Below, one piece after another: positions 1 to 64,000 of a DNA stretch of 64,000 nucleotides. Each line of letters starts with the position of its first letter. Within the stretch, counting starts at the first letter, position 1. The notes below the pieces were generated by a model that saw only the letters and a program-made list of their open reading frames with translations, did no database searches and was not told the origin of the DNA. Source of the stretch: Amoebophrya sp. A120 (Eukaryota; Protista; Dinoflagellata); the NCBI GenBank assembly GCA_905178155.1, contig CAJINV010000008.1:1736001-1800000 (forward strand), given 5' to 3'. The position numbers and the translations under genes are program-made.

Positions 1-2277
1 CATAAAAATGAACCTACTGATGAACTTAGGCATGAGAAGAAGTGCCGCTGGTCGCTTTCCCTCCTCGATTTTCAGCCATCCCATCAGCAGTTTAAGGATC
101 GGATACAACAAGTCGAGACTCGGATGGAACCAGGAGACGAACCGCGCCATGTACTCGGGTGTTTGGGCGAAACAATCCCAGTTGGCGAAGTCAAGCAAGT
201 ACTTTTCGCAAATGGCGTCACTTCCATCCCGTAAGGCCATTGCGTCGAGCGTCGGCGGACCGCCTAGCCTCGCAAAAATCGCGTCCCTGGTGCGCTTTTT
301 TAGTACTTTGTTCGGAAACAAGTCCTGCAGTTCGGCTTTCATCCTGAGTCGAGACAGCATATCGGCGACCACGTTGAAAACACCTTTCAAGTGGAGGGCA
401 ATCAGGGAGATGCCATACTGCGAAAGCAGAGTGGCGATCCGCCTTCCAATGGTCGAAAGTGTTTTTACATTCCCGACATAGAAGCTCAAGTAGTGCCGTG
501 CGCATTTGTTGTCGGTTCTGACGAGCAACAAGGAGCCTGCCAGCTCTGGCGCCGCCAGCTCGAAAGCTTCGCTCCACATCGCAAGTTCTCGCTTGTTGGA
601 CGACGACGCCGCACCGTCGATGGACCGGAAACCGTCTTTCCACCGCCTAGTATCGGAACTCGCCGTCACGCCCCATCCTTTTTTCGAAGCATCTCCCTTG
701 AGTTGTGTGATGGCCTCCGGCGGAATCCTCATCACTGCTTCTGGGTCGTCAAGCAAATTCGGCACGAACAGGTAGAGTTTTTCATCGGTTCTCTTGTGGA
801 TCTTCAACTTGGGGATTGCCTGGAGGGTGTCACGCCACCAGTACCAGTCATCCAGCAACTCGTCCGTAATGGCGATTCGTGGGTTCGCCTTCTTGTTTCC
901 GCGCGTCCAGAGTTTCACGGCACCCGACAGGGCCAAGGAGTCGTAGGAATTTCTCAAAAAGATTCGCCCCATACGTACAACAAATGTAGTAAAGGAGAGT
1001 TTTCCAACTACCGTACACAGGTGCTTGGCCTGCACGTACTTCAACCGCAGCGCGGTCAGGATCAGCTCTTCGAGTTCGGCCAGAAATTTTTTCCTCTTCG
1101 CGTCTTCCAGGAGAATGATCAGCTCGTCGGTGTGGATGGTGAAACCAATCCAATCAAACCTCATTGAAGGATATATCATTTTATCGAGCTTCTTCACTTG
1201 CCACTCATGCAGTTTCACACCGATGGCTTCGAATATCATCCTAAATCGCATCATGGCTTTGTAAACAGCTTCAAAAGAGGTTGGATTGCTTTCGTCGGTC
1301 CCCCTGAAATCGTCGACGAAGTCGAAAACTCGGATCTCCGGGTAGAGGATGCGCAGCACCCTGATACATTCCTTTATCGAACCATCGTTGACCCCGGGGG
1401 AAATCGCGAGCCCCATGCTGGCATAGAGTAGGCTGATGACCCGCCGTACTTCTGTAGAGGCGTTTTCCAAATCGTTCCGCGTCGCGCCTTGTTCAACAGC
1501 TTCGTCAATGTCGCTTGGTAATCTGGGGTCGTTCAACCCAAGTAGTCTTCTACTCAGGGCAGCTATAAGCCAATTCCAGAAGCAATCGGTAGCGTCCGCG
1601 CCAAACGCGTAAGCGTTTTGGACGAGTACACTCAGAAAATCTTCGATGCTCTTGTATTCCGTAGGTACTGGCACCAACAACTCGTTCAAACCCACCACCG
1701 ACAGGTCGCACACCATTCGCGGCCTGTGCTCCTTGATGATGATGTTCGCGGGCGACGCCGACAAATTCGGTGGCCCCGCCGACCGCGGACCCCAGGCAAT
1801 CGCCTTGCCTGTGTCAAGCAAGCGCTTTGTTTCAGCACTGGCAATTTCTTTGTGGTCTGATACCGTGGGGAAGTCTGGTCTGTCGTATGCCGGCTCGTCG
1901 CTGCTGATTGCGGTTTCGCTCAAATACGCACCTTCGGCAGAAGTTTGGAGCACGAAGCCCGCCAACCAGTGGCGTTTGAAGTAATCCGACACTTGAAGCT
2001 TGTTGATGGCCAGGGGGTTGATGGAGAGCGATTTCCATGCCGCCTCGTCCTCTTTTTTTCGAAAATCGTCCCGCGGTCCCGGTTGCTCTTCCATGTACTT
2101 CCGTACTTCCTCGCGCGAAACGGGTATTTTCCTGCCGTTCCACCATGCGTCGTTGATCGGTAACTGCTCGATTCTCTGCGTGACCTCGGACCTGATCTCC
2201 CCGTCCCACCTGGGAACAGCAAGACAGAAACGCCTCGTGCGTTCGACGATCTCATTTTGTGATAACTCGATTGGCAT
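1..2277 (-). CDS. Reverse transcriptase - RNase H - DIRS-type methyltransferase-like polyprotein (3' partial, >759 aa)
   Basis: Manual translation from ATG 2277 (MPIELSQNEIVERTRR...) is open to base 1. RT motifs: PRMVCDLSVVGLNE, AFGADATDCFWNW, ASMGLAISPG, FDFVDDFRG (FVDD at 1309-1320), FDWIGFTI. RNase H motifs: KGDASKKGWG, SSNKRELAM, LLVRTDNK, ALHLKGVFNVVADMLSR. These are followed by GPPTLDAMA...WDCF...SWFHPSLDLLYPILK, resembling the DIRS MT domain. Confidence 0.93.
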   Translation of the reverse strand, partial: MPIELSQNEIVERTRRFCLAVPRWDGEIRSEVTQRIEQLPINDAWWNGRKIPVSREEVRKYMEEQPGPRDDFRKKEDEAAWKSLSINPLAINKLQVSDYFKRHWLAGFVLQTSAEGAYLSETAISSDEPAYDRPDFPTVSDHKEIASAETKRLLDTGKAIAWGPRSAGPPNLSASPANIIIKEHRPRMVCDLSVVGLNELLVPVPTEYKSIEDFLSVLVQNAYAFGADATDCFWNWLIAALSRRLLGLNDPRLPSDIDEAVEQGATRNDLENASTEVRRVISLLYASMGLAISPGVNDGSIKECIRVLRILYPEIRVFDFVDDFRGTDESNPTSFEAVYKAMMRFRMIFEAIGVKLHEWQVKKLDKMIYPSMRFDWIGFTIHTDELIILLEDAKRKKFLAELEELILTALRLKYVQAKHLCTVVGKLSFTTFVVRMGRIFLRNSYDSLALSGAVKLWTRGNKKANPRIAITDELLDDWYWWRDTLQAIPKLKIHKRTDEKLYLFVPNLLDDPEAVMRIPPEAITQLKGDASKKGWGVTASSDTRRWKDGFRSIDGAASSSNKRELAMWSEAFELAAPELAGSLLLVRTDNKCARHYLSFYVGNVKTLSTIGRRIATLLSQYGISLIALHLKGVFNVVADMLSRLRMKAELQDLFPNKVLKKRTRDAIFARLGGPPTLDAMALRDGSDAICEKYLLDFANWDCFAQTPEYMARFVSWFHPSLDLLYPILKLLMGWLKIEEGKRPAALLLMPKFISRFIFM

Positions 2278-2428
2278 TTTCTAGTCTGTGAAAATACGCA
2301 ATGACAGACGACCAACGACAAGATGAAGCGACACGCAACACCAAATCACGGCTGACGCCACCCGATCGCCCTCACAAAGTGAAGGCGCCTGGCCTTGGCT
2401 TCAATTCTGGCTCAATTTTACTTGTTAT

Positions 2429-4825
2429 TCAGTGAAGCTTCCTCTTTTTCAACATGTCGATTTTGTTCAAGACTTCTTTCGCTTTTTCCGAGTCTACAAA
2501 AATGTCAATTCTGTTCATAACAGGGCTCCTTCTCGTGCAATTTTCCATTAGAAGCGACCATTTCACTTTGTTGAAAAGATCGCGATCGTTCGGGTCGAGC
2601 ATGTGATACACACTTTCGATATCTTTGAAATGCACGTCAGTCCTCAAATACTGAAACTTCTTCGCCACCTCCAGAATCTGCTTGCTCCCCTCCAATGGTG
2701 CTAAACCCCGGGCGATGGCTGCGATTTTGGTCGTGGTTTCCATTGCTTCCAGCGCGTACTTGGCCGCGTTCGCAATCTGGGCCGGTGTGGACTGCGCGTA
2801 GATGCCATCTATCATCTGCTCCGAAGCCCATCCTCCTAGTCGCTGCGCCAACTGCCTGTCACCTTTGGCGAAAATTTTCGCACCAGAACCGCGCAACGAC
2901 AGTCGTTTGCGCCCTGGTAGGCCGGCCATGAGAAGCGCACTGCGCACCGTATCGTTGATCCGCTGGTTTGTCATGGGCGTGAAGGTCTTGGTCTTTGTGT
3001 TAAATGACGTGAGCAGCAGCTTACATTTCTGCGATTCCGCGTTCTTGTTGTACCTTAACGAGACAATGTCGAGGTCCTTTTGGTTGTTGCAGTCCGCCGT
3101 CGTGATTTCCGGGTACTTGAATGCGTGCTTCTCTTCTAGTCTGCTTTTCAAGCTCTCCAACGCCTCGAGCAAAAAGAACGGACTTGGTTGCAAGGCGCTG
3201 GAGTCAGGTACTACAGCGTAGGACCCAACGCCAAGTCTGTCGGTTTTCGATTTCCTGATATGCAGCTTCAGACTGTCGTCCTCGCCTGAAGTAGCCCCCG
3301 CATCTGCTGTTCGTAGGTACTGTAGTTCTGATTTCCGCCTTTCGCCGAGTACGCCACACCTCAGCAGCAACATGGTTCTGACCATGTTGGCAGCCGAGAC
3401 CAAGGAATTCTTGTTTTCTTTTGCGAAGGAATACTGCGCCATCTGCTGGTCGTCCCAATTCCGTATTCTGTAGGTCCCCGCGAACTGTGTCCAAAGATCT
3501 CGCGTCTTGTGGAACAGCGCTGCGTTGATTTTGGTCAGTTCTTCCCAGGTGATGGATGTTTTCGTGTGTTCTTCGCTTTTTCCGTGGTAGCACTCCAGCT
3601 TGATCGACATTCGCAGCCGCATCACCGCCGGCGTGAAGAGCGACCTGTAGTCCAAATTCGGCACCTTCGATTCGTGGTGAAACTTGAACGCGGACAGCAA
3701 CTTCGAAAAATACGTCCATCGCATTTTTCCCGCCCCTGCCGGCGCCGTCGCGTTCACCACCCCGTGGCCTTTTGCTAGTAGTGCGTGATACGTGGTGTAG
3801 GTGATCAAGGCCAAGTCTTCGGAAGATGTGACCGGGAGCAGGCTGCTTGGTAGCTCTGCTGCCGACATCGCCGTCTCGATCAAACTCATGTATGACGCCT
3901 CCGTTGTTTCCGCGACCGATCTGCTCCGCATTTCTTGCATGGCGATTTTCACACTTTCGTATGCTTTTTCGCCCATTGCTTCTTCCAAATTCTTCGGGTT
4001 CTCCACCATTTTTTGCCAAGCTGGTACTCTCTTTTGATCGTTTGTTTTTTCCTTTGTTTTCTTTTTTGTAGTTGCCCAGTGGTCCCGAGCGAGCATGACA
4101 TGCCCATCATGCAAGTGAACAAAGGAAGAAGCATGCACAAGGATGTCCATCATGACGTCGATCAAAGTAGTAACCAGAGGCCTTGCCGAAAGTCGTGGCT
4201 TTGTCTTGAAGATGTCGAAAGCCGCGTCTTTTGCTTTGTCGATTGCCGCCTTCAACAGGCCCGGTAACCCGTCTCGTTTCGTACTGTCCGAGCAATTAGC
4301 TTCTACTTCGTTCATGTTGAACTTGTGCTGCGTCTTCTTAACGTCGAATGCCTCCACTGCAATATTCCAGAGCTCCTCGTCAAATTTTCCTTCGGTCATG
4401 CTCCCCAACGCACTGATTGCGTCAAGTTTTGGGTCAATTTGTTTCGTGTTCTGGGTGGAAGATGAACTCGGTTGAGCCGTCGAATCGTTGATCAGAATGT
4501 TGCCAAGGCCGGGGACGATTGCTCTTCGTTTCGCCGGCCGTAGTTGTTCCGGTGTGTCGAGTCCTGCTGCTTTCGCCTGCATCCGTTTGTATCTCTCCGC
4601 CGCTGTAGGTTGTGGCGCCTCAGCCACTGGGGACACCGCGCGCGGGAAGAGTGGCTGCTCGCCGCTATCCATGCTGTCTCGTCTCGCACTTGCCATGTGT
4701 CGTGCGTCTGCGCCTAGGCGCATTAGAAGCTCCTCACTCTTTCCGTATTTTTCAATGAAGGCCTGATCCGCGGCGGCATCAGCAGCCAGCTCTTTAGCTG
4801 ACGCTAATCCCTCAAACTCGCTCAT
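2429..4825 (-). CDS. Tyrosine recombinase/integrase of the retrotransposon (~798 aa from the first ATG)
   Basis: Catalytic-domain motifs GERRKSELQYL (R), LHIRKSKTDRLGVG (K), RLSLRGSGA (HxxR-like), LGGWASEQMIDGIY (W, Y). Long N-terminal extension. The ORF track start at 4897 is a TTG. Confidence 0.9.
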   Translation of the reverse strand: MSEFEGLASAKELAADAAADQAFIEKYGKSEELLMRLGADARHMASARRDSMDSGEQPLFPRAVSPVAEAPQPTAAERYKRMQAKAAGLDTPEQLRPAKRRAIVPGLGNILINDSTAQPSSSSTQNTKQIDPKLDAISALGSMTEGKFDEELWNIAVEAFDVKKTQHKFNMNEVEANCSDSTKRDGLPGLLKAAIDKAKDAAFDIFKTKPRLSARPLVTTLIDVMMDILVHASSFVHLHDGHVMLARDHWATTKKKTKEKTNDQKRVPAWQKMVENPKNLEEAMGEKAYESVKIAMQEMRSRSVAETTEASYMSLIETAMSAAELPSSLLPVTSSEDLALITYTTYHALLAKGHGVVNATAPAGAGKMRWTYFSKLLSAFKFHHESKVPNLDYRSLFTPAVMRLRMSIKLECYHGKSEEHTKTSITWEELTKINAALFHKTRDLWTQFAGTYRIRNWDDQQMAQYSFAKENKNSLVSAANMVRTMLLLRCGVLGERRKSELQYLRTADAGATSGEDDSLKLHIRKSKTDRLGVGSYAVVPDSSALQPSPFFLLEALESLKSRLEEKHAFKYPEITTADCNNQKDLDIVSLRYNKNAESQKCKLLLTSFNTKTKTFTPMTNQRINDTVRSALLMAGLPGRKRLSLRGSGAKIFAKGDRQLAQRLGGWASEQMIDGIYAQSTPAQIANAAKYALEAMETTTKIAAIARGLAPLEGSKQILEVAKKFQYLRTDVHFKDIESVYHMLDPNDRDLFNKVKWSLLMENCTRRSPVMNRIDIFVDSEKAKEVLNKIDMLKKRKLH

Positions 4826-5173
4826 GCTGTGCCAAAGAATTGCGTGGACACGAGCAACATCGCTCGGAAACGCAACCAACGAGTTCTTTCCGAACAAGTC
4901 GGAACCAAGGCACGGCCGGAGTCAATTCAATTCATAGTTTCTGTTCATGGTTGTACAAATGTCTGTCGTGTGCTCAATTCAGTGCTCTTTTTTTCCAATT
5001 TTCAGCTCTCAACTCCTTGTTTGAGGATTCATTTGTGGTATACGCAGAGCCATCTTGGGATGCGTATACCGGGGTAGGCTGTTGTTAAGTTTTTTTCTAA
5101 AAATGAAAACAATCAAATAAACAAAAACTCATATCGCAGTCATATTTCGATTTTGTCGTAATCATTTTTCCAT

Positions 5174-8009
5174 TCACTTCTGCACCACTTCGGTACACTG
5201 GTGTGGCCATTTGTCCTCGTGTAGTTGTTTGCAGCGGGAGCAAATTCCGTAGAAGGGGTTGCCCATGGCGGCGCAGTTGCGGTAGGCGTGTTTCTTGATA
5301 CTGCAGTCCCGGATCCAACAATTCCGGCAGGCCGCATCATTTGGTCCAAAATAATGATCCCAAAAGAAGAACATGGCGGTTTGCGATCGGGAAGCCGCCC
5401 GCTTGACGGCATCCACATTGTCCTGCTTGCGGAAAGAGCGGGTCTTTTCAGCTCGTTTGATCAGCGGTGTGAAGATGGCATCGACGTCCTTGTATTCCTG
5501 AGTCTGCATGTACTTGTCGTATTCTTCCTGTGTAATCGTACCACCTTTGTTCTTTTTCAACGGGGTCTGCAACGGCGTCGTTGTGTTACCTCCGCCCGGG
5601 GTTTGCAATACGTCTGTTGTTCTTTTTCTCCTGTCCTGGTCTTTCGCGTCCCTCACCGACTGCTCCGCTCTCCGATTGGCCTCCTCCAAGGTGATGTACT
5701 TCCCTTTCGACAGTACCATCCCGGAACCGGCGCCGGTGACCTTGTCCAACATCTGGGATCTACTTTCGGCTACTTGTAGTTCTTTGTTGTACAATGATTT
5801 CCACAATGCCGCTTCGACACTTGAGGAAGCTGATTTCAACATCAGTTTGGGCTTCTGGTACAACTGGCGGAGGAGGGTGTAGACCCGGCTGCGCGCGGCC
5901 TCGTCTAACTTGTCAACGTTGATGTCTCTGGTGTTGTCCGCAAGTTTTTTCGCCGTCGTTATGCTCGCGGAGAGCCAGCCCCGGCGGGCGACTGCCTAAA
6001 TTCCCGCTATTTTTTGAACCGCCCAAGCCCTAGCCTGGGCGAGCAAGCCCGCCCCGGGCAATAGGCCGAGGCGGGCCGCCTCTGCTGGGGACACAGGCGG
6101 GGCGCGGGCGACTTGCAGAACGCAGACGCCTGAGCCCATCGCCGGCGACCCGCCTGAAAGGCGCAGTGACGAAGCAACTGCGCCGCCGGCCCTTTCAACC
6201 GTTCTTGACCACGTCCCGAAATTTTCTAAGTTTGCGCCTAAATTTCAGAGCAACGGCCGACATAGGCAAAATCGCACGCAAATAAAAAAACTGGGCAAAT
6301 TAGACAAAAAATAGACAGCAGCCGAAGCTGCCAAGGCCGCTTTTTGGACAGAAATTAGACAGGAAAATAAAAAGGAAAATAGACAGGAAAATAGACAGAA
6401 AAATAGACAGGAAAATAGACAGAAAAATAGACAGGAAAATAGACAAAAACTTAGACAGGAAATTAGACACGAACTTAGACAAAAACTTAAACAGGAAACA
6501 CACGCCCCCGCAAGAGCGCCGACTGTAGGAAAAATAGCGGGAAAATAAAAAGCCTGGCGCCGGGGGCGGCTCTCAGTGAGTTATGCTCCAGACTTGCTCT
6601 TTCACTTGGGAAGCTATAAATAATATTTCGTCTATTAATGCGATCGCTAGCGTCTTGGTGTCTTCTGATCCAAAAAGTCCTTGTTTCTGCAGGTAGAAGT
6701 TCCGCATGTCCTGGTAGACTTTGGTGAACGAGTCCAGCGAAATTTTACCACCGAATTGCTTCGCGACGTGGTCGTCTTTACTGTCCTTGATTCCTAAACT
6801 CACCCCGAATGGTAAGTGTCGCCTCGTTTTCGTGATGGCGTCTTTCGCCAAGCTTTTCAAGGCTTCGGAACTGCCAAACATGTCGTCCGCTGCGGCTACT
6901 GCTTCTCGACTCTTTCTCGCCTCTTTTGCGTATGACAGAACAACCGAGGACTCGCTTTCCTTAAGTTGCTTCTGAAACGCCGGCAAGAGCGGGTACTTGA
7001 TGGCCTGCTGCGCCAGCAAGAGCTGCTCAGCCGCACCCGCAGAACTTCGCGCTCGTGCACAGACGACGGCGAAATTGCAGGCCAAGGTGATATCTGAGTA
7101 TTGTTTTCCACAATAAACAAACCCACCATCGGGTCAGATTCATGTTTATGCAGTGTCAATTCATGTTCGTTAGCAAATGTTCTTACCTTGGATCGTTTCA
7201 TCGGTTAGTTGTCCGCTCAGTTCTCGGATCACCGGCTTCAGCTCGGCACCGCCCGCGAGTAAATCGACTTGTTCACAAAACTGGCAGCACTTGCTCGTGG
7301 CGCTCGGGAAGATGACTCTTGTCGCTGGGATTCTGGTTGTTGCGCAGCCGGCGCATGCCGCGGCTGCGTCGCATCTGTCGCAGATGATGGCTGGTCGTCT
7401 CTGCATTTCCGTTCGTTTGAACTTCCTCGTACACACGCAGCATCCTACTTTGTCGATTTCCTCCTTGTACTTTTGCTTCGTCTCCTCCATCTGTTCTCCC
7501 AGCGTGGTCTTGTCCGTACCAATGGCGTGCAGTTGTGCTAGCAATTCTTCCTTCTTGTCTTCCGCAAGTTTCTTTGCTCGCTCGAGAAGGATTTCTTGTG
7601 ACTTTTTTGCTTTCAGCTCGGACTCCATCTTCTCGATGCCCTTACGCTGGCCGTCGGCCATCTGCACCATGCGCAAAAGGAGCTCTTTGTCGACTAGGTC
7701 TTTCCGTGCTTGGATCCTTTTCTTGTGCAGAATCTTCTGGTAGTCCGTGAACGCTGCTTCGTCTGCTGCTGTAACCACAAGGGCGATGCCTTGTTCAATA
7801 CACTCGGTTTCTAGTTCCTGCGTCAATTTTTTCTGGTCGTAAACGTCGACTTGCGTGATCATGGTGAAGTCTGCGCTCGTCGGTTCGAGCACCGTATGCA
7901 TCAGGGAGTCGATGCTGGCTTGTGCTTGCTGCTTGGCTGTCAGCGGTAGTTGCGGTGCGGCTCCTGCGCCCGCAGCCGCGCCAGCGCCTTCTGTTCCGCT
8001 GTCTCCCAT
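5174..8009 (-). CDS. Gag-like protein (~706 aa), three pieces: 8009-7187, 7093-6587, 5964-5174
   Basis: Removing the GT-AG intron 7094-7186 gives ...ETIQ/DITLACN. Removing 622 nt between the GTTATGC(TC) direct repeats gives ...QVWSI/TTAKKLADN. Both joins are in frame. N-terminal coiled coil plus an 8-Cys finger; C-terminal CRNC..H..C and CSRC..H..C knuckle-like motifs. Confidence 0.8.
5965..6579. mobile_element. GC-rich TIR element (MITE/introner-like) inserted in gag, with a 7-9 bp target duplication
   Basis: Direct repeat GTTATGCTC at 5958-5966 and 6580-6588. Imperfect ~50-bp TIR: TCGCGGAGAGCCAGCCCCGGCG...TTCCCGCTATTTTT versus the reverse complement of the right end, TCACTGAGAGCCGCCCCCGGCG...TTCCCGCTATTTTT. 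Confidence 0.85.
6349..6498 (+). repeat. 12-bp tandem repeat (consensus AGGAAAATAGAC), about 12 copies, inside the TIR element
   Basis: Directly visible; produces the spurious (FLSI)n ORF 6300-6503. Confidence 0.95.
7094..7186 (-). other. Canonical GT-AG spliceosomal intron (93 nt) inside the retrotransposon gag gene
   Basis: Minus strand CAAG|GTAAGAAC...AATACTCAG|ATATC. Contains in-frame stops; removal fuses ORFs 7170-8009 and 6573-7085. Confidence 0.85.
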
Positions 8010-9016
8010 CTTGGTTTCAATTCAATCCTATGGTATCGATTTGTGAGGGAAGATGAATGTGGCGGCCACTTAGTGCTTCTAATCCACATCACCTCAAGAT
8101 CGCTCGATCAAGAGAAACTGCACACGTTGCAGTGAGAAAAAAACGCGCTCCTCTCATGCGGCACGTGCAATACGTGCTCAAACAGCAGAGCGCTCACTCA
8201 ACGCTCTAATCTCTCAGATCAATCCCTAGCCAACGCGGGCACCGGTGGGGCTCCGGTGCTACTGATTCAACGCACGAACCAGCAGGGCTACCCGAGTGAT
8301 CTCTGCGATCACAAGAACAACAGTCTAGATTTACGTTTTCACTTTACACGCGGGTATCGCAAATTCATTCGTCTGAGATCGTATCTTTGGCGATCCTTCA
8401 CAGCCTAAATGAACACCTACCAACAAGAAGAAGTCGTGCACTAAGTGACCAGAAACAGCATGAGCAAGACACGCAACATGCAGAAGGGTTTCACTTCGAT
8501 GATTTACAGAAACGTCGTGGTGATGCAGTGCGAAACGAAATCGTAGTGGCAGACGCAGCGAAGTAAATCACGCAAAGGTAAAGAGCGTATCTCGCCGGCA
8601 GAGCGAAGAAAAGAAACATTTCTTTGGAACGAACAATACCCTTGTGGTCGTAACTAGCGGCACGCGTACAACTAGCTGCAACAGTAACAAATTTACAAGT
8701 GCTTTTAAAACACGAGCGTAAACAAAATACAAGGCACAACGTTCTACAATTGACAGTGAGTTGTAGGCATTCCTGCTTTTACTTTGTTTCGGTACATTTT
8801 TTGGTTTTCGGTGTACGACGGTCCGACACTGATCATATATTTTTTGAAACGCGAACGTTGTCAGTATCAATTTCCTTTTTGATTACAGGCTGCGGCGGCT
8901 GCTCGTCCTGGAGCTGAACAGCTATTGTAGCCGGGGGAACCAGCTGTCCAATCACGCACGATGAAAGAGAGGAATCTAGATAGCAAGAGGACGGTATTAG
9001 TAAACGTACAAGCTAC

Positions 9017-12000
9017 TCACTTCTCCATGTTTAACTGGGTTGCGCGCAGTGGACTGTGCATCCGATCAACACCATCTCTTTCCTGCTCCTTCACGCTGCC
9101 ATGTCTCGACGGCGACGGGGTCGTTTCATTCTTATAGCTGCCTCTTTCTCCTGCTAAACTTACGTCTCGCCCGTCCTCCTGCTCGTTTGGATCCTCTGTC
9201 GCCGACGAATCCGCCGCACCAGCATCAAAATCTTCGTTTTTCTTGTCTCTCCCCACTTGGTCTGGCGAGCCGCCGGTCGCAGTCAGGAAACTCAGGCGCT
9301 CGTTGCCAGCGGCGCTCGGCCGCGTAGCGTCCTGGACGTCGTTGCCATGCTGGTTCCCTTCTCGCTTTCGCATCACAACTGGTGAAGAGGTCGCACTTGA
9401 AGAAGGAGCATGATTACCTCTGTTCTCGGTTTGGAGACCTTTATTTTTCCCGTCGTTTGCTGCTGGCTGGTGCAAACGCTGCTGCTGATGTCGCTGCGCC
9501 AACGCTTGCTGCTGCCCTTGTTGCTGCTGGTGGCTCGCAGCAGACGTGGCCGCTGCACTGTTTGAAGTAATCTGCTCGACGATGGTTGCCCGCGCGCCGG
9601 TCCGGTTCGGCATTGGCGACAGCACCTCTTGCAATATGGCCTTGCCGTCCTTCTTTTCCAGCATCTGCCGCATGCGAGCTACATCCGTCGCCGGCTGCTG
9701 CTGCTGCTGCTGCGGCACAGCAAGTAGGTGCTGGTGCGGCACCTGCAAAAACTGATCGCGCTGGGGGTGGTTTGCGATTGTGTGGCCGCTTTGCGCTTTA
9801 TTGTTGTTGATCCCGATTCTCGGTGGGCTTGCATACCGAGCCGGCTGGCGCACAGGAGCGCGCTGCTCTTGATAAGCATTACTGGCTGCTCCCGGTGCTG
9901 CAGCTCCGAAAAGCTGCATCTGCTCGCACTGTAACCGCAAATCGTGCGGTACTCCCGCCATCTGCGGGGGTGAAAGTCGTCCGTTGGCTGCGCTGCCAGC
10001 GCCGAGCGGACCGCCAAGACCTTCGTTTTCCACAGCCGTGGCACCAGCGGAGGCATAATTCCCGACGTGTTGCAGCAGCGCATTGGAGGGATAAGCAGAT
10101 GGATTATTCGTGTGTGAAATACTGTCACCGGCACTCATGACCCCAATGCCCGCCGCACTGTTGAGACCAAAACTCACCCCTCCGCCCGAAAGATGTTGAT
10201 GTGGTGCAGCCAAACCGAAGGCACTTGTTGCGCCCATGGGCGGCGAGGCTGAGGCGCTACTGCTGTTGCTGCTGCTTGAGATACCACCAGCTCCTCCTAC
10301 AGTTGTTCCGCCAGCAGGGAGCGCGGCCGTGGTGTTGCTACTTTTGTCGACGACGACGTTGTTAAAGACGAACAGGAGTTCGTAGCACAGCAGCGGGATC
10401 ACGACCAGCACCGGGCCCAGGACGACTCCTTTCACACCGAAGTGCGAAATCCCGAGAACAACTCCCAACCCGGTTAGCCAGGGGTTGGACTCTGGAATCT
10501 CCATGTAAATGGCCACCGTCACGTTCCACCACGTGGTGAAGCGGATGCATTGCAAAAGTAGTGCTCTCGTACGAATATCGGAATCCATAACCGTACAGTT
10601 TCGGAACTTCTTTCGTTTCTGTCGACAGTAACCCTCAGCATGGGGTTAGCTGCCTGTTTTTGAAATGCAAAGCGATGGATAAATAAGCCATTTCATCTTT
10701 TGCGTATCGTCACGACCACGAGAGCTGTACTACTGTTGCACAGGATAAGATTGATCAGGAAGCAAATCGACGCCCAATAGAACGCATACGACGTGGCATC
10801 AGAAGGAGCAGATGTTGCGCTACTAGCTCTCGACAGGATGCTGGCCTGATGCTGGTGGAGCGGGCTTGTACTGTCGGCTGCTGTTGACATGTCCGAGCGA
10901 AACGAGAACATGGAGAAGGGAGGTGTTAGTATAGAGGTTGAAGTGGTTTCGGCGAAACTATTATCTGCAGCGCCGCTCGACGCCGATGCTGCAGCCGCGT
11001 GCAGGTTCCTCGCAGCCAGCAGCTGTTGCTGCTCCATGTTGCTGTAGTTCCAGTACACGTAGGAATTTGCAAGGGGGCGGAAAAATCGGCAAATAGCATC
11101 ATTTTTGTGAGCGCGCATTTTGAGGGGGCAAAAAAATTATGGCTGTTGGGGGTGTCACTACTGCTTTTTTTCCTGTTGGCCATTTAGATGCTGGCGCCAC
11201 TCTTCGTTGCCACGGTCCGCCATCCGGCCCCCCCCCGTTTTCAAATAAAACCGCAGCATTTTGTTGCAGTTGCACAGGCCTGCGGCCCTCTGACGCGGGA
11301 AGCCGCGCCCCCTCTCCCGCATCCAGTTCCGGACGCGCCCAGATATCTTCTCATCTTCCCTCTCCGGCCGGATATTCAGAAGGCGGACGCGCCAGCAGTC
11401 AAGTGCTTCCGGGGGGGGGTGCCGAAGGGGGGGGTAAGGGGGTGCGCTTGGGCTACCTCTGGGCTACCATTTTGGATGGGGCACGCAAAATCGGCAGTTT
11501 CCAATGGGGATTAGGGGGTCGGCATAGGCTACCGAAAGGGTACCCGGAAGGGGTACCCGGAAGGGGTATCCGGGAGGGGCAAAAATGCACCCCCTTGACC
11601 ACCCCCCCCTGGCCGGGCCTCCTTTTCTGAGCGAAGGGCCTCGTCGAGCCCCGGTCAAGGAGGCGGCCCGGCCACTGTTCGAAGAGCGGGCGCACGACAA
11701 AGCGTCCGGCCATCTGAACGACAGGGCACAGAACGAAGGCGCTGTGGCCTGTTTCTGGTCCGGGTGTTGCGGCATTTCCAAAGCTCAGCCATCATGTTTC
11801 CTGTGGAAAAGATGAAGTGACACGCGAGGCGTGTCGGCTTCCAAGATGTTGCGCCCCCAACAAAAAAAAAGTTTTTATCCCCCCAAAAAGTGCGCTGGCA
11901 AAAATGATGCTATTTGCCGATTTTTCCGCCCTAACTGCTCCATGTTGCTGTAGTTCCAGTATACGTAGAAATTTGCAAGAAATGCAACGTAAATCGGGTC

Positions 12001-15000
12001 CACGACGGGGATCAGCGCCATGATGCCGGCAATAATGGTCGGAATGAACACAAGCGGCAACTCGAAAAAAGAGCAAATGAACCAGGTGTAGAGGGTGTAG
12101 AAGACGCACATTTTCACCGCCGAGTACAGAATGGCGTTCAGTACGCGCTCCACGCAGCTGTAGCACATCCGGGAGCTGTCGATCACGGCCAGAAACTCGT
12201 CGAAGTAGTGCATCACCGACACCCGATATCCAAGGAAAAAAGTGTGTAAGTGTAACTTTATTGCAGGAACAGCATCACAGATTTGTTTTGCATGACAGAG
12301 AAAACCTGTCATGCGTAGCTAGTACGCGAAAACACGTATGAAAATAGCCTCTGATGCACATCCAGCATGACAGGTGTAACTGTATTGCAACGTCTGCAAC
12401 ACAAAGTTACACTTACACAGTTTTTTTCTCGCATACCCGACTCTTGAGCATGTAGAAGAGGGCGCAAATGAAGACGATCCCCTGGAAAATCACCTCCAGA
12501 AAGGTCGCCAGCCAGTGCTGCTATGCATTGCAAAACTATCGTACTAGTATAAATTGCAGTACAAATTTTATCAGAAAGAAAAATGAAATTTGTAATGCTA
12601 ATTCAGGTAGTTTGTCATGCAAGATTGCAACTAGTACGAGTACGATACTTTTGCACAGGATAGCTGCAGCAACAGCACCACGAACTGCAGAAAGCGGCTG
12701 ATGGGCGACTGGCCCTGTTGGCCTTCCTGGCCCGGCGCCCCCTGCTGGAAAAGACTCTTGAAACTAGTCAGCCTGTTGCTCTGGTACGCGGAATACACCT
12801 CGTTGAAGGCCTCACTGGACAGTCGTTTCGCCTGCGTGAAGTTCCCGCGGAAAAGCTCAAAAAGCAGCGCTCGTGCCTGCTTCAGCTCGCGCAGCGAAAA
12901 GCTGTGCGGTGGGGGAGCCTGGTGCCTCTGGTGCTCCGAAGTGGTGTTTTGCTTACTACTCGTTGGTGGCGGAGGACTGCTCCTGTTGCCAGGATTTTTC
13001 CCGATTTCATGTTCGTCCTCGGAGAGGCCGGGCATTTCATCACTCGCAAGTGTCATCTTCCGGCGCTGTTGCCTTTCGTCGCTCGATGTTTCTGGTACGT
13101 TGTCTTCTTCATCTACAGCTACACTTGGTCTTTTTACTATGCTTCCTGCTACTGTCGACTCTGTCGTTTTGGTCGTGCTGATAAACGGTGACCGTGTACT
13201 GGACTCGAGAAACCAACTCGACCACGACCGATCGGGCTCGTCTTGGTCGTTCTTGGTTCCTTCGGCTTCGTCCGCCTCAATGTTCTGATCTCCTGATGGT
13301 TGTATGTCCATCTTTTTCTTATTTCGATCCGCGGTTGATTCTTTACTTGTACTTCCGCTTGCGTTTAAGATTTCCTCTAGCCGCCGGTCGAGGTCTTCTG
13401 TTCGTTCGTTGTTTCTCTCCCCAACATATTCCTCGGCGTTGTCGGTGCTGCTGCTATGTGCTGCATTTTGCTCATCCGCGAGAAGCAAACTGTGAATAGG
13501 AACAGTTCTGACCGACGCGTCGGAGAAGAAGTAGCCGCTCAACTGTGGTGGTGGCAGAATCTTGAATTTCTGTTCCTTGACCACGGCAGAGGCATCCTTC
13601 ACTTCGGACGACGGCTCCGATGAGTTTATTTTCACGTCGCCCGTTGTACTCGCCGCACCGTCCGCAGCACTGGTCCTCGTCGCATTTTTTTCTGTAGTAT
13701 CTTCATTCTTGTATTCACGACGGCTGTCGGGACCAATGATCGATGGCCCACTTTCTCCTGACGGGTGATCTCTTGTGCTGTCATCTTCAGTTCTATGCAT
13801 GCGTGCCGTTTTAGAAGCTGTCTCGCTGCTTCGTTCCAAGTGGTGCCCAGCTGCGATCTCGACCTCATTTTCCTCAGGACCTTGCTTTTTCTGAACACTG
13901 TCACCGGCCGATGCAGGGCTATCTGCTGAGGACGACCGTGGTGTGCTCTTGCTCTTCTTCAGCGTTTTTGCGGCCGCGTCGGGGACCTTTTCATCTTCGC
14001 CAACAGTTTCATCATGGTCTCGCACTTGTTCCTGCTCTTCTGCAACGGAAGTCGCGCTCCTGATCTCGGTCGATGAGGATGGGTGTGCTGTCTCACCTCC
14101 GATTTTTTTGCTCTTTTTGGAGGACGGAGAGGATCCCTTTCCAGTTGTGTTCTTCACCGTTACTTTCTGATGTTTTTCTTCTTTCTTCAGGAGCTCCGCT
14201 TTTGCAGTTGCATCGACACTTGTCCTGTTTGACAGTGCCATGCTGTTTTTCCTAAGCTGGTCATCATCATCTCCGTCGTCTCGGAGTGAAATACTGAATC
14301 GATCTGCTACCTTTTTCTCATCCGCCGGTGGTCTCTTCCGGTGCAGCCGTACTTCCGGTGCAGCCGTGCTGTCCGTTTCCTCGCTTCGTGCAGCCGCTCC
14401 ATCACCGCCGTCTTCATTAGCTGCGACATGATCGGACGAGTGGAGACCACTCTTGTGGTCGTCCTCAATATTCTTCGTCGCTCTCGCCTGTTCAAAATCC
14501 TGACCACTGTCATGCGACGAAGTCAAAGGCAATGATCCTGACATAATTTCGGCAGTTGTTACAGTTATTTTCCCGCTGTTCTCAGACGACCTGCTTGTCG
14601 TGCCCTTCGTCAAACTACCCTTCTGGTGATGCCCTTGCTGCGAAGACGCCGGGAAACCAGCCGGCTGGTGCTGCTCTGTACCGACGGTACTGTAGGCGTC
14701 GTACACCAACTTAATGAACTCGTATTCAACCATGTTCCGCTCCAGCCACCCAGAAAAATACTCGTTGTAGTACTGCGTCAAATTCGCATTTGCTTGCTGC
14801 GCCAGCCCACCTGTTGTACTAGGTCCGGCGCGTGTTGTAGTGGTCGGCACTCCTAAAAGCGTCCTCGTGCTGTTCTTTTTATCGCCGAACTGCTCGGTGT
14901 AAAAAGTATTGCTGTCGGCGCCTTTGCCTACAGTCTGTGCTGCTTCGTGCCTGGATAGTGTACTCGCAGCGGCGTCAGAGGCAGAAAAAGAGCTCGGAGA

Positions 15001-18000
15001 GGACGTTGCTCTTCCCGCTGCTTCGTTCGTCGCTGTCGTCCCCGTGCCACCCTTACTTGTCGCAGTGGTCGTGCCAAGACCTACGCCTCCGAGGGTAGTA
15101 GAAGATGTTGTTGCGAAGTGTGACGAAGATGCTCCTTTCATCACATTGAACGCGGAAGAACCGTCGGCCGAGACCCCCGTCTGGTGCTTCTTACCAACGA
15201 CATGCATTGCCTGCGAGAGTCCGGCGAGCACCGGCAAAACGCGCTGCTGGAACAGCTCATTGCTCTCCGCGAACTCCTGTGTGGCTTGCCAAATGAAAGC
15301 AATCTCGCGACTGAGCTCCGCGGCACACAACACCATCAGCACTGCGCACAAGAAAGCAGAGGACACAATAATGAAGATGGCAAGCAGGGTGTGGATCTGG
15401 TCCGTCAACACGGTTGCCAGAACCTGGATATAAATCTCCCGAAGGAAATCAACCACGCATTCCAGGCAGGAGGAGCAGCTCGTGGAAGTCAGTTCTTCAT
15501 CTTGACCTCCATGATCGTCGACAGCCAACATGATAGGCTTTGTTCGCTCGTCCAGAAAATCTGCTTTATTTCGCACTTCACCATCTTCTTGGACATCAAA
15601 TCTTTTGTTTGTTGTAGCGCTAGCCGTGCCAGCAGCTGCATATTCGTGTTCGCTTCTCTTTTGCTGATCCTGCTCGTGTTCTGAGGCGGTTGTGGAGGAT
15701 TTCTCAGCCTCGCCACTTCTAGACACCGTCGTGGTAAGTAGGCCCGCACGATTAGCCCCAGCGGAATATTGCGGAAGATTTTCGGTCAAAACTGCGCGGG
15801 TAGAAGTTGATCCAGCGATCATTGTTCCTGTTGTAAGAACATCGACGTCCGCACCATCCTCGTGGTCCCGAATCAGTATCGCCGCTGGCAACGACGCTGT
15901 ACTATTTTGTCCTCTTTCATCTCTCGGATCCTCTTCTTCATCCTCCACAAGTAAATGGTCTCGGGTGCGTGCATCAGGAGTTGACGACGCGGACGATTTC
16001 TCCTGCTCGTCATTCTCATATTGTTCTTGGCCGCAGCTTCGTATAATTTCCGAGTGCTGCTGTACATGAGAATGAGATAAATTTTGATTTTCCTGCATCG
16101 CTGCAAATTTGGTCCGCATGAAGGTCTGGTGTGCCGCGTCCTCATCACCCCATGCTGGCAGGCGGAGCTCGGACGAAGCCCTACTTGGGTCCAGAGCAGT
16201 CGGCATCAACCCCATATCCTGCAGCTCCACAGAAGACACCGAGTGAGACTCGTCGTGGCCAAGCTGCGCTCTAGTTTCTGCTTTTCTGGAACTGGAAGTG
16301 GTCGCTCTCATAGCTCGGTCGATGCTGTGGCCTTGAAGGTCTTTCTGCACCGACGCCGACGACGAGCGCGGCTGCATCATGGTGGTCCTGCGATCGGCAT
16401 CTGGCGAAGATATGAGCGGGGGCACGGTGCTGGTACTATCTCCAGGTCGTCGTGGGGTCGCGGAATGAGCGGATGATCGCTTCATAATTTGTTGGCCCGG
16501 TCCTACTCCCCCAAGAGTGTTTGCGCCACCCCGTCCGCGTTGAAAGAGCGACTGGAAAAATGTCCGGCTGCGAGAGCTGGAGGGGCGCTGGAAGGAGGTG
16601 GATGAAGATATGGCTCCTAGTTGCTGGTGCTGCAGTCCACGATCATGATCTCCCCGGCCGGACAAACGTGCCGACGCCGAAGATGTCCGCGGCGACGACA
16701 TCCTACCACTTGCTCGTGCCAGGTACTTGGTACCATTTCCAGCTAGCCTTCCGCTGCTTGACGAGATCATGCCAGAAGTTGAGGAAACTTTGCCGTAGCC
16801 GCTGCCCGGTGCTACCTGATCCCGACGTTGCGTCAACCAATTGAGGAGCCCGTCTACTAGGCGAATGAGAATCAGGAGGGAGTAGGCGACGAGGCAGGAA
16901 AAATAGAGGAAACTCGCGGTGGCGCCGAGCGGGTCAAACAAGTCCGGGTCGGCCTTGTAGAGCAGGAAAACCGCGCGCGCAAGTACCGCCCGGTACAGGA
17001 GCGCGAACCAGGGCCAGGAGAAATCGGCCGAGTTGGTGGACGAGGAGGAGACAAAGTTCACGAGTGGCTGGGCCACCAGCCAATACAGCACCCGCGCGAG
17101 CAAGTCAATCAAAATCGGCAGGTCCCGGAAAAAAAAGGACGCGAAAGACTCATACCGACTCCACCACCGCTTCTCCTGGATGCCGAACAGATGCGAAAAA
17201 AACCACGATCGTTTCGTCTGCTCCAGTCTGGTGCTTCGATTGTTGTACAGCGAGGACCCTCGCCTGACGAGAGGACCTCCGGATGGACGACCAGGATGAT
17301 GCAATTCTGAAGCACCTTCCTGACCCGGGGATCTGGACAGAATCGACGAGGAACCGAGAGTTTTTACTCCTGCCGCCGTCTGGTCTACTCCTCGCCTTGA
17401 AGTAGTTGCACTAATAGGTGCACCAAGATCCATTGTGGTGAAGATTTCCGCAGGGGCTGGACCCTGAGTAGAAGATCGGAGAGAACCTCCCGCTCCTGCA
17501 ACTCCCGTGTGCTGGTGTAGGTGCTGTTGTATTGGTGACAGTACTCCTTGGTGTTGCTGCTGTGCAGCTACCAGTCTGCGCCGCAACGTCGCTGACGTGG
17601 AAGACGAGCTGCCTCCAGGTGGAGAAGACATGGAAGTGGTCCTGACAGGCGGAGCATCCGCACCCGAGGAGGACCGCAGCGGAGGTTGCAGCTGCGACTC
17701 TTGGTTATCAGGATCAACGATCCGAGACCGAGTTGTGCGGCGACCCTCATGTTCTTGCAGCCTGTCGATGTAGTGCTCCATGATCTCCTCTTGTTGCTCT
17801 TCTTGAAAAAAAGCCAAGCTGGAACTCTCGTTTTCCTCTAGCACCAGGGATCGCAGCCGATTATTGTCTTCGTCTTCCTTGAATGGAGTGAAAAAATGTT
17901 CGCTGTGTCTGGCAGTAAAAGTGTGTGAGTATGTACTGATGCGCGGCAGTTTCTGCCACACACAAGAAAGTCGTCCTTGCTTGCGCATGCCGCTTGTACA

Positions 18001-18821
18001 GGCAAGAGCAACACCGCGTGGCGGATGGAAATGACAAAATATATCAGCCTTTCAATAAACTTCTTCTATCAGCAAGCGGATCGGCCGCAATTATGGAGTC
18101 CTACTTTCACCGACGATGCAAAGAACTTTCAGCGCTGCAAAAGTTACTTGTCGCGATCAGTATCCTATCGCACTTTTCCAGAACAAACTCTGACATGATT
18201 TATACTTTCGTTTGATAGCTCGTCGTCCGAGAGGAAAAACGCCAAAACCCAGACAAAGAGCTGTTTCTTTACCTCAAACATGGGGATGGAAGCCACGGTC
18301 GCCCAGAAGAGCGCCAAAAAGTAACTCTCCAGCACGAAGTAGTTCAGGTAAAAGATCCCAACGCATCCGGGAAAAAACACCAATCCCCATCCATTTTTTG
18401 CATGGAAAATAGTGGATTTTATGCATGTTTTGCATGACAAATTGGATGAGGATGGGTGTTTTTCCCTCGATACAACGACAAACAATCCGATCAGGTGCAC
18501 CACCAGATGGATGAAGGCAGAGTGCACCGTGGTGCGCCGGTCAATCGCCATTTGCTGTTGCGCATTCGGGGCGGGTGTGCCTGGTTGCAAAAAAGGCGGC
18601 GCGCCACCTGAGGCTGCTCCAATCGTAGAACCACCAGGCGTTGCAACTGCTCCGGGCATCATGGTAGGTGCGGGAGAGAATCCGCCGCCTGTCCCTGTCG
18701 TAGTTCCTGGGACAACTTGCGGCCCAAAGTTCTGATGATTCTGATAAACCTGCTGACCCGGTGCCGGCATTCGAACACGACTCTGGGCCGGACCAGAAAC
18801 AAAAGCACCACTGCTGCTCAT
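9017..18821 (-). CDS. TMEM245 / AI-2E-family-like multi-pass membrane protein with large low-complexity insertions (~2,600 aa, 7 exons)
   Basis: Motifs LFWATVASIPMFEVKKQL, KMCVFYTLYTWFICSFFELPLVFIPTIIAGIMALIPVV and MEIPESNPWLTGLGVVLGISHFGVKGVVLGPVLV. Introns of 114, ~320, 146, 214, 906 and ~200 nt each preserve or restore the frame when removed. Confidence 0.8.
10544..10747 (-). mobile_element. Introner (family B, TGCAAAAGTA-type TIR), eroded ends
   Basis: Inverted repeat ATGCATTGCAAAAGTAGTGCTCTCGT / ACGAGAGCTGTACTACTGTTGCACAGGAT. Removal of 200 or 209 nt joins the flanking frames (..LIRFTTWWN). Confidence 0.75.
11074..11934. mobile_element. GC-rich TIR element (~60-bp TIRs) acting as an intron, flanked by a 45-bp direct repeat
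   Basis: GGGCGGAAAAATCGGCAAATAGCATCATTTTTG at the left end and its reverse complement at the right end. Direct repeats 11029-11073 and 11935-11979 (43/45 identical), offset 906 nt. Confidence 0.9.
12227..12435 (-). mobile_element. Introner, TAT...ATA termini, 5-bp DR CCCGA
   Basis: Inverted repeat AAAAAAGTGTGTAAGTGTAACTTT / AAAGTTACACTTACACAGTTTTTT. 214-nt removal gives FYMLKS/RVSVMHY. Confidence 0.9.
12522..12662 (-). mobile_element. Introner (family B), TAT...ATA termini, 5-bp DR GCTGC
   Basis: Inverted repeat TATGCATTGCAAAACTATCGTACT / AGTACGATACTTTTGCACAGGATA. 146-nt removal gives VLLLQ/HWLATFL. Confidence 0.9.
17903..18219 (-). other. Degenerate non-canonical intron (~320 nt), boundaries uncertain
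   Basis: Decayed inverted repeat (AAAAGTG...TACTGAT / ATCAGTA...CACTTTT). 320-nt removal at TCG joins FLSDDE/HFFTPF in frame. Confidence 0.55.
18364..18472 (-). mobile_element. Introner, 5-bp DR CAACG; stop-free, in-frame 114-nt intron
   Basis: Inverted repeat GGGAAAAAACACCAATCCCCATCCA / TGGATGAGGATGGGTGTTTTTCCC. Removal restores the hydrophobic helix HLIGLFVV/GIFYLNY. Confidence 0.85.
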
Positions 18822-20195
18822 TTTCGTCGCCCCACTGTCAGACCTTCTCCCTCGTCGGGTATGCGTATGATCTGCCACGATCCGCTTCACTTAACGTAAG
18901 ACAGTCAAAGCCGCGCAACTCGTGCAGTAGCCACATCAAACGCCGAGCCTGCAGCTTTTCTTGCTCGGAGTCTTGCAGCTGCCGAGGAGCGACATGACAT
19001 CTGAATTGCAGCCGGCGGAAACATCTTCTCGTGACTTGTTATCTATAGAGCCAGCCCCACACAACCATCACTCGTTTCCGCCTGCGATCTTCCAGGTCCC
19101 CCGCTACGAAACCAACCACGGGAGGTGATCATGTTGCCTTGTTTCTTGCTTCCATTTTTCTAATTCTAGTACAAGTAGGTCCTTCACTTGTCATCGATTC
19201 TTGATTTTTCCACTCTCCTTGTCAGGCGCGTCAGGTTGTGGTGGCAAACAAATTTTGGTGACTAAATACCAAATCGTTGCATTGTTGGAGAAGGCACTGC
19301 GGCTATCGAAAATACTTTACGCGCAACGTTCAGGGAAAACAATGGGGTCCTGTTTTGAAACATGAGGGGCACCACATTGATTAGGTAGAGCTACAGAGCT
19401 ACCCATCTATCGGAGGTGAATACGTAGCCTTTTTTGGGTTTAATCGATGGAATACTTAGATGTGCGACAATCCATGAATCAACCGCACCATGCGTTGTTT
19501 GCGTATAGTTCCGTCAAGCTCAAGACTCCATTCAACCGCCAAAATTGACTACATCACGAATCGTCATTGCACTACAATTATAAAAGATGCCTACACCCTC
19601 CACTAGAGCTAGCCATTGAGTGGAGACATCAGTGTCGCTGTATGTGCGGACGCGCGCAACTGATCCTTCAAACACTTATGCAACATCCACCTTCTGATCA
19701 GTTGACTCTAATATCCTTGCGGGGGACCATGACCAGACTAAAACATGAACCCATAGATCGTTTTTCCTTCAAAACCCCTCGGAAACTTGATCATGGAGAA
19801 CATCATCTCTTGATTGATTCCATATTCTATCTTTCCCAACCGATGTGACGCAAAAAAACTTACCGAATCCATGACATCGCACTCATACTCATTCCATCCA
19901 AACATTGGCGAGAATCAAGACCGAAAGCGAAAATGCAAATGACGAATCAATCATAACTTGGTACTCATGAGCTCCGACGTGTGATGGTCACGAATCACCG
20001 AGACCCCGAGTCATGAGACCGGAAGATCGATAAGGCTTTCCAATTAACTTTTGCAGATGCTGATAATGACATCAGATTGCACTGATAATGACTTGATACA
20101 GGTAAGTCCGACATCAAGATGCGCAATATTAAACGTGGAGTGACGCAATTTGATTGTGCCCACTACTAGTGCCAAGTGTGCTCGCGCACAGCTCG

Positions 20196-20690
20196 CTATC
20201 TGCGAAGCTGGAAAAGAAAGTCACGCACTGCCTCTGCCTCGGGCAGCCTCGACGTAACATCTGACCTCGACGTAACATCTGACCTCGGGTTCCGACGGCC
20301 ATCCTCAGCTGCGGCAGCTCCCAGGACCACATGAGGCAGGTTTTCAATCTCTTCCATCGTCAGCTCCCGCGAAACCGCCACAGCGCAATGCTGAAGGGCT
20401 TTCAGAATGATTTTCGTGGCCTTCCCGTCGTCCGCACATTCAACCTCTGAAAGCGAAAATAACCTCCTTGCTGCCGCTTGTGACTCGGCGTCGTCCGCGT
20501 CGTCGCGGCAATTCTTGACTTCACTGCCAGCATCAGGCCGATTAAAACTGGCCCGATGTCTTTGGAACAGAAGACCGTCCTCCAGTTCTCGCACACAGTT
20601 GCGCTGCTCTTGTATTTGCCGACGCAAATCTTCATCCGCCTCCTGCATGCCGCGAAAAGCCTCGAAACCCATTGCCTCAGCGCGCTCCAT
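20196..20690 (-). CDS. Hypothetical protein (164 aa) or gene relic
   Basis: ATG-initiated ORF on the prevailing strand with a coiled-coil-like N-terminus; no recognisable motif. Confidence 0.35.
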   Translation of the reverse strand: MERAEAMGFEAFRGMQEADEDLRRQIQEQRNCVRELEDGLLFQRHRASFNRPDAGSEVKNCRDDADDAESQAAARRLFSLSEVECADDGKATKIILKALQHCAVAVSRELTMEEIENLPHVVLGAAAAEDGRRNPRSDVTSRSDVTSRLPEAEAVRDFLFQLRR

Positions 20691-21687
20691 TTTTGCTCAT
20701 GCTCGTCTGGCTGATCATCACAAATACTTATCTCGACGACCTCCTGGCAGCGTTACGATATCGTAAAAATTCAGGTCTTGCTTTTTTGCTTTTCGTCTTC
20801 GTCCTTTTGCTCAAATCGAAACATAAACTCCTCAGGCAAATAGAAATACTGACCGGATGAACTCCTCCTTCTTATTGTCGTTTTTCGCCTCTTGTCAAAG
20901 ACGAGCAAGTACTATGCACTTGCAAAGTTAAGCAAAAGCCTCATCAAGACGAATCTCGGAAAGCTTGTTGAGCTACCAGAACAACAGGTTGCAAATGTTC
21001 TTGCTACATTGTTCGTCACAACGCCCTCCATTGCCGCTTGCCGCTACTTTTTTTTTTGCAGATCGAAACACAGATAAAAGATTTCGTTTTTTTTTACAGT
21101 TGAATGGTACATCAATCAAGGAGCACGGACATTCCATAAATTTCAAACTTGTATTACGATTTATACGTGAGGGTGGATTGATTATCAAGATTGATAGCTT
21201 TAGATTTGTGTACTTGCGTTTTTTTTACATACGAGAACAATTTGTGATTTTACTTCGACGGAAACGATAACGAGATAGAAAACATTACAATTGAAACTTT
21301 ATTCCCTAGCCTTGCGAGTGGCAGTGAAGAACCGATGTATGATACAAATGATATAACTAAGTAGAAATTTTGGATGAAAAAGCGACACAGGAATGGCAGC
21401 TTAGAAATGGTCACCCCGTATTTTTGTGCGCTTTGCAATCTTCGTTCTCTATTGAATCTCATGCTGCAGTAGAAACGAGAGCTCTTCCGCTTCGATAGCC
21501 CCAGCCCGTTATTGAATAACTTCAAACCCTCATTCCTTGCAATTACAAGCTTGCTGCAACACACACACACACAGACACTATCACTACTTATTGTTCCTTA
21601 TATTGTCTTGGAGTAAAAAAAAAATTGCTGTTCTCGTAACAAACAACGCGGCAGCTTTTTTTCTGATGTTCAAGAAGTTTACTCATC

Positions 21688-22860
21688 CTACTTATTCTCC
21701 ATCTCTGCCATCGCTGCTCGTGCTCGCCGGAGAGTGTTTCTCTTTGTAGACAGCACGGCCCGACGCGCCTCCAATTTCGTGATCGCCTGGAAGTGGATCT
21801 TCTTGCAGGGGTAGCAGAGCAGGTTCTGCGGAGTTGCCGCACCGCAAGTACAGTACGACAAATCCCCCAACTTGGGTCGCAGATTTATCAACCGCAAATA
21901 GGTCCTCTGGGTCTACAAAACGAGTGCCAGCTGGTGATAATCAAATCGAATGATGTCAGCACCAAGATTAGTGATACAAGACGGGCCCCATGCACTCGAA
22001 AGGATTAAGTACTTTTTCGACATTCGTCGTTGGTATTGCAATCAACTTGTTCATCATGCAGTAGCAGTCTATGACTTTAATACAACGCAAGTATCGCGCA
22101 CTTTTTCGACCCAGAGTTCTACATGTATGCGATGCATAAGCTGCTTCAGCTGTTCCTTTATGCTCTCAAGTTCGCGCGTCATTTCTTCGTCGGTCAAGCG
22201 TTTCAACGGCTTTTTGTCGGGCTTGCTGATAACCACCTGCTCCTCGTCCTCGTCCAGGTCTCCTTCGGTTTCCTCTGCGTCCTCGTCTTCCTCGTTTCCC
22301 AGGTCCAAACCAAGACTGAAGCGCTGTTTCTGATTTTTCATGCCATTCGTCTTGTAGAAGCTACTGGAGGCAGAGGTCGATGTCGTTGCAGAAGCCTGCT
22401 CTTGTTTACCCGGCAACGCGTTCTTCTTGACCGCAATGTTGCCATTGTACTTTGCGAGTAGGGTAGCCTTGTTCTTCAAAGAAGATGTTGCGGCATTTGC
22501 GCTGCTGTTCTTGCGACCAAAAGCGGAAAACTTCTGGGGCGACGGAGGCGAGCGGCCCGTGTAATCCGCCAAGGGAGCCCGAGCCGGCACACGACCCACA
22601 TTCTTGTCCCCCGAGCTGCTCGACACTTGGCCTTGGTCCAGAATCGCATTACCGCTGCGGGGCAAGAACTGGTCCGCCAGAACTATAAAATGCAAAAAAG
22701 CATCTTCCCATGCGTTCTTCTACTTGTTGCAGAACCGACCTTGGACTAAATCTAAAAGTAAAAAGCCTAGAGGAACATATAGAACCAAATCATTCGTCTT
22801 TGCAGATTCTCTCTTTTGGACTTCGTCTGCCGGGCGATGAAGTCCTGTCGTGTACCTCAT
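21688..22860 (-). CDS. Hypothetical protein (~299 aa, 4 exons) with a C-terminal CxC...CxxC motif
   Basis: ATG 22860 (MRYTTGLHRP). Introns of 102 nt (DR AGAAC 22679/22781), 89 nt (DR ACTTTTTCGAC 22011/22100) and ~82 nt give one continuous frame ending YCTCG...LCYPCKK...MENK*. Confidence 0.6.
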
Positions 22861-24343
22861 AGAGCGACACTTCTCGTGTTTCAGTTTCTTTTTTTTTTTT
22901 GTAACATAGGCGTAGGCGTAGCCTTAAACTTATAAAGATCACAAAAGCAACTCCAGATCGGAATTGTGTTGATGTTGATCGGAGTTCGCTGCCGTCGTGG
23001 TCTTCACAGGTCCAGGGACAAGTTCTGTGGGTGCGATCCCGGGATCCAATCGCTGCAAAATTTCTCCAGCAACGTCTGAGCAGTGGTCTCCCTCTCCACT
23101 CCGCTGGCTACGGTTGCTCGCACGGGACCCGGTACGGAGTGAGCAACACCACCGTGGCAAGAAAACCTTTTTAGCTGCGCATAGGTTCTGTCGCCAATTG
23201 ACAGCGTTGCATCGGTTCGCCGCTACGTCGTCCCAACGTATGCAAGTCGTTATCGGTAGTGAGGCCTTACCTTGTGCATACTAAAAAGTGCTTCCAGAGG
23301 GAAAGTAAGACAAGCCCCTACCCGGTGGACCTGCCTGCATCCCCCTTGGCACTCCTATTACACTACCTCGCCCCCTGACACCTCCTATCTATCCTAAAGG
23401 ACGGGAAAACGACCAGCCGAGTCTTTGCAATTTTGTGGACTCTAGAGCTAAAGCGTGTTGCTACTGCCAGCAATGTAGCAACGCAACTCTTTTCTCTTTT
23501 TCGGACTGTGAATCATTCATACTTCCTGACTTTTTGGTAATATTCCAACTCGCATGCGCAGGCCCCATTTGTAGTCCCTCGTTATCTTTTGCACACGTTT
23601 GCGGATGGTCCATCATCATCCTCTCCCTCACCATTTTCATAATTCCACTTTTTATTTCTCGCGCAATTCTGTCTGCTGACACCGTCTCATCCTCGTTATC
23701 ATTTCGCTCCTCTTCCTACAGATTCATGCTGCTGCACTACTTGATGGCAATGGCAATGCTCGCGAAAAGAAAAGGCTTGCTCGCCCTTTGCGGTCATGGA
23801 ACTTTCCTCCCCTCCCTTTCTTTCGTGACTTATTCTTTCGCAGCCACTTGACTTTTATTTCAATTTGCACATATACATAATTCCATTTTCATTGTTTACA
23901 AAAAAAGAAGACGGTATGGCTGCCATTGAAAATTTTCCGTGAAGAAATGAAGTGTCATCATGATGGTGTGGCTTTGGGCTGAAGGTCTGACTTTCATTAA
24001 ATCGCTACAACCCTGAATATTTTGCCATCAGTCGTTTTTTGCATTTCATGTTGAAAGCAGCCACATTAGATAGTGCATTTTTTTGTTTGCACGCCAGCCA
24101 AGCCAAAGCTTTGCTCTGAGTATTTTTCCCTTCTTAGAGCAAGTTCGTGGGTGATATGCATGGGACCTTCTGCGCCTCCAGCAGTCCGTGCTCTACTGGG
24201 GTCGGGGCTGCTCGGCTCAGCTCCCGAACATTAGGATTTTTTGAAAAATTCTTTGTTTCTTGGTCGCGTCGCTGCGCTGCCTAATGTGCACCACTACCTC
24301 TACCTAGGTGTGAAGCTTGATAAGATCGGGATCCGTTTTTGTT

Positions 24344-26514
24344 TTATGAAGATGATGGGAAGATCGGTTTAAAATTTGTGCAGTGGATAGAAACACCCTT
24401 ATTTTTGTTCGGGTTGTCGGGGTTCTTCAGGTCCATCTTCGGGTACGCCGCTTCCTCGAACACGAACACTTCCTTCTCCCAGTTCTTGCGCTGCGCGATG
24501 GCCTTCTGTCGGCACTCTTCGAGCGCCAGCTCCAGCCCTTCCGGGTCGTCCTCATACTCTCGGTCGTCAATCGTGAAAGACCGCGTCACGGGGCGGGCGT
24601 GGCGGCCGCCGCCGGCGGTGGCCGGTCCGGTGAAGCTCTTGCAGGAGATATTCGCGACCCAGCCCTTGCGGTGCGGGGCGTTTTGAAAGTCGGCCCACCG
24701 GACCCCCAGCACGCCGCTCTTGCGGTTAGTCGCTTTCAACTCCTTCTGCACGTGGCCGGCCGCAGCCATCTTCTCCCGGTGGTCCCGGATAAAGTTCACG
24801 GCCACCGCCATGGCTCGTTTCTGCGCCTTCTCCGCGCGTTCCTCCTCCGAATCCCGCAGGTCCACGTAGTGCTTGCAGTTGAACCACTTGTTGTGCCGAC
24901 GGCCCTGCAGGTCCTTGTAGTTCGCGCACCAGATCTTCTGGCTGATGCGGTCCCCGCGGTTGATGAAGGTGACCCCGGGCTCGGAGCAGGTGACCGGCGA
25001 GACACGCACGACCTGCTTTTTGATCAGATCCGGGTCGCCGGCCAGTTGCAGACGCTTGATCGGGTCCTTGATCACGTGCTTGTATTTCCACAAAGTTTCC
25101 TGCTGCGCCGTTGCCAACTCCACGCACAGCTCCTTCGTCTTGCCGTCCGGCGCCTTCACGCACAACTTATCGCCGACCTTCACCGCGCACGCCTGGATTT
25201 CCACGCCCGACTTCAGGACGATACTCTCCGCTTCGACCTTCCGCGCCTTGTTGTACATCTTCCCCCGCTTCACAAACGCCATCTTCCTCGACTTGTGCTT
25301 CTTGACCACAGGTTGTTCATCTGCTGCCGGTGCTGGTGCTTCTCCTGCTGCCTTCTTGGACGAACCACTGACAACATTCGACGTGTTGGCTTCTTTGGAG
25401 GACTTCGCGTAGTTGGTTGTGGACTTCTTGGGGTACTTCATATCTCGCTTCCCGACAATCGCCGTCTTCTTCGTGGCCAGCTCCCCGGCGTTCTTGGCGT
25501 TCATGTACAGGTTGTACCCGGAAATGGCCTTTTGCTTCTTCGACGACGAGTCAGCTTTTTTCACTGTCACGGCCGGTTTTTTATTGGTTTTACCGCCCAG
25601 GAGACCACGCGGCTTGTTTTCACTGGTGTTGTAGTCCTTCTGATCTTCGTATTTTTGCTCGTCAACCTCCTCCTCAGCTTGGTGATCCATGTTACCGTCT
25701 TCCCAGTCGTCCCAGTAGCTGCCATAGTCGAACTTATCCAAAACAAAAGTTCGTTTAGTGTAAAAGGTGGAACCAAGTCGCATTAAACTTCTAAGACCTT
25801 CCCTGAAGCAGGCCCGTTTTTGCGAGTGTCAAAGTTCTTTTGTTTTATGCCGTTCCATGAAAAAATTGCCTTTCGCAACAGCAAGGAAACAAACCCCATC
25901 AATTTCAAATCTCTCTGATAATAGTGAATCCTACGAGGGACGATACACTTCGGCTTGAGAGGAGGAACAATGGACCTATGCAATACATATTTGTTACCCT
26001 ACAACCCACGAACTTTTTTCTAGGAGGATAGTCTTCGTCCCATTCCCACTCTTCCTCCTCGTCGCCGTACCTGTTAAAGTTAATGTTCATGAAATACTTC
26101 GTTAAAGCTATTGCACCACAAGGACATTTCCGGTTGTCCGGAAGAGCTTTTTGGCTCATACTAAGTAACTCACTAAACTGTACTATGCATACTACCTTAC
26201 ATACTAGACTTGCAGGCTACCACGTATGCAACGCGCAATCAGCGAGACAACGCTTTCTGATTCTGATAGTGCTTGTTATTCATTGTAAGTAATTGTTTTT
26301 GTTTCGTATTTTTGCATGAGATCGACAGGAATAACATGTCAATCAACTGCCAGCAAAGAATTGCGTCGTGATACCAGTTGGCGTTGCTCCACTTGTCTTT
26401 CGACGCAGTGGTGGACCACAGTTTCTTCAGCTTTTCCTTATCCCCTCCCTGCAGCCCCAGCTTTTTTTTGTTTCCGCTGAAGGCCGAAGTGGCGGACGAG
26501 TTACCTTTCTTCAT
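24344..26514 (-). CDS. AP2-domain (ApiAP2-like) DNA-binding protein; main exon ~25750-24344, two tentative upstream exons
   Basis: Two AP2-like domains: EPGVTF...IWCANYKD...NKWFNCKHY...AQKRAMAVAVNF and SGVLGVRW...KGWVANI...TRSFTI...CRQKAIAQRK. Upstream joins via DR TAAGTAA (124 nt) and DR TTCG (199 nt) are in frame but less certain. Confidence 0.75.
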
Positions 26515-27231
26515 CTTGAAAGAATGGTAGTTGTGTGAAGGATAGCGTTACTAGCCGTGCGGTAAAGTAATTGCAGCAGCTGCTAGACGAGCTGTTTACT
26601 ATTTCTCTGTTGCTTACAACTGTCCTCAACGCAAGCAGCTCGTTGTGACTGGGGCAGCGGCGAACGCTTACTTACGTAGTTATGATCACAGCAACAATTG
26701 TTGTTGAACATCAAGCAAGCATAAATTCATCTACAAAACTGGCGCCGGCGACCACGAGATTGAGCATCGCTGTCGTCGATGTTCCACACAGAAGGCTGGC
26801 ACCCTCAGACTTCGAACAAGAGCTGCTAAGACCCCACATCTCGACATCAGCTACTCACCACTCACGATATTGCGAACGAAGTACGACGTCCCAGTCCCAT
26901 CTTTTCCTTTAGCATCTATTTCCAGAAGTAGGAAGTACAAGTACCAGAAATCAAAGGAACAGAGGGTGTACCTAGGCAGAGGCACGATCCTTTTCTATCA
27001 GCCTAGCCAAAGAACACAATAGCAATCAATATCTTGGTTCCGATAAAGCGGAACTCGACTGACTCACTGCCGCGAGGGATAGATTTCATGAAAAAAACGC
27101 AGTAAAGCAAGCATCTCTGTGCGAATCATTCTGCATGGAGGAAATAACACTTTGTCACGACTTCATCAACAGGCTATGAAGAAGTTCTACGATCCACATC
27201 CCGCCGGCGTGATTTTTCCACCAACACAAGC

Positions 27232-30200
27232 TTACTTCTTCGCCTCTCCTAGCCTCTGCAAGTAATATTCCACTGGCACGATGGCATCAAGGGCCGCATA
27301 CTCTATCCAAATATCTTCCATGGGTCGCACTTCCCAGTTCAGCATTGTAATCTCCTTGGACAACGGCTTGCCGTAGACCGTTTTCGCCAAGTCGGCCAAA
27401 CTCCTATCAAAAGGAAAAATCCCCCCTCCCAATATCAAAAGGAAGTTTCTGATGCCAGATTTGCGCACACAAATCAGGTCTGTCTTGCAGTAGAGGACTG
27501 CAGGCCCATACCAAGCTTAGGTAGAAGGGTTTTGACGTAGGCCCGTAGCATAGCAAATATGTACTTTGTAGGCCCCATAGCATCACAAACCGTCTGCATA
27601 ATGCGGCGGAGTCTCTGGATTGGCCTTCTTGCAATACAGAGACGATTTGTGGCCACAAACCAGCATCACAAATCTTCAGAAGTATCACTTTTTGATATGG
27701 GGAGGGGGGATTTTTCCTCTCAATAACTCCCCCGCTTGCCCTTCTCGTCCTTCGGGATGGAATCCAGAATGTCAATAAACTTGTGCCCGTGCTGAAAAGC
27801 GGTCGACTTCGGTAGTGCGCCGGGTGTAGAAGAGGACAGGTGGCGTAATCCTCCACTTGTTCTAGTTTCACCGGGGTTCGTGCTTCCCGCGGTTGTGGCG
27901 GATGATGACTTGCGCTTGCCACTCTTTTTACCACTTACCACCTCCGAAGACTCAGAAGCGCCGGCGGGGGCCTTCGCTCTGGTTGTAGTTCTGCTATCGA
28001 GGTGGTTCATTTCGCTTGCAAAAACCGCCGGGTCGTGATCCGCAGGCACCGCCTCCGTCTCTTGTTCCCGTTGTCCGCGCTCAGGAGCAACTCGCGCAGC
28101 ATCTGGCGGTAAGATTAATATTCCGTCCCGTAAACTACTCTTCGGCGGGAGCCTGTCGTCCAGCTGCAGGCGGACCTGCAACGCCTCCAAATCGTTCTTC
28201 AGGCCGAAGCCCACCAATTTCACCGTCGGATCGGCGTCTCCGAGGCTCTGCAACTCCTCGGCGCTCCGTGGCGCGTGGCAAGCGTTGAATAAAAAATCCA
28301 GAAACCGGTCCCGCTTTTCCAGAAAATCACGCCGCACGTCCACGGCCACTCCTGCAGCTGCTGCTGGTCCCCCTGCTCCTTCAGTTGTAGGCGTAGTCCT
28401 GACGCCCGAAACCAGCTTACCTCGGTGGCAGCACAAGTCCACGACCCAGCACTCTTTTCGCTTCGGAAACGCCAACTGCAAAATCGCAGCCGCGCCCTGG
28501 CCGCCCTTGCGAAACTCGGGCCGCCACTCTGTGTCGAACCCAACAATCTTCTCCTCCTCAAAAATGCTGCAATCAACCTCCTCGATGGTCTTCACGTGCA
28601 ACGAGTACTGGAAATCCTCCTTCGCGGTCAGATATTGCGCTGAGTCGAGTTGCTTCGCATACTCGTGAACAAATGTTGTCGGCGCGGAATTCTGATTCTT
28701 CCCCGCGGCCACAGCTGCAGCTCGCGCGTTCAATCTGACTCGCAGGTCCGCCATCGTGATGCTGCTGTAGTGCTCGTCTTGCTCTACTAGTGCAGCTCCG
28801 TTTGTAGAAGCGGATGTTGTACCTGCTCCGCCTGGGAAGAATGTCGTCCCCAAATCCGTGACTGCCGCAGCACCCCTCCGCGCGTTTTCTTGTAGCAGAT
28901 GTAAAAATTCGGTGCGCGAGTCCTCCAAATTTTTGACAAATGAATTCGGGCCGTTGCCCATCTGCTTGGCAAGCCGGACCACCTCGTTGTGAAAGGAAAT
29001 GCGGTGGTCAAACGGCCGCCGGGGATCGAGCAGCGTGAAGCTCAAGACGTGCTCCCAATACTCTTTCAAATTCAGCTGCTTTAAGTAGTACCGCATTCCG
29101 TTGAGTTCCTGTTTGTGAAAGAGCGTCCCGATCTCCGCTTCCTTCAAGTCGAACCGGCGGACGAGGTCCATGGTCGGCTCGGGCTGCGACTGAACCAACG
29201 CAATTTTCAGATCCCGCACGACACGGTCGAGGGCGGCGGCCTCCGAGTCCAGAGCGAGCATCTGCCTCTGCTTGTCGGCCTCGTCTTTGATCCCGAACTT
29301 AAAGATGGACTGTCGGGCAGCGAGGAAAACCTCGTCCACAGACTTGGTAAAGTGGTCAATCAGCCTCTCCGCCAGTTTCAGGTTTGACGGCGCCACGTTC
29401 TCGATGCACTCGCGATTGATGTGCGCGTTCAGATTCTCAAGCCGCTTCCGCATCTCCTGGAGTGTCTTGTTCGGTGGGGGCGAAAAATTTCTCTTAGTTG
29501 CACCGTCGGGCAAAGTCGTAGCTGTGGCACCATTTACAATAGCACAATTTTTCGTAGCAAAGCTGCAGCAGCAAACCGCGAACCCGTACGCTGCCCAGCC
29601 GTCGGCGTAAGAAAAGTCGATCAGAGTCTTGGCAACGTGCTCTTGGTCGTAGGGTTTGCGGTTGCAAGCCTCAAACAGCAGGTAATACGCTTCCCAGGAG
29701 GGGAAGTGAAAGTGTGCAGGTGTGCCGTTTGTCTGAGCCTGGTTCTGGTAGTCGTAATTATAGACCTGGCCGGCCTGCTGATGTGAACCAAATGCCGTTG
29801 CGGACGCACTCGCAGCTGTAGGTGTTGTTGAAAATGGGTTGGGCTTGCGCTCCTGGGCCGGGTGAAACTCAAAGTTCTGTAGTGATGTCGTCGCGGAAGT
29901 AGAACTGGCGTTCTGGGCAGAGAGTTGCTGCTTGTCCTTCCAAACAGAAATATCAAAATCCTCATCGTCCTCCGCGTTTTGTTGCCCTTCAATGTCCTCA
30001 CTCATCATGTTGCTAAGCACAGACATTGCCATTGATGTTCCCTGTCTGTTGCCAATATTCAAATTCAGGATCTTTGCCCTGCCTTTGCTGCTTGTCCTCT
30101 TAGTACTCCGCTCCTGCATTTGATCTTCCTGCTTTGCGGTTTGCAGAAAAAATATGTGTTCTCCAAGCATGTCGGCGAATTGCTTGGCGTGAGGAAAACT

Positions 30201-30743
30201 TCTCTTGCTGGCACTGCTCGCGCCGTTATTAAGAGTTTTACCAGCAAACAGCTGATGCGAGCAAAGTGCAACATGCTCCGCTAGAAACTCGGCGAGTATC
30301 TTGCACACGAAAAACGATGGTTTCAGGGTAATCACTTGGAACAGATTTGCCAGCTGCGTGCCGAGTTGGCTCTGATAATCATCAGAAATCGTTCCTGCTT
30401 CGGCGGAGAAGACACCTTCCGCAGCAGGATTAGTGTTGGTCCTGCTGCTTACAGCGGATGCTGCTTCCACTCCAGCGCGGCCGGGGAAAAAAATGTCTTC
30501 CAACTTTCCTCTCAGCTCCGCAACCGGGTTAGCAGAGTTGCCGTGATAGTTGTTGTGGTCCTTTCTCTTATTCCCTCGGTAGTTGTTTCGCTTGTTGTTT
30601 TTTCGAAAGCCATTGTGCTGCTTGCCGCCCGTCCAGTGCTGGTTAGGGTTCCAGCTTCCGTCTACCACCATATTATTTACCGCCATGTTGTTCTGTCCGC
30701 CGGCGCGATGTGAGGAGCTCGTGGCACCACCCGTAGTGGCCAT
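27232..30743 (-). CDS. Mut-7/EXD3-like DEDDy 3'-5' exonuclease (~1,060 aa, 2 exons)
   Basis: ExoI VGFDTEWRP and ILQLAF; ExoII KLVGFGLKNDL; after intron removal GSLADLAKTVYGKPLSK...NWEVRP...IEYAALDA (ExoIII). Confidence 0.9.
27405..27725 (-). mobile_element. Introner, TAT...ATA termini, 5-bp DR ACTCC
   Basis: Inverted repeat AGGAAAAATCCCCCCTCCC.ATATCAAAA. 326-nt removal gives KRG/SLADL and is required to complete the exonuclease domain. Confidence 0.93.
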
Positions 30744-31626
30744 GATAACGTGCGAATATCTAAGTCCTGTGTTTGCGAACAGCTAGATAATCATAGCTGT
30801 GAGAGTCCTAGTATCCCAGTACGCATGCAACAGTCAATAGGCGTACTACGAGAAAACTAAGTAAGTACTTCACGATAGGATAGCCTGAAAATAGAGGGAC
30901 GTCTTGCGAGCACCAGAAATAGCAGAGCGGAGGCGAACTCGTCCAGAAAAAAATTGTGTATCAAAAAGCGCAAGAGGATCGGTATCGCACGGCTGAATTT
31001 AAGTCTGCAAAGCCAAACTAAGTGAAGCACCATCGAAAAATAGGATATCTTTAACTCGGTGATCATCAGTACTAGATCCCGGACTTGTAATATGTCATCA
31101 GGGTTGGAGTTCTGTGGTTCTACTGACTTTGAACGTCTGCTGCAGTTTCCGCTTTTCAGTGCGATCCGTCTGTCACAAGAAGTAATGTAAAATCGTTATC
31201 GCGGATGCAGATCTTCATTTTTACACGAACAGTACACCAGCAATCGCGGAGGCTTCACTACAGAGGCTTGCACCAACAACTCCTTGCGGGTAGCTGCACC
31301 CACGCAAGACTCGTACTTATCCAGGTCAAAGCACTGGACAGTTTAGCTGGCTATAAGCTTCGCCTTTTTCATTTAAGGTGCCTCATGCGCCATCATCTCC
31401 ACTGCCACATGGCTGAGTCCGAGCAGTCGGAGCTCCTTTTAGAAGTCCTGAAACTGAAACATTTTGATGTTGAATCGTCCAGTCAACATCTTCGTCCACT
31501 CTTGTTCATTAATGACGCATAGTGTTGTTGAAATCCAAATCATACACAGAAGACGCGCTTAGATAGAATTAGTAGGCTCGCTTCGTTCTTCGAACTTTAT
31601 TGAAGCTCCATAAAACGAGGATCTCG

Positions 31627-34600
31627 CTACCGACTATGCTGCACGGAATGCCAGTCCGGTGGCTCCTTCCCGACCACGAACGCCGCGCCGGCGGTGTTAG
31701 AGTTCTTGTCGCCGTAGTCGTTATCCCACAAATCCTCCTCGCTGGTGTATCCACCGCTCTCGTCCGATGATTCTGGAGGTTCGCCCTGCGCAAGAAATTC
31801 CTCCACGAGCGAACTTCGCGGACTCATTCTGCTACTCTTGTTGCGCTTCGTGCTGCCGGGTGGATCTTGTTTACTATTCAACATGTTCTGCTGGTAGTTA
31901 TTCGAGGATGCTCTCGAGGATCGCGCCGTCCCGGTGGCGTCAAGATCTTCATTTCCTTGCTGCGCAGTTATTGTCATGTCGCCTTCCGGTTGTATTGATC
32001 CGCGTTCTTGTAGCTCTCCTGCTCCTGCGACGAAGAACTGCTCCACCTGCTTCCTTTCCCGCACTTTGTTCTGTAGGTACGACGTCACTGTGATTGCCGG
32101 AATCTTGCGCTGCCACTTGGCGAAACACGCCTGCGCAGCTTTTTTCCGCCGCTCCGAGAGGGCTGCATTGTGCCGGTTTTTGGCGCGCAACGTCTCCGCG
32201 AGGGACATAGACTTCGGCAAAATCAGCTCCGGCTCTAAACTGTCAACCGCTTCCGCAACGTGGGAGGGAGCAGAGCTGCCGGGTGCCGATAGAGAACTGC
32301 TAGCGGCGGAAAGGGAACTTTGCTGCTGCTGAAGTCCACCCGGTGGAACATCTTCTTCCAAACCGAAATCGTCCTCGTCGTGGTCCTCATCGTCTGTAAT
32401 ACCAGCTATAGCAGGCGCATCGCCAGACGTGACTCTTTTCTTGCTTTTCACCACATCGTTCTTGCCCTTCGCAGCAGAAGAGGACGTACGACGAGCCATG
32501 TCAACATGACGACCGCTGCTCCGCCGTTTTTGATCTCTAGGTGGAATCGGTGCCTCTACGACGAACCCGGTGCCATCAGAGTCCAGATCGTAAATGCTGC
32601 CCTGCTTCTTTTGTCCCCCCTTCGTGGTCGCCGCAGACGATCCTTTCGCAGCCTGTGAAGCTGTAGATACTGGCTCTTTTCCAAAACGACCTTTCTTGCT
32701 CAAGTTCACTGCATCCAGAAGCGAAACAAGCGGCGGCACTGCGGAGGGTTTCCTTGTTCGTCTAGAGGCGCTTTTATCTTCCCCTTTTCCTTTCGACAAA
32801 CCCGTGCTGGCACGCCGGGCGTTTTCTTTCCCGATTTGTTTCACAACATCTTGAAACTTCTCGGAGTCTATGGGCGATGAGAATTCATTTGCGGCAACAT
32901 CCTGTTGGTCGAAAGGACCGCGCGTCACTTCGCCTCCTTGCTGATCGCGTGCGCTTTCGGCATCTCCAACATCAGCGTCGCTTTCCACATCCTCCGCGGA
33001 CTCGTCATCATCATCCTCTACTGGTAGGGGAAGCTCAACCAGAAGGTCGGGAGAAAAATCATGGCTCTCAACAACTGGCGACGAAATGGAGCTGTCGCTG
33101 CGTTGTCGCGGCGGCATAAAGTCCTCTGAGATGCCTCTTCCAGAAATTGACTCCGCTGCTGCTTCTCGAGGAGCTGCACACGAATTTTGGTTTCCGCCAT
33201 TTGCAGTTCCGGGGCTAGACGGGGTGCGCTTGGAAAGATTTGATTTTTTCGAAATCTCGTCCTCACCGGCAAGGACCGCGCGATCTACCAGAGCGCGTGC
33301 TGACGTCTGCAGCGACGTGGCGATCGTACTTTTTCTCGGCTTATTTGAAGTCGCTTTATTGTTTTCAGCACCACCGGATCGAAACTCGAACTCCTCGTCT
33401 TCAGCGAAGAACACGTCACTAGCCCCAGACCCTACCGAATGTTGACCTGCGTCTCCTCCTGCTCTCTCGTGGTCGTCTCGTGCCTTGTTCGCCAGAAGCT
33501 CAAGCTGGGACCCCTCGAGTCGCGAAGCCCCGAAGATCCCGCGGTCTGCTGCAGTTGTGCCTTGATGTTCCTCCGTTGCTGGGAAAGTTTCATCTTGCGC
33601 ATGATCATGTGCTGATCCAGCAGCTCCACCGCTGTTGACGAGCGCGTCCATCATGTTGCGACTCACCTGCAGCAGCGTTCGCGTTTCCGGCGAAAAAACA
33701 TCTGCCAGATTCTTGTTAAGAGCACTACTAGTTGATGTTGGCGAGTAGCTCTTTACTCCACCGATCATGGCGCCAGATTGACTTTTTATCAAAGGCGCTG
33801 TCAGAGATGAAGATCGGCTCGCCGGCACGGACGGGTGGAACCTATTCGACGGCACAGTACTATTGTGCGGCGAAGCAGGGCCAGGAACAACCGTGCGCGC
33901 CGGCCGATCGCTGTCAGAAGATCTTTCTCTTCTTTTCCCCACTTCTTCCGACCCCGCCATGTACAGCAGATTGGTGATCTCCAGCCCCAGTCCCTCGAGC
34001 TGCACTAGCAACGCCTGGGCCTCTTTCGGGTACAGATTTTCAAACGCATGCAGCACCTCCCACAAGTCCCACTTCTCCACCGGAAGTCGCAACTTCTCTA
34101 GCTCCCGCACACTCTCCATAGCAGCTTTCACCTGCAGAGGAATTTTTGTCTTTGCTTGACTTGTTGACTGCGTGTCCGCGTGCGTGTTTCGAGGTAGATG
34201 ACCCAAGCTGTCCTTCTCCGCCGTTGAGGAGTTTGACGAAGAACCGTCTTCAACACCTTCAAACCGCTCCAGCATTTTCTTCCGCACTTGCTTCAGGAAA
34301 CTTTCGTACCGCACGGTTGGGGGCCGCACGTAGACGTCGTCTAGGGAACTGAAATCAGAAACCTCCGATGAACTTGCCTTCGAGCTGGCAGCTTTCGAGA
34401 AGGGAGCCGGAACTGCTGACGTGGTTGCTACAAGAGGGCTGGTTGCGTTTTTCGATGTCGCAAGCCTTCCAGAAGCTGCACTGGGAATATCTTTTCCAAC
34501 CGAATTCTGTGCTGAGTTGCGGTCCTCACGACCGTGGTGATTCTTGCCACTGCTGTTGAAGAGAAACTCTGGGTGCGCCGTCCCGGTCTGGCGTTCGACC

Positions 34601-37600
34601 TGTTCGTAGTACAGCTCCCCGCGGCGAAGTAAAATCTTTACCAGATTCATCAGGAAAATGACCACGATGCGCTTCTGAATGACTTCGTCGTACCGCGACC
34701 CAGCAACCCGGTAAAATGCCGCGTCTTTCAGCGTCTCCTTGTTGTGTTCCACAAGGTGTGCAAACATGCGACGCCACCATTTTTCAAACTCCGATGACGT
34801 TGGTGATGATCCAGAGCTAGCTGTGAACGTTGCTCCTGCTTCAGGTTTGGTCATGGGCGTGGCTCCTCCTCCCGAGGCACGATCATCATTGTAGAAAAGC
34901 GGAGCTGGTCCGCCCCCGTCGGGACGAACTACATGTTGAAGATCATCATGAACATTATCCGTCACCACGTGGTCCGCAGTTCCCACAGATGCAACAGGTC
35001 GCTGCTTAGTCACGCTGGCGCTGGTGTCCCCCACGTCCGCGTCAGTACTATTTGTGGTCGCAGGAGCTCCCCCGCCGTCGTCCTGCGCGTAGTAGAGAAA
35101 AACCTCCTTGGACCGCTTCGGAGACCAACCGGTCGGGGGCCGGACACCGACAAAGTAGAAGGCCTGCTCTCTAACCAGGTTCTCTTCAACCTCATACCCC
35201 GTTTCCATCTGGTACAAGTCGAAACCTGTGGTGCGAAAAAGAAGTATTTTCTGTGAAAAAAAATGCTAAGTCTTCAATCAAGTTCGGAATTGTTTGAAAG
35301 CAGCGCCCACGTACAAGGCGGCAAAAGCAAAGAAGTTACCTTCCTCGGGCGGCATCAACCAACTTTCCTCGACGCCCGACACATTTATCCTGTAGTCATT
35401 CAGAACCACCATGCGGTCGCCATCTCGCCGAACGACAGAGACCAGCTGCGTCGCATTCGCGCCGTCATTTTCATTTTCGGCATGCTTTTTCTTGAACGAC
35501 GAAAACGCTTGCGCCACCGCCTCTTCGTCCTTTTCCATCTCCGTTTCTGCCACCGCCCTCGCGGCGTTCTCGACCAACTCTTGCGCTTCGTACCGATCCA
35601 CAACGTCCTGCTGCCTATTGGCATCGAGCGCACTAGGATCTACGAACTCGTCATCGTCGGCGGGTCCCGCCTCCTTAGCATCAGGGTTCACCATTCCACC
35701 AGCTACTTCGACTCCGTCATCATCTTCCTTGTTAGACCTTTTCCCCCCGAGCAGCACTTCAACGTCCGCATTCAGGACATCACTTTTTCGCATCGTGTCA
35801 CCTGCGGCAGCCATTTTCAGCTTTAACAATTCCGTGTCGCTAAGGTTCAGAAAAAACTCCGGGTCTTCTTGATCCTGGTCCTCGTTGTGAGGAGAACCAG
35901 AACAACTCTTTTCGTTTTCTTGTCCAGCGACCACCTCTGTCGACCCTGGACGAACATCAAATTCCGGCTCTAGCTCGTCATCTTGAGCGTAGCTCGGAGC
36001 GACAACGCGGGTCGTCCTTTCGAGAGCATCGCGATCGTCTTGGTCGTCCTTCTTCCCATCATCATGCTCCTCCATATCATCGTCTCCGGCTGCAGCAAAA
36101 ATGGCTGGCGCTCCTTGAAGGTCGTCTTTCTTCACCAGTTGTTCGTCCACAAACAATCGAACACTCGACAGATCAGCCCTGCTCTTCCGCAAGGACGCGC
36201 GCACCTGCTTCTCCCGCTCTCGCGCCTTCTCCAACTCCTCTAGCTTTTTGAAAAACGCAGAAATCTTCGCGCGGTCCTTCGCGGACACGCTCATGTTCTC
36301 CAAGTAGATATCCTTCGACGCCGCCGGACGACCGGCTGCACCAAAGGCAGTTGATGCATTGTTGCTGCCACCAACACCTTCCAGTCGGTCCAGCATCCGA
36401 GCTTTTATTTCCTCGTCATCAAAGTCGTGCAGTTCCCGGCCGTGAAAAGCCTCGTCGTGATCCTGAGCGCGCAGGAACGCGTCCTTGTCCTTCCGCACGC
36501 GGGCGAGCGCTTTCCGCAACTGGTCCGAGCGTTCGCGACTTCTCGCCAGCGCGCGGTCAATCAGAGACTTCTTCCGCTTCTGCGCGTCTTGCTGACTCGC
36601 GCGATGAACGCCCTGGAGTGCGGACATCGTCGTGCGGTCTTCGCTCTCGTTGTCTTCAGGAGCGCCGTGGTCTTTTTCTCCATTATCAGGATCAGCGACG
36701 CGCTTCAGCGTGACTTTCTGAGCGCCGCTGCGGAGGGCACTAAAACTACGTCGAGTAGGTTGCGCCAGAGAGTCGCTCTGTGAACTTCTATTTGTTCCCC
36801 CAGGAGCCGACGGTGAAGACGCGGCCCGACTCGTCGCCAACCATCGCAGGTACTCCAATACCGACACGATCGGGGTGAGCAGGTGGAACCGCTTCAAATC
36901 GCCCACTTCGTCGGCATAGCGCGGTCCGCGCGCAAACAGCCGCGCGCCTACGGGGATGTTCTGCCGGTCCTGGATGCCCGGCGCCGCGGCCAACATGCGC
37001 CGGCGAAAGAGGGCCGCGCTCGGCGAGTGGAAAAACTGGATGTTGGCCAGGTGTTCTTCCCCCTTGTCCTCGTCCGCGCTGTCCACGCGCTCGAAGTCGT
37101 GCTTTTGCTTCACGCTGGTGTTCAGCGCGATTTTCTCGCGCATGTCAGTACCGATCGCCTTCTTCAAAAATCGCGTCAGTGACTGGCTCAGCGTGTTGCG
37201 CATCTTCGCACTCGTCTCGGGGTACTCGAGGGATTGGAGCACGGTGCTCTGCTTTTTCCGGTATCGATTGTCCACAATCGCAGGCGTCGCGGTCCTCTGG
37301 AGGTCGTCGTGGTGCTCTGATCTAGTTCTACTTCCGGCAAAAAAAGATGGACCGGCAGCGCTTTCTCCTGCTTCTGCTTCGTCGGCCCCACGACCATCGC
37401 CGGTTGAAGATGCCCCGTCGCTGCTGCTGCCCTCTACTTCGTCGAGCGCGTGGTCGGTGAAAAAATTGTCATGTTGTTCCTTGACGAGCTGGTCGTGCTC
37501 TTCTGCCGTGTATCCGAACTTTTCCATGTGCTCCAAACGGTCCTTGTGCAGAAGAATATGTTTGTGTGTGGCAAAGGAAGAGAGCCGTATGTACGTGTCG

Positions 37601-40600
37601 TAGTAACGCTGGAACAGCACGTCGCGACCGCCGTAGCAGGGAGTTGAAGATGTCGCTGCAACTCCTCCTTGATGATCCCTGAGAGCAGTCCTTGTTCCGG
37701 GCGGAGAAGGTGGAGAAGACGAAGCAGCGAAAATCGTGGCAGAAAAGTCGAGTCCGCGACCGATGCGGAAGCGCTCTAACTGGAATAGAGCGCAGTCGTG
37801 CGCTGCAAGAAGCTGTGCGCGCGATGGTGGAGGTGGAGTACTGGAAAATGCAGCTGCATTCTCCTGAACGCGATTATTGATGTCCTTGTCTGCCGCACTT
37901 CGTCGTACGGCACCAGTGAAAGATGAAAAATCATTGCTTTTGTCCAGAAAAGCCACGTCCAGGGAGAAGCAGTGCTGCCAGAAATTCCGCACTTCAGCAA
38001 GCGTTTTCAACGCCTGCAGACAGTGGCTTCGCTCGGCCGCGGGCTGTCTTTGCACTTCAAGCTCCAAAAAATCCAAACAGCTCGACACAAGCGCCATTGG
38101 AAGGGACGAGGAACTTTTCAAAACTTGCTCTGGTGCACCGCCAACAATTTTATTGCTACTCCTATCTGCAAGATCAGCGGGAGACGAACTGTTAAACCAG
38201 TGCAAGCACATGGATATTGGCTGTGCAAAAGATGTGTTGACTCCGCCAGCATTCTCGCCCGCCTCTGCTTGTTCGTCGAGATGCACTCCGTCGAGCAGCA
38301 GGTACCTCCGCAACAAGCGTAGGCAGGTCCGAGACCTGGTTCTGGACTTGCCATCTTCGGTAGCAACTTCTCCTTCTTCTCCGGCTAGGAACGATTCTAG
38401 CACCAGGACTGCGTCCTGGCCGACGCTGCGCCACCACCGGACCGCACTGAGCTTCCTCAGATCTTTCACCCTTTCGATTTCGATGCTGATCCGACTAGGC
38501 TTCAGAATTCGTGCCGCAATCACTTCCTTCACCTGCTGCACCTGCTCCTCGACGGCTGAGTGCAAGTGCGCGCGCGTCTGCGAATCATGGTCCTCTGGTG
38601 CTCCACCTAGCGGATGTTGTCCCTGTACAACGGTAGTTGTACTGGCCCCTCGGTCCCCGACGACCGCGCCGGCGCCCAGAACCGCCTCCTGTGCATTCCC
38701 CACACGCGCCAGGTAGCTCTGTCGCAGCAGGTAATCAAAAACGGACTTCCGAACCTCCTCGCTTGTGTGGGTCGCACTCATCGTTTGGTCCACCTGCTGG
38801 CGTGCGGCGGTCACGACTGGGTTGCTCAGCAGCGGGAGAGTGGCCTCGTCTCCTTCGCTACCTGCCATGTTCCTGCTGACCGGGTTGTCCCTCGGGCCAG
38901 CAGCGGTACTATGTGCTGCTGAGCCCCCCGTCGCAAAGGACGAAAAAGCGAGCAGGTGCACGGACTGCATCAGCTTCCGGCGTCGGAGCGCAATCTCCTC
39001 TGGCGGATCCATCAAGAGAATGGACCGCTTCAGCTCCAGAGCGCGCACGTGAAACAGCAGGCGACGCACCAGCCGCCTCGTGTCCTCCACATTCCGAAGC
39101 ATAGCTACCCGCTCCACGTTCCGCTGTGCCTTTTCAGTTCGGATTTTCATGCGCTTTAAAACATTTTTTGCACGGTTCGCCTTCGTCACGCGCTCCTCAT
39201 GCGGCGAAACGGGACTTGAGTCTCGGGTCGCGTAATCGTTGAGGTTGCCTGCCTTCGCGATCTGCGATTTGCGCAAGGGCGAAGTGAAGTCAAACTCTTC
39301 GTTCCGTAAGAAGCGTCCGTGCTCGTCTTTTTTTTGTTGACCGGGAGATGTCAAACCATTGTCGTAGTACTCATCGTCGTCCTTGTCAGAAGTCGAGAGG
39401 ATTTCATCTTCGTCTACGTGATCACTGTCACCAACGATTTCATCTTCCGCTGCGTCTGCCAAAGAGGAGCTTTCGTATAGCAGCCGGTCGATTTCCGCAA
39501 GGAACTTCTGTGCAACCAGTTCGTCTTCCAACAAGGGGGGCGCCTTGCCGTGGTGCCGTCGGTACTCCTGGCGCACCAACTGTTCACGCGTTTTTGTCCT
39601 GTTGCCTGTTGTCTTCGTCAACGACGGTGAGGATGCGCGTCGCTATCAAATGTAAAAGTGTCTGGGTCTGGAAGAATGCGCGATTTGTCATGCAGCTTTT
39701 CAATGACCCATGAGGTCTGGAATGCAGGACCTAGCATAACAGATTCTGTGCGATCTTTCTCATGCCTATCCTGCATGAGAACTGCCTCCCGACTTGGTCA
39801 AAACTGGGCGACTTTTGGTAATCATGCAACACAGATTTTTGCATGCTGCAGATTTAGCATGACAAGTTGCATTCTTCCAGACCCAGACATTTTTACATTT
39901 GATAGTCGCGTGCTGCTAACAACTCCGGACACCCGCACCGGACCGCGGGAAGATGTTGTTTTATCATGGCTTTCCGCATCAAGCACGACACGTGGAGCGC
40001 GTTCCTCGTCCAAAGCTGACGCATTCAGGTTGTCGCGGTTGTCACCTGCTCCGCGCAACGGATCCTCGATACCAAAAGTGTCGATCTCGTCGCCGGCGTT
40101 GACCTCGCTGTGCACTCGCACAATTTCATACGTCTGCAGCACCATGTCGACGAACTTCTCGTACAGCAATAACACTTTCTTCGGCTGCTGTTTTTGCTTT
40201 TGGTTCCCGTTTCTTCCAGTTTGGCTCTTTTGCCTACTTCCACCTGGTTCATCAGCGGGGCTGCGGGGATTTAGTCCCTCGTCCGTCAAGCCTTGCGAAT
40301 TAAAATGCTCGCTGAACTTCTCCAAATTTGCCCGCAAGCTGGAAATGAGCGACTGGACCTCAAGGCGCGCGTCGCCAGAGTCGGCAACTGACGATGAGGC
40401 AGAATCCGCTACCCCACGGTCTGCGCTCCCCGGGGAGGAAGATGAGCCAGAGACGCAATAATTCCAGGCCTCGTACAGGTCAAGGACCACGATGATCAAT
40501 TTTCGGTAAAGCGCCCGGTATCGGTTCGGGTCTGTCTGATAGTGTTCGCGTTTCGAGTGTGCTGACCAGATAGTATTCTGCAAGTTTCTCTTCGTCGTCG

Positions 40601-42654
40601 ACAACCTGGAAGAAGTTCTGGTACCGCCCACGTTCTTCCGTAGAAACCCCGCGCGCGCCGCTGCTTCAAGTTCTGTTTGTAAAAGCGTCAAGAAGTATTT
40701 TATTTTTCATGGCGTGTGCACATGCTCAGGAACGAAAGATATTATCTTCTCTTGAACATTCCATTTCTCTATGACTCTGGCAGAGTTGAACGTTGATTCT
40801 TTCCAGTGAATGATAATCAACATTCACGTTTCGTGCAGAAGCAACTTATTTCTTCTTGTCGCCACAAAGAGGTATCAAACCTTCCGCTGCGCACACTGGT
40901 GCACCCGGCTCCACAGCGAATGCTTGTGCCACTTCAGCAACAGTTTGCACGAGCGAAACGGATATTTTCGCGAGCGCATCCGAGAAAACAACCGGCGCGA
41001 ATGCGAGTCGGTCCAGCAGATTCATCATCACACCTTCGGCGTCCCCCGACGTAGCAGCAGCAGGCGCGTTGGACGTGGTGTCCTCGCCTTCGTCACTGCT
41101 CCCAGCGCAGCTTGCGAGCAGCAACAGTTGCACCTTCCGCAGGAGCGCGTGCAAAGCACCGTGCACACTTGCAAGGGACACGGTGCATACTTTCTCGATG
41201 ATTTCTGAACTGAGAAGAAAGCAGGCCTCCACCGTTTCCTTGTTATTCTGGAGCAGGGCTAGTTCTTCAGCAGAACCTTTACTATTCTCAACTTCCACCG
41301 TCGGATGTGCCGGCACAGCTTGCTCCGCCTCCCTCTTTCTTGATGTCGTTTTCCGCGGCGAGACGTTCTTGCTTGATGTTTCTAGAAGTGATTTTATCGT
41401 GCTACTTTCCTTCTTATCCTTCCCGGCAGATGCAGCGGGCGTTCCTTGTTCTTTTTGACTTTTCCTCTGCCTGGCATCTTCAACAAAGGCAGCGGAGGAG
41501 GATGAACTTCCGCCACTGGTAAAATTCTTGTACTTTTTTTGCAGATCCAGTAGCGACAAGGAAGCGTCAGGTGGTAAAGTCCTACTTTTGCCCGGCTTGA
41601 CCCCATTGACCATTCGATAGAAGGAGGCAAGGTTCGCCGTGTCCGGATCCCGATCGTACCGGCTGCTTCGGCCGACAATATGCAGCGGCCTTGAGTCTTT
41701 AATAGTGCTTGAAGTTCTTGCTGGTCCCTCTAGTGGCGTAGTTGTACTTAGTTCCGCGTTTTTGGCGTTGTTGTTGAAGTTGAATGCAGCACCTTGTAGG
41801 ACTGGCTCTCCTGCTCTACCTTGTTGAGGCTCCTGGTGTGCAAACCTTCCCGCAACCGTGTTCAATGCGAAGGAAAAAGTACCGTCGCCAGCTACAGGAG
41901 CATGACGGTCCGCGTTGAGAGAAAGCGTTCTTTCCGCTGGTTGAAAAGTCGAGCCACCGGTCGTTTGTAGTTCCTGGTATGCTGAGAACCTGTTGTTTCT
42001 TTCACCTGTAGCATTTTTTGAAGATGGTCGCTGTATTTCTGTATTGGACAGTCCACCATCGTCTCCCGCGAAAACAAACTGCTCGGTTGTTTCCCCATCA
42101 AGCTCTGCTGCGCTTGTCGCTCTTTGATTCTGTTTTCCCACCTTCGATAGTCTGCCCCGCAGAAGACCCGATGCGTTTGATTTTCGTGAGGCCCGAGATG
42201 CTCGGTTGGACGGAGAAGATGAGCTGCTAGGACTCACGGATAATTTGGAGGCGTTTATTTTCTCGTCGCCTGCTGAGTTGTAGAAGCCGCGAGCAGGTAG
42301 CCCGTTCTTCCCAGCAGGAATCATCGTGGTTCGCGCTGCCTCACCAGTCTTCGCAGACGCACGGCTCCTGCGATTTTGCAGTGAAATCCGTCCGAGATCA
42401 TAATCAGCGTCAGCATCATGATCCATGTCCTTCATATCGTCTTCTCCTGCGCCTTCCGGTTGTACCAACGCTGTGCTTTTGCGCAGTCTGTCCAGCCAAC
42501 CCTCCATTTTCTCGGCTCCCTTCTGCACCGATCGCCGCGCATTCGCCGGTAGCACGGTGCGGCTCGCTCGCCGAGTGGAGACGCGCGACAATGGGCCAGC
42601 CATGGCGTCCACGGGTAGCCCCAGAGCTGGAACGCTGTTATTGCTTTGCGACAT
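31627..42654 (-). CDS. Very large hypothetical protein (~3,490 aa, at least 4 exons)
   Basis: ORFs 40846-42690, 39822-40691, 35278-39621 and 31627-35217 fuse in frame after removing introns of 184 nt (~40686-40869), 266 nt and 99 nt (DR GTACAAG 35212/35311). No recognisable domain; 3' end uncertain. Confidence 0.75.
39644..39904 (-). mobile_element. Introner family A, copy 1; 5-bp DR GTCGC
   Basis: Near-perfect ~36-bp TIR TATCAAATGTAAAA.TGTCTGGGTCTGGAAGAATGC; near-identical to 54207-54468. Confidence 0.95.
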
Positions 42655-44872
42655 GTTTTTTGTCTTGACCGGATATGCTGGTGAAAGCAAAAACGTTCAC
42701 GCGGCCATAGTGCGGCTACTGCAAAACAACACCACACGTCCCGAGCCAATGCCTGCCGATAGAAGTACCACAGAGTACTAAAGTAAAAGTGAAGACGCGG
42801 AAAAAGATGCACCAAATCAATGAGCACATACGATGTGCTTAAGTGACTGAACACGATAGAGCATTATGAAAGCCTTGAAGATGGACGCACATCGGACACT
42901 CCGGATTCTCTTTTCTCTCAGACTTCGATGCTAGTGCAGCCCTACCGCTCAACCCCTGTGCAAAAACAAATTCAGATGCGACGAACAGCCGAAAAAATAC
43001 GAGCAACTAATGTGGGACGACGACGAGGAAAAGGAACAACGATACACAATAGAACGATAGGAAAATAACGTTATATATCACTGTCATATTATTTTCATCA
43101 TGATTCATCCCCAAAAATCCTCCTCGATAAAAATAATCGATTCCGATGCAAAAGATGTGTGCATTTTTCCCAACATCAACGTGTCGGAGCTCTGTTTTCG
43201 TGGCACGTGAAGAACCGTTTTGTTCCTCTTCTCTACATCTATTACGTGCAACTCCCCTGAAAATAAACAAGACCAGTATGAATGAACGTACGTCAAATGC
43301 AAAGAAAAATCGAAAATGAAATCGCAACTCCACTTCTGCTTTTCCTTTCGTCCGGGAAATGCTGCAAAGGTGTAGAAACTAAATGTGTGGGCTAATAAAG
43401 TTTATCAGTCCAGTGGAACCTTCATTTGTACACTTAATCAATTTTCGTTCGGTATGCGAAAACAATCTTGTCCGCTTTCGTTTTATTTGGACGGCCAAAA
43501 AATCCAGAGCATCAATGCACTACCTAAACGTTTAGAAGATCGAAACTACCTATTTATCCTTTTTTGATTCTTTTGGGCCGCACGAGACGGGCAGCGAGCA
43601 ATATCCAACTCGACGCCAACTGCGCGAGTCGTGCGGCCCAAAGCAAAAGAGATGGAGGCGTAGCAAGCTGCATGCAACATGATTATTGCCTCTTTGGCAT
43701 AAATAGGGCGAGCTCGGAATTGCATTCTTGACTACATCATGATCCAGCATCTGACTGGATCACAACTCGACTACCTTAAAAAACTCGAAGACGGTGCAAT
43801 ACTAAAAAGTTGAAAAATTCTATATAAACAGCAGCAGATATGGGCAATTCTTCTTGTTCTCGTCATCATGATCGGTACTTCGCTACGTATCAGTATACCG
43901 CGCGAGAGCATCCTTGCTGCTTGTTTCATCACGGATGTGAATTGCAGCTGCCTTACGCTACGTCGGACAGAGCGATGGGGCTCATTGAGTTGTCGGATGC
44001 TTCCTCTAAGAAGTACTTGTAGGCCGAGGAAAATAAGGGGTCTTAGCCTTACTGTTAATACTGCTGCCACTACTAATTTGCATGTGCATGAGGCCCTTTA
44101 ATCATACATACTACAGCCCGCCTGTCGTTCATCTAACATTTCGCTTGTCGCCCGACGAGAGAATCGATGAGTCCGAACGAGGGAGACAGCAACGCTTGTC
44201 CGACGCCATGCAATTTATCCACCACGCCAGGAAAAAGCAGCTCTTCTTCTTCATCATCGAGCGAGCATGAAGTAGATCTACCGCAGATCGTTCGATGCTC
44301 ATGAGAAGTCCACAGAACTATAGCCAAACAGCACTCCCTCGCATCTTACATGCCTCACTACTTTTTGTAGATTGTTCTTCCCCCGCACCATATTTATAAG
44401 GCCATGTCACGTCTACAGACAGAAAGATTTACCTCCGTCTTGCAGCGCGCTCGTTGTACAAGGATCTTTTCTTTGATAAGTATTTTCCTCGTCCCGCCCC
44501 AAAGCTCTTCTGTGCATGATTTACGCACACAGAGAACTACTTCTGGACGACCTACAGGTAGCTGTATCGTACATGCGCACGACGCTCGACTAGCACTGCG
44601 ACTTGCTGAGTGAATATGATCTAGGTATTTACTACACTGTTAGTTGATACTCACTAATTTTACTCCGATCCTCCACCTTGTAGTTGCGGAAAATCACGAG
44701 GATTACCTCCTGGGAAACGGAAAAATCGCGACGGAAACCTGTCCTATCAAAAGAAGGCGCGTTTCCTGCTCCCCAAAGAGGTGGAGTTCCGGCACGAAAC
44801 CACAGCGCGGCGTTCTTTGATTATCTTCACCAGCACTCGAAACGTTCATTGTACTTAAAGGTCTCCAGGAAC

Positions 44873-47800
44873 TCAAGGAATCTGCGCAGCCGCATGCCTT
44901 TCTCTCTCGGCATGATGAAGAGCAGCGAATTCGTGAAGCATCCTGAGCACCATCGGCGCCTCCAGGTGCATGAACTGCAGGTTTAGAACCAACCGCGTGA
45001 GCAGGTTTGGCGGCTGCTTTTGTATCGCATACCCGATGTCGCTCAGCCGCTGAAACATCGCCGCCACGCGCCCACGAAGAAGCAGCAGCGGAACTCGCAT
45101 GTCGTGCGAGTCTCGCGTCTTGGTGTTCGTCGCTTTTGGCTGCTCAGTGTTGTATTTTGCAAGTATTTTGCGCTCGATTTCTTCCCGCCAGTGCTCCGCG
45201 AACGGCGCCAGGGCTGCGGCCTTTCCGCTCAGCCTCGTCAGCTTCGGCACTTCCCATTCCGCAAGTTGCTGCAGCTGGTCCTGCACAAAAGCTCCGGGAG
45301 TCGCCGACGGGAAGAAAAACTCGTCTGCGTCGTCAAAGTGATGTAGTGCCGTCGTGTCGTTTACTAGCGTTTGAATCACGTGCCACGATGAATGATCAGG
45401 TCGGTGGTCTAGCAACGAATGATGATGATCAACATCAGAGAGCGACGATATACTCTGAACCGAGCCCGTTTTTGGAATCCCAGTGCTAGCCATTGATACG
45501 GTGCTGGGCAAGGACCTCTTCAAGATCGCGGAGTTGTCGTAAGAAGGCAACATGGAAAAGGCACCGGAAGTGGCTGCGCTGTCTTCTGAGGCATGATATC
45601 CTGTTTGTGCGGAACCGAATTGGTTGCCGCACCGACTGTCCCGTGTCCGCTGATGCTCCCTGCGTGCAGTCTCATCATCTCCATCCATCCCCACAAGGCT
45701 CAGCGGAGGAATATCAGCATTATCGTCCTCCAGAGTGGGCGGCAAAGACACTTTTCGAGGCAAGCTCGCCGGTGATCGTGCGAGTGCGTGTGGACGACGT
45801 GGCACCATAGCTGCAGTGTCGTGATCCGAAGGCGATGCGGTCCCTGCAGACATGGGAAGAACCTGGCGACGCATTTGACGTGGTTTACCGTGGTGCCCGA
45901 CTTTGTCTACAGGTTGTACGACAGCTTTTTCTCCTTCGTACACAGCAGGAGAGTCATCACTCCCTCCATCTGCTTCGGACGAGCCTGAGGTACTGCGCGA
46001 ATAGGGACTGGAGAGCTCCGGTGTGGGGGGCGACTGGGGGTTGAAAGCACGACGTCCCCGCAGTGGAAGGGCTGTGGGAGGTGACCACCTCGCCGGTAGG
46101 AGAGGCGAAGGCGCCGCGAAGCGAGAGTTTATTGCTGCACGAATATCATCATTTCCGCCCAGGTCCATCTGCGGGGGCCCCCCCGATTTCGTCTTGATGT
46201 ACTCAAACAACTGTTCCTTTTGCTCCCCCGATGCGGCGGAACCACTGCTCGTGCCCGCGTACAGAAGCAGAATGGTGTGCAGACAGCCGAACTCGGCTTT
46301 TGCCAGCTCGAATTCAAGCGGCACGCGCTTCTCCCCAGTCGCGCTGTTGTCATTCCACCAGATGCGCCGTTTGTTTCCTGACCGGCCGTCGACCACGCCA
46401 TCGAGCAACAGGTTCCCGAGATTCGCGTCGCTGTGCGCCGCGGGAGCGACAAATTCAGGGTAGAGCAGCACTTCCCCGAACGTGTTCACGATCCACTCCA
46501 TCAACTTGCGCGCCTTCTCGATGTCGCGTCGAATTGGACCTAGAATGGTCACCGCTTCGGCCTTAATGTGCTCCTCGCGGGTACTCGGTCGGTGAAAAGA
46601 CAAAGAGTCCTTCTGATTTTTTCCCCGTGCCGCGTCTTTCTCCAACTGCGACAAGATTGTGTCAAAGAGAGCGGACCACGGGGACGGCTTTGGATTTGCG
46701 GCCCTGCTCTGCGGAGATAAAACGGAGCCGATTTTCGCAGGTTGCGCGCTCACCGATACTAGTTCTCCGGCACTAGAGAGGCCGCGGAAGCGGTCACGAA
46801 CCTTCCCCACGACGAAGTCGCTGTTCAGGTATGCACTTCTTTGTTCTGCCGTGGTCCCAAATCGGACCGCTGCGCGCTGCCGCACCAGAAGCGTTTCCAC
46901 TAGATTATCCGCGACCAGGTCGAGCACTTGGTCTTGTCGGGCCCGCAAGTTGGCTTCAAGTGCCTCGTTGGTTGTCGCTTGTTGTAATGCCAGCGCGTTT
47001 TTCGCTAGTGCCGAGGCTACGGAGCCACCCTGGAGGTACTCGAGCAGTGCGAAGACGCGCACCTGTCTACCTTTCCTCTCCCCTTCCTTAACTGTTCGCT
47101 GCAGGCCAGTCACACTCAGGTTGTCACTGAACTCAACTTCTTGTTGTTCATCAACACCATCGAACGACGATTGATATCCACTTTCCTGCCGGGACGGCGA
47201 TGGGGGAGGTGAGCAACTCCACTCGCTTACCTGACTGCGCGGCGACAATAGCGCCGGCGGACGCGGATCCCCCGGACGTGTGTTGTAGACAGGAACAGCA
47301 GTGCCGGCTCTTCGCGAAGCTACTTTTCGAACTCTGTTTGTTCTCCCACCTGGCAGAAGGCAGTTCCAAGGCTGTTGGATCTGCTGCAGGCAATTGCATA
47401 GCGCTGGTCGTGCAGCGCTGTGCCTACGTGATCCCCCCTCCTGCTGCTGGGCGGCCGACGCCGACCCGCCAAATTGTTTCGCGCTGTTAGTTTTCAAAAA
47501 GTCCCTGCTCCCGCTGTTGGGCTTTTTACCCAGTTCTGCTATGCCTTTGTTCGCTTCCACAGTCGACGAACCAGCATCTTCGCCCGTCGTGCAGTCAACC
47601 AAAACGCCCTTCAGTGGCACACCCATCTTCGCCTTCAGAGCCTCTACAGGCTCGGCTGCATTACTGTCCCCACTCAGCTTCTTCAAGGTCTCGTGGCAGG
47701 TGTCAAAGGCGTCGAGCGTGGCGGTCCCATTGAGGTTAAGCGCCGCGGCTTTCAAATAGTTTTTCATTTCCTCCGAATCTTCGTTTTTGGGATCTACGTC

Positions 47801-48403
47801 CAGTTGCTTGCAAACGAGAGGCTTCCCTCCTTCCCCCAGCGTGAAACTCTGACTCTTCTTCAACGGCCTTGTACTATTATGCAGTAATTTGTTTGGATCG
47901 CTCAGCAGCCACACTGGAGTACCGCTACCGCCGCCGGCCAACGCCTTGCGATCTGGAACAGAATCAAAGGCGTTGCAGGAAACAGACCGCACGAAGTTGT
48001 TTGCCTTTCCTCGTCTCGGAACAATCTCCGCAGCTACTTCTTGATGTTCATCCTGCGTGGACGGCGGCGGCGCAGAGAAAGTACGAGCTACGGAAGCCAC
48101 CTTTCCGGAACGCACTCCCCCGTCATCATCTGAGTCTGACGTGACGGCATCGCTGGAATCATCATCCGCTCGATCTCCAGCAAGGTCCGGGTCCCGTGTG
48201 CCGTCCACACCTGCGACATCGCCCAGACTGTAAACACGAGATAATAGTGCAGCAGGCTCATGCACACCACGCCGTTTTCGTCGACTACCAACACCCCGCG
48301 TGGATGCTGCTACTAGACTTCCTTGTTCTTGTGTGAACAACCCATAAAAACCCATACTCACCAGACACCATGATCGACGATAGCATTTGACCATGATTTT
48401 CAA
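44873..48403 (-). CDS. Atypical kinase-like protein (APH/choline-kinase-type phosphotransferase fold), 1176 aa, intronless
   Basis: ALLEYLQGGSV (hinge-like), AHSDANLGNLLLDG (HxDxxxxN catalytic loop), IWWNDN (DFG-equivalent), FELAKAE. Confidence 0.65.
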   Translation of the reverse strand: MKIMVKCYRRSWCLVSMGFYGLFTQEQGSLVAASTRGVGSRRKRRGVHEPAALLSRVYSLGDVAGVDGTRDPDLAGDRADDDSSDAVTSDSDDDGGVRSGKVASVARTFSAPPPSTQDEHQEVAAEIVPRRGKANNFVRSVSCNAFDSVPDRKALAGGGSGTPVWLLSDPNKLLHNSTRPLKKSQSFTLGEGGKPLVCKQLDVDPKNEDSEEMKNYLKAAALNLNGTATLDAFDTCHETLKKLSGDSNAAEPVEALKAKMGVPLKGVLVDCTTGEDAGSSTVEANKGIAELGKKPNSGSRDFLKTNSAKQFGGSASAAQQQEGGSRRHSAARPALCNCLQQIQQPWNCLLPGGRTNRVRKVASRRAGTAVPVYNTRPGDPRPPALLSPRSQVSEWSCSPPPSPSRQESGYQSSFDGVDEQQEVEFSDNLSVTGLQRTVKEGERKGRQVRVFALLEYLQGGSVASALAKNALALQQATTNEALEANLRARQDQVLDLVADNLVETLLVRQRAAVRFGTTAEQRSAYLNSDFVVGKVRDRFRGLSSAGELVSVSAQPAKIGSVLSPQSRAANPKPSPWSALFDTILSQLEKDAARGKNQKDSLSFHRPSTREEHIKAEAVTILGPIRRDIEKARKLMEWIVNTFGEVLLYPEFVAPAAHSDANLGNLLLDGVVDGRSGNKRRIWWNDNSATGEKRVPLEFELAKAEFGCLHTILLLYAGTSSGSAASGEQKEQLFEYIKTKSGGPPQMDLGGNDDIRAAINSRFAAPSPLLPARWSPPTALPLRGRRAFNPQSPPTPELSSPYSRSTSGSSEADGGSDDSPAVYEGEKAVVQPVDKVGHHGKPRQMRRQVLPMSAGTASPSDHDTAAMVPRRPHALARSPASLPRKVSLPPTLEDDNADIPPLSLVGMDGDDETARREHQRTRDSRCGNQFGSAQTGYHASEDSAATSGAFSMLPSYDNSAILKRSLPSTVSMASTGIPKTGSVQSISSLSDVDHHHSLLDHRPDHSSWHVIQTLVNDTTALHHFDDADEFFFPSATPGAFVQDQLQQLAEWEVPKLTRLSGKAAALAPFAEHWREEIERKILAKYNTEQPKATNTKTRDSHDMRVPLLLLRGRVAAMFQRLSDIGYAIQKQPPNLLTRLVLNLQFMHLEAPMVLRMLHEFAALHHAERERHAAAQIP

Positions 48404-49468
48404 ATACTTTGGAAAACCAACTCTGAAGTGATGCGCGAGAGCAGAAATTGAACTGTGAAGCGTTGATGTTTCTCAAACAACAAAACTATGAGACTCTTTT
48501 CTATGCAGAAGGCGATGCTAAAGTTTTTATGAATGATGATGATGATGTTTTGAGGTACGTGTCTAAAGCTTTTGCAGGCGCAACAACCAATCAAAACCTA
48601 TCAATTGATCGAAGGCACGAATGGCACCCGAATTTTTTGCCTCCGATGCAAAATTTCCTTCGAAATACGGCAGTCCACACGTGATTCAGTAAAATCATAC
48701 ACTTCTTTCAATTTTTTGACCGTGCATACCGGCCTCGTCTAAATCTTAATTTGTGTACTCGTTCTTATGCTGTCGCTACTAGTGTTTTCTATGTCGCTAC
48801 TAGTGATTTTTATGCAGATTCTGAGTTAGGGAAAAATAAGGAGCAAGCCATTCAAAGCAAGTATGTCCAATGTCAAGTTTTTCTTTATCTGCGTGTTGTG
48901 CTGTTGCTGTTCGAAGGCGAATAAAGACTATATTTGTAAGATCAAGCTATAACTGAATACTTATGCCGCTGCGGAGTTGCTTGTGATACCTGCGAAGGAG
49001 CCGCAGGTACTAGCACACTATCGCTATGAAAATTAATATCGTGCAGATCTGCCAGGTCGTCGTGCAAACCAACGGATCACAAATGTAAGTTGGTCTGGAT
49101 CTTCGTGTGCACGAGAATAATCCGGCTCAGATGAACGCGCAATGGCAATTGTAGGCGTGGTCATTACGATTAGATGGAATGCGAAGCGGATCTTTTTCCA
49201 TGAAGGAACAGAAACTATTTGCTTGAACGAGCATGCGCTAATGAACTTCGTCGCATCGCGCCAAGCAGGGGAGCCAGAGACAAGGTCTCTTCAGTCTCTG
49301 GTCTGCCCGTACTCGTAGATCAGGATGAATCAATTACATGCATACAACACCAGCTTTCGTCGTGGAAATGTGCACCGTTTCGATGACATGTATGACTGCA
49401 GCCACAAATGATTTACATCTACATGCTAAAAAGGAAGCAATTGGAGTTGCGGTGTCACCAGACTTTCT

Positions 49469-50776
49469 TCATAAGAATTCAGCAGCGGACCCAGGTGGTG
49501 TATTTTTTGGCCCTGGCAGCTGTGATCCTGATTGTGGATTTTCTCTTTCTGCCACCAAACAAGATGTCATTGACTTTTCTAGCACTACTGGCATGATTCC
49601 AACATCGTGTCTACTTGATTCTGTTCTTGCTGCGGCATCTCTCCTTGAGGTTCTTGCAGGAGCTCTTTCCCTTAATATTACCTTGTCCTGCTGACATCTG
49701 CTGTTGTGCCTGCTGGTGGTTTCTTTTCTGTCAGAACCAGTCGTCTTCACCGCCTTTCTTTTACCGCTCAGCTGCAGACACAGCGGTTTCTTCGCCGATC
49801 TCTCGCGGATACCTACGGTATTAGAGCCCTCCCGACAATCTCTGGACTTCTCCCCGTCCGGCGTGGTACGGGCACTTCCCTCTCGTGCCCTCTCGTCTCG
49901 CTCGTCCATCGCCAGAAAGGCCAGGGCCAATCCGATCGAGGACCCCCCGACCAGTTGCGCCGACTTCGTCTGCTCAGCCAGCTATTACAATGAAAAATGC
50001 CCCCACCCCCGAGCTTGGGAGCATTTGTATTGCAAACCTTTCCAAATGAAACATTCGCCCTCTTGCATCTATCAGCATCACAGGTTTCCAATCGTGAATG
50101 GCAAAAATTTGTATTGCAAAAGACCCAAGCAAGAGCGGCGCTTGTCATGCAAGCGATGCGATACACGCCGAGACTCTGCATCAGAAAGATTCATACTCCT
50201 TTCATTCATGCCAAAAGTTTTCATTTGGAAACTTCGCATCACAAATTTTTGCAACTTTGGGGGTGGGGGCATTTTTCACTGTAATACCAGCGCCTTGGGA
50301 TTCCCGCTGGGGATCAGGTCTATCTTTCTTCTCACCAGCCGCCGGGTGTCTTGCAGCATGCTTGCCATTGCCTCCAGGTGCTTTTGCCATTCACCGCAGT
50401 GCGTCGCTGAGGGACGCCCGAGGCTGGGATCACCTGTGATTGTTAATATTGTTTCCATGCTAATATTAGGGGCGGAAATACATCAGCTGAGGACAAAGAC
50501 GAAGAGGAAAAGTACAAGTATCTGTAGCGACAATCCAAAAAGAACATGCAAATCCTCATCCCGCCTGCTCGCGTCGAGCGAGAGTAGCACAACGACCTAA
50601 AAGTCAAAGCGCAATTATCGACGTGTTTCACTGGTACCTCTCTCGGCTTTCTCCCGAGCCTTCTTGACGTCTGCTTCGAATTTCGCCGCGTCCGGACAGT
50701 CCCATGCCTGGTCCTTCAAGGGCGCACTCTCCGGCAAAATGCAAGTAGCAGCCGTTTTCGCTGCACCGCGAGGCAT
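49469..50776 (-). CDS. Hypothetical protein (~264 aa, 3 exons)
   Basis: ATG 50776 (MPRGAAKT). Canonical GT-AG intron 50434-50637 and a 309-nt introner both restore the frame (AERG/DPSL; PKAL/AEQT). Confidence 0.7.
49983..50286 (-). mobile_element. Introner, TAT...ATA termini, 5-bp DR CCAGC
   Basis: Inverted repeat TATTACAATGAAAAATGCCCCCACCCC / GGGGTGGGGGCATTTTTCACTGTAATA. Confidence 0.93.
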
Positions 50777-52102
50777 TTTGTTGATCTTCTGTCAATTATA
50801 TGCGGGGATAGACATTCGGGCGGTATTTGTTTTTTAGTGGGTAGTCTTGTGTGTGTCTCACATTTGGTCTCATTTCAAATAAAAACTACCTCACTAGTAA
50901 GCGAGGCTACTGTGTCCGCAATTTGCAGCAACAAGGTAGAAACCAATATGAGACACGACAAACAACGGACCATAGACCTGTGAAAGCCAGGAAAAGCAAT
51001 TTCCTCAAACACGATGACCCACCACGATTTTCACGAATAAAAATGAGAGCTGCAAGGACGATTTTACCAAGGAAAAATCGACGATACCCGTCGGAGCACC
51101 AGCACGATCTTCGACCCTAGGTAACGAAAGCAGCAATTTATCGCTTCAATATGTAGAACTTTCGGGTACATGATGGAAAATCACTTGCATGGATCAAGGC
51201 AGTGAACATGATCTTTCTATGATGTTGCCAAGAGAAACTTATTTATAATTGACGAAACGAAAGAGATATTGTGGCTGTTGTTTTTACGGCCCTCGGAACC
51301 TAAGATCTTCCTGTATTTTAGTTTACTGAAGCGAGAAAAAACCATACATACTGGTTTACATGCCGCCAAAAACTACAACACTTGCCACAGCTTCTGGAAG
51401 GCGGAGGCACATCGATGAACATCGGTGCAGATATGAAATGAAACACCCTTCGGCTCCACAAGACGGGCACCCCTTCAAGACGAAAGTGCTTCTGCCTTCG
51501 CATTTAGTTTACAGGGTGGTAGCACAGCTACAGTCTGCGAATTTGCGATGCATTTGGTCCGTGGATCTCCCTACTTCGTGCTCCGCCGTTCTATCCAAGC
51601 GATTTTTTCTCGGTGTCGCCGATGCAGTGTCTATGTATACATTGGCGATGAATAAAAACACAACTGTCGCGAAAATTAGTGTTGTAATACCCGGTGCACA
51701 CGACCTATTTTTGATCGTGATACACTTAATCGCTGGTGTCAGGCAGAAAAGACAAAGAGCGAAAATTTCTAGAAAATAAAAGCAACCAGAGGAGTCGATG
51801 ATATTCTTCGTTCTTGTTGAGGTGTCGTTGTTTTGTTCCTTCATATATCATCAGACTCTATATTCATATTGTCGATGCCGTCTTCATCTTCTCTTCTTGG
51901 CAAAGAAAACACCTGGCGGTGGTGCTGTGCCAGGTCGTATTTCTTTATTCGCTGACGCTGGGTTTGTCCTTGTCGAGAGCAAGGGCAAGCGCCGATGAAA
52001 TATAATTCTCCGTTTTTTTGATAAACTAGTGTAATCTGCTTCGTGTTCGTTCGCACCTGATGTTTTTTTTCCGAGGAGAAATATGAAGTAAGTATTTATG
52101 CC

Positions 52103-52432
52103 CTATTTGTGCTTGACGTTGATCCCGCCGCGCACACCGATTCCGGACGTCGTTACACCTCCGCAGGCCGCGTGCATATCCTTCCAGTGGGCCTCGTTGT
52201 TAATGTCGAAAGCACCAAGCTTCCTGTGCTTCGATTCCCAGTGCTCAGACGCCGACTTCTCGGAGGGTGCCGCCTGCCCGCACATCACACAACTGTACTT
52301 TGCGTGCCCCGCCGCACCGCCCGCCCTGTCTTTGATGCCAGCCGAGCCCGCCCCCTTGTTGATTAACGCGTCCTTAGCCTTCTGGGCAAGCTCCTTAGCC
52401 GTGTGCTTCGTCGGTTTTGCTTTGCCACCCAT
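52103..52432 (-). CDS. MBS1 (methylene blue sensitivity)-like small C2H2 zinc finger protein
   Basis: MGGKAKPTKHTAKEL...NKGAGSAGIKDR...GHAKYSCVMC...HWESKH matches the plant/algal MBS family signature as I recall it. Confidence 0.85.
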   Translation of the reverse strand: MGGKAKPTKHTAKELAQKAKDALINKGAGSAGIKDRAGGAAGHAKYSCVMCGQAAPSEKSASEHWESKHRKLGAFDINNEAHWKDMHAACGGVTTSGIGVRGGINVKHK

Positions 52433-53394
52433 TTTCGACAGAAACGGAGTGCTAGTTCAGAAAATGTATGTATGTATTACAGATGCTCGCTTTATATCGT
52501 TACCTTTTGCAGAAAATCGAAAATGCAATCGATCTCGATGTAAAATCTTGGTATAACAATCCTGCTGCTTCTTGTAGCTGTCTGTTGTCTCAATGTCGAA
52601 GTCGATGGTAAAGATTTACAATCAGAATCACGAAATAAATTCGCTGGTAGTACAACTGGTGCATCAATCTACTTTGTCTTCTATTTTCGATTGGCCTGCG
52701 GAAATTATATTCGCAAAAATCAAGTTGTCAATACTAGAGTCAACCAAATTCTGGTGAAAGAGGTTTATTTTCGCTTGGGGTCGTCACAGAATTTCTTCCT
52801 GTAGCATGGAACCATTGTCAGCATTTTCAAAAACATTGTTCTCACTCTCGTGATTCTGATCGCTATGATTTTCTTTCTTGTACTACAACTACAGATCCTT
52901 TCATTATCAAATGCAAGCATGGCGCACCATCAGCTCGTTCTATCATCAACTCCGACGGACTGTCATACGATGCCTTTACCTCGTCAGAACAGATCTTTTG
53001 TTCTTCGTTTTACGCACTACAAAGAAAGTTCTATCTCGTCCTCATCCGATGTTTCGTGCTGTTCATCTGTTTCTGTAACGCCACATCAATACGCACTATC
53101 TCCTCGAAGAACTTTACTTTGAATTTTACAGTCAGGGTTAGCTCAACACCAGATCTTCCTAATTATTGCCTGCTGAAGGTCAGTCAAAATATTGCCGGCG
53201 TCTGTGACCCATTCAAAATGAAAATTGTAGGGGGCAAAATTATAAAGTGGTTGAAACAAACAAACTTCCGGGGAAATTGTAGATTCAACAAAACTGCTGA
53301 TCTGAAGTTCAAGTTCCGCGGGGGGGCAGAATAAAAACAAGTACTGGTGACACAGTGACTGTGGTATTTGTAAATTTCTTGGAAAAAATTGGCT

Positions 53395-55567
53395 TCACAC
53401 GTCTACGTGAGCCAGGTTTACGCATCTCGGATTTCGGCACTTCATCGGTAATGGGTCGCGCCCCAATTTTGCCAACTTCTGGAAGCTCTCATCGGCCGCA
53501 AACACAAACGCGAGGATTCGGTTTGCGTACATCTTCGTTTCCTTGTCGGTTTTCTGTACGCCCAGGCACGGCTGCCGCTGCGGAACAGGATAGTCTACTC
53601 TGGTATTGTTCCTATCGTTGCCAGCAGAAGTGGGAACTTGCTTGATGCCATTCTTCTCTACTCTACCTTTTCCGCTAACAACTGCAGTCGCAGACGCGCC
53701 ATGCTTTTCGCTGTCCAGGTACTCACCACACCACTCCACACATTTGTCCGAACCTCCCAGAATAGGATCTTCGAAGCGGGGCACGGACTTCTGTTGTACA
53801 TGTACAAGAGATGGATAAATTTGGACGCGAAAGAGATACAGATAGAGATTCAATTTGCATTATATATAATTGAATTCTCTTATACTTTCTCAATCTTGAC
53901 GATGCATGACCGGCGCAACGCTCGAGCTTGAAGCGCTTTATCTATAAGTACCCATCAATATCCACTTAGTAGATCGACGATGAAGATGACACTAGTATAA
54001 ACCAATTGTCTACAGAAACAGCCATTTCAAGAATACCGCGATTGCTGCCAGGAGCGAGTAAACGGAGCTCTCCGGCTGGAACGCGTCCCAGGTGCGGGAG
54101 TGCACGTGGCGAATCCATATCACGTTGACAAGTTCCAGGATCTCTTCCTCAGAGCGCACTTCGATGGCTGCTGTAGTCGCTGAGCTGGAGGAAGCAGCGG
54201 CCGAGTTATGAACTGTAAAAATGTCTGGGTCTGGAAGAATGCGCGATTTGTCATGCAGCTTTTTCGTGACCCATGAGGCCTGGAATGCAGGACCTAGCAT
54301 GACAGATTCTGTGCGATCTTTCTCATGCCTATCCTGCATGAGAAACTGCCTCCCGACTTGGTCAAAACTGGACGACTTTTGGTAATTATGCAACACAGAT
54401 TTTCGCATGCTTCAGATTTAGCATGACAAGCTGCATTCTTCCAGACCCAGACATTTTTACATTTGATACGAATGGCTGGCCGAGGACGACGAGCTGCTCT
54501 CTTGCTCTATCAACTGTAAAAATGTCTGGGTCTGGAAGATTCTGACACTTGTCATGCACGTTTTGCATGAGCCATGATGTCCGTGATGCATACCCTAGCA
54601 ATACAGATTCTTTGAGGGCTTCTTGATGCCTATTCCGCATGACAAATGCCTTCTCAGCGTAGCAAAAATTGCATTCCCTTTGCTACTCATGCAATACAGA
54701 TTTTTTTGGAATCCAAATGCAGCATCACAAGTTGCATTCTTCCAGACCCTGACCCAGACACTTTTGCATTTGATATGCTCTCTTGTGGGACCACGACCGT
54801 GATATGAATTGCACAAGCATCGTACTCGTAAAAATGCATCACAAATTTCCTCAGCATGAGAAATAAAATTTGTAATGCAGATTTGCCTTGGGAACAAGAT
54901 TTGTAATGCAAGACTTGCATTTAGACGAGTACGATACTTTTGCACAGGATACGTGATGCAGCTCGGCTATTTCAGCTGTCGTCGTGGTACTACCATTCGC
55001 TGGCTTGGCTTTAATATTATTTCGGTGTGGATCCCCCTTAGCTTTGGTTCGACGAAGATCCTGGTCCTCGTCGTGTAAGGGATGCTCGTGCTCCTCCTCA
55101 CCAACATCGTTTCTATCATAGCCATAGTCGTAGTCGCCCTCGCCCCAGTTGTCCTCGTCTGCATCGTCAAGCTTCCTCTCCTCATCGTAGTCACCTTCAT
55201 TCCCGTAGTAATTTTCGTCGTAGGTGGAGTTGTTCTGCCTCGTCGCCCCACGCGTGTGACTCGCTGTCAGTCGGATCTCCGTCCGCTTTTGCCTGTCGTG
55301 ATCCGTCGTCCTCCGGCCTGCATTCCCGCGCTGGTGGTCCCTTTGATTCGTTCTGTCAGCGCGACTCGTAGTTGTACCTCCGATGTCATCTTCGGGAGTT
55401 GTTGTACCTTGCTCGCGATTGCGCTTCTTATTCTTTGTTGCCACCGTGATGTTCACACTGGTCGCACTGCGCGATTTGTTCTTGGCTTTTCGGGTTTGGT
55501 CTGTCGTCCCGAAAAACTGGCCCAAGGGGCCCTCCGTACACAACGCACAACTCCACCAGGGACGCAT
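53395..55567 (-). CDS. Protein with a C-terminal His-Cys-box (homing-endonuclease Zn-loop)-like domain (~410 aa, 5 exons; start uncertain)
   Basis: Three introners (154, 273, 267 nt) plus GT-AG intron 53791-54036 give one frame. C-terminal KCVEWCG...YANRILAFVFA...KCRNPRCVNLAHV. Confidence 0.7.
54207..54468 (-). mobile_element. Introner family A, copy 2; DR CGAGT/CGAAT
   Basis: Near-identical over its full length to 39644-39904. Confidence 0.95.
54508..54775 (-). mobile_element. Introner family A, copy 3 (more diverged); DR TGCTC
   Basis: Same TIR and collinear internal sequence as copies 1 and 2. Confidence 0.92.
54803..54951 (-). mobile_element. Introner family B; DR CGTGA
   Basis: Right end ACGAGTACGATACTTTTGCACAGGATA is identical to that of 12522-12662. 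154-nt removal gives AELHH/GRGPT. Confidence 0.92.
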
Positions 55568-56991
55568 GGTGGAATAAGAATGTCTTCTCGTGAAGACGTT
55601 GTGTGCTCGTCCTGCGATCCAAAAGTAAAGAGGTGCTCGTTTCTTACACTTCAATTTTGAATCCGTTTCCTTGCTAAAGTACAAGTTCCATACGTAGAGG
55701 TAGACAGGAATTTCGCATTACTTATTTCAGCGGCACCCACGACACGAGCTTTTATTATTCTTTTTCCGTTTCTTTGCCTCCGCACACAGATTGCCTCCTC
55801 TCTTTTCGACAAATGAAAAAAGCATCGCTCAACAAGCAACACTCGGCTCTCCGTGACGCTTCCTTGTCTACGCTTGAAATTCGACATTTTTTCGCAAACA
55901 GCTGGAGCGACAACGAAGATTCTGATCAAGTAGAAAAAGGCAGCAGTAAAGACGATGGAGCGCGATGACAAACAACGATAAAAAAATCCCGACGACAGTT
56001 TGAACAAGCATGAGCATTGTAGAGCTCTTGCCCATAGTTGTACCATGTCGTGATGACTCGGCAGTCCTGTCCAGTATTATTTTTTCTCCCGTGCTCGCCC
56101 TCCTAGCCGTGGCGCGTCTTTTTGAGAAATCTGCCGTATAAGTTTTTGCGCTGTTGTAGTCCTCGTCTCGTCAATAACAGGAGACAAAAGGATCACGAAT
56201 TCATCTCGTTTCGTGCGTCCCCTTCTTCCTGGCGGCACGTTTTCTCGGCTAGTATTTCACTCGGGTGGTGGTCCTCGAGCGGGTGATACTGAGACATAGA
56301 ATCCAGTCTTACTGGAGAGAAGAGGTAAAACAGAAAAGTCAGACCTTCCAAGCAGCCGCGCCTCGTTGAAATCAAGAAAAGACGAACGAGGGGCGCGGGA
56401 AGGCTGAGAATAGTGGGTGTTAGTAATCTAGAAAAAGGGGCCACAGCTATGCATGATATTTGCAGCCGAGGAATGAACGATATAATATCAAAAAACTGAA
56501 GGACTTGTTCGAAAAGCAAAAAAACAGTTCGCGAGATAGTTCTTTCTGCTTGGATTGGCGGTCTTTTTCTTCGTCCAATGGAAATCTTTAATATTTTCCA
56601 ACCTACTAGTGTGTGCTGCTCATCCAAGATATTGTGCGTGCTTCAGAAGTTCGATTTTTGAATTAGTTGGATCCCGGTCAAGGACCAAGAAAAAGGAGAT
56701 CTTCTGCTTCTTTGCGGGACCGGTGAAGTAGTTCGACTTGCCAAGAAAAGTGACCCCCTGCAATGGATGCACTCTTTCTCCCGTTGCATACTGAGTCATT
56801 CTATCGACTAGCGAAAAAGCAAAAAAAGTATCTCTGTTTCTCGTGCCTGAGATCGACATCTTCACTGTGTAACTTTTGTTTGAGTTTTTGTTTGGTTGTC
56901 ATCGAAGATAACAAGTCAGAAACCACCAGCAAAAGCTTGAACTGTGACAAACCCCTTCCAGATTTACCATTACCCACAGCAGGCTCTTGGT

Positions 56992-58112
56992 TCAGTCCAT
57001 TGTGCCCTTGTTCCCATGTCCAAGATCCTTTTTGCTGTTTTGCTCGTAGTGCTTCAGCGCCGAACTGCCCTCGTCATTGCTGTGCTGCGCGAGCTCACCT
57101 GGTTGAGTTTTATTGGTCCATCCATCGTTAGTGTGCTTTATTGAAAACATACACTGCATATCAACTCGTCACTTATCGCGCGCAGCAGTGGAAGCATGAC
57201 AGTGAGGGCATGGGCACTATCGAGCCCTGCATTAAATAAGACCACAGCAAAAATCATGACATCAAGATGTACCTGGCAGGATAAGTCGGACCGCGCAGTT
57301 GATATCCCGTGCGCTCATGGTGTCTCGGTTGTCCATCTGAAGTACGGATTTTTTATTCCAAAATCCAAATATGAGTGAAAATGAAATTTTTGAGTGGTTA
57401 TGTATTAGCATTCCTATGCCCCGCCGCATTCTTCATCGAGAAAGTAACGCAAAGAAGCACTACTCCGCGGGTCCTCGTTCGTCCCACGAGGACAGAAAAG
57501 CAACCGCACAATCGCATCCAAAAACTCCTATACCTTGACGAGTTTGCCGGCTTCCTCGCTAATTTGGAAGAAGGCGTTGCACACCAAGTCGTTCATTACT
57601 GTCATTCCCTGCTTCGTAATTCCGATGTTTGGGTGCACCTGCTTGAGCACTCGGTGGATAAACGTGTCGAATTTCAGCTCCTTCTTGTTTTTGTTCTTCT
57701 TCTTAATCGGCTTCCCGTTCTTGTCCACCTTCTTCCCGTTCTCTTTGATAACCTGACAAGTTGTATTTTTGCCATACTGCGGCAACACACATTCAAAATA
57801 TTTTCACATCTTTCTTCTCCATCTCTTGCGTGCGCTGCTCTGCATTGATTCATGCCATAGATGATGTACTTACGCCACATTTTTTTAGTCTTGTCGTGAT
57901 CGTAGTGTAGTACGTCACATTTACAAATTGACTTCTAGTTTTTATACCTTATCAAACTTCCCATCCTTGTCCTTCAACTTTTCCTTTTTCTTGTCCTTTT
58001 CCTTAAACCCCTTGTCCTTGTAGTCCTTGTCCTTGAATCCCTTATCCTTGTATCCCTTGTCCTTCTTCTTGTCGAAGTCGAAATCGTGATCCTCGTCGAG
58101 AAACCCCGACAT
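56992..58112 (-). CDS. H2B: Histone H2B variant (184 aa; exons 58112-57948, 57752-57534, 57336-57273, 57098-56992)
   Basis: Histone fold FDTFIHRVLKQVHPNIGIT...EEAGKLVK/MDNRDTMSARDINCAVRLILP/GELAQHS; three GT-AG introns. Confidence 0.92.
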
Positions 58113-59221
58113 TTTGCTCGTCGTAACTCTTTTACTTTTTGGAAGCAGGAAAGAAACTTACAGCCCCGAAGCGGCAGTTTTGAAAGTAAGACTCTTTTCA
58201 ATTCTATTTCTATCTTGCAAATTAATATAGAAATGCTGTCGTAACCCTTGTTTGATATCGGTGTGAAACAAACTGCTGTAGCCAATACTTCAAGAACACT
58301 GCCTTCAATTTTTATATCGAAGAAAAATTATTCTTGATGGGTCTAAATAGTTGTGGTGTGTCCGCTGTCAGGAAGTTGTGGTGGGAAGATTACAGATATT
58401 TTCGTCAAGATCAAAACTTTTCACCCACACAATCTAATCAAATCAGGAAAAGCAGCGCTTTGCTTTGATGTGAAAAAAACGCATTTTTGTCTGAAAAAAA
58501 CGAATCACTCGGGAGAAACCTCATTTTCCATAGAAGATTCTTGGTAGCACCTTTAGGTCGATTTCTCTCGCAGATTGGAGATCGCGATTGATCTCCGATT
58601 TTTTCGCATAACGATCTGTTTGAAAATTTGAATGGGAGGGCTCATGACCTAGGCAAAATTTGTGGGCAATTAGAATTATTCAGTTCGCATTAGCCTCATT
58701 TTTGATTGCAACGAAAAAGAACACGCACCGGTTTTTGTTAGCATAGTTCATGAAACACTCATGAACCATTTTTACACGATGGAAAAAAATCTTGCAACAC
58801 GGCGAATCACCGACACACACACACATCCAAAGCAGCATATAATTTTCGAGTGGAAACAAAATCAAAGCATTTTCATTGATTCAGATTCTCAGTTCGATTT
58901 ACATTTACATTTGGATCATCGAAACTTTATTGACGGGCTGGCCTGTCGTTCTAATTTTTCAAAAAGTCAAGGTTAAAAGCCACAGAACTAAATAGCTGCT
59001 CGTGAAGTCAACAGTTTCCCTGCTGAAGAAGTATGTAGCAATTTCTAAAATATTTATCAACATCAACTCTGCCTGGCTGCTTTTGGTGCTTCTTTTTTGC
59101 TTGTCCATGTGCTGCAACCAACATCCATCTAACATATAAATAAGTAGATACGTATGGAATCAGATACAGTAAAGCGTTTTGCCTTGTTAGCCCGTTGCAT
59201 CTCCTGGCAGCAACGCACTAC

Positions 59222-61222
59222 TTATTTTTTCATCTCCTCCGGAGTCTGTCGTGGCTGCCAGCCTCCGAGTGGAGGCACCCGTTGGCTTCTCCTTCTCGCC
59301 GCAGAAAATCCACGAAGTCCGACGGGTCGCGACTCCGAATTCATATCAAGGTCCGCATTGCTGGTGTAATAACTTGCCCAGGACGGCGCATCTGCGTTTG
59401 CTCTGTGCCGCGGGAAAAACTCGCGCGCGGAACTGCCGTCCGCGACGCCGCTACGGGGCTTCCACCTCCTTGCCTCTTCAGGCACGCCCTTTGAAGCGTA
59501 GCTGTGGCTAATATCCTCTTGTTCGTGAGCCAACAAATCCATCTCTTCAAGCTGGCGGACGGTGACGGCTTGTTGCGGGGAGAGACCTCCTTGTTTTTCC
59601 CTCGAAAGCACGCCCGCAGGTGATACGTCTGTCGGATACGGTGTGCTGCCACTAAACTCAGAAGTGCGACTTGACCACGGCGGAAGATGAAATGCGTCAG
59701 CATCTGCTGTGGCACGATTCGATAATCGTCCAGCTCTCAGCAACCCTCGTCTTCGCTCCGGGTGTTCGACGACGTCCTCTTTTCGCGGCTCCGGCTTCGT
59801 TGCTGTTTTATTGTGGCGCCCGTGGACCAACCCTTCGTGCAGGCTGGACGGGCACGGAAACACTGCATGTTTATCCGACGGGCAACCAGTCCCAGTGAAT
59901 AAAACGGTCAGGAAAAGCAAACCAACAAGGGCCTGGCCGCTAAAGGTGAACATCATCCCACAGCCGAGAGCGCTCCGACCGACGCGCAGCCAGCGCGTGC
60001 ACGGGAATTCGGCGTGGAAGTAGGACCCCACCGCACGAAGCCCCGAACCGCGCAAGTGGAGAAGGCCCAGTGAGTCGTCACACAAGGCGGCAACAGGCTC
60101 CCAGCAGCAGGCAATCGAAGACCCAATCGCGCCGCAGGCAATGCAAAAACAGCAATCGTAAATGCCGCACGACCCGTCCTCGCACCGATAGTCGGGGTTC
60201 TCCACCGCCGGGTCGTAGTCAAGTGGAGGTCCAGGACTCCGTCGTGGCACCCGATACCCCGGCAGCGGTGGCATATTCACCGCCATCTGATGACCGTCAT
60301 CAGACACTTGCACCGGGAGGATATCGTGCCGAGAATGCCGGTGACCACCGTCTGTGGGACTTACGCGCCTGTAGCGGCCTCTTTCCGGTGCGTCACCGGT
60401 GCCTCTGGTTGACGCAGGGGGCGAAGTTTGCGGAGAAGGGGCGGTGGAGGGAGATCTGTTATTATTGGAGGAGGGGCTGAGGAGGGGCTCATCTCGGCTG
60501 GTGCTCCACCGCCTACTTGCTGTGGCGCTCGGAGGCCGTACATCACCGCTACTACTAGTTGCAGTTCTACCACCGCAGCTCCCGAAAATAAACGTAGACC
60601 CGGGAAAGGACGAACCCGAGGAGGAAGAAGAGCTAGTACCATTCTGGTTGCCGAACTGCAGGAACTCGCGCAACTCCCTCTCGAACCCGACGGGCTTGCG
60701 ACAAGTGGGGCAGTTGAGACGCTTGTAGGTAATCCGATTCGTAGCGATGCACTCTGTGTGGAAGGTGTGACCGCACTGAACCATAATACACGGCTCCTCC
60801 GTCCGCGGATCCATCGATTCGTGGCAAATCACGCAGATACCGTGCTGCGGCTCTGTTACTTCTCGCGAAGATTTCGCCTTCGTTTTTCTCCATTCCTCAC
60901 TGCAATTTCTAAAAATCAGTCCCGGTGTCAATCCGCAAGCTGCACCTGTTCTCGCGACCGCAATTTCTTCGATGTTGTCCGTTGTCTGGTGCGGCCCTTC
61001 GGAAGAATTATGGTCCGCAGTAGATGAGATTCCGCGAGACGAGGTGGACGGGACCAACCAACTCATCCGCACTGCAACTGCAACATGATCTATCGTCTGC
61101 AGCGAAAAGATAATTTTCATCCAGATAATCGCTGCGAGATGGAAGTGTCCCATTCTCGTGCCGGCGAGAAACTGCCGCCGGACAATGTGCGCCTGCATCT
61201 TGCTCGACAATCTATTTTCCAT
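59222..61222 (-). CDS. RING-H2 zinc finger protein with hydrophobic and Cys-rich segments (666 aa, intronless)
   Basis: CVICHE...CGHTFHTECI...CPTCR; Cys-rich stretch and a putative TM helix downstream. Confidence 0.85.
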   Translation of the reverse strand: MENRLSSKMQAHIVRRQFLAGTRMGHFHLAAIIWMKIIFSLQTIDHVAVAVRMSWLVPSTSSRGISSTADHNSSEGPHQTTDNIEEIAVARTGAACGLTPGLIFRNCSEEWRKTKAKSSREVTEPQHGICVICHESMDPRTEEPCIMVQCGHTFHTECIATNRITYKRLNCPTCRKPVGFERELREFLQFGNQNGTSSSSSSGSSFPGSTFIFGSCGGRTATSSSGDVRPPSATASRRWSTSRDEPLLSPSSNNNRSPSTAPSPQTSPPASTRGTGDAPERGRYRRVSPTDGGHRHSRHDILPVQVSDDGHQMAVNMPPLPGYRVPRRSPGPPLDYDPAVENPDYRCEDGSCGIYDCCFCIACGAIGSSIACCWEPVAALCDDSLGLLHLRGSGLRAVGSYFHAEFPCTRWLRVGRSALGCGMMFTFSGQALVGLLFLTVLFTGTGCPSDKHAVFPCPSSLHEGLVHGRHNKTATKPEPRKEDVVEHPERRRGLLRAGRLSNRATADADAFHLPPWSSRTSEFSGSTPYPTDVSPAGVLSREKQGGLSPQQAVTVRQLEEMDLLAHEQEDISHSYASKGVPEEARRWKPRSGVADGSSAREFFPRHRANADAPSWASYYTSNADLDMNSESRPVGLRGFSAARRRSQRVPPLGGWQPRQTPEEMKK

Positions 61223-61989
61223 CGTTCGAATCTAATTGGCACGTACAAACTGAAGCGCTGGGTATATCTAAACTTCGATCGTCATCAATGTGGTGTTAGA
61301 TAGGTGTTGGGCTTTCTTCATCGAATTCGAAGATTCATAAAATATGCATTTGCAAAGTAATCCGCATCATGATCTGCCTGCGCGCAGTTACAGATCAAGA
61401 ACGCGTCGCTGTTCATTTATGAAAAATGTTCGTCTATTAAAGGAGCGGTGGTGTTTTTTTTCGTACTCTTTTAATGATTTGAGCATCCACCTTGTGCGGC
61501 GCACGCCTGTTCATGATCTGTAGCCGATGTTATTCGGCACAAGGCACGGAGGTCCGACTCCAATACTGTGCGCGGATCCCGGGCGATTTTTGAGATCACT
61601 TAAATTCATTGCAGCACGATCTAGATCTCACAAGGCAAGAATGTCGACTATGGAGACTCGCACCTTGCTCCGAAGGCAAGAACTATGGCACAGAAGATCG
61701 CGACTTTTCGGAGGAGGGGCTGGAATTTTTTTTGCTGGTTCTTTTCCGCTTCGTGAGATTTTGAGCTTATTTGTCGAGCGCCTGGTGATACGCGTTCCGG
61801 AGCAACAACAAACAGATTAGGCGGCATGCTCTTGCTGCTGCTGGCACATCAAGATCATTGGCGCACATCTCTGGCGCAGCGCACCTCGACGTTGGTGGCG
61901 CTCGGAGGCCGCGCGCGCGACTTCTAGCACACGCCGAGGGGTGCTGCCAAGCAAGGTCAACATTGTTGATTCTGGCGCGCAATACACAC

Positions 61990-63320
61990 TCTCTCACTCA
62001 CAGAGCCGGCGGCGATATTGAAGCACCTGGCTGCGCTCACAGCCGGAACTGGGCTGCAGGTGGGGCGCGGTGGCTCTCGCAACAAGCCACAGGTAGGAAC
62101 GGCCAGCACGGCGCCAGAGGCCACAGGTAGCAACCGAAACGCCAGCCAAGCCGGCCACTTCCGGTCGTGTGTGGAAAGGCCGAAGGCAGAGGGCCCGGGA
62201 ACCGGCCCCGCCAGCCAATGCCCACAAAGCGAGGCGGGGCAGGGAGACGCGGCGGCCGCGGTGTCTGCGTCCTTTTCCGTCGCCGGCCATACGGGTCGGC
62301 AAACTTGGCCACATCGCCGGCAATTTGCTGGGCATTTTCTGGCCGGTCGCTGCCCTCGCTTCTGCCCCCGCCGCTCGCGCTGTCTCGCCGAAAAAGCCAG
62401 CGGCGGACTTGCTGGAAAGCTCTGCGCTATCGTAATTAGTCAATTGCACCGCCCTCCCGCGAGACAGCACCACTGCCGCCATTCCTGGGTCCTCGATGGA
62501 GAGGATGCGATCCGACGGCAGCTGAATTGAAGGCGGGAAAAGCGCCAAACTCCGGTCGGCGTCGAAGCCCTGACCCCCATCTTGCGTAGACAGGGTAATG
62601 GAGTCAGCGACCCGGCGCCATGCATCGTTCCGATTTCCGGCCAAAGAGCCTGTGGAACGAGGGGCGATTTCAGTCGTCGCGCTGATCCACTTGAAACAAA
62701 TGGGGCCCACTCACCACCGCCCACAGTCGCCCTGCGTCTACCAGGACCATCCTCCCGCCCAGGCGCTGCGGCGCCCACACGCCACAGGCAGCCCGCGCGC
62801 GTGGCCCGGGCTTGAACCAAGGAACACGGGGCGAAGTCAATGCATGCCGATGCCCTACTAAGCCCGGCGGAACGAAGCCCGTCCGCCGATTCGCAGGACG
62901 AACCGCGCGCGCGCGCAGCGCGGGCGCACCGCGGGACCCACGAGGGGCCCGGGCACGGGAGCCAGGCGGCGGCGCGCCCCCAAAGTTCGCGCGCAGCAGC
63001 AGCCCCCCGCCCGCCCCCGCGCCATCGCCGGCATGCGCGCGCCATCATCGGAGGAGGCCCCACACCCGCGCGACAACTCTCATATGCCGCACGGCTGGGG
63101 GCTCGCGAAAGTCTGGGCTTGCCAATGGAGCAACTCTCTCCGCGATGGAGAACCTCTTCCGCCCACCTTTCAACAACCGGGCTCGCGGAAGTCTTCGAGC
63201 GAGTCCCGAATTGGGCGCCCTAGCGCCTGCGCCTCTGCTCTATTCCGATAGCGATAAAGCGGAAACGCTGAAAGGCCGAAGAGGTTGGCACCTGGCGCGC
63301 GGCGCGGTGCTGCACACACG
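61990..63320. other. Very GC-rich, apparently non-coding island (possible repeat or TE)
   Basis: Abrupt compositional shift, GC runs, overlapping ORFs in all frames with no protein-like signal. Confidence 0.4.
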
Positions 63321-63635
63321 CGACACCAATGCCGGCGCTGTTAAATTTAACAGCGAACGACTACGGTATGCCATACATAGCCCCGCGCACTCGCAATGAC
63401 GGCAGCGGACTTCTAGGACTTTACTCCGCTATTTTCTTTTCGCTGGCGCCTCTCTGCACGCAGTTCTTCATGCGCAAGTTTATTTTACAACCAGAGAACA
63501 CATTGCACAATGGTACATCTCCTGCTGCTTGAGCAGAATTTTTCTTCAGTACTGTTTAGCATTTTTCGGTTTGGACAACGATATGAAACATGTGGAAAGC
63601 AACGCTATTTCCTCAACAAACTGAAGTCCGGATTG

Positions 63636-64000
63636 CTATTTCGACTTCCCGCAACCGCCGGACTTTCCGTACACTCCACTTGCATCGTCTGCCAGAGCAG
63701 CATTATCCTTGCCGCCTTTGTGCCCACTTTTGATGCCCGTCTGCTCGTCCTGCTCTTCAGCACCGGTCTTGCTTACTGCAGTGCTCGACTTTCCCGACTT
63801 CTTCCCGTCTTCCTTTCCGCCCTTCGCCGCAACGCCAGAAGGAACACAACAAGCGGATCCCTTCTCCGCATTTTCTGCTCCCTTACTGCTGGTGCCCGTT
63901 GACGATTTCGCCCCTTTCTCCTTCCCTCCACCGCTTGCGCCCTTCCCCTTCCCCTTACTGGACTTCAACGGTGGCGCCATCATGGCCTTCAGATCCGCCT
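63636..64000 (-). CDS. 3' end of a Gly/Lys/Ser-rich protein gene continuing beyond the window
   Basis: Frame open from the window edge to TAG at 63636. Confidence 0.6.
   Translation of the reverse strand, partial: ADLKAMMAPPLKSSKGKGKGASGGGKEKGAKSSTGTSSKGAENAEKGSACCVPSGVAAKGGKEDGKKSGKSSTAVSKTGAEEQDEQTGIKSGHKGGKDNAALADDASGVYGKSGGCGKSK

What the first reader, a model, noticed from the sequence alone, without database searches (positions are those of the whole stretch)
1..8500. YR retrotransposon with gag - YR - RT/RH/MT order in a probable alveolate genome
Seen: three separate, non-overlapping ORFs with the tyrosine recombinase upstream of the RT; the RT ORF is missing from the ORF track. Established: DIRS1, PAT and Ngaro elements generally place YR downstream of RT/RH. 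YR-before-RT is the VIPER/TATE arrangement of kinetoplastids, while a C-terminal MT domain is a DIRS1/PAT trait. Inference: the combination of VIPER-like order, MT-like domain, FVDD catalytic motif and ~800-aa YR may be an undescribed YR-retroelement lineage. YR and the visible part of RT are uninterrupted, suggesting recent activity.
Basis: partly seen in the sequence, partly recalled or inferred. Interest (0 to 1): 0.85.

Follow-up and report, generated by a model that had tools for sequence, protein, structure and literature searches.

The report
Gene-shuffled recombinase retrotransposon in Amoebophrya
This is a real jumping gene that carries a reverse transcriptase and, ahead of it, a DNA-splicing recombinase; related elements keep the same block of genes behind the reverse transcriptase instead, so this order likely arose by rotating the gene set, and this particular copy is probably disabled by a small inserted element.

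Summary
The element lies on the minus strand from about 8403 to past base 1 and has four ORFs, not three: a Cys-rich ORF1, a zinc-knuckle gag-like ORF2, YR (798 aa) and Pol (RT, RNase H, degenerate Dam-like MT). A 613-nt MITE splits ORF2, so this copy is probably not autonomous. Its best Pol relatives are Amoebophrya proteins, and two AT5.2 gene models also run YR then Pol. Contig topology points to split direct repeats, with terminal repeat A at 8263-8403 (inferred; the 3' end lies outside the window). The claimed novelty is overstated: shuffled YR/Pol order is reported for Symbiodinium DIRS, FVDD is common in the family, and TATE YRs are as long. The new result: in four other loci of the same Pol clade, parts of the same ORF1-gag-YR block lie downstream of Pol. 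The Amoebophrya order therefore looks like a derived circular permutation, independent of VIPER. No tree with labelled DIRS1, PAT, Ngaro or VIPER references could be built. The scan noted a YR-first element in another, euglenid-like genome, but found no sequence look-alike. Verdict: new variant of a known kind.

The parts
8263..8413 (-). 5' terminal repeat A (inferred). The element probably starts near 8403; 8403-8413 is a short stretch shared with the flank or the next repeat, a possible crossover core.
   Evidence: own unitig in run X1 at depth 58.3 against 33.2 inside the element and 25.8 in the flank; a loose end of 19 nt beyond 8413; X3/X4 contigs diverge after 8403; the X4 host contig ends at 8404.
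8219..8262 (-). Conserved hairpin just inside repeat A (7-bp stem)
   Evidence: Fold; 8219-8258 is kept with 2 differences in a diverged 8018-nt contig.
7170..8021 (-). ORF1 (ATG near 8009): coiled-coil-like region plus a C-terminal Cys-rich, PHD-like finger (label recalled; no Pfam hit)
   Evidence: homologous to L105:7224-7838, score 61, 0 of 1000 shuffles.
6580..7133 (-). ORF2 (gag-like), 5' part
   Evidence: In frame with the 3' part when the MITE is skipped: 445 open codons, first Met at codon 85.
5967..6579 (.). 613-nt MITE-like insertion: imperfect terminal inverted repeats, 9-bp target duplication (5958-5966 and 6580-6588), internal 12-bp tandem array
   Evidence: summed contig depth 168-232 in its bins and an empty-site joint 5957>6580 in one X1 contig (short side only 21 nt).
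5174..5957 (-). ORF2 (gag-like), 3' part with a double zinc knuckle
   Evidence: homologous to L104:3808-4830, score 77, 0 of 1000 shuffles.
2429..4825 (-). Tyrosine recombinase, 798 aa: N-terminal binding domain, R529, K559, LxxR677 (His replaced), W698, Y708 (stop-to-stop numbering; residue roles recalled)
   Evidence: PHROG phrog_1 E 3.5e-4; relatives P0001 E 2e-39 and P0007 E 6e-16; positions.
1..2277 (-). Pol: RT (about 1761-1129; D228, FVDD 320-323), RNase H (about 699-349; D529, E564, D589, D639), Dam-like MT (about 297-1; NPP triplet reads HPS). Runs off the window; relatives suggest about 50-60 more residues.

Best explanation
This is a low-copy tyrosine-recombinase (DIRS-order) retrotransposon with the gene order Cys-rich ORF1, zinc-knuckle gag-like ORF, YR, RT/RNase H/MT-like Pol, in a host that is likely Amoebophrya and likely bounded by split direct repeats; it would copy its RNA into DNA, close it into a circle through the repeats, and insert by YR recombination at a short matching site. 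Shown: the four ORFs, the RT and RNase H folds with their acidic residues, the MT-like tail, the YR motifs, a doubled terminal segment, and the MITE in ORF2. Inferred: the A1-ORFs-B1-A2-B2 layout, the circle, the crossover core near 8403-8413, and an MT that is probably inactive (NPP reads HPS). This copy probably needs gag in trans. The YR-first order is likely a derived rotation of a Pol-first ancestor that kept the ORF1-gag-YR block intact, and independent of VIPER/TATE.
For: Domains: (of 60 relatives scanned, out of 150 listed: 31 hit RVT_1, 19 Dam, 5 C5-methylase at E<=0.01). Order kept: P0001 and P0007 of Amoebophrya AT5.2; X1 record 2 spans 937-4972 unbroken across the YR-Pol spacer, and a diverged 8018-nt contig matches at 1038, 1293-1326 (FVDD), 2481-2545 and 8219-8258 in order. 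Repeats: unitig 8263-8413 at about twice the depth; in run X6 the same host flank is preceded by A plus 328 different bases, as a solo A-B remnant would be; X3/X4 show the same left neighbour plus A at another flank. Selection: 15 of 33 coding differences from the X1 copy are synonymous, against 28% expected (p 0.027), with no stops. Pol-first relatives: L105 has Pol, ORF1-like, knuckle, YR-N; L103 has Pol, Cys-rich ORF, knuckle; L104 has Pol, knuckle ORF, weak YR-N; L106 has Pol, Cys-rich ORF. They branch outside the Amoebophrya group at two successive nodes.
Against: The 3' end is not in the window and no genome was held, so the repeat layout rests on unitig topology; inverted repeats are not excluded. 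YR support from libraries is weak (one PHROG hit, none in Pfam); the His of HxxR is replaced in all three Amoebophrya YRs, and P0007 lacks the Tyr. The Pol-first loci are truncated contigs: none shows a YR catalytic domain, L104's YR-N is marginal (20 of 500 shuffles with the two-sequence profile, 0 of 500 with three), and L105-L108 are frameshifted. The absence of YR upstream of their Pol rests on a three-sequence profile. Trees are quick or FastTree, midpoint-rooted, and have no labelled references; the YR-first rows sit in a 6-row group of support 93 only. The P0001/P0007 fusions are automated gene models.
Confidence: 0.72

Rival explanations
1. It is a DNMT-less member of the already described Symbiodinium DIRS group with YR before Pol, so the order is inherited within dinoflagellates and is already in print.
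For: PMC5890265 reports two SymbioDIRS-Dnmt3 architectures with shuffled integrase/Pol order, A-coding-B-A-B repeats, DNMT-less DIRS relatives and RTs that Pfam detects poorly. Five Pol relatives carry a C5 methylase.
Against: All five C5-methylase Pols fall in a separate 17-row clade (100); the window sits in a 29-row clade (100) with Pol-first members. Those five proteins are unnamed, so equating them with SymbioDIRS is itself an inference. Fig. 1e of the paper was not seen.
Confidence: 0.15
2. [quoted passage not shown]
For: MT domain present; unitig depth does not tell orientation; DIRS1-like elements were reported in the alveolate Perkinsus marinus.
Against: The X6 contig, with a different 328-nt neighbour of A at the same host flank, fits a solo A-B remnant best, though an inversion between ITRs could mimic it. 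The ORFs do not overlap.
Confidence: 0.08
3. It is a VIPER/TATE relative that gained an MT domain, and YR-first is the ancestral order.
For: Same order and long YR as TATE; VIPER has split direct repeats and solo A-B forms.
Against: VIPER and Ngaro lack MT. The nearest Pols with known context outside Amoebophrya are Pol-first. No VIPER sequence was available for a direct test.
Confidence: 0.05

Closest known systems
PAT-like YR retrotransposons (Pat1, TOC, Kangaroo; order DIRS)
   Same: RT/RH/MT Pol, zinc-finger gag, YR, split direct repeats (inferred here); the position and orientation of YR and of the internal repeats vary in this group.
   Different: YR upstream of Pol on the same strand; four non-overlapping ORFs including a PHD-like ORF1; HxxR His replaced; MT triplet HPS. 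Phylogenetic membership untested.
SymbioDIRS-Dnmt3 (de Mendoza 2018, PMC5890265)
   Same: Dinoflagellate host, A-coding-B-A-B repeats, shuffled YR/Pol order in one architecture, RT poorly hit by Pfam.
   Different: No C5 DNMT in the visible Pol; the C5-methylase Pols retrieved form a different clade.
VIPER/TATE (VIPER-like; Ribeiro 2019, PMC6681497)
   Same: gag-YR-RT/RH order, long YR, split direct repeats, solo A-B remnants, host with spliced-leader trans-splicing.
   Different: MT domain present; extra ORF1; the nearest relatives are Pol-first, which suggests convergence.

Membership tests
DIRS order (YR retrotransposons) | RT plus RNase H of LTR-like type | tested here: met
DIRS order (YR retrotransposons) | Tyrosine recombinase in place of a DDE integrase | tested here: met
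   PHROG integrase E 3.5e-4; motifs kept in P0001; His of HxxR replaced; no fold was predicted.
DIRS order (YR retrotransposons) | gag-like ORF | tested here: inconclusive
   Double zinc knuckle kept in relatives; no capsid fold tested.
DIRS order (YR retrotransposons) | No target-site duplication; short crossover core | not testable with these tools
   The 3' end lies outside the window; only the 8403-8413 overlap is seen.
PAT-like | Dam-like MT at the Pol C-terminus | tested here: met
   (12.3 bits, 0 of 1000 shuffles); direct phage Dam profile only marginal.
PAT-like | Split direct repeats A1-B1-A2-B2 | tested here: inconclusive
   Contig topology favours them; B was not read.
PAT-like | RT groups with Pat1/TOC/Kangaroo | not testable with these tools
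   No labelled reference sequences could be fetched; trees hold mostly unnamed proteins.
DIRS1-like | Inverted terminal repeats plus ICR | tested here: inconclusive
   Not favoured but not excluded.
VIPER-like | YR ORF upstream of RT/RH ORF | tested here: met
   order in TATE.
VIPER-like | No MT domain | tested here: not met
   MT-like domain present; criterion.
Ngaro-like | No MT domain; YR downstream of Pol | tested here: not met
   Ngaro layout.
SymbioDIRS-Dnmt3 | C5 cytosine methyltransferase inside Pol | tested here: not met
   No Pfam C5 hit in the 759 visible residues; the missing tail is about 50-60 aa by alignment.

The most novel reading that the evidence does not exclude
An undescribed, widespread protist clade of MT-bearing YR retrotransposons is built from two modules, Pol and a PHD-gag-YR block, and has switched between Pol-first and YR-first layouts by circular permutation, plausibly through its circular DNA intermediate. 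Amoebophrya fixed the YR-first form, with a His-less recombinase and a degenerate methylase, converging on the VIPER/TATE layout; this would be a fifth architecture within the DIRS order.
Probability: 0.4. Interest if true: 0.7.

Novelty: new variant of a known kind. Interest (0 to 1): 0.5.

Why it matters
Gene order is used to separate VIPER-like elements from the other YR retrotransposons. Close relatives here differ only by rotation of the same gene block, which would show that order is labile and offer a testable route (integration of a circle at a new opening point) for such rearrangements. It also adds a Pfam-invisible retrotransposon family to Amoebrya-type (syndinian) genomes, where most repeats are unclassified (PMC7789003), and offers a natural His-less tyrosine recombinase for biochemistry.

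Tried and rejected
No whole genome was held, so copies could not be aligned. Word-index homologue searches found nothing; the exact ORFs are not in the protein collection (0 of 5). The single-sequence fold was useless (pLDDT 36). Single-sequence scans of Pfam, NCBIfam and PDB gave only chance-level hits, apart from an on-target RNase H alignment to CaMV at E 0.8. Related-locus scans with single proteins found 0 relatives among 20 metagenome and 17 viral candidates, and 0 of 64 viral candidates with alignment A4. Two motif scans of viral contigs with a recalled RH-MT pattern gave 80 chance loci, none a retroelement. A phage Dam profile lands on aa 663-697 but is not significant alone (hhalign probability 1%; 123 of 1000 whole-protein shuffles and 11 of 1000 tail shuffles). 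The whole-Pol fold search did not test the MT domain. Rfam: nothing meaningful in 4900-9000. Raw RNA runs X8 and X9 had 0 reads even on the host gene, so they are no test; no RNA holder was on record. X3 contigs do not cover ORF1 or ORF2, which is no evidence either way. Self-repeats in L103-L108 showed no clear A/B repeats. The ESM Atlas could not take the window's proteins; for the A25 homologue it returned RT/RNase H/Dam clusters. Literature: six searches; 'Amoebophrya' with 'DIRS' gave 1 unrelated paper, and the circular-permutation search gave 1 (not read). Repbase and subscription reviews are not in the library, so absence from print is not established.

Full report
Observation. Stop-to-stop ORFs on the minus strand are 7170-8021, 6573-7133, 5174-5995, 2429-4921 and 1-2280, the last open at the window edge. 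None of the single proteins hits RT, RNase H, Dam or integrase in Pfam or PDB at a significant level. The YR ORF hits PHROG integrase at E 3.5e-4 to 6.4e-4 over its C-terminal box. A full phmmer search of Pol against 1.84 billion representatives gave 587 hits at E<=0.001 and 26 at E<=1e-30. Of 60 of the 150 listed hits scanned with Pfam at E<=0.01, 31 hit RVT_1, 19 Dam and 5 a C5 methylase. A 96-row profile finds CaMV RT at 1e-49 and Ty3 RT at 4e-41. The AF2 model from that alignment (pLDDT 91.7) matches retroviral and Ty3 RTs and RNase H1. RT D228 and D322/D323 and RNase H D529, E564, D589 and D639 are invariant or nearly so among 10 close relatives. A profile of 10 Dam-positive relatives hits aa 662-741 (12.3 bits, 0 of 1000 shuffles). 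The catalytic NPP triplet (bioRxiv 10.64898/2026.05.21.726589, section read) reads HPS here, against FPP in 24 and NPP in 9 of 62 scored rows, so the MT is probably inactive. FVDD is in 33 of 66 ungapped rows and is a clade trait.

Host. The top named Pol relatives are from Amoebophrya sp. AT5.2 (P0001, P0007) and A25 (P0002). The window's inverted-repeat elements begin with TAT, seven bases and a run of A, as described for Amoebophrya introners (PMC7789003, passages). A syndinian host is therefore likely.

A 613-nt insertion (5967-6579) with imperfect terminal inverted repeats and a 9-bp duplication splits one 445-codon ORF2. It is multi-copy in DNA run X1, and one X1 contig joins 5957 to 6580 (short side 21 nt). 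So the element has four ORFs: ORF1 with a Cys-rich, PHD-like end (label recalled), ORF2 with a double zinc knuckle, YR, and Pol. This copy probably cannot make gag unless the insert is spliced out, which was not shown. X1 holds a copy about 99% identical in the element while the flank 8384-11104 has 0 differences. Of 36 listed differences in 1-4492 (36 of the 37 in those two contigs), 33 are coding: 15 synonymous, 18 not, no stops; p 0.027 against 28% expected. Element depth is about 34 against 26 for the flank, so the family is low-copy.

Termini (inferred from unitigs). In X1, 8263-8413 is its own unitig at depth 58.3, about the sum of the internal (33.2) and flank (25.8) depths. A second right-hand branch shows only 19 loose letters, as a junction into another repeat would. 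In X6, the same host flank is preceded by 8285-8403 and then 328 different bases; X3 and X4 show that same neighbour plus A at another flank, diverging after 8403. This is what A1-ORFs-B1-A2-B2 elements and their solo A-B remnants give (solo forms in PMC8547959 and PMC6681497). Contigs cannot give orientation, so inverted repeats remain possible. X1 and X3 contigs run 221 and 335 nt past base 1, and relatives have about 50-60 more residues, so Pol probably ends just outside the window.

Is the order real and shared? X1 record 2 spans 937-4972 without a break across the YR-Pol spacer. An 8018-nt diverged X1 contig matches only at 1038, 1293-1326 (the FVDD codons), 2481-2545 and 8219-8258, in that order; what lies between was not read. 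P0001 holds YR at 246-667 (29%, E 2e-39) then Pol at 774-1463; P0007 holds a YR C-terminus (26%) then Pol. All three YRs have an aliphatic residue in place of the His of HxxR, and P0007 also lacks the Tyr.

Pol-first relatives. A metagenome scan gave 9 confirmed loci among 135 candidates; L102, L109 and L110 are too short for context, and L106-L108 are near-identical, which leaves 4 independent loci. In L105, Pol (2631-6028) is followed by an ORF1 homologue (score 61, 0 of 1000 shuffles), a knuckle ORF and a YR N-terminal domain (21 bits, 0 of 500). In L104, Pol is followed by an ORF2 homologue (score 77, 0 of 1000) and a weak YR N-terminus. L103 has a Cys-rich ORF and a knuckle after Pol, and L106 a Cys-rich ORF (both judged by eye). 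No YR was detected in the 1.0-3.2 kb upstream of Pol in L103, L104, L105, L107 or L108, by a three-sequence profile or PHROGs; that is a weak negative. In a 69-row RT/RH FastTree (five long-branch or duplicate-covered rows and two duplicates dropped), the window, P0001, P0007 and P0002 lie in a 6-row group (93) inside a 10-row clade (99). L103 and L106 are sister to that clade (87), and L104 lies in the next clade out, all within a 29-row clade (100) (an earlier 66-row tree agrees). Parsimony thus favours Pol-first as ancestral, and the Amoebophrya order as a rotation of Pol from front to back. Truncated contigs and tandem arrays remain a caveat.

Mechanism. By analogy with the published model for DIRS elements (PMC7192593, passages; the circle is a model even there), a transcript from A1 to B2 would be reverse-transcribed, the repeats would restore the ends and close a circle, and YR would recombine the junction with a short matching site, leaving no target duplication. 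None of these steps was observed here. How four separate ORFs are translated is open. GAATTGA occurs 8 times on the window's minus strand, 6 of them in the 932 nt of ORF spacers (p 3e-10, motif chosen after looking). The Pol and YR start codons follow pyrimidine-rich AG sites, which would suit the host's spliced-leader trans-splicing; untested. Run X3 lacks a host intron, so it behaves as RNA, and holds Pol and YR pieces at low depth: a weak hint of transcription.

Comparison with print. DIRS1 and PAT carry MT, while Ngaro and VIPER lack it (PMC3266345, PMC4157794, PMC3783388; passages). TATE has RT/RH as ORF3 and YR alignments of 727 and 982 aa (PMC6681497; abstract and sections 3, 6, 7, 9, 13). 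PMC5890265 states that two SymbioDIRS-Dnmt3 structures differ by shuffled order of the integrase and Pol ORFs (passages; figure not seen; the supplement search returned only peer-review text, so its supplementary figures may bear on this). The five C5-methylase Pols that I retrieved are unnamed and form a separate clade. PMC12477816 and PMC12130899 (passages) describe no such element. No Amoebophrya DIRS description turned up in six searches, but Repbase and subscription reviews were not searchable.

Verdict. The element is real and belongs to the DIRS order. It works like a PAT-type element and is not a member of VIPER, Ngaro or SymbioDIRS-Dnmt3 by the features tested. YR-before-Pol with a methylase is not unprecedented in dinoflagellates. 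The apparent rotation of a conserved four-gene set within one clade is the interesting part and is moderately supported. New variant of a known kind; interest 0.5.

Noticed in passing
window 5967-6579: Multi-copy MITE-like element with a 9-bp target duplication (Mutator-like length, recalled) and an internal 12-bp tandem array; unlike the TAT-type introners of this genome.
   Followed up: partly
window 8023, 7162, 4980, 4933, 4928, 2407 (minus strand): GAATTGA is concentrated in the element's ORF spacers (6 of 8 in the window); the X1 copy has a 1-nt deletion at 7162 that trims one to AATTGA; not enriched in L103-L108. Function unexplained.
   Followed up: partly
window 10539-10747, 11075-11934, 12227-12435, 27405-27725, 39643-39905, 54207-54775: Inverted-repeat, introner-like elements; 10539-10747 is skipped in run X3 contigs with non-canonical ends.
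   Followed up: no
window 9017-18051 (minus strand): The host gene next to the element's 5' end is a long, intron-split membrane protein with a weak AI-2E/TMEM245-like hit (E 3e-4); in X6 its contig runs on through the solo repeat.
   Followed up: no
run X1 record 7, matching window 8263-8312: A 4544-nt contig with a diverged copy of the A-repeat end and a B-like neighbour: probably a terminus of a further related family.
   Followed up: no
P0053, P0061, P0064, P0099, P0136: Pol relatives carrying a C5 methylase (4 of 5 also a Dam hit), in two domain orders (before RT, or after RT), as described for SymbioDIRS-Dnmt3; unnamed in the collection.
   Followed up: partly
P0001 aa 1532-1697: JmjC/cupin domain at the end of the AT5.2 gene model; probably a fused neighbouring gene, not checked.
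   Followed up: no
L103 1164-1191 and 6599-6626: 28-nt direct repeat on either side of Pol; could mark an internal repeat between Pol and the ORF1-gag-YR block, as in nematode-form PAT, but is too short to call.
   Followed up: no
window 59222-61231 and 27720-30782: Host ORFs with a RING finger and a weak 3'-5' exonuclease hit.
   Followed up: no

What the first reader, a model, noticed from the sequence alone, without database searches (positions are those of the whole stretch)
11029..11979. TIR element flanked by a 45-bp duplication of coding exon
Seen: ~60-bp TIRs immediately inside a 45-bp direct repeat (2 mismatches; ANFYVYWNYSNMEQ versus ANSYVYWNYSNMEQ), in the conserved part of the membrane-protein gene. 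Established: DDE transposase TSDs are typically about 2-12 bp. Inference: an unusual integration mechanism, such as widely staggered nicks or repair-associated insertion. The junction can slide across 45 nt. An alternative canonical in-frame solution also exists: GTTAGG donor at 11935 to TACAG acceptor at 11042 (894 nt), where the duplication itself supplies the splice sites.
Basis: partly seen in the sequence, partly recalled or inferred. Interest (0 to 1): 0.8.

Follow-up and report, generated by a model that had tools for sequence, protein, structure and literature searches.

The report
Damaged transposon intron adds eleven codons
In a marine parasite (likely Amoebophrya), a small mobile element with one damaged end sits between two 45-base copies of coding sequence, likely left by a repair-finished insertion, and RNA-type assemblies skip it at unusual cut sites, not at an available normal GT-AG pair, which would repeat eleven amino acids in the protein.

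Summary
The 45-bp repeat (43/45) and the inverted repeats are real; both junctions stand unchanged in a DNA-like run. The 861-bp insert belongs to a multi-copy, non-coding TIR family in a genome full of Amoebophrya-type introners; 8 neighbours have 5-bp duplications. Other copies' ends carry a terminal TTA that this copy lacks at the end beside the duplicate, so the long repeat is most likely an accident finished by host repair, not the family's footprint (other copies' duplications could not be measured). Three RNA-type runs (2 samples, 1 study) give one junction, 11061/11935 (873 nt). 33 duplicated bases stay, adding 11 residues to a variable loop. The 5' cut keeps the register of ordinary introners; the 3' cut is not at a fixed distance from the hairpin but behind the nearest look-alike of an introner end, a hint that sequence, not geometry, sets it. 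The scan noted 35-60-bp duplications before on another piece of this genome (unchecked). Verdict: new variant of a published intron class; a useful natural mutant.

The parts
11935..11979 (-). Upstream (original) copy of the 45-bp repeat; fully exonic; end of the exon
   Evidence: RNA-type contigs carry it whole with 0 differences
11074..11934 (.). 861-bp non-coding TIR element, one member of a multi-copy family
   Evidence: arms; depth 210-523 over the interior against 24-26 in flanks in X3, many variant positions; longest open frame 168 aa, no Pfam hit; no Rfam hit
11854..11934 (-). Intact arm, beginning TTAGGG on the gene strand; holds the 5' cut
   Evidence: (8 listed contigs from other loci match out to 11934 or 11935)
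11074..11152 (+). Damaged arm: the terminal TTA of the family is replaced by one G
   Evidence: sequence; (2 other contigs at 11075 have a consensus ending in TTA, agreement 0.65)
11062..11934 (-). Intron as removed: 873 nt, non-canonical ends (equivalent register 11061-11933); element plus 12 nt of the duplicate
   Evidence: joint 11060->11934 in X1, X2 and X6; registers
11062..11073 (-). Part of the duplicate that became intron; carries the only amino-acid-changing difference and the introner-end look-alike
11029..11061 (-). Part of the duplicate kept in the transcript: 33 nt, 11 extra codons, in frame
11042..11935 (-). In-frame GT-AG pair (894 nt) that is present but not seen used
   Evidence: present; contigs run unbroken through 11041/11042; no such joint
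9017..18051 (-). Host gene (stop-to-stop span): membrane protein with a weak AI-2E transporter match; three further TIR introns at 10539-10747, 12221-12434, 12517-12662
   Evidence: PF01594 E 1.4e-4, below the curated cut-off; 78% identity to an Amoebophrya sp. A25 protein

Best explanation
A copy of a multi-copy, non-coding inverted-repeat element sits in an exon between two 45-base copies of that exon, likely because only one end was joined normally and host repair likely finished the other, and RNA-type assemblies skip it together with 12 of the duplicated bases, which would leave 11 extra codons in frame. Steps: (1) shown: multi-copy TIR family, one intact end (TTA) and one end without its last three bases, lying against the far edge of the duplicate. 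(2) inferred: the damaged end was joined 45 bp upstream of the intact end's site by end-joining or fill-in of a long overhang (a 2-nt CT overlap between element end and target would fit if the C run later grew by two); whether a transposase joined the intact end or a free element was captured at a staggered break is open. (3) shown: the 873-nt skip and the open frame. (4) inferred: the Amoebophrya non-canonical splicing machinery cuts at the TA of the intact arm as in ordinary introners and, the normal far end being lost, uses the nearest stretch of duplicated exon that resembles an introner end. (5) inferred: the allele survived because that cut is in frame and lengthens an already long, variable loop between two membrane helices.
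For: Junctions in DNA-like X3 and raised depth. 8 listed contigs from other loci match through 11934/11935 and 2 at 11075 give TTA. 8 of 8 TAT...ATA elements of the window have 5-bp repeats, 7 perfect, 1 with a mismatch (2 further candidates without that grammar dropped). None of the 50 A120 family rows read in Dataset S2 of PMC12130899 has a TSD above 9 bp. One joint in 3 of 3 RNA-type runs that cover the site, depth 57 against 11 for the intron in X1; unitig ends at 11061 and 11934 agree. All 4 joints of the gene share only the registers 'intron starts TA' or 'starts one base before TA'; the G at 11935 is excluded. In the second register all 4 have A at -7 and 3 have A at -5. A 7-nt profile of introner ends ranks the used site 1st or 2nd of 52 candidates. 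The amino-acid-changing difference lies in the spliced-out part, the silent one in the kept part (n=2). The loop is 17-21 residues in 14 of 17 placeable homologs, 39-63 in 3, and 103 here before the duplication. Uncoordinated joining of two ends is reported to give duplications of various lengths in retroviral integration (PMC2857682, passage); fill-in at staggered breaks gives small tandem duplications (PMC8355091, abstract).
Against: Flanks of other copies could not be paired, so the family's own duplication length is unknown; no whole genome was held. 10 loose-end rows were not shown. Loss of TTA could postdate insertion. RNA evidence is contigs only, kind guessed by the tool, 2 samples of 1 study; three raw RNA runs did not cover the gene. 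The profile test is post hoc, trained on 8 elements, and a 14-nt profile ranks the site only 9th of 52; a rival site at 11056 scores as well and is also in frame. No empty-site allele was found.
Confidence: 0.62

Rival explanations
1. Two ordinary insertions about 40 bp apart on different chromatids or alleles recombined within the element (or a hybrid-element insertion moved one end nearby), giving one hybrid element flanked by the interval between them.
For: Explains a long repeat without new chemistry, and two differences between the repeats as allelic; hybrid element insertion gives flanking rearrangements with P elements (PMC3744419, passage). The family has many similar copies.
Against: Predicts two intact ends; one end lacks TTA. 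Needs two hits within 40 bp from a family of modest size. This copy differs from the family majority at roughly 20 listed positions (about 2-3%), in line with 2 differences in 45 bp arising after one event.
Confidence: 0.15
2. The family is mobilised by an enzyme that nicks the target about 45 bp apart, so long duplications are its normal footprint.
For: Clean 45-bp repeat abutting both ends; the family's TTA-GG end differs from the TAT grammar of its neighbours, so its enzyme may differ; its duplication length is unmeasured; an unchecked scan note reports other 35-60-bp cases in this genome (e1-10627074).
Against: Damaged end; that note describes unrelated inserts, which points to the host; no read family row has a TSD above 9 bp; the two single-contig flanks shown (X2, X6) do not complement each other, though they may be from different copies.
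Confidence: 0.13
3. The repeat is a later small tandem duplication across the edge of an older ordinary insertion, which removed the element's last bases.
For: Same end state; small tandem duplications at breaks are common (PMC8355091, abstract).
Against: The copied 45 bp come from the far side of an 861-bp element, which needs a template switch over the hairpin or an empty allele as template.
Confidence: 0.08
4. Assembly artefact: a repeat was bridged with duplicated overlap.
For: No long read was laid; X3 may be the assembly's own data.
Against: Both junctions and both repeat variants stand in X3 with 0 differences, and RNA-type contigs contain both variants in one transcript.
Confidence: 0.02

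Closest known systems
Introner elements among the non-canonical introns of Amoebophrya A25/A120 (Farhat et al. 2021, PMC7789003; abstract, sections 10-12 and 16, passages, supplement legends)
   Same: Inverted repeats at the ends, hairpin fold (z -8.3), repeated in the genome, no transposase, removed without GT-AG.
   Different: Direct repeat 45 nt against 3-5 nt; one end damaged; removal is not clean (33 nt stay); intact end follows the TTA-purine-purine motif that the paper gives for A25, not the TAT motif of A120.
Aureococcus introners that add codons (Gozashti et al. 2022, PMC9860276, passages)
   Same: Splicing leaves part of the target duplication in the transcript and adds residues.
   Different: There 12 bp (4 residues), a family rule, with both splice sites carried by the element; here 33 nt, apparently one event, non-canonical ends.
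Uncoordinated retroviral integration (PMC2857682, passage) and alternative transposition / hybrid element insertion (PMC3744419, passage)
   Same: Duplications of odd length beside an element whose two ends were not joined together.
   Different: Other enzymes and hosts; the link to this locus is by analogy only.
Long target duplications of non-LTR retrotransposons: R9 (126 bp) and Dualen (PMC9977147, passage)
   Same: Eukaryotic insertions flanked by long copies of the target.
   Different: Those are LINEs with reverse transcriptase and endonuclease; this element has TIRs and no coding capacity.

Membership tests
Amoebophrya introner element (Farhat 2021) | Inverted repeats joining the two intron ends | tested here: met
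   33 nt perfect, 78 nt at 83%; long terminal stem; longer than the 8-20 nt of the paper
Amoebophrya introner element (Farhat 2021) | Direct repeat of 3-5 nt at the borders | tested here: not met
   45 nt at this copy; so it works like an introner but this copy is not filed as a regular member
Amoebophrya introner element (Farhat 2021) | Removed from RNA at non-GT-AG ends | tested here: met
   873-nt joint in X1, X2, X6; ends TT..CC or TA..CT
Amoebophrya introner element (Farhat 2021) | Repeated in the genome, no transposase | tested here: met
Amoebophrya introner element (Farhat 2021) | A120 end motif TAT + 7 nt + AAA | tested here: not met
   Intact end starts TTAGG, the motif given for A25; the A-run at the same distance is present
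MITE / non-autonomous TIR transposon | Short, fixed target duplication shared by the family's copies | not testable with these tools
   No genome held; loose ends cannot be paired; metagenome scan gave 2 chance hits
PIF/Harbinger MITE (TTA/TAA target, recalled) | TTA or TAA is the duplicated target, not part of the element | tested here: inconclusive
   At this locus the TTA is not in the target sequence; all listed ends read the same way outwards, which fits a terminal repeat rather than a direct repeat, but 10 rows were hidden
Mutator-like element (recalled: long TIRs, 8-11-bp TSD) | 8-11-bp duplication and homology to MuDR ends | not tested
   No repeat library available; one A120 family with GG/CC ends is so classed in Dataset S2 (627 bp), another length
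Long-TSD LINEs (R9, Dualen) | Reverse transcriptase/endonuclease ORF, no TIRs | tested here: not met

The most novel reading that the evidence does not exclude
Amoebophrya has a recurrent, host-driven insertion route that copies about 45 bp of target around mobile DNA, and its splicing machinery rescues such insertions by reading short sequence cues (a TA at the start, adenosines 5-7 bases before the end, perhaps a branch point at fixed distance) while passing over a perfect in-frame GT-AG pair. This locus separates hairpin geometry from sequence and would show that the 3' cut is not measured from the hairpin; such events would be a steady source of internal peptide repeats in a fast-evolving proteome.
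Probability: 0.3. Interest if true: 0.72.

Novelty: new variant of a known kind. Interest (0 to 1): 0.47.

Why it matters
How Amoebophrya removes tens of thousands of non-GT-AG introns without a detected U1 is an open question (PMC7789003). In ordinary introners the hairpin end, the end motif and the 5-bp repeat coincide, so their roles cannot be told apart. Here they are separated by an accident: the 5' cut stays at the TA, a GT one base away and an in-frame AG are passed over, and the 3' cut moves 7-9 bases beyond where a ruler from the hairpin would put it. Collecting such damaged copies genome-wide would test the rule directly. It also shows one way in which introner insertion lengthens proteins.

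Tried and rejected
Whole-genome census of the family: no genome held. Metagenome scan with the intact end: 2 hits, both without further similarity, chance. Raw RNA runs X10-X12: 0, 0 and 180 reads, the last on another introner only; no test. Environmental run X9 covers only 12082-12215. Rfam: nothing. Pfam on the element's 168-aa frame: nothing. TIR sequence in 12 of 14 supplementary files of PMC12130899: no hit, but these are mostly tables without sequences; family rows beyond the 50 read were not seen. Figures S19-S25 of PMC7789003 (repeat-length plots, limited to 3-8 nt by their legends) could not be seen, only legends. PMC1317513 not held; PMC11054761 gave nothing usable. Rejected: sliding single-copy junction and GT-AG junction as main forms; a strict hairpin ruler for the 3' cut (predicts 11069-11071, or 11065 with the extended helix; seen 11062; 11071 and 11065 would be in frame, so decay of frameshifted RNA does not explain their absence). 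Literature searches for long repeats around such introns showed no such report in listings or the passages read; most listed papers were not opened and subscription journals are not covered.

Full report
Observation. It is the only insert-flanking repeat of 20 nt or more among 5 hits in the 64 kb; the others are a tandem array and internal matches between two related neighbours; local shuffles gave nothing comparable in 20 trials. The arms pair perfectly for 33 nt and at 83% over 78 nt and close a long stem (z -8.3 against 20 shuffles). The element is 861 bp, has no frame over 168 aa, and no Pfam or Rfam match.

Context. The window holds 8 elements with TAT...ATA ends and 5-bp direct repeats (10 candidates, 2 dropped for lacking that grammar). 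This is the signature published for Amoebophrya A120 introner elements (PMC7789003, sections 10-12 and 16 and passages). The host exon's only hit in the first protein search is an Amoebophrya sp. A25 protein at 78% identity, so the window is likely A120 or a close strain. The gene matches the AI-2E transporter family weakly (below the cut-off). The ortholog is conserved up to the eighth duplicated codon; then homologs have a loop of 17-21 residues (14 of 17 placeable, of 30 examined; 39-63 in the other 3), while this gene has 103 before counting the duplicate.

DNA evidence. Run X3 behaves as DNA: it carries both junctions with 0 differences at depth 24-26, has no joint across the element, and gives depth 210-523 over the interior with many variant sites. 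The tool warns that such depth is no copy number; it shows a family, roughly of order ten. Eight listed contigs from other loci (6 in X3, 1 in X6, 1 in X2) match out to 11934 or 11935, and 2 at 11075 give a consensus ending in TTA; 10 rows were hidden. The family therefore seems to end in TTAGGG on both sides, and this copy lacks the TTA at 11074, at the outer edge of the duplicate. None of the 50 A120 family rows that I read in Dataset S2 of PMC12130899 lists a duplication above 9 bp; this family could not be matched to a row.

RNA evidence. X1, X2 and X6 (kind guessed as RNA; 2 samples, 1 study) all join 11060 to 11934, with one base of ambiguity, skipping 873 nt. X1 also skips the three other TIR elements of the gene, and its junction depth is 57 against 11 over the element. 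Contigs run unbroken from 10748 or 10760 to 11060/11061 and from 11934 on, each with its own repeat variant, so both copies are in the transcript. The frame stays open with the 11 residues YVYWNYSNMEQ present twice. Neither the single-copy join nor the 894-nt GT-AG product appears; contigs can lose rare forms, and the three raw-read runs did not cover the gene. The difference that changes an amino acid lies in the 12 spliced-out bases, the silent one in the kept part, as expected if this junction is old (n=2, weak).

What sets the cuts. The 4 joints of this gene share two possible registers only: the intron starts at TA, or one base before it. The idea of testing the second register came from earlier scan notes. 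For the three ordinary elements the 3' cut is 4-5 bases past the hairpin. Here a ruler would give 11069-11071 (11065 with the extended helix of the predicted fold); the cut is at 11062. In the second register all 4 introns have A at -7 and 3 have A at -5, and the used site is the first look-alike of an introner end after the arm: rank 1 of 52 (7-nt profile, both arms), 2 of 52 (one arm; 5-nt profile), tied (3 nt), 9 of 52 (14 nt). This is post hoc and rests on 8 training elements and one informative locus; selection for an in-frame product also filters what survives. It is a hint that the 3' cut follows adenosines, possibly a branch point (inference), and not hairpin geometry.

Origin. One exact end and one damaged end beside an over-long repeat fit an insertion whose second end was finished by host repair. 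Analogies: uncoordinated retroviral integration (PMC2857682, passage) and fill-in at staggered breaks (PMC8355091, abstract). Recombination between two nearby insertions or hybrid element insertion (PMC3744419, passage) predicts two intact ends. A family-wide 45-bp stagger is not excluded. An unchecked scan note (e1-10627074) describes unrelated inserts with 35-60-bp repeats elsewhere in this genome, which, if right, makes the process recurrent and host-driven; I could check only this window, which has one case.

Comparison and verdict. It works like an Amoebophrya introner but fails the 3-5-nt repeat criterion at this copy. Introners that add codons are known (Aureococcus, 4 residues; PMC9860276, passages); long duplications are known for some LINEs (PMC9977147, passage). 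My searches showed no report of 45-bp repeats around these introns, within the limits of the library and of what I opened; 10.1101/2020.10.14.339549 (parts 1-2 of 4) and PMC11282704 (passages) describe only short repeats. The finding is real, is a variant of a published class, and is worth most as a natural mutant for an unexplained splicing system.

Noticed in passing
window 10539-10747: Introner of the same family as 12522-12662 and 54803-54951 with a decayed far end and no recognisable 5-bp repeat, still skipped exactly (209 nt, one base of ambiguity) in X1; fixes the register to two options.
   Followed up: partly
window 54207-54951: Three TAT...ATA elements within 750 bp, separated by 39 and 27 bp; two are related to 39644-39904 (95% and 74%).
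   Followed up: no
window 6297-6490 and 5086: Degenerate 12-bp tandem array with an inverted look-alike about 1.4 kb upstream; no flanking repeat found; unexplained.
   Followed up: no
window 11207-11356 (run X3): One contig of the family lacks 148 nt of the interior: an internally deleted relative.
   Followed up: no
window 11662-11792 (runs X1, X2): A second family copy with 6 differences is present in the RNA-type runs at the same low depth as this one, so another copy may also be intronic.
   Followed up: no
window 10760-11028: About 85 low-complexity residues inserted between two membrane helices relative to homologs, independent of the duplication; the modelled frame (2530 aa stop to stop) is far longer than the 825-aa A25 entry.
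   Followed up: partly
window 12082-12215 (run X9): A marine metatranscriptome contig matches the host exon with 1 difference but does not reach the insertion site.
   Followed up: no
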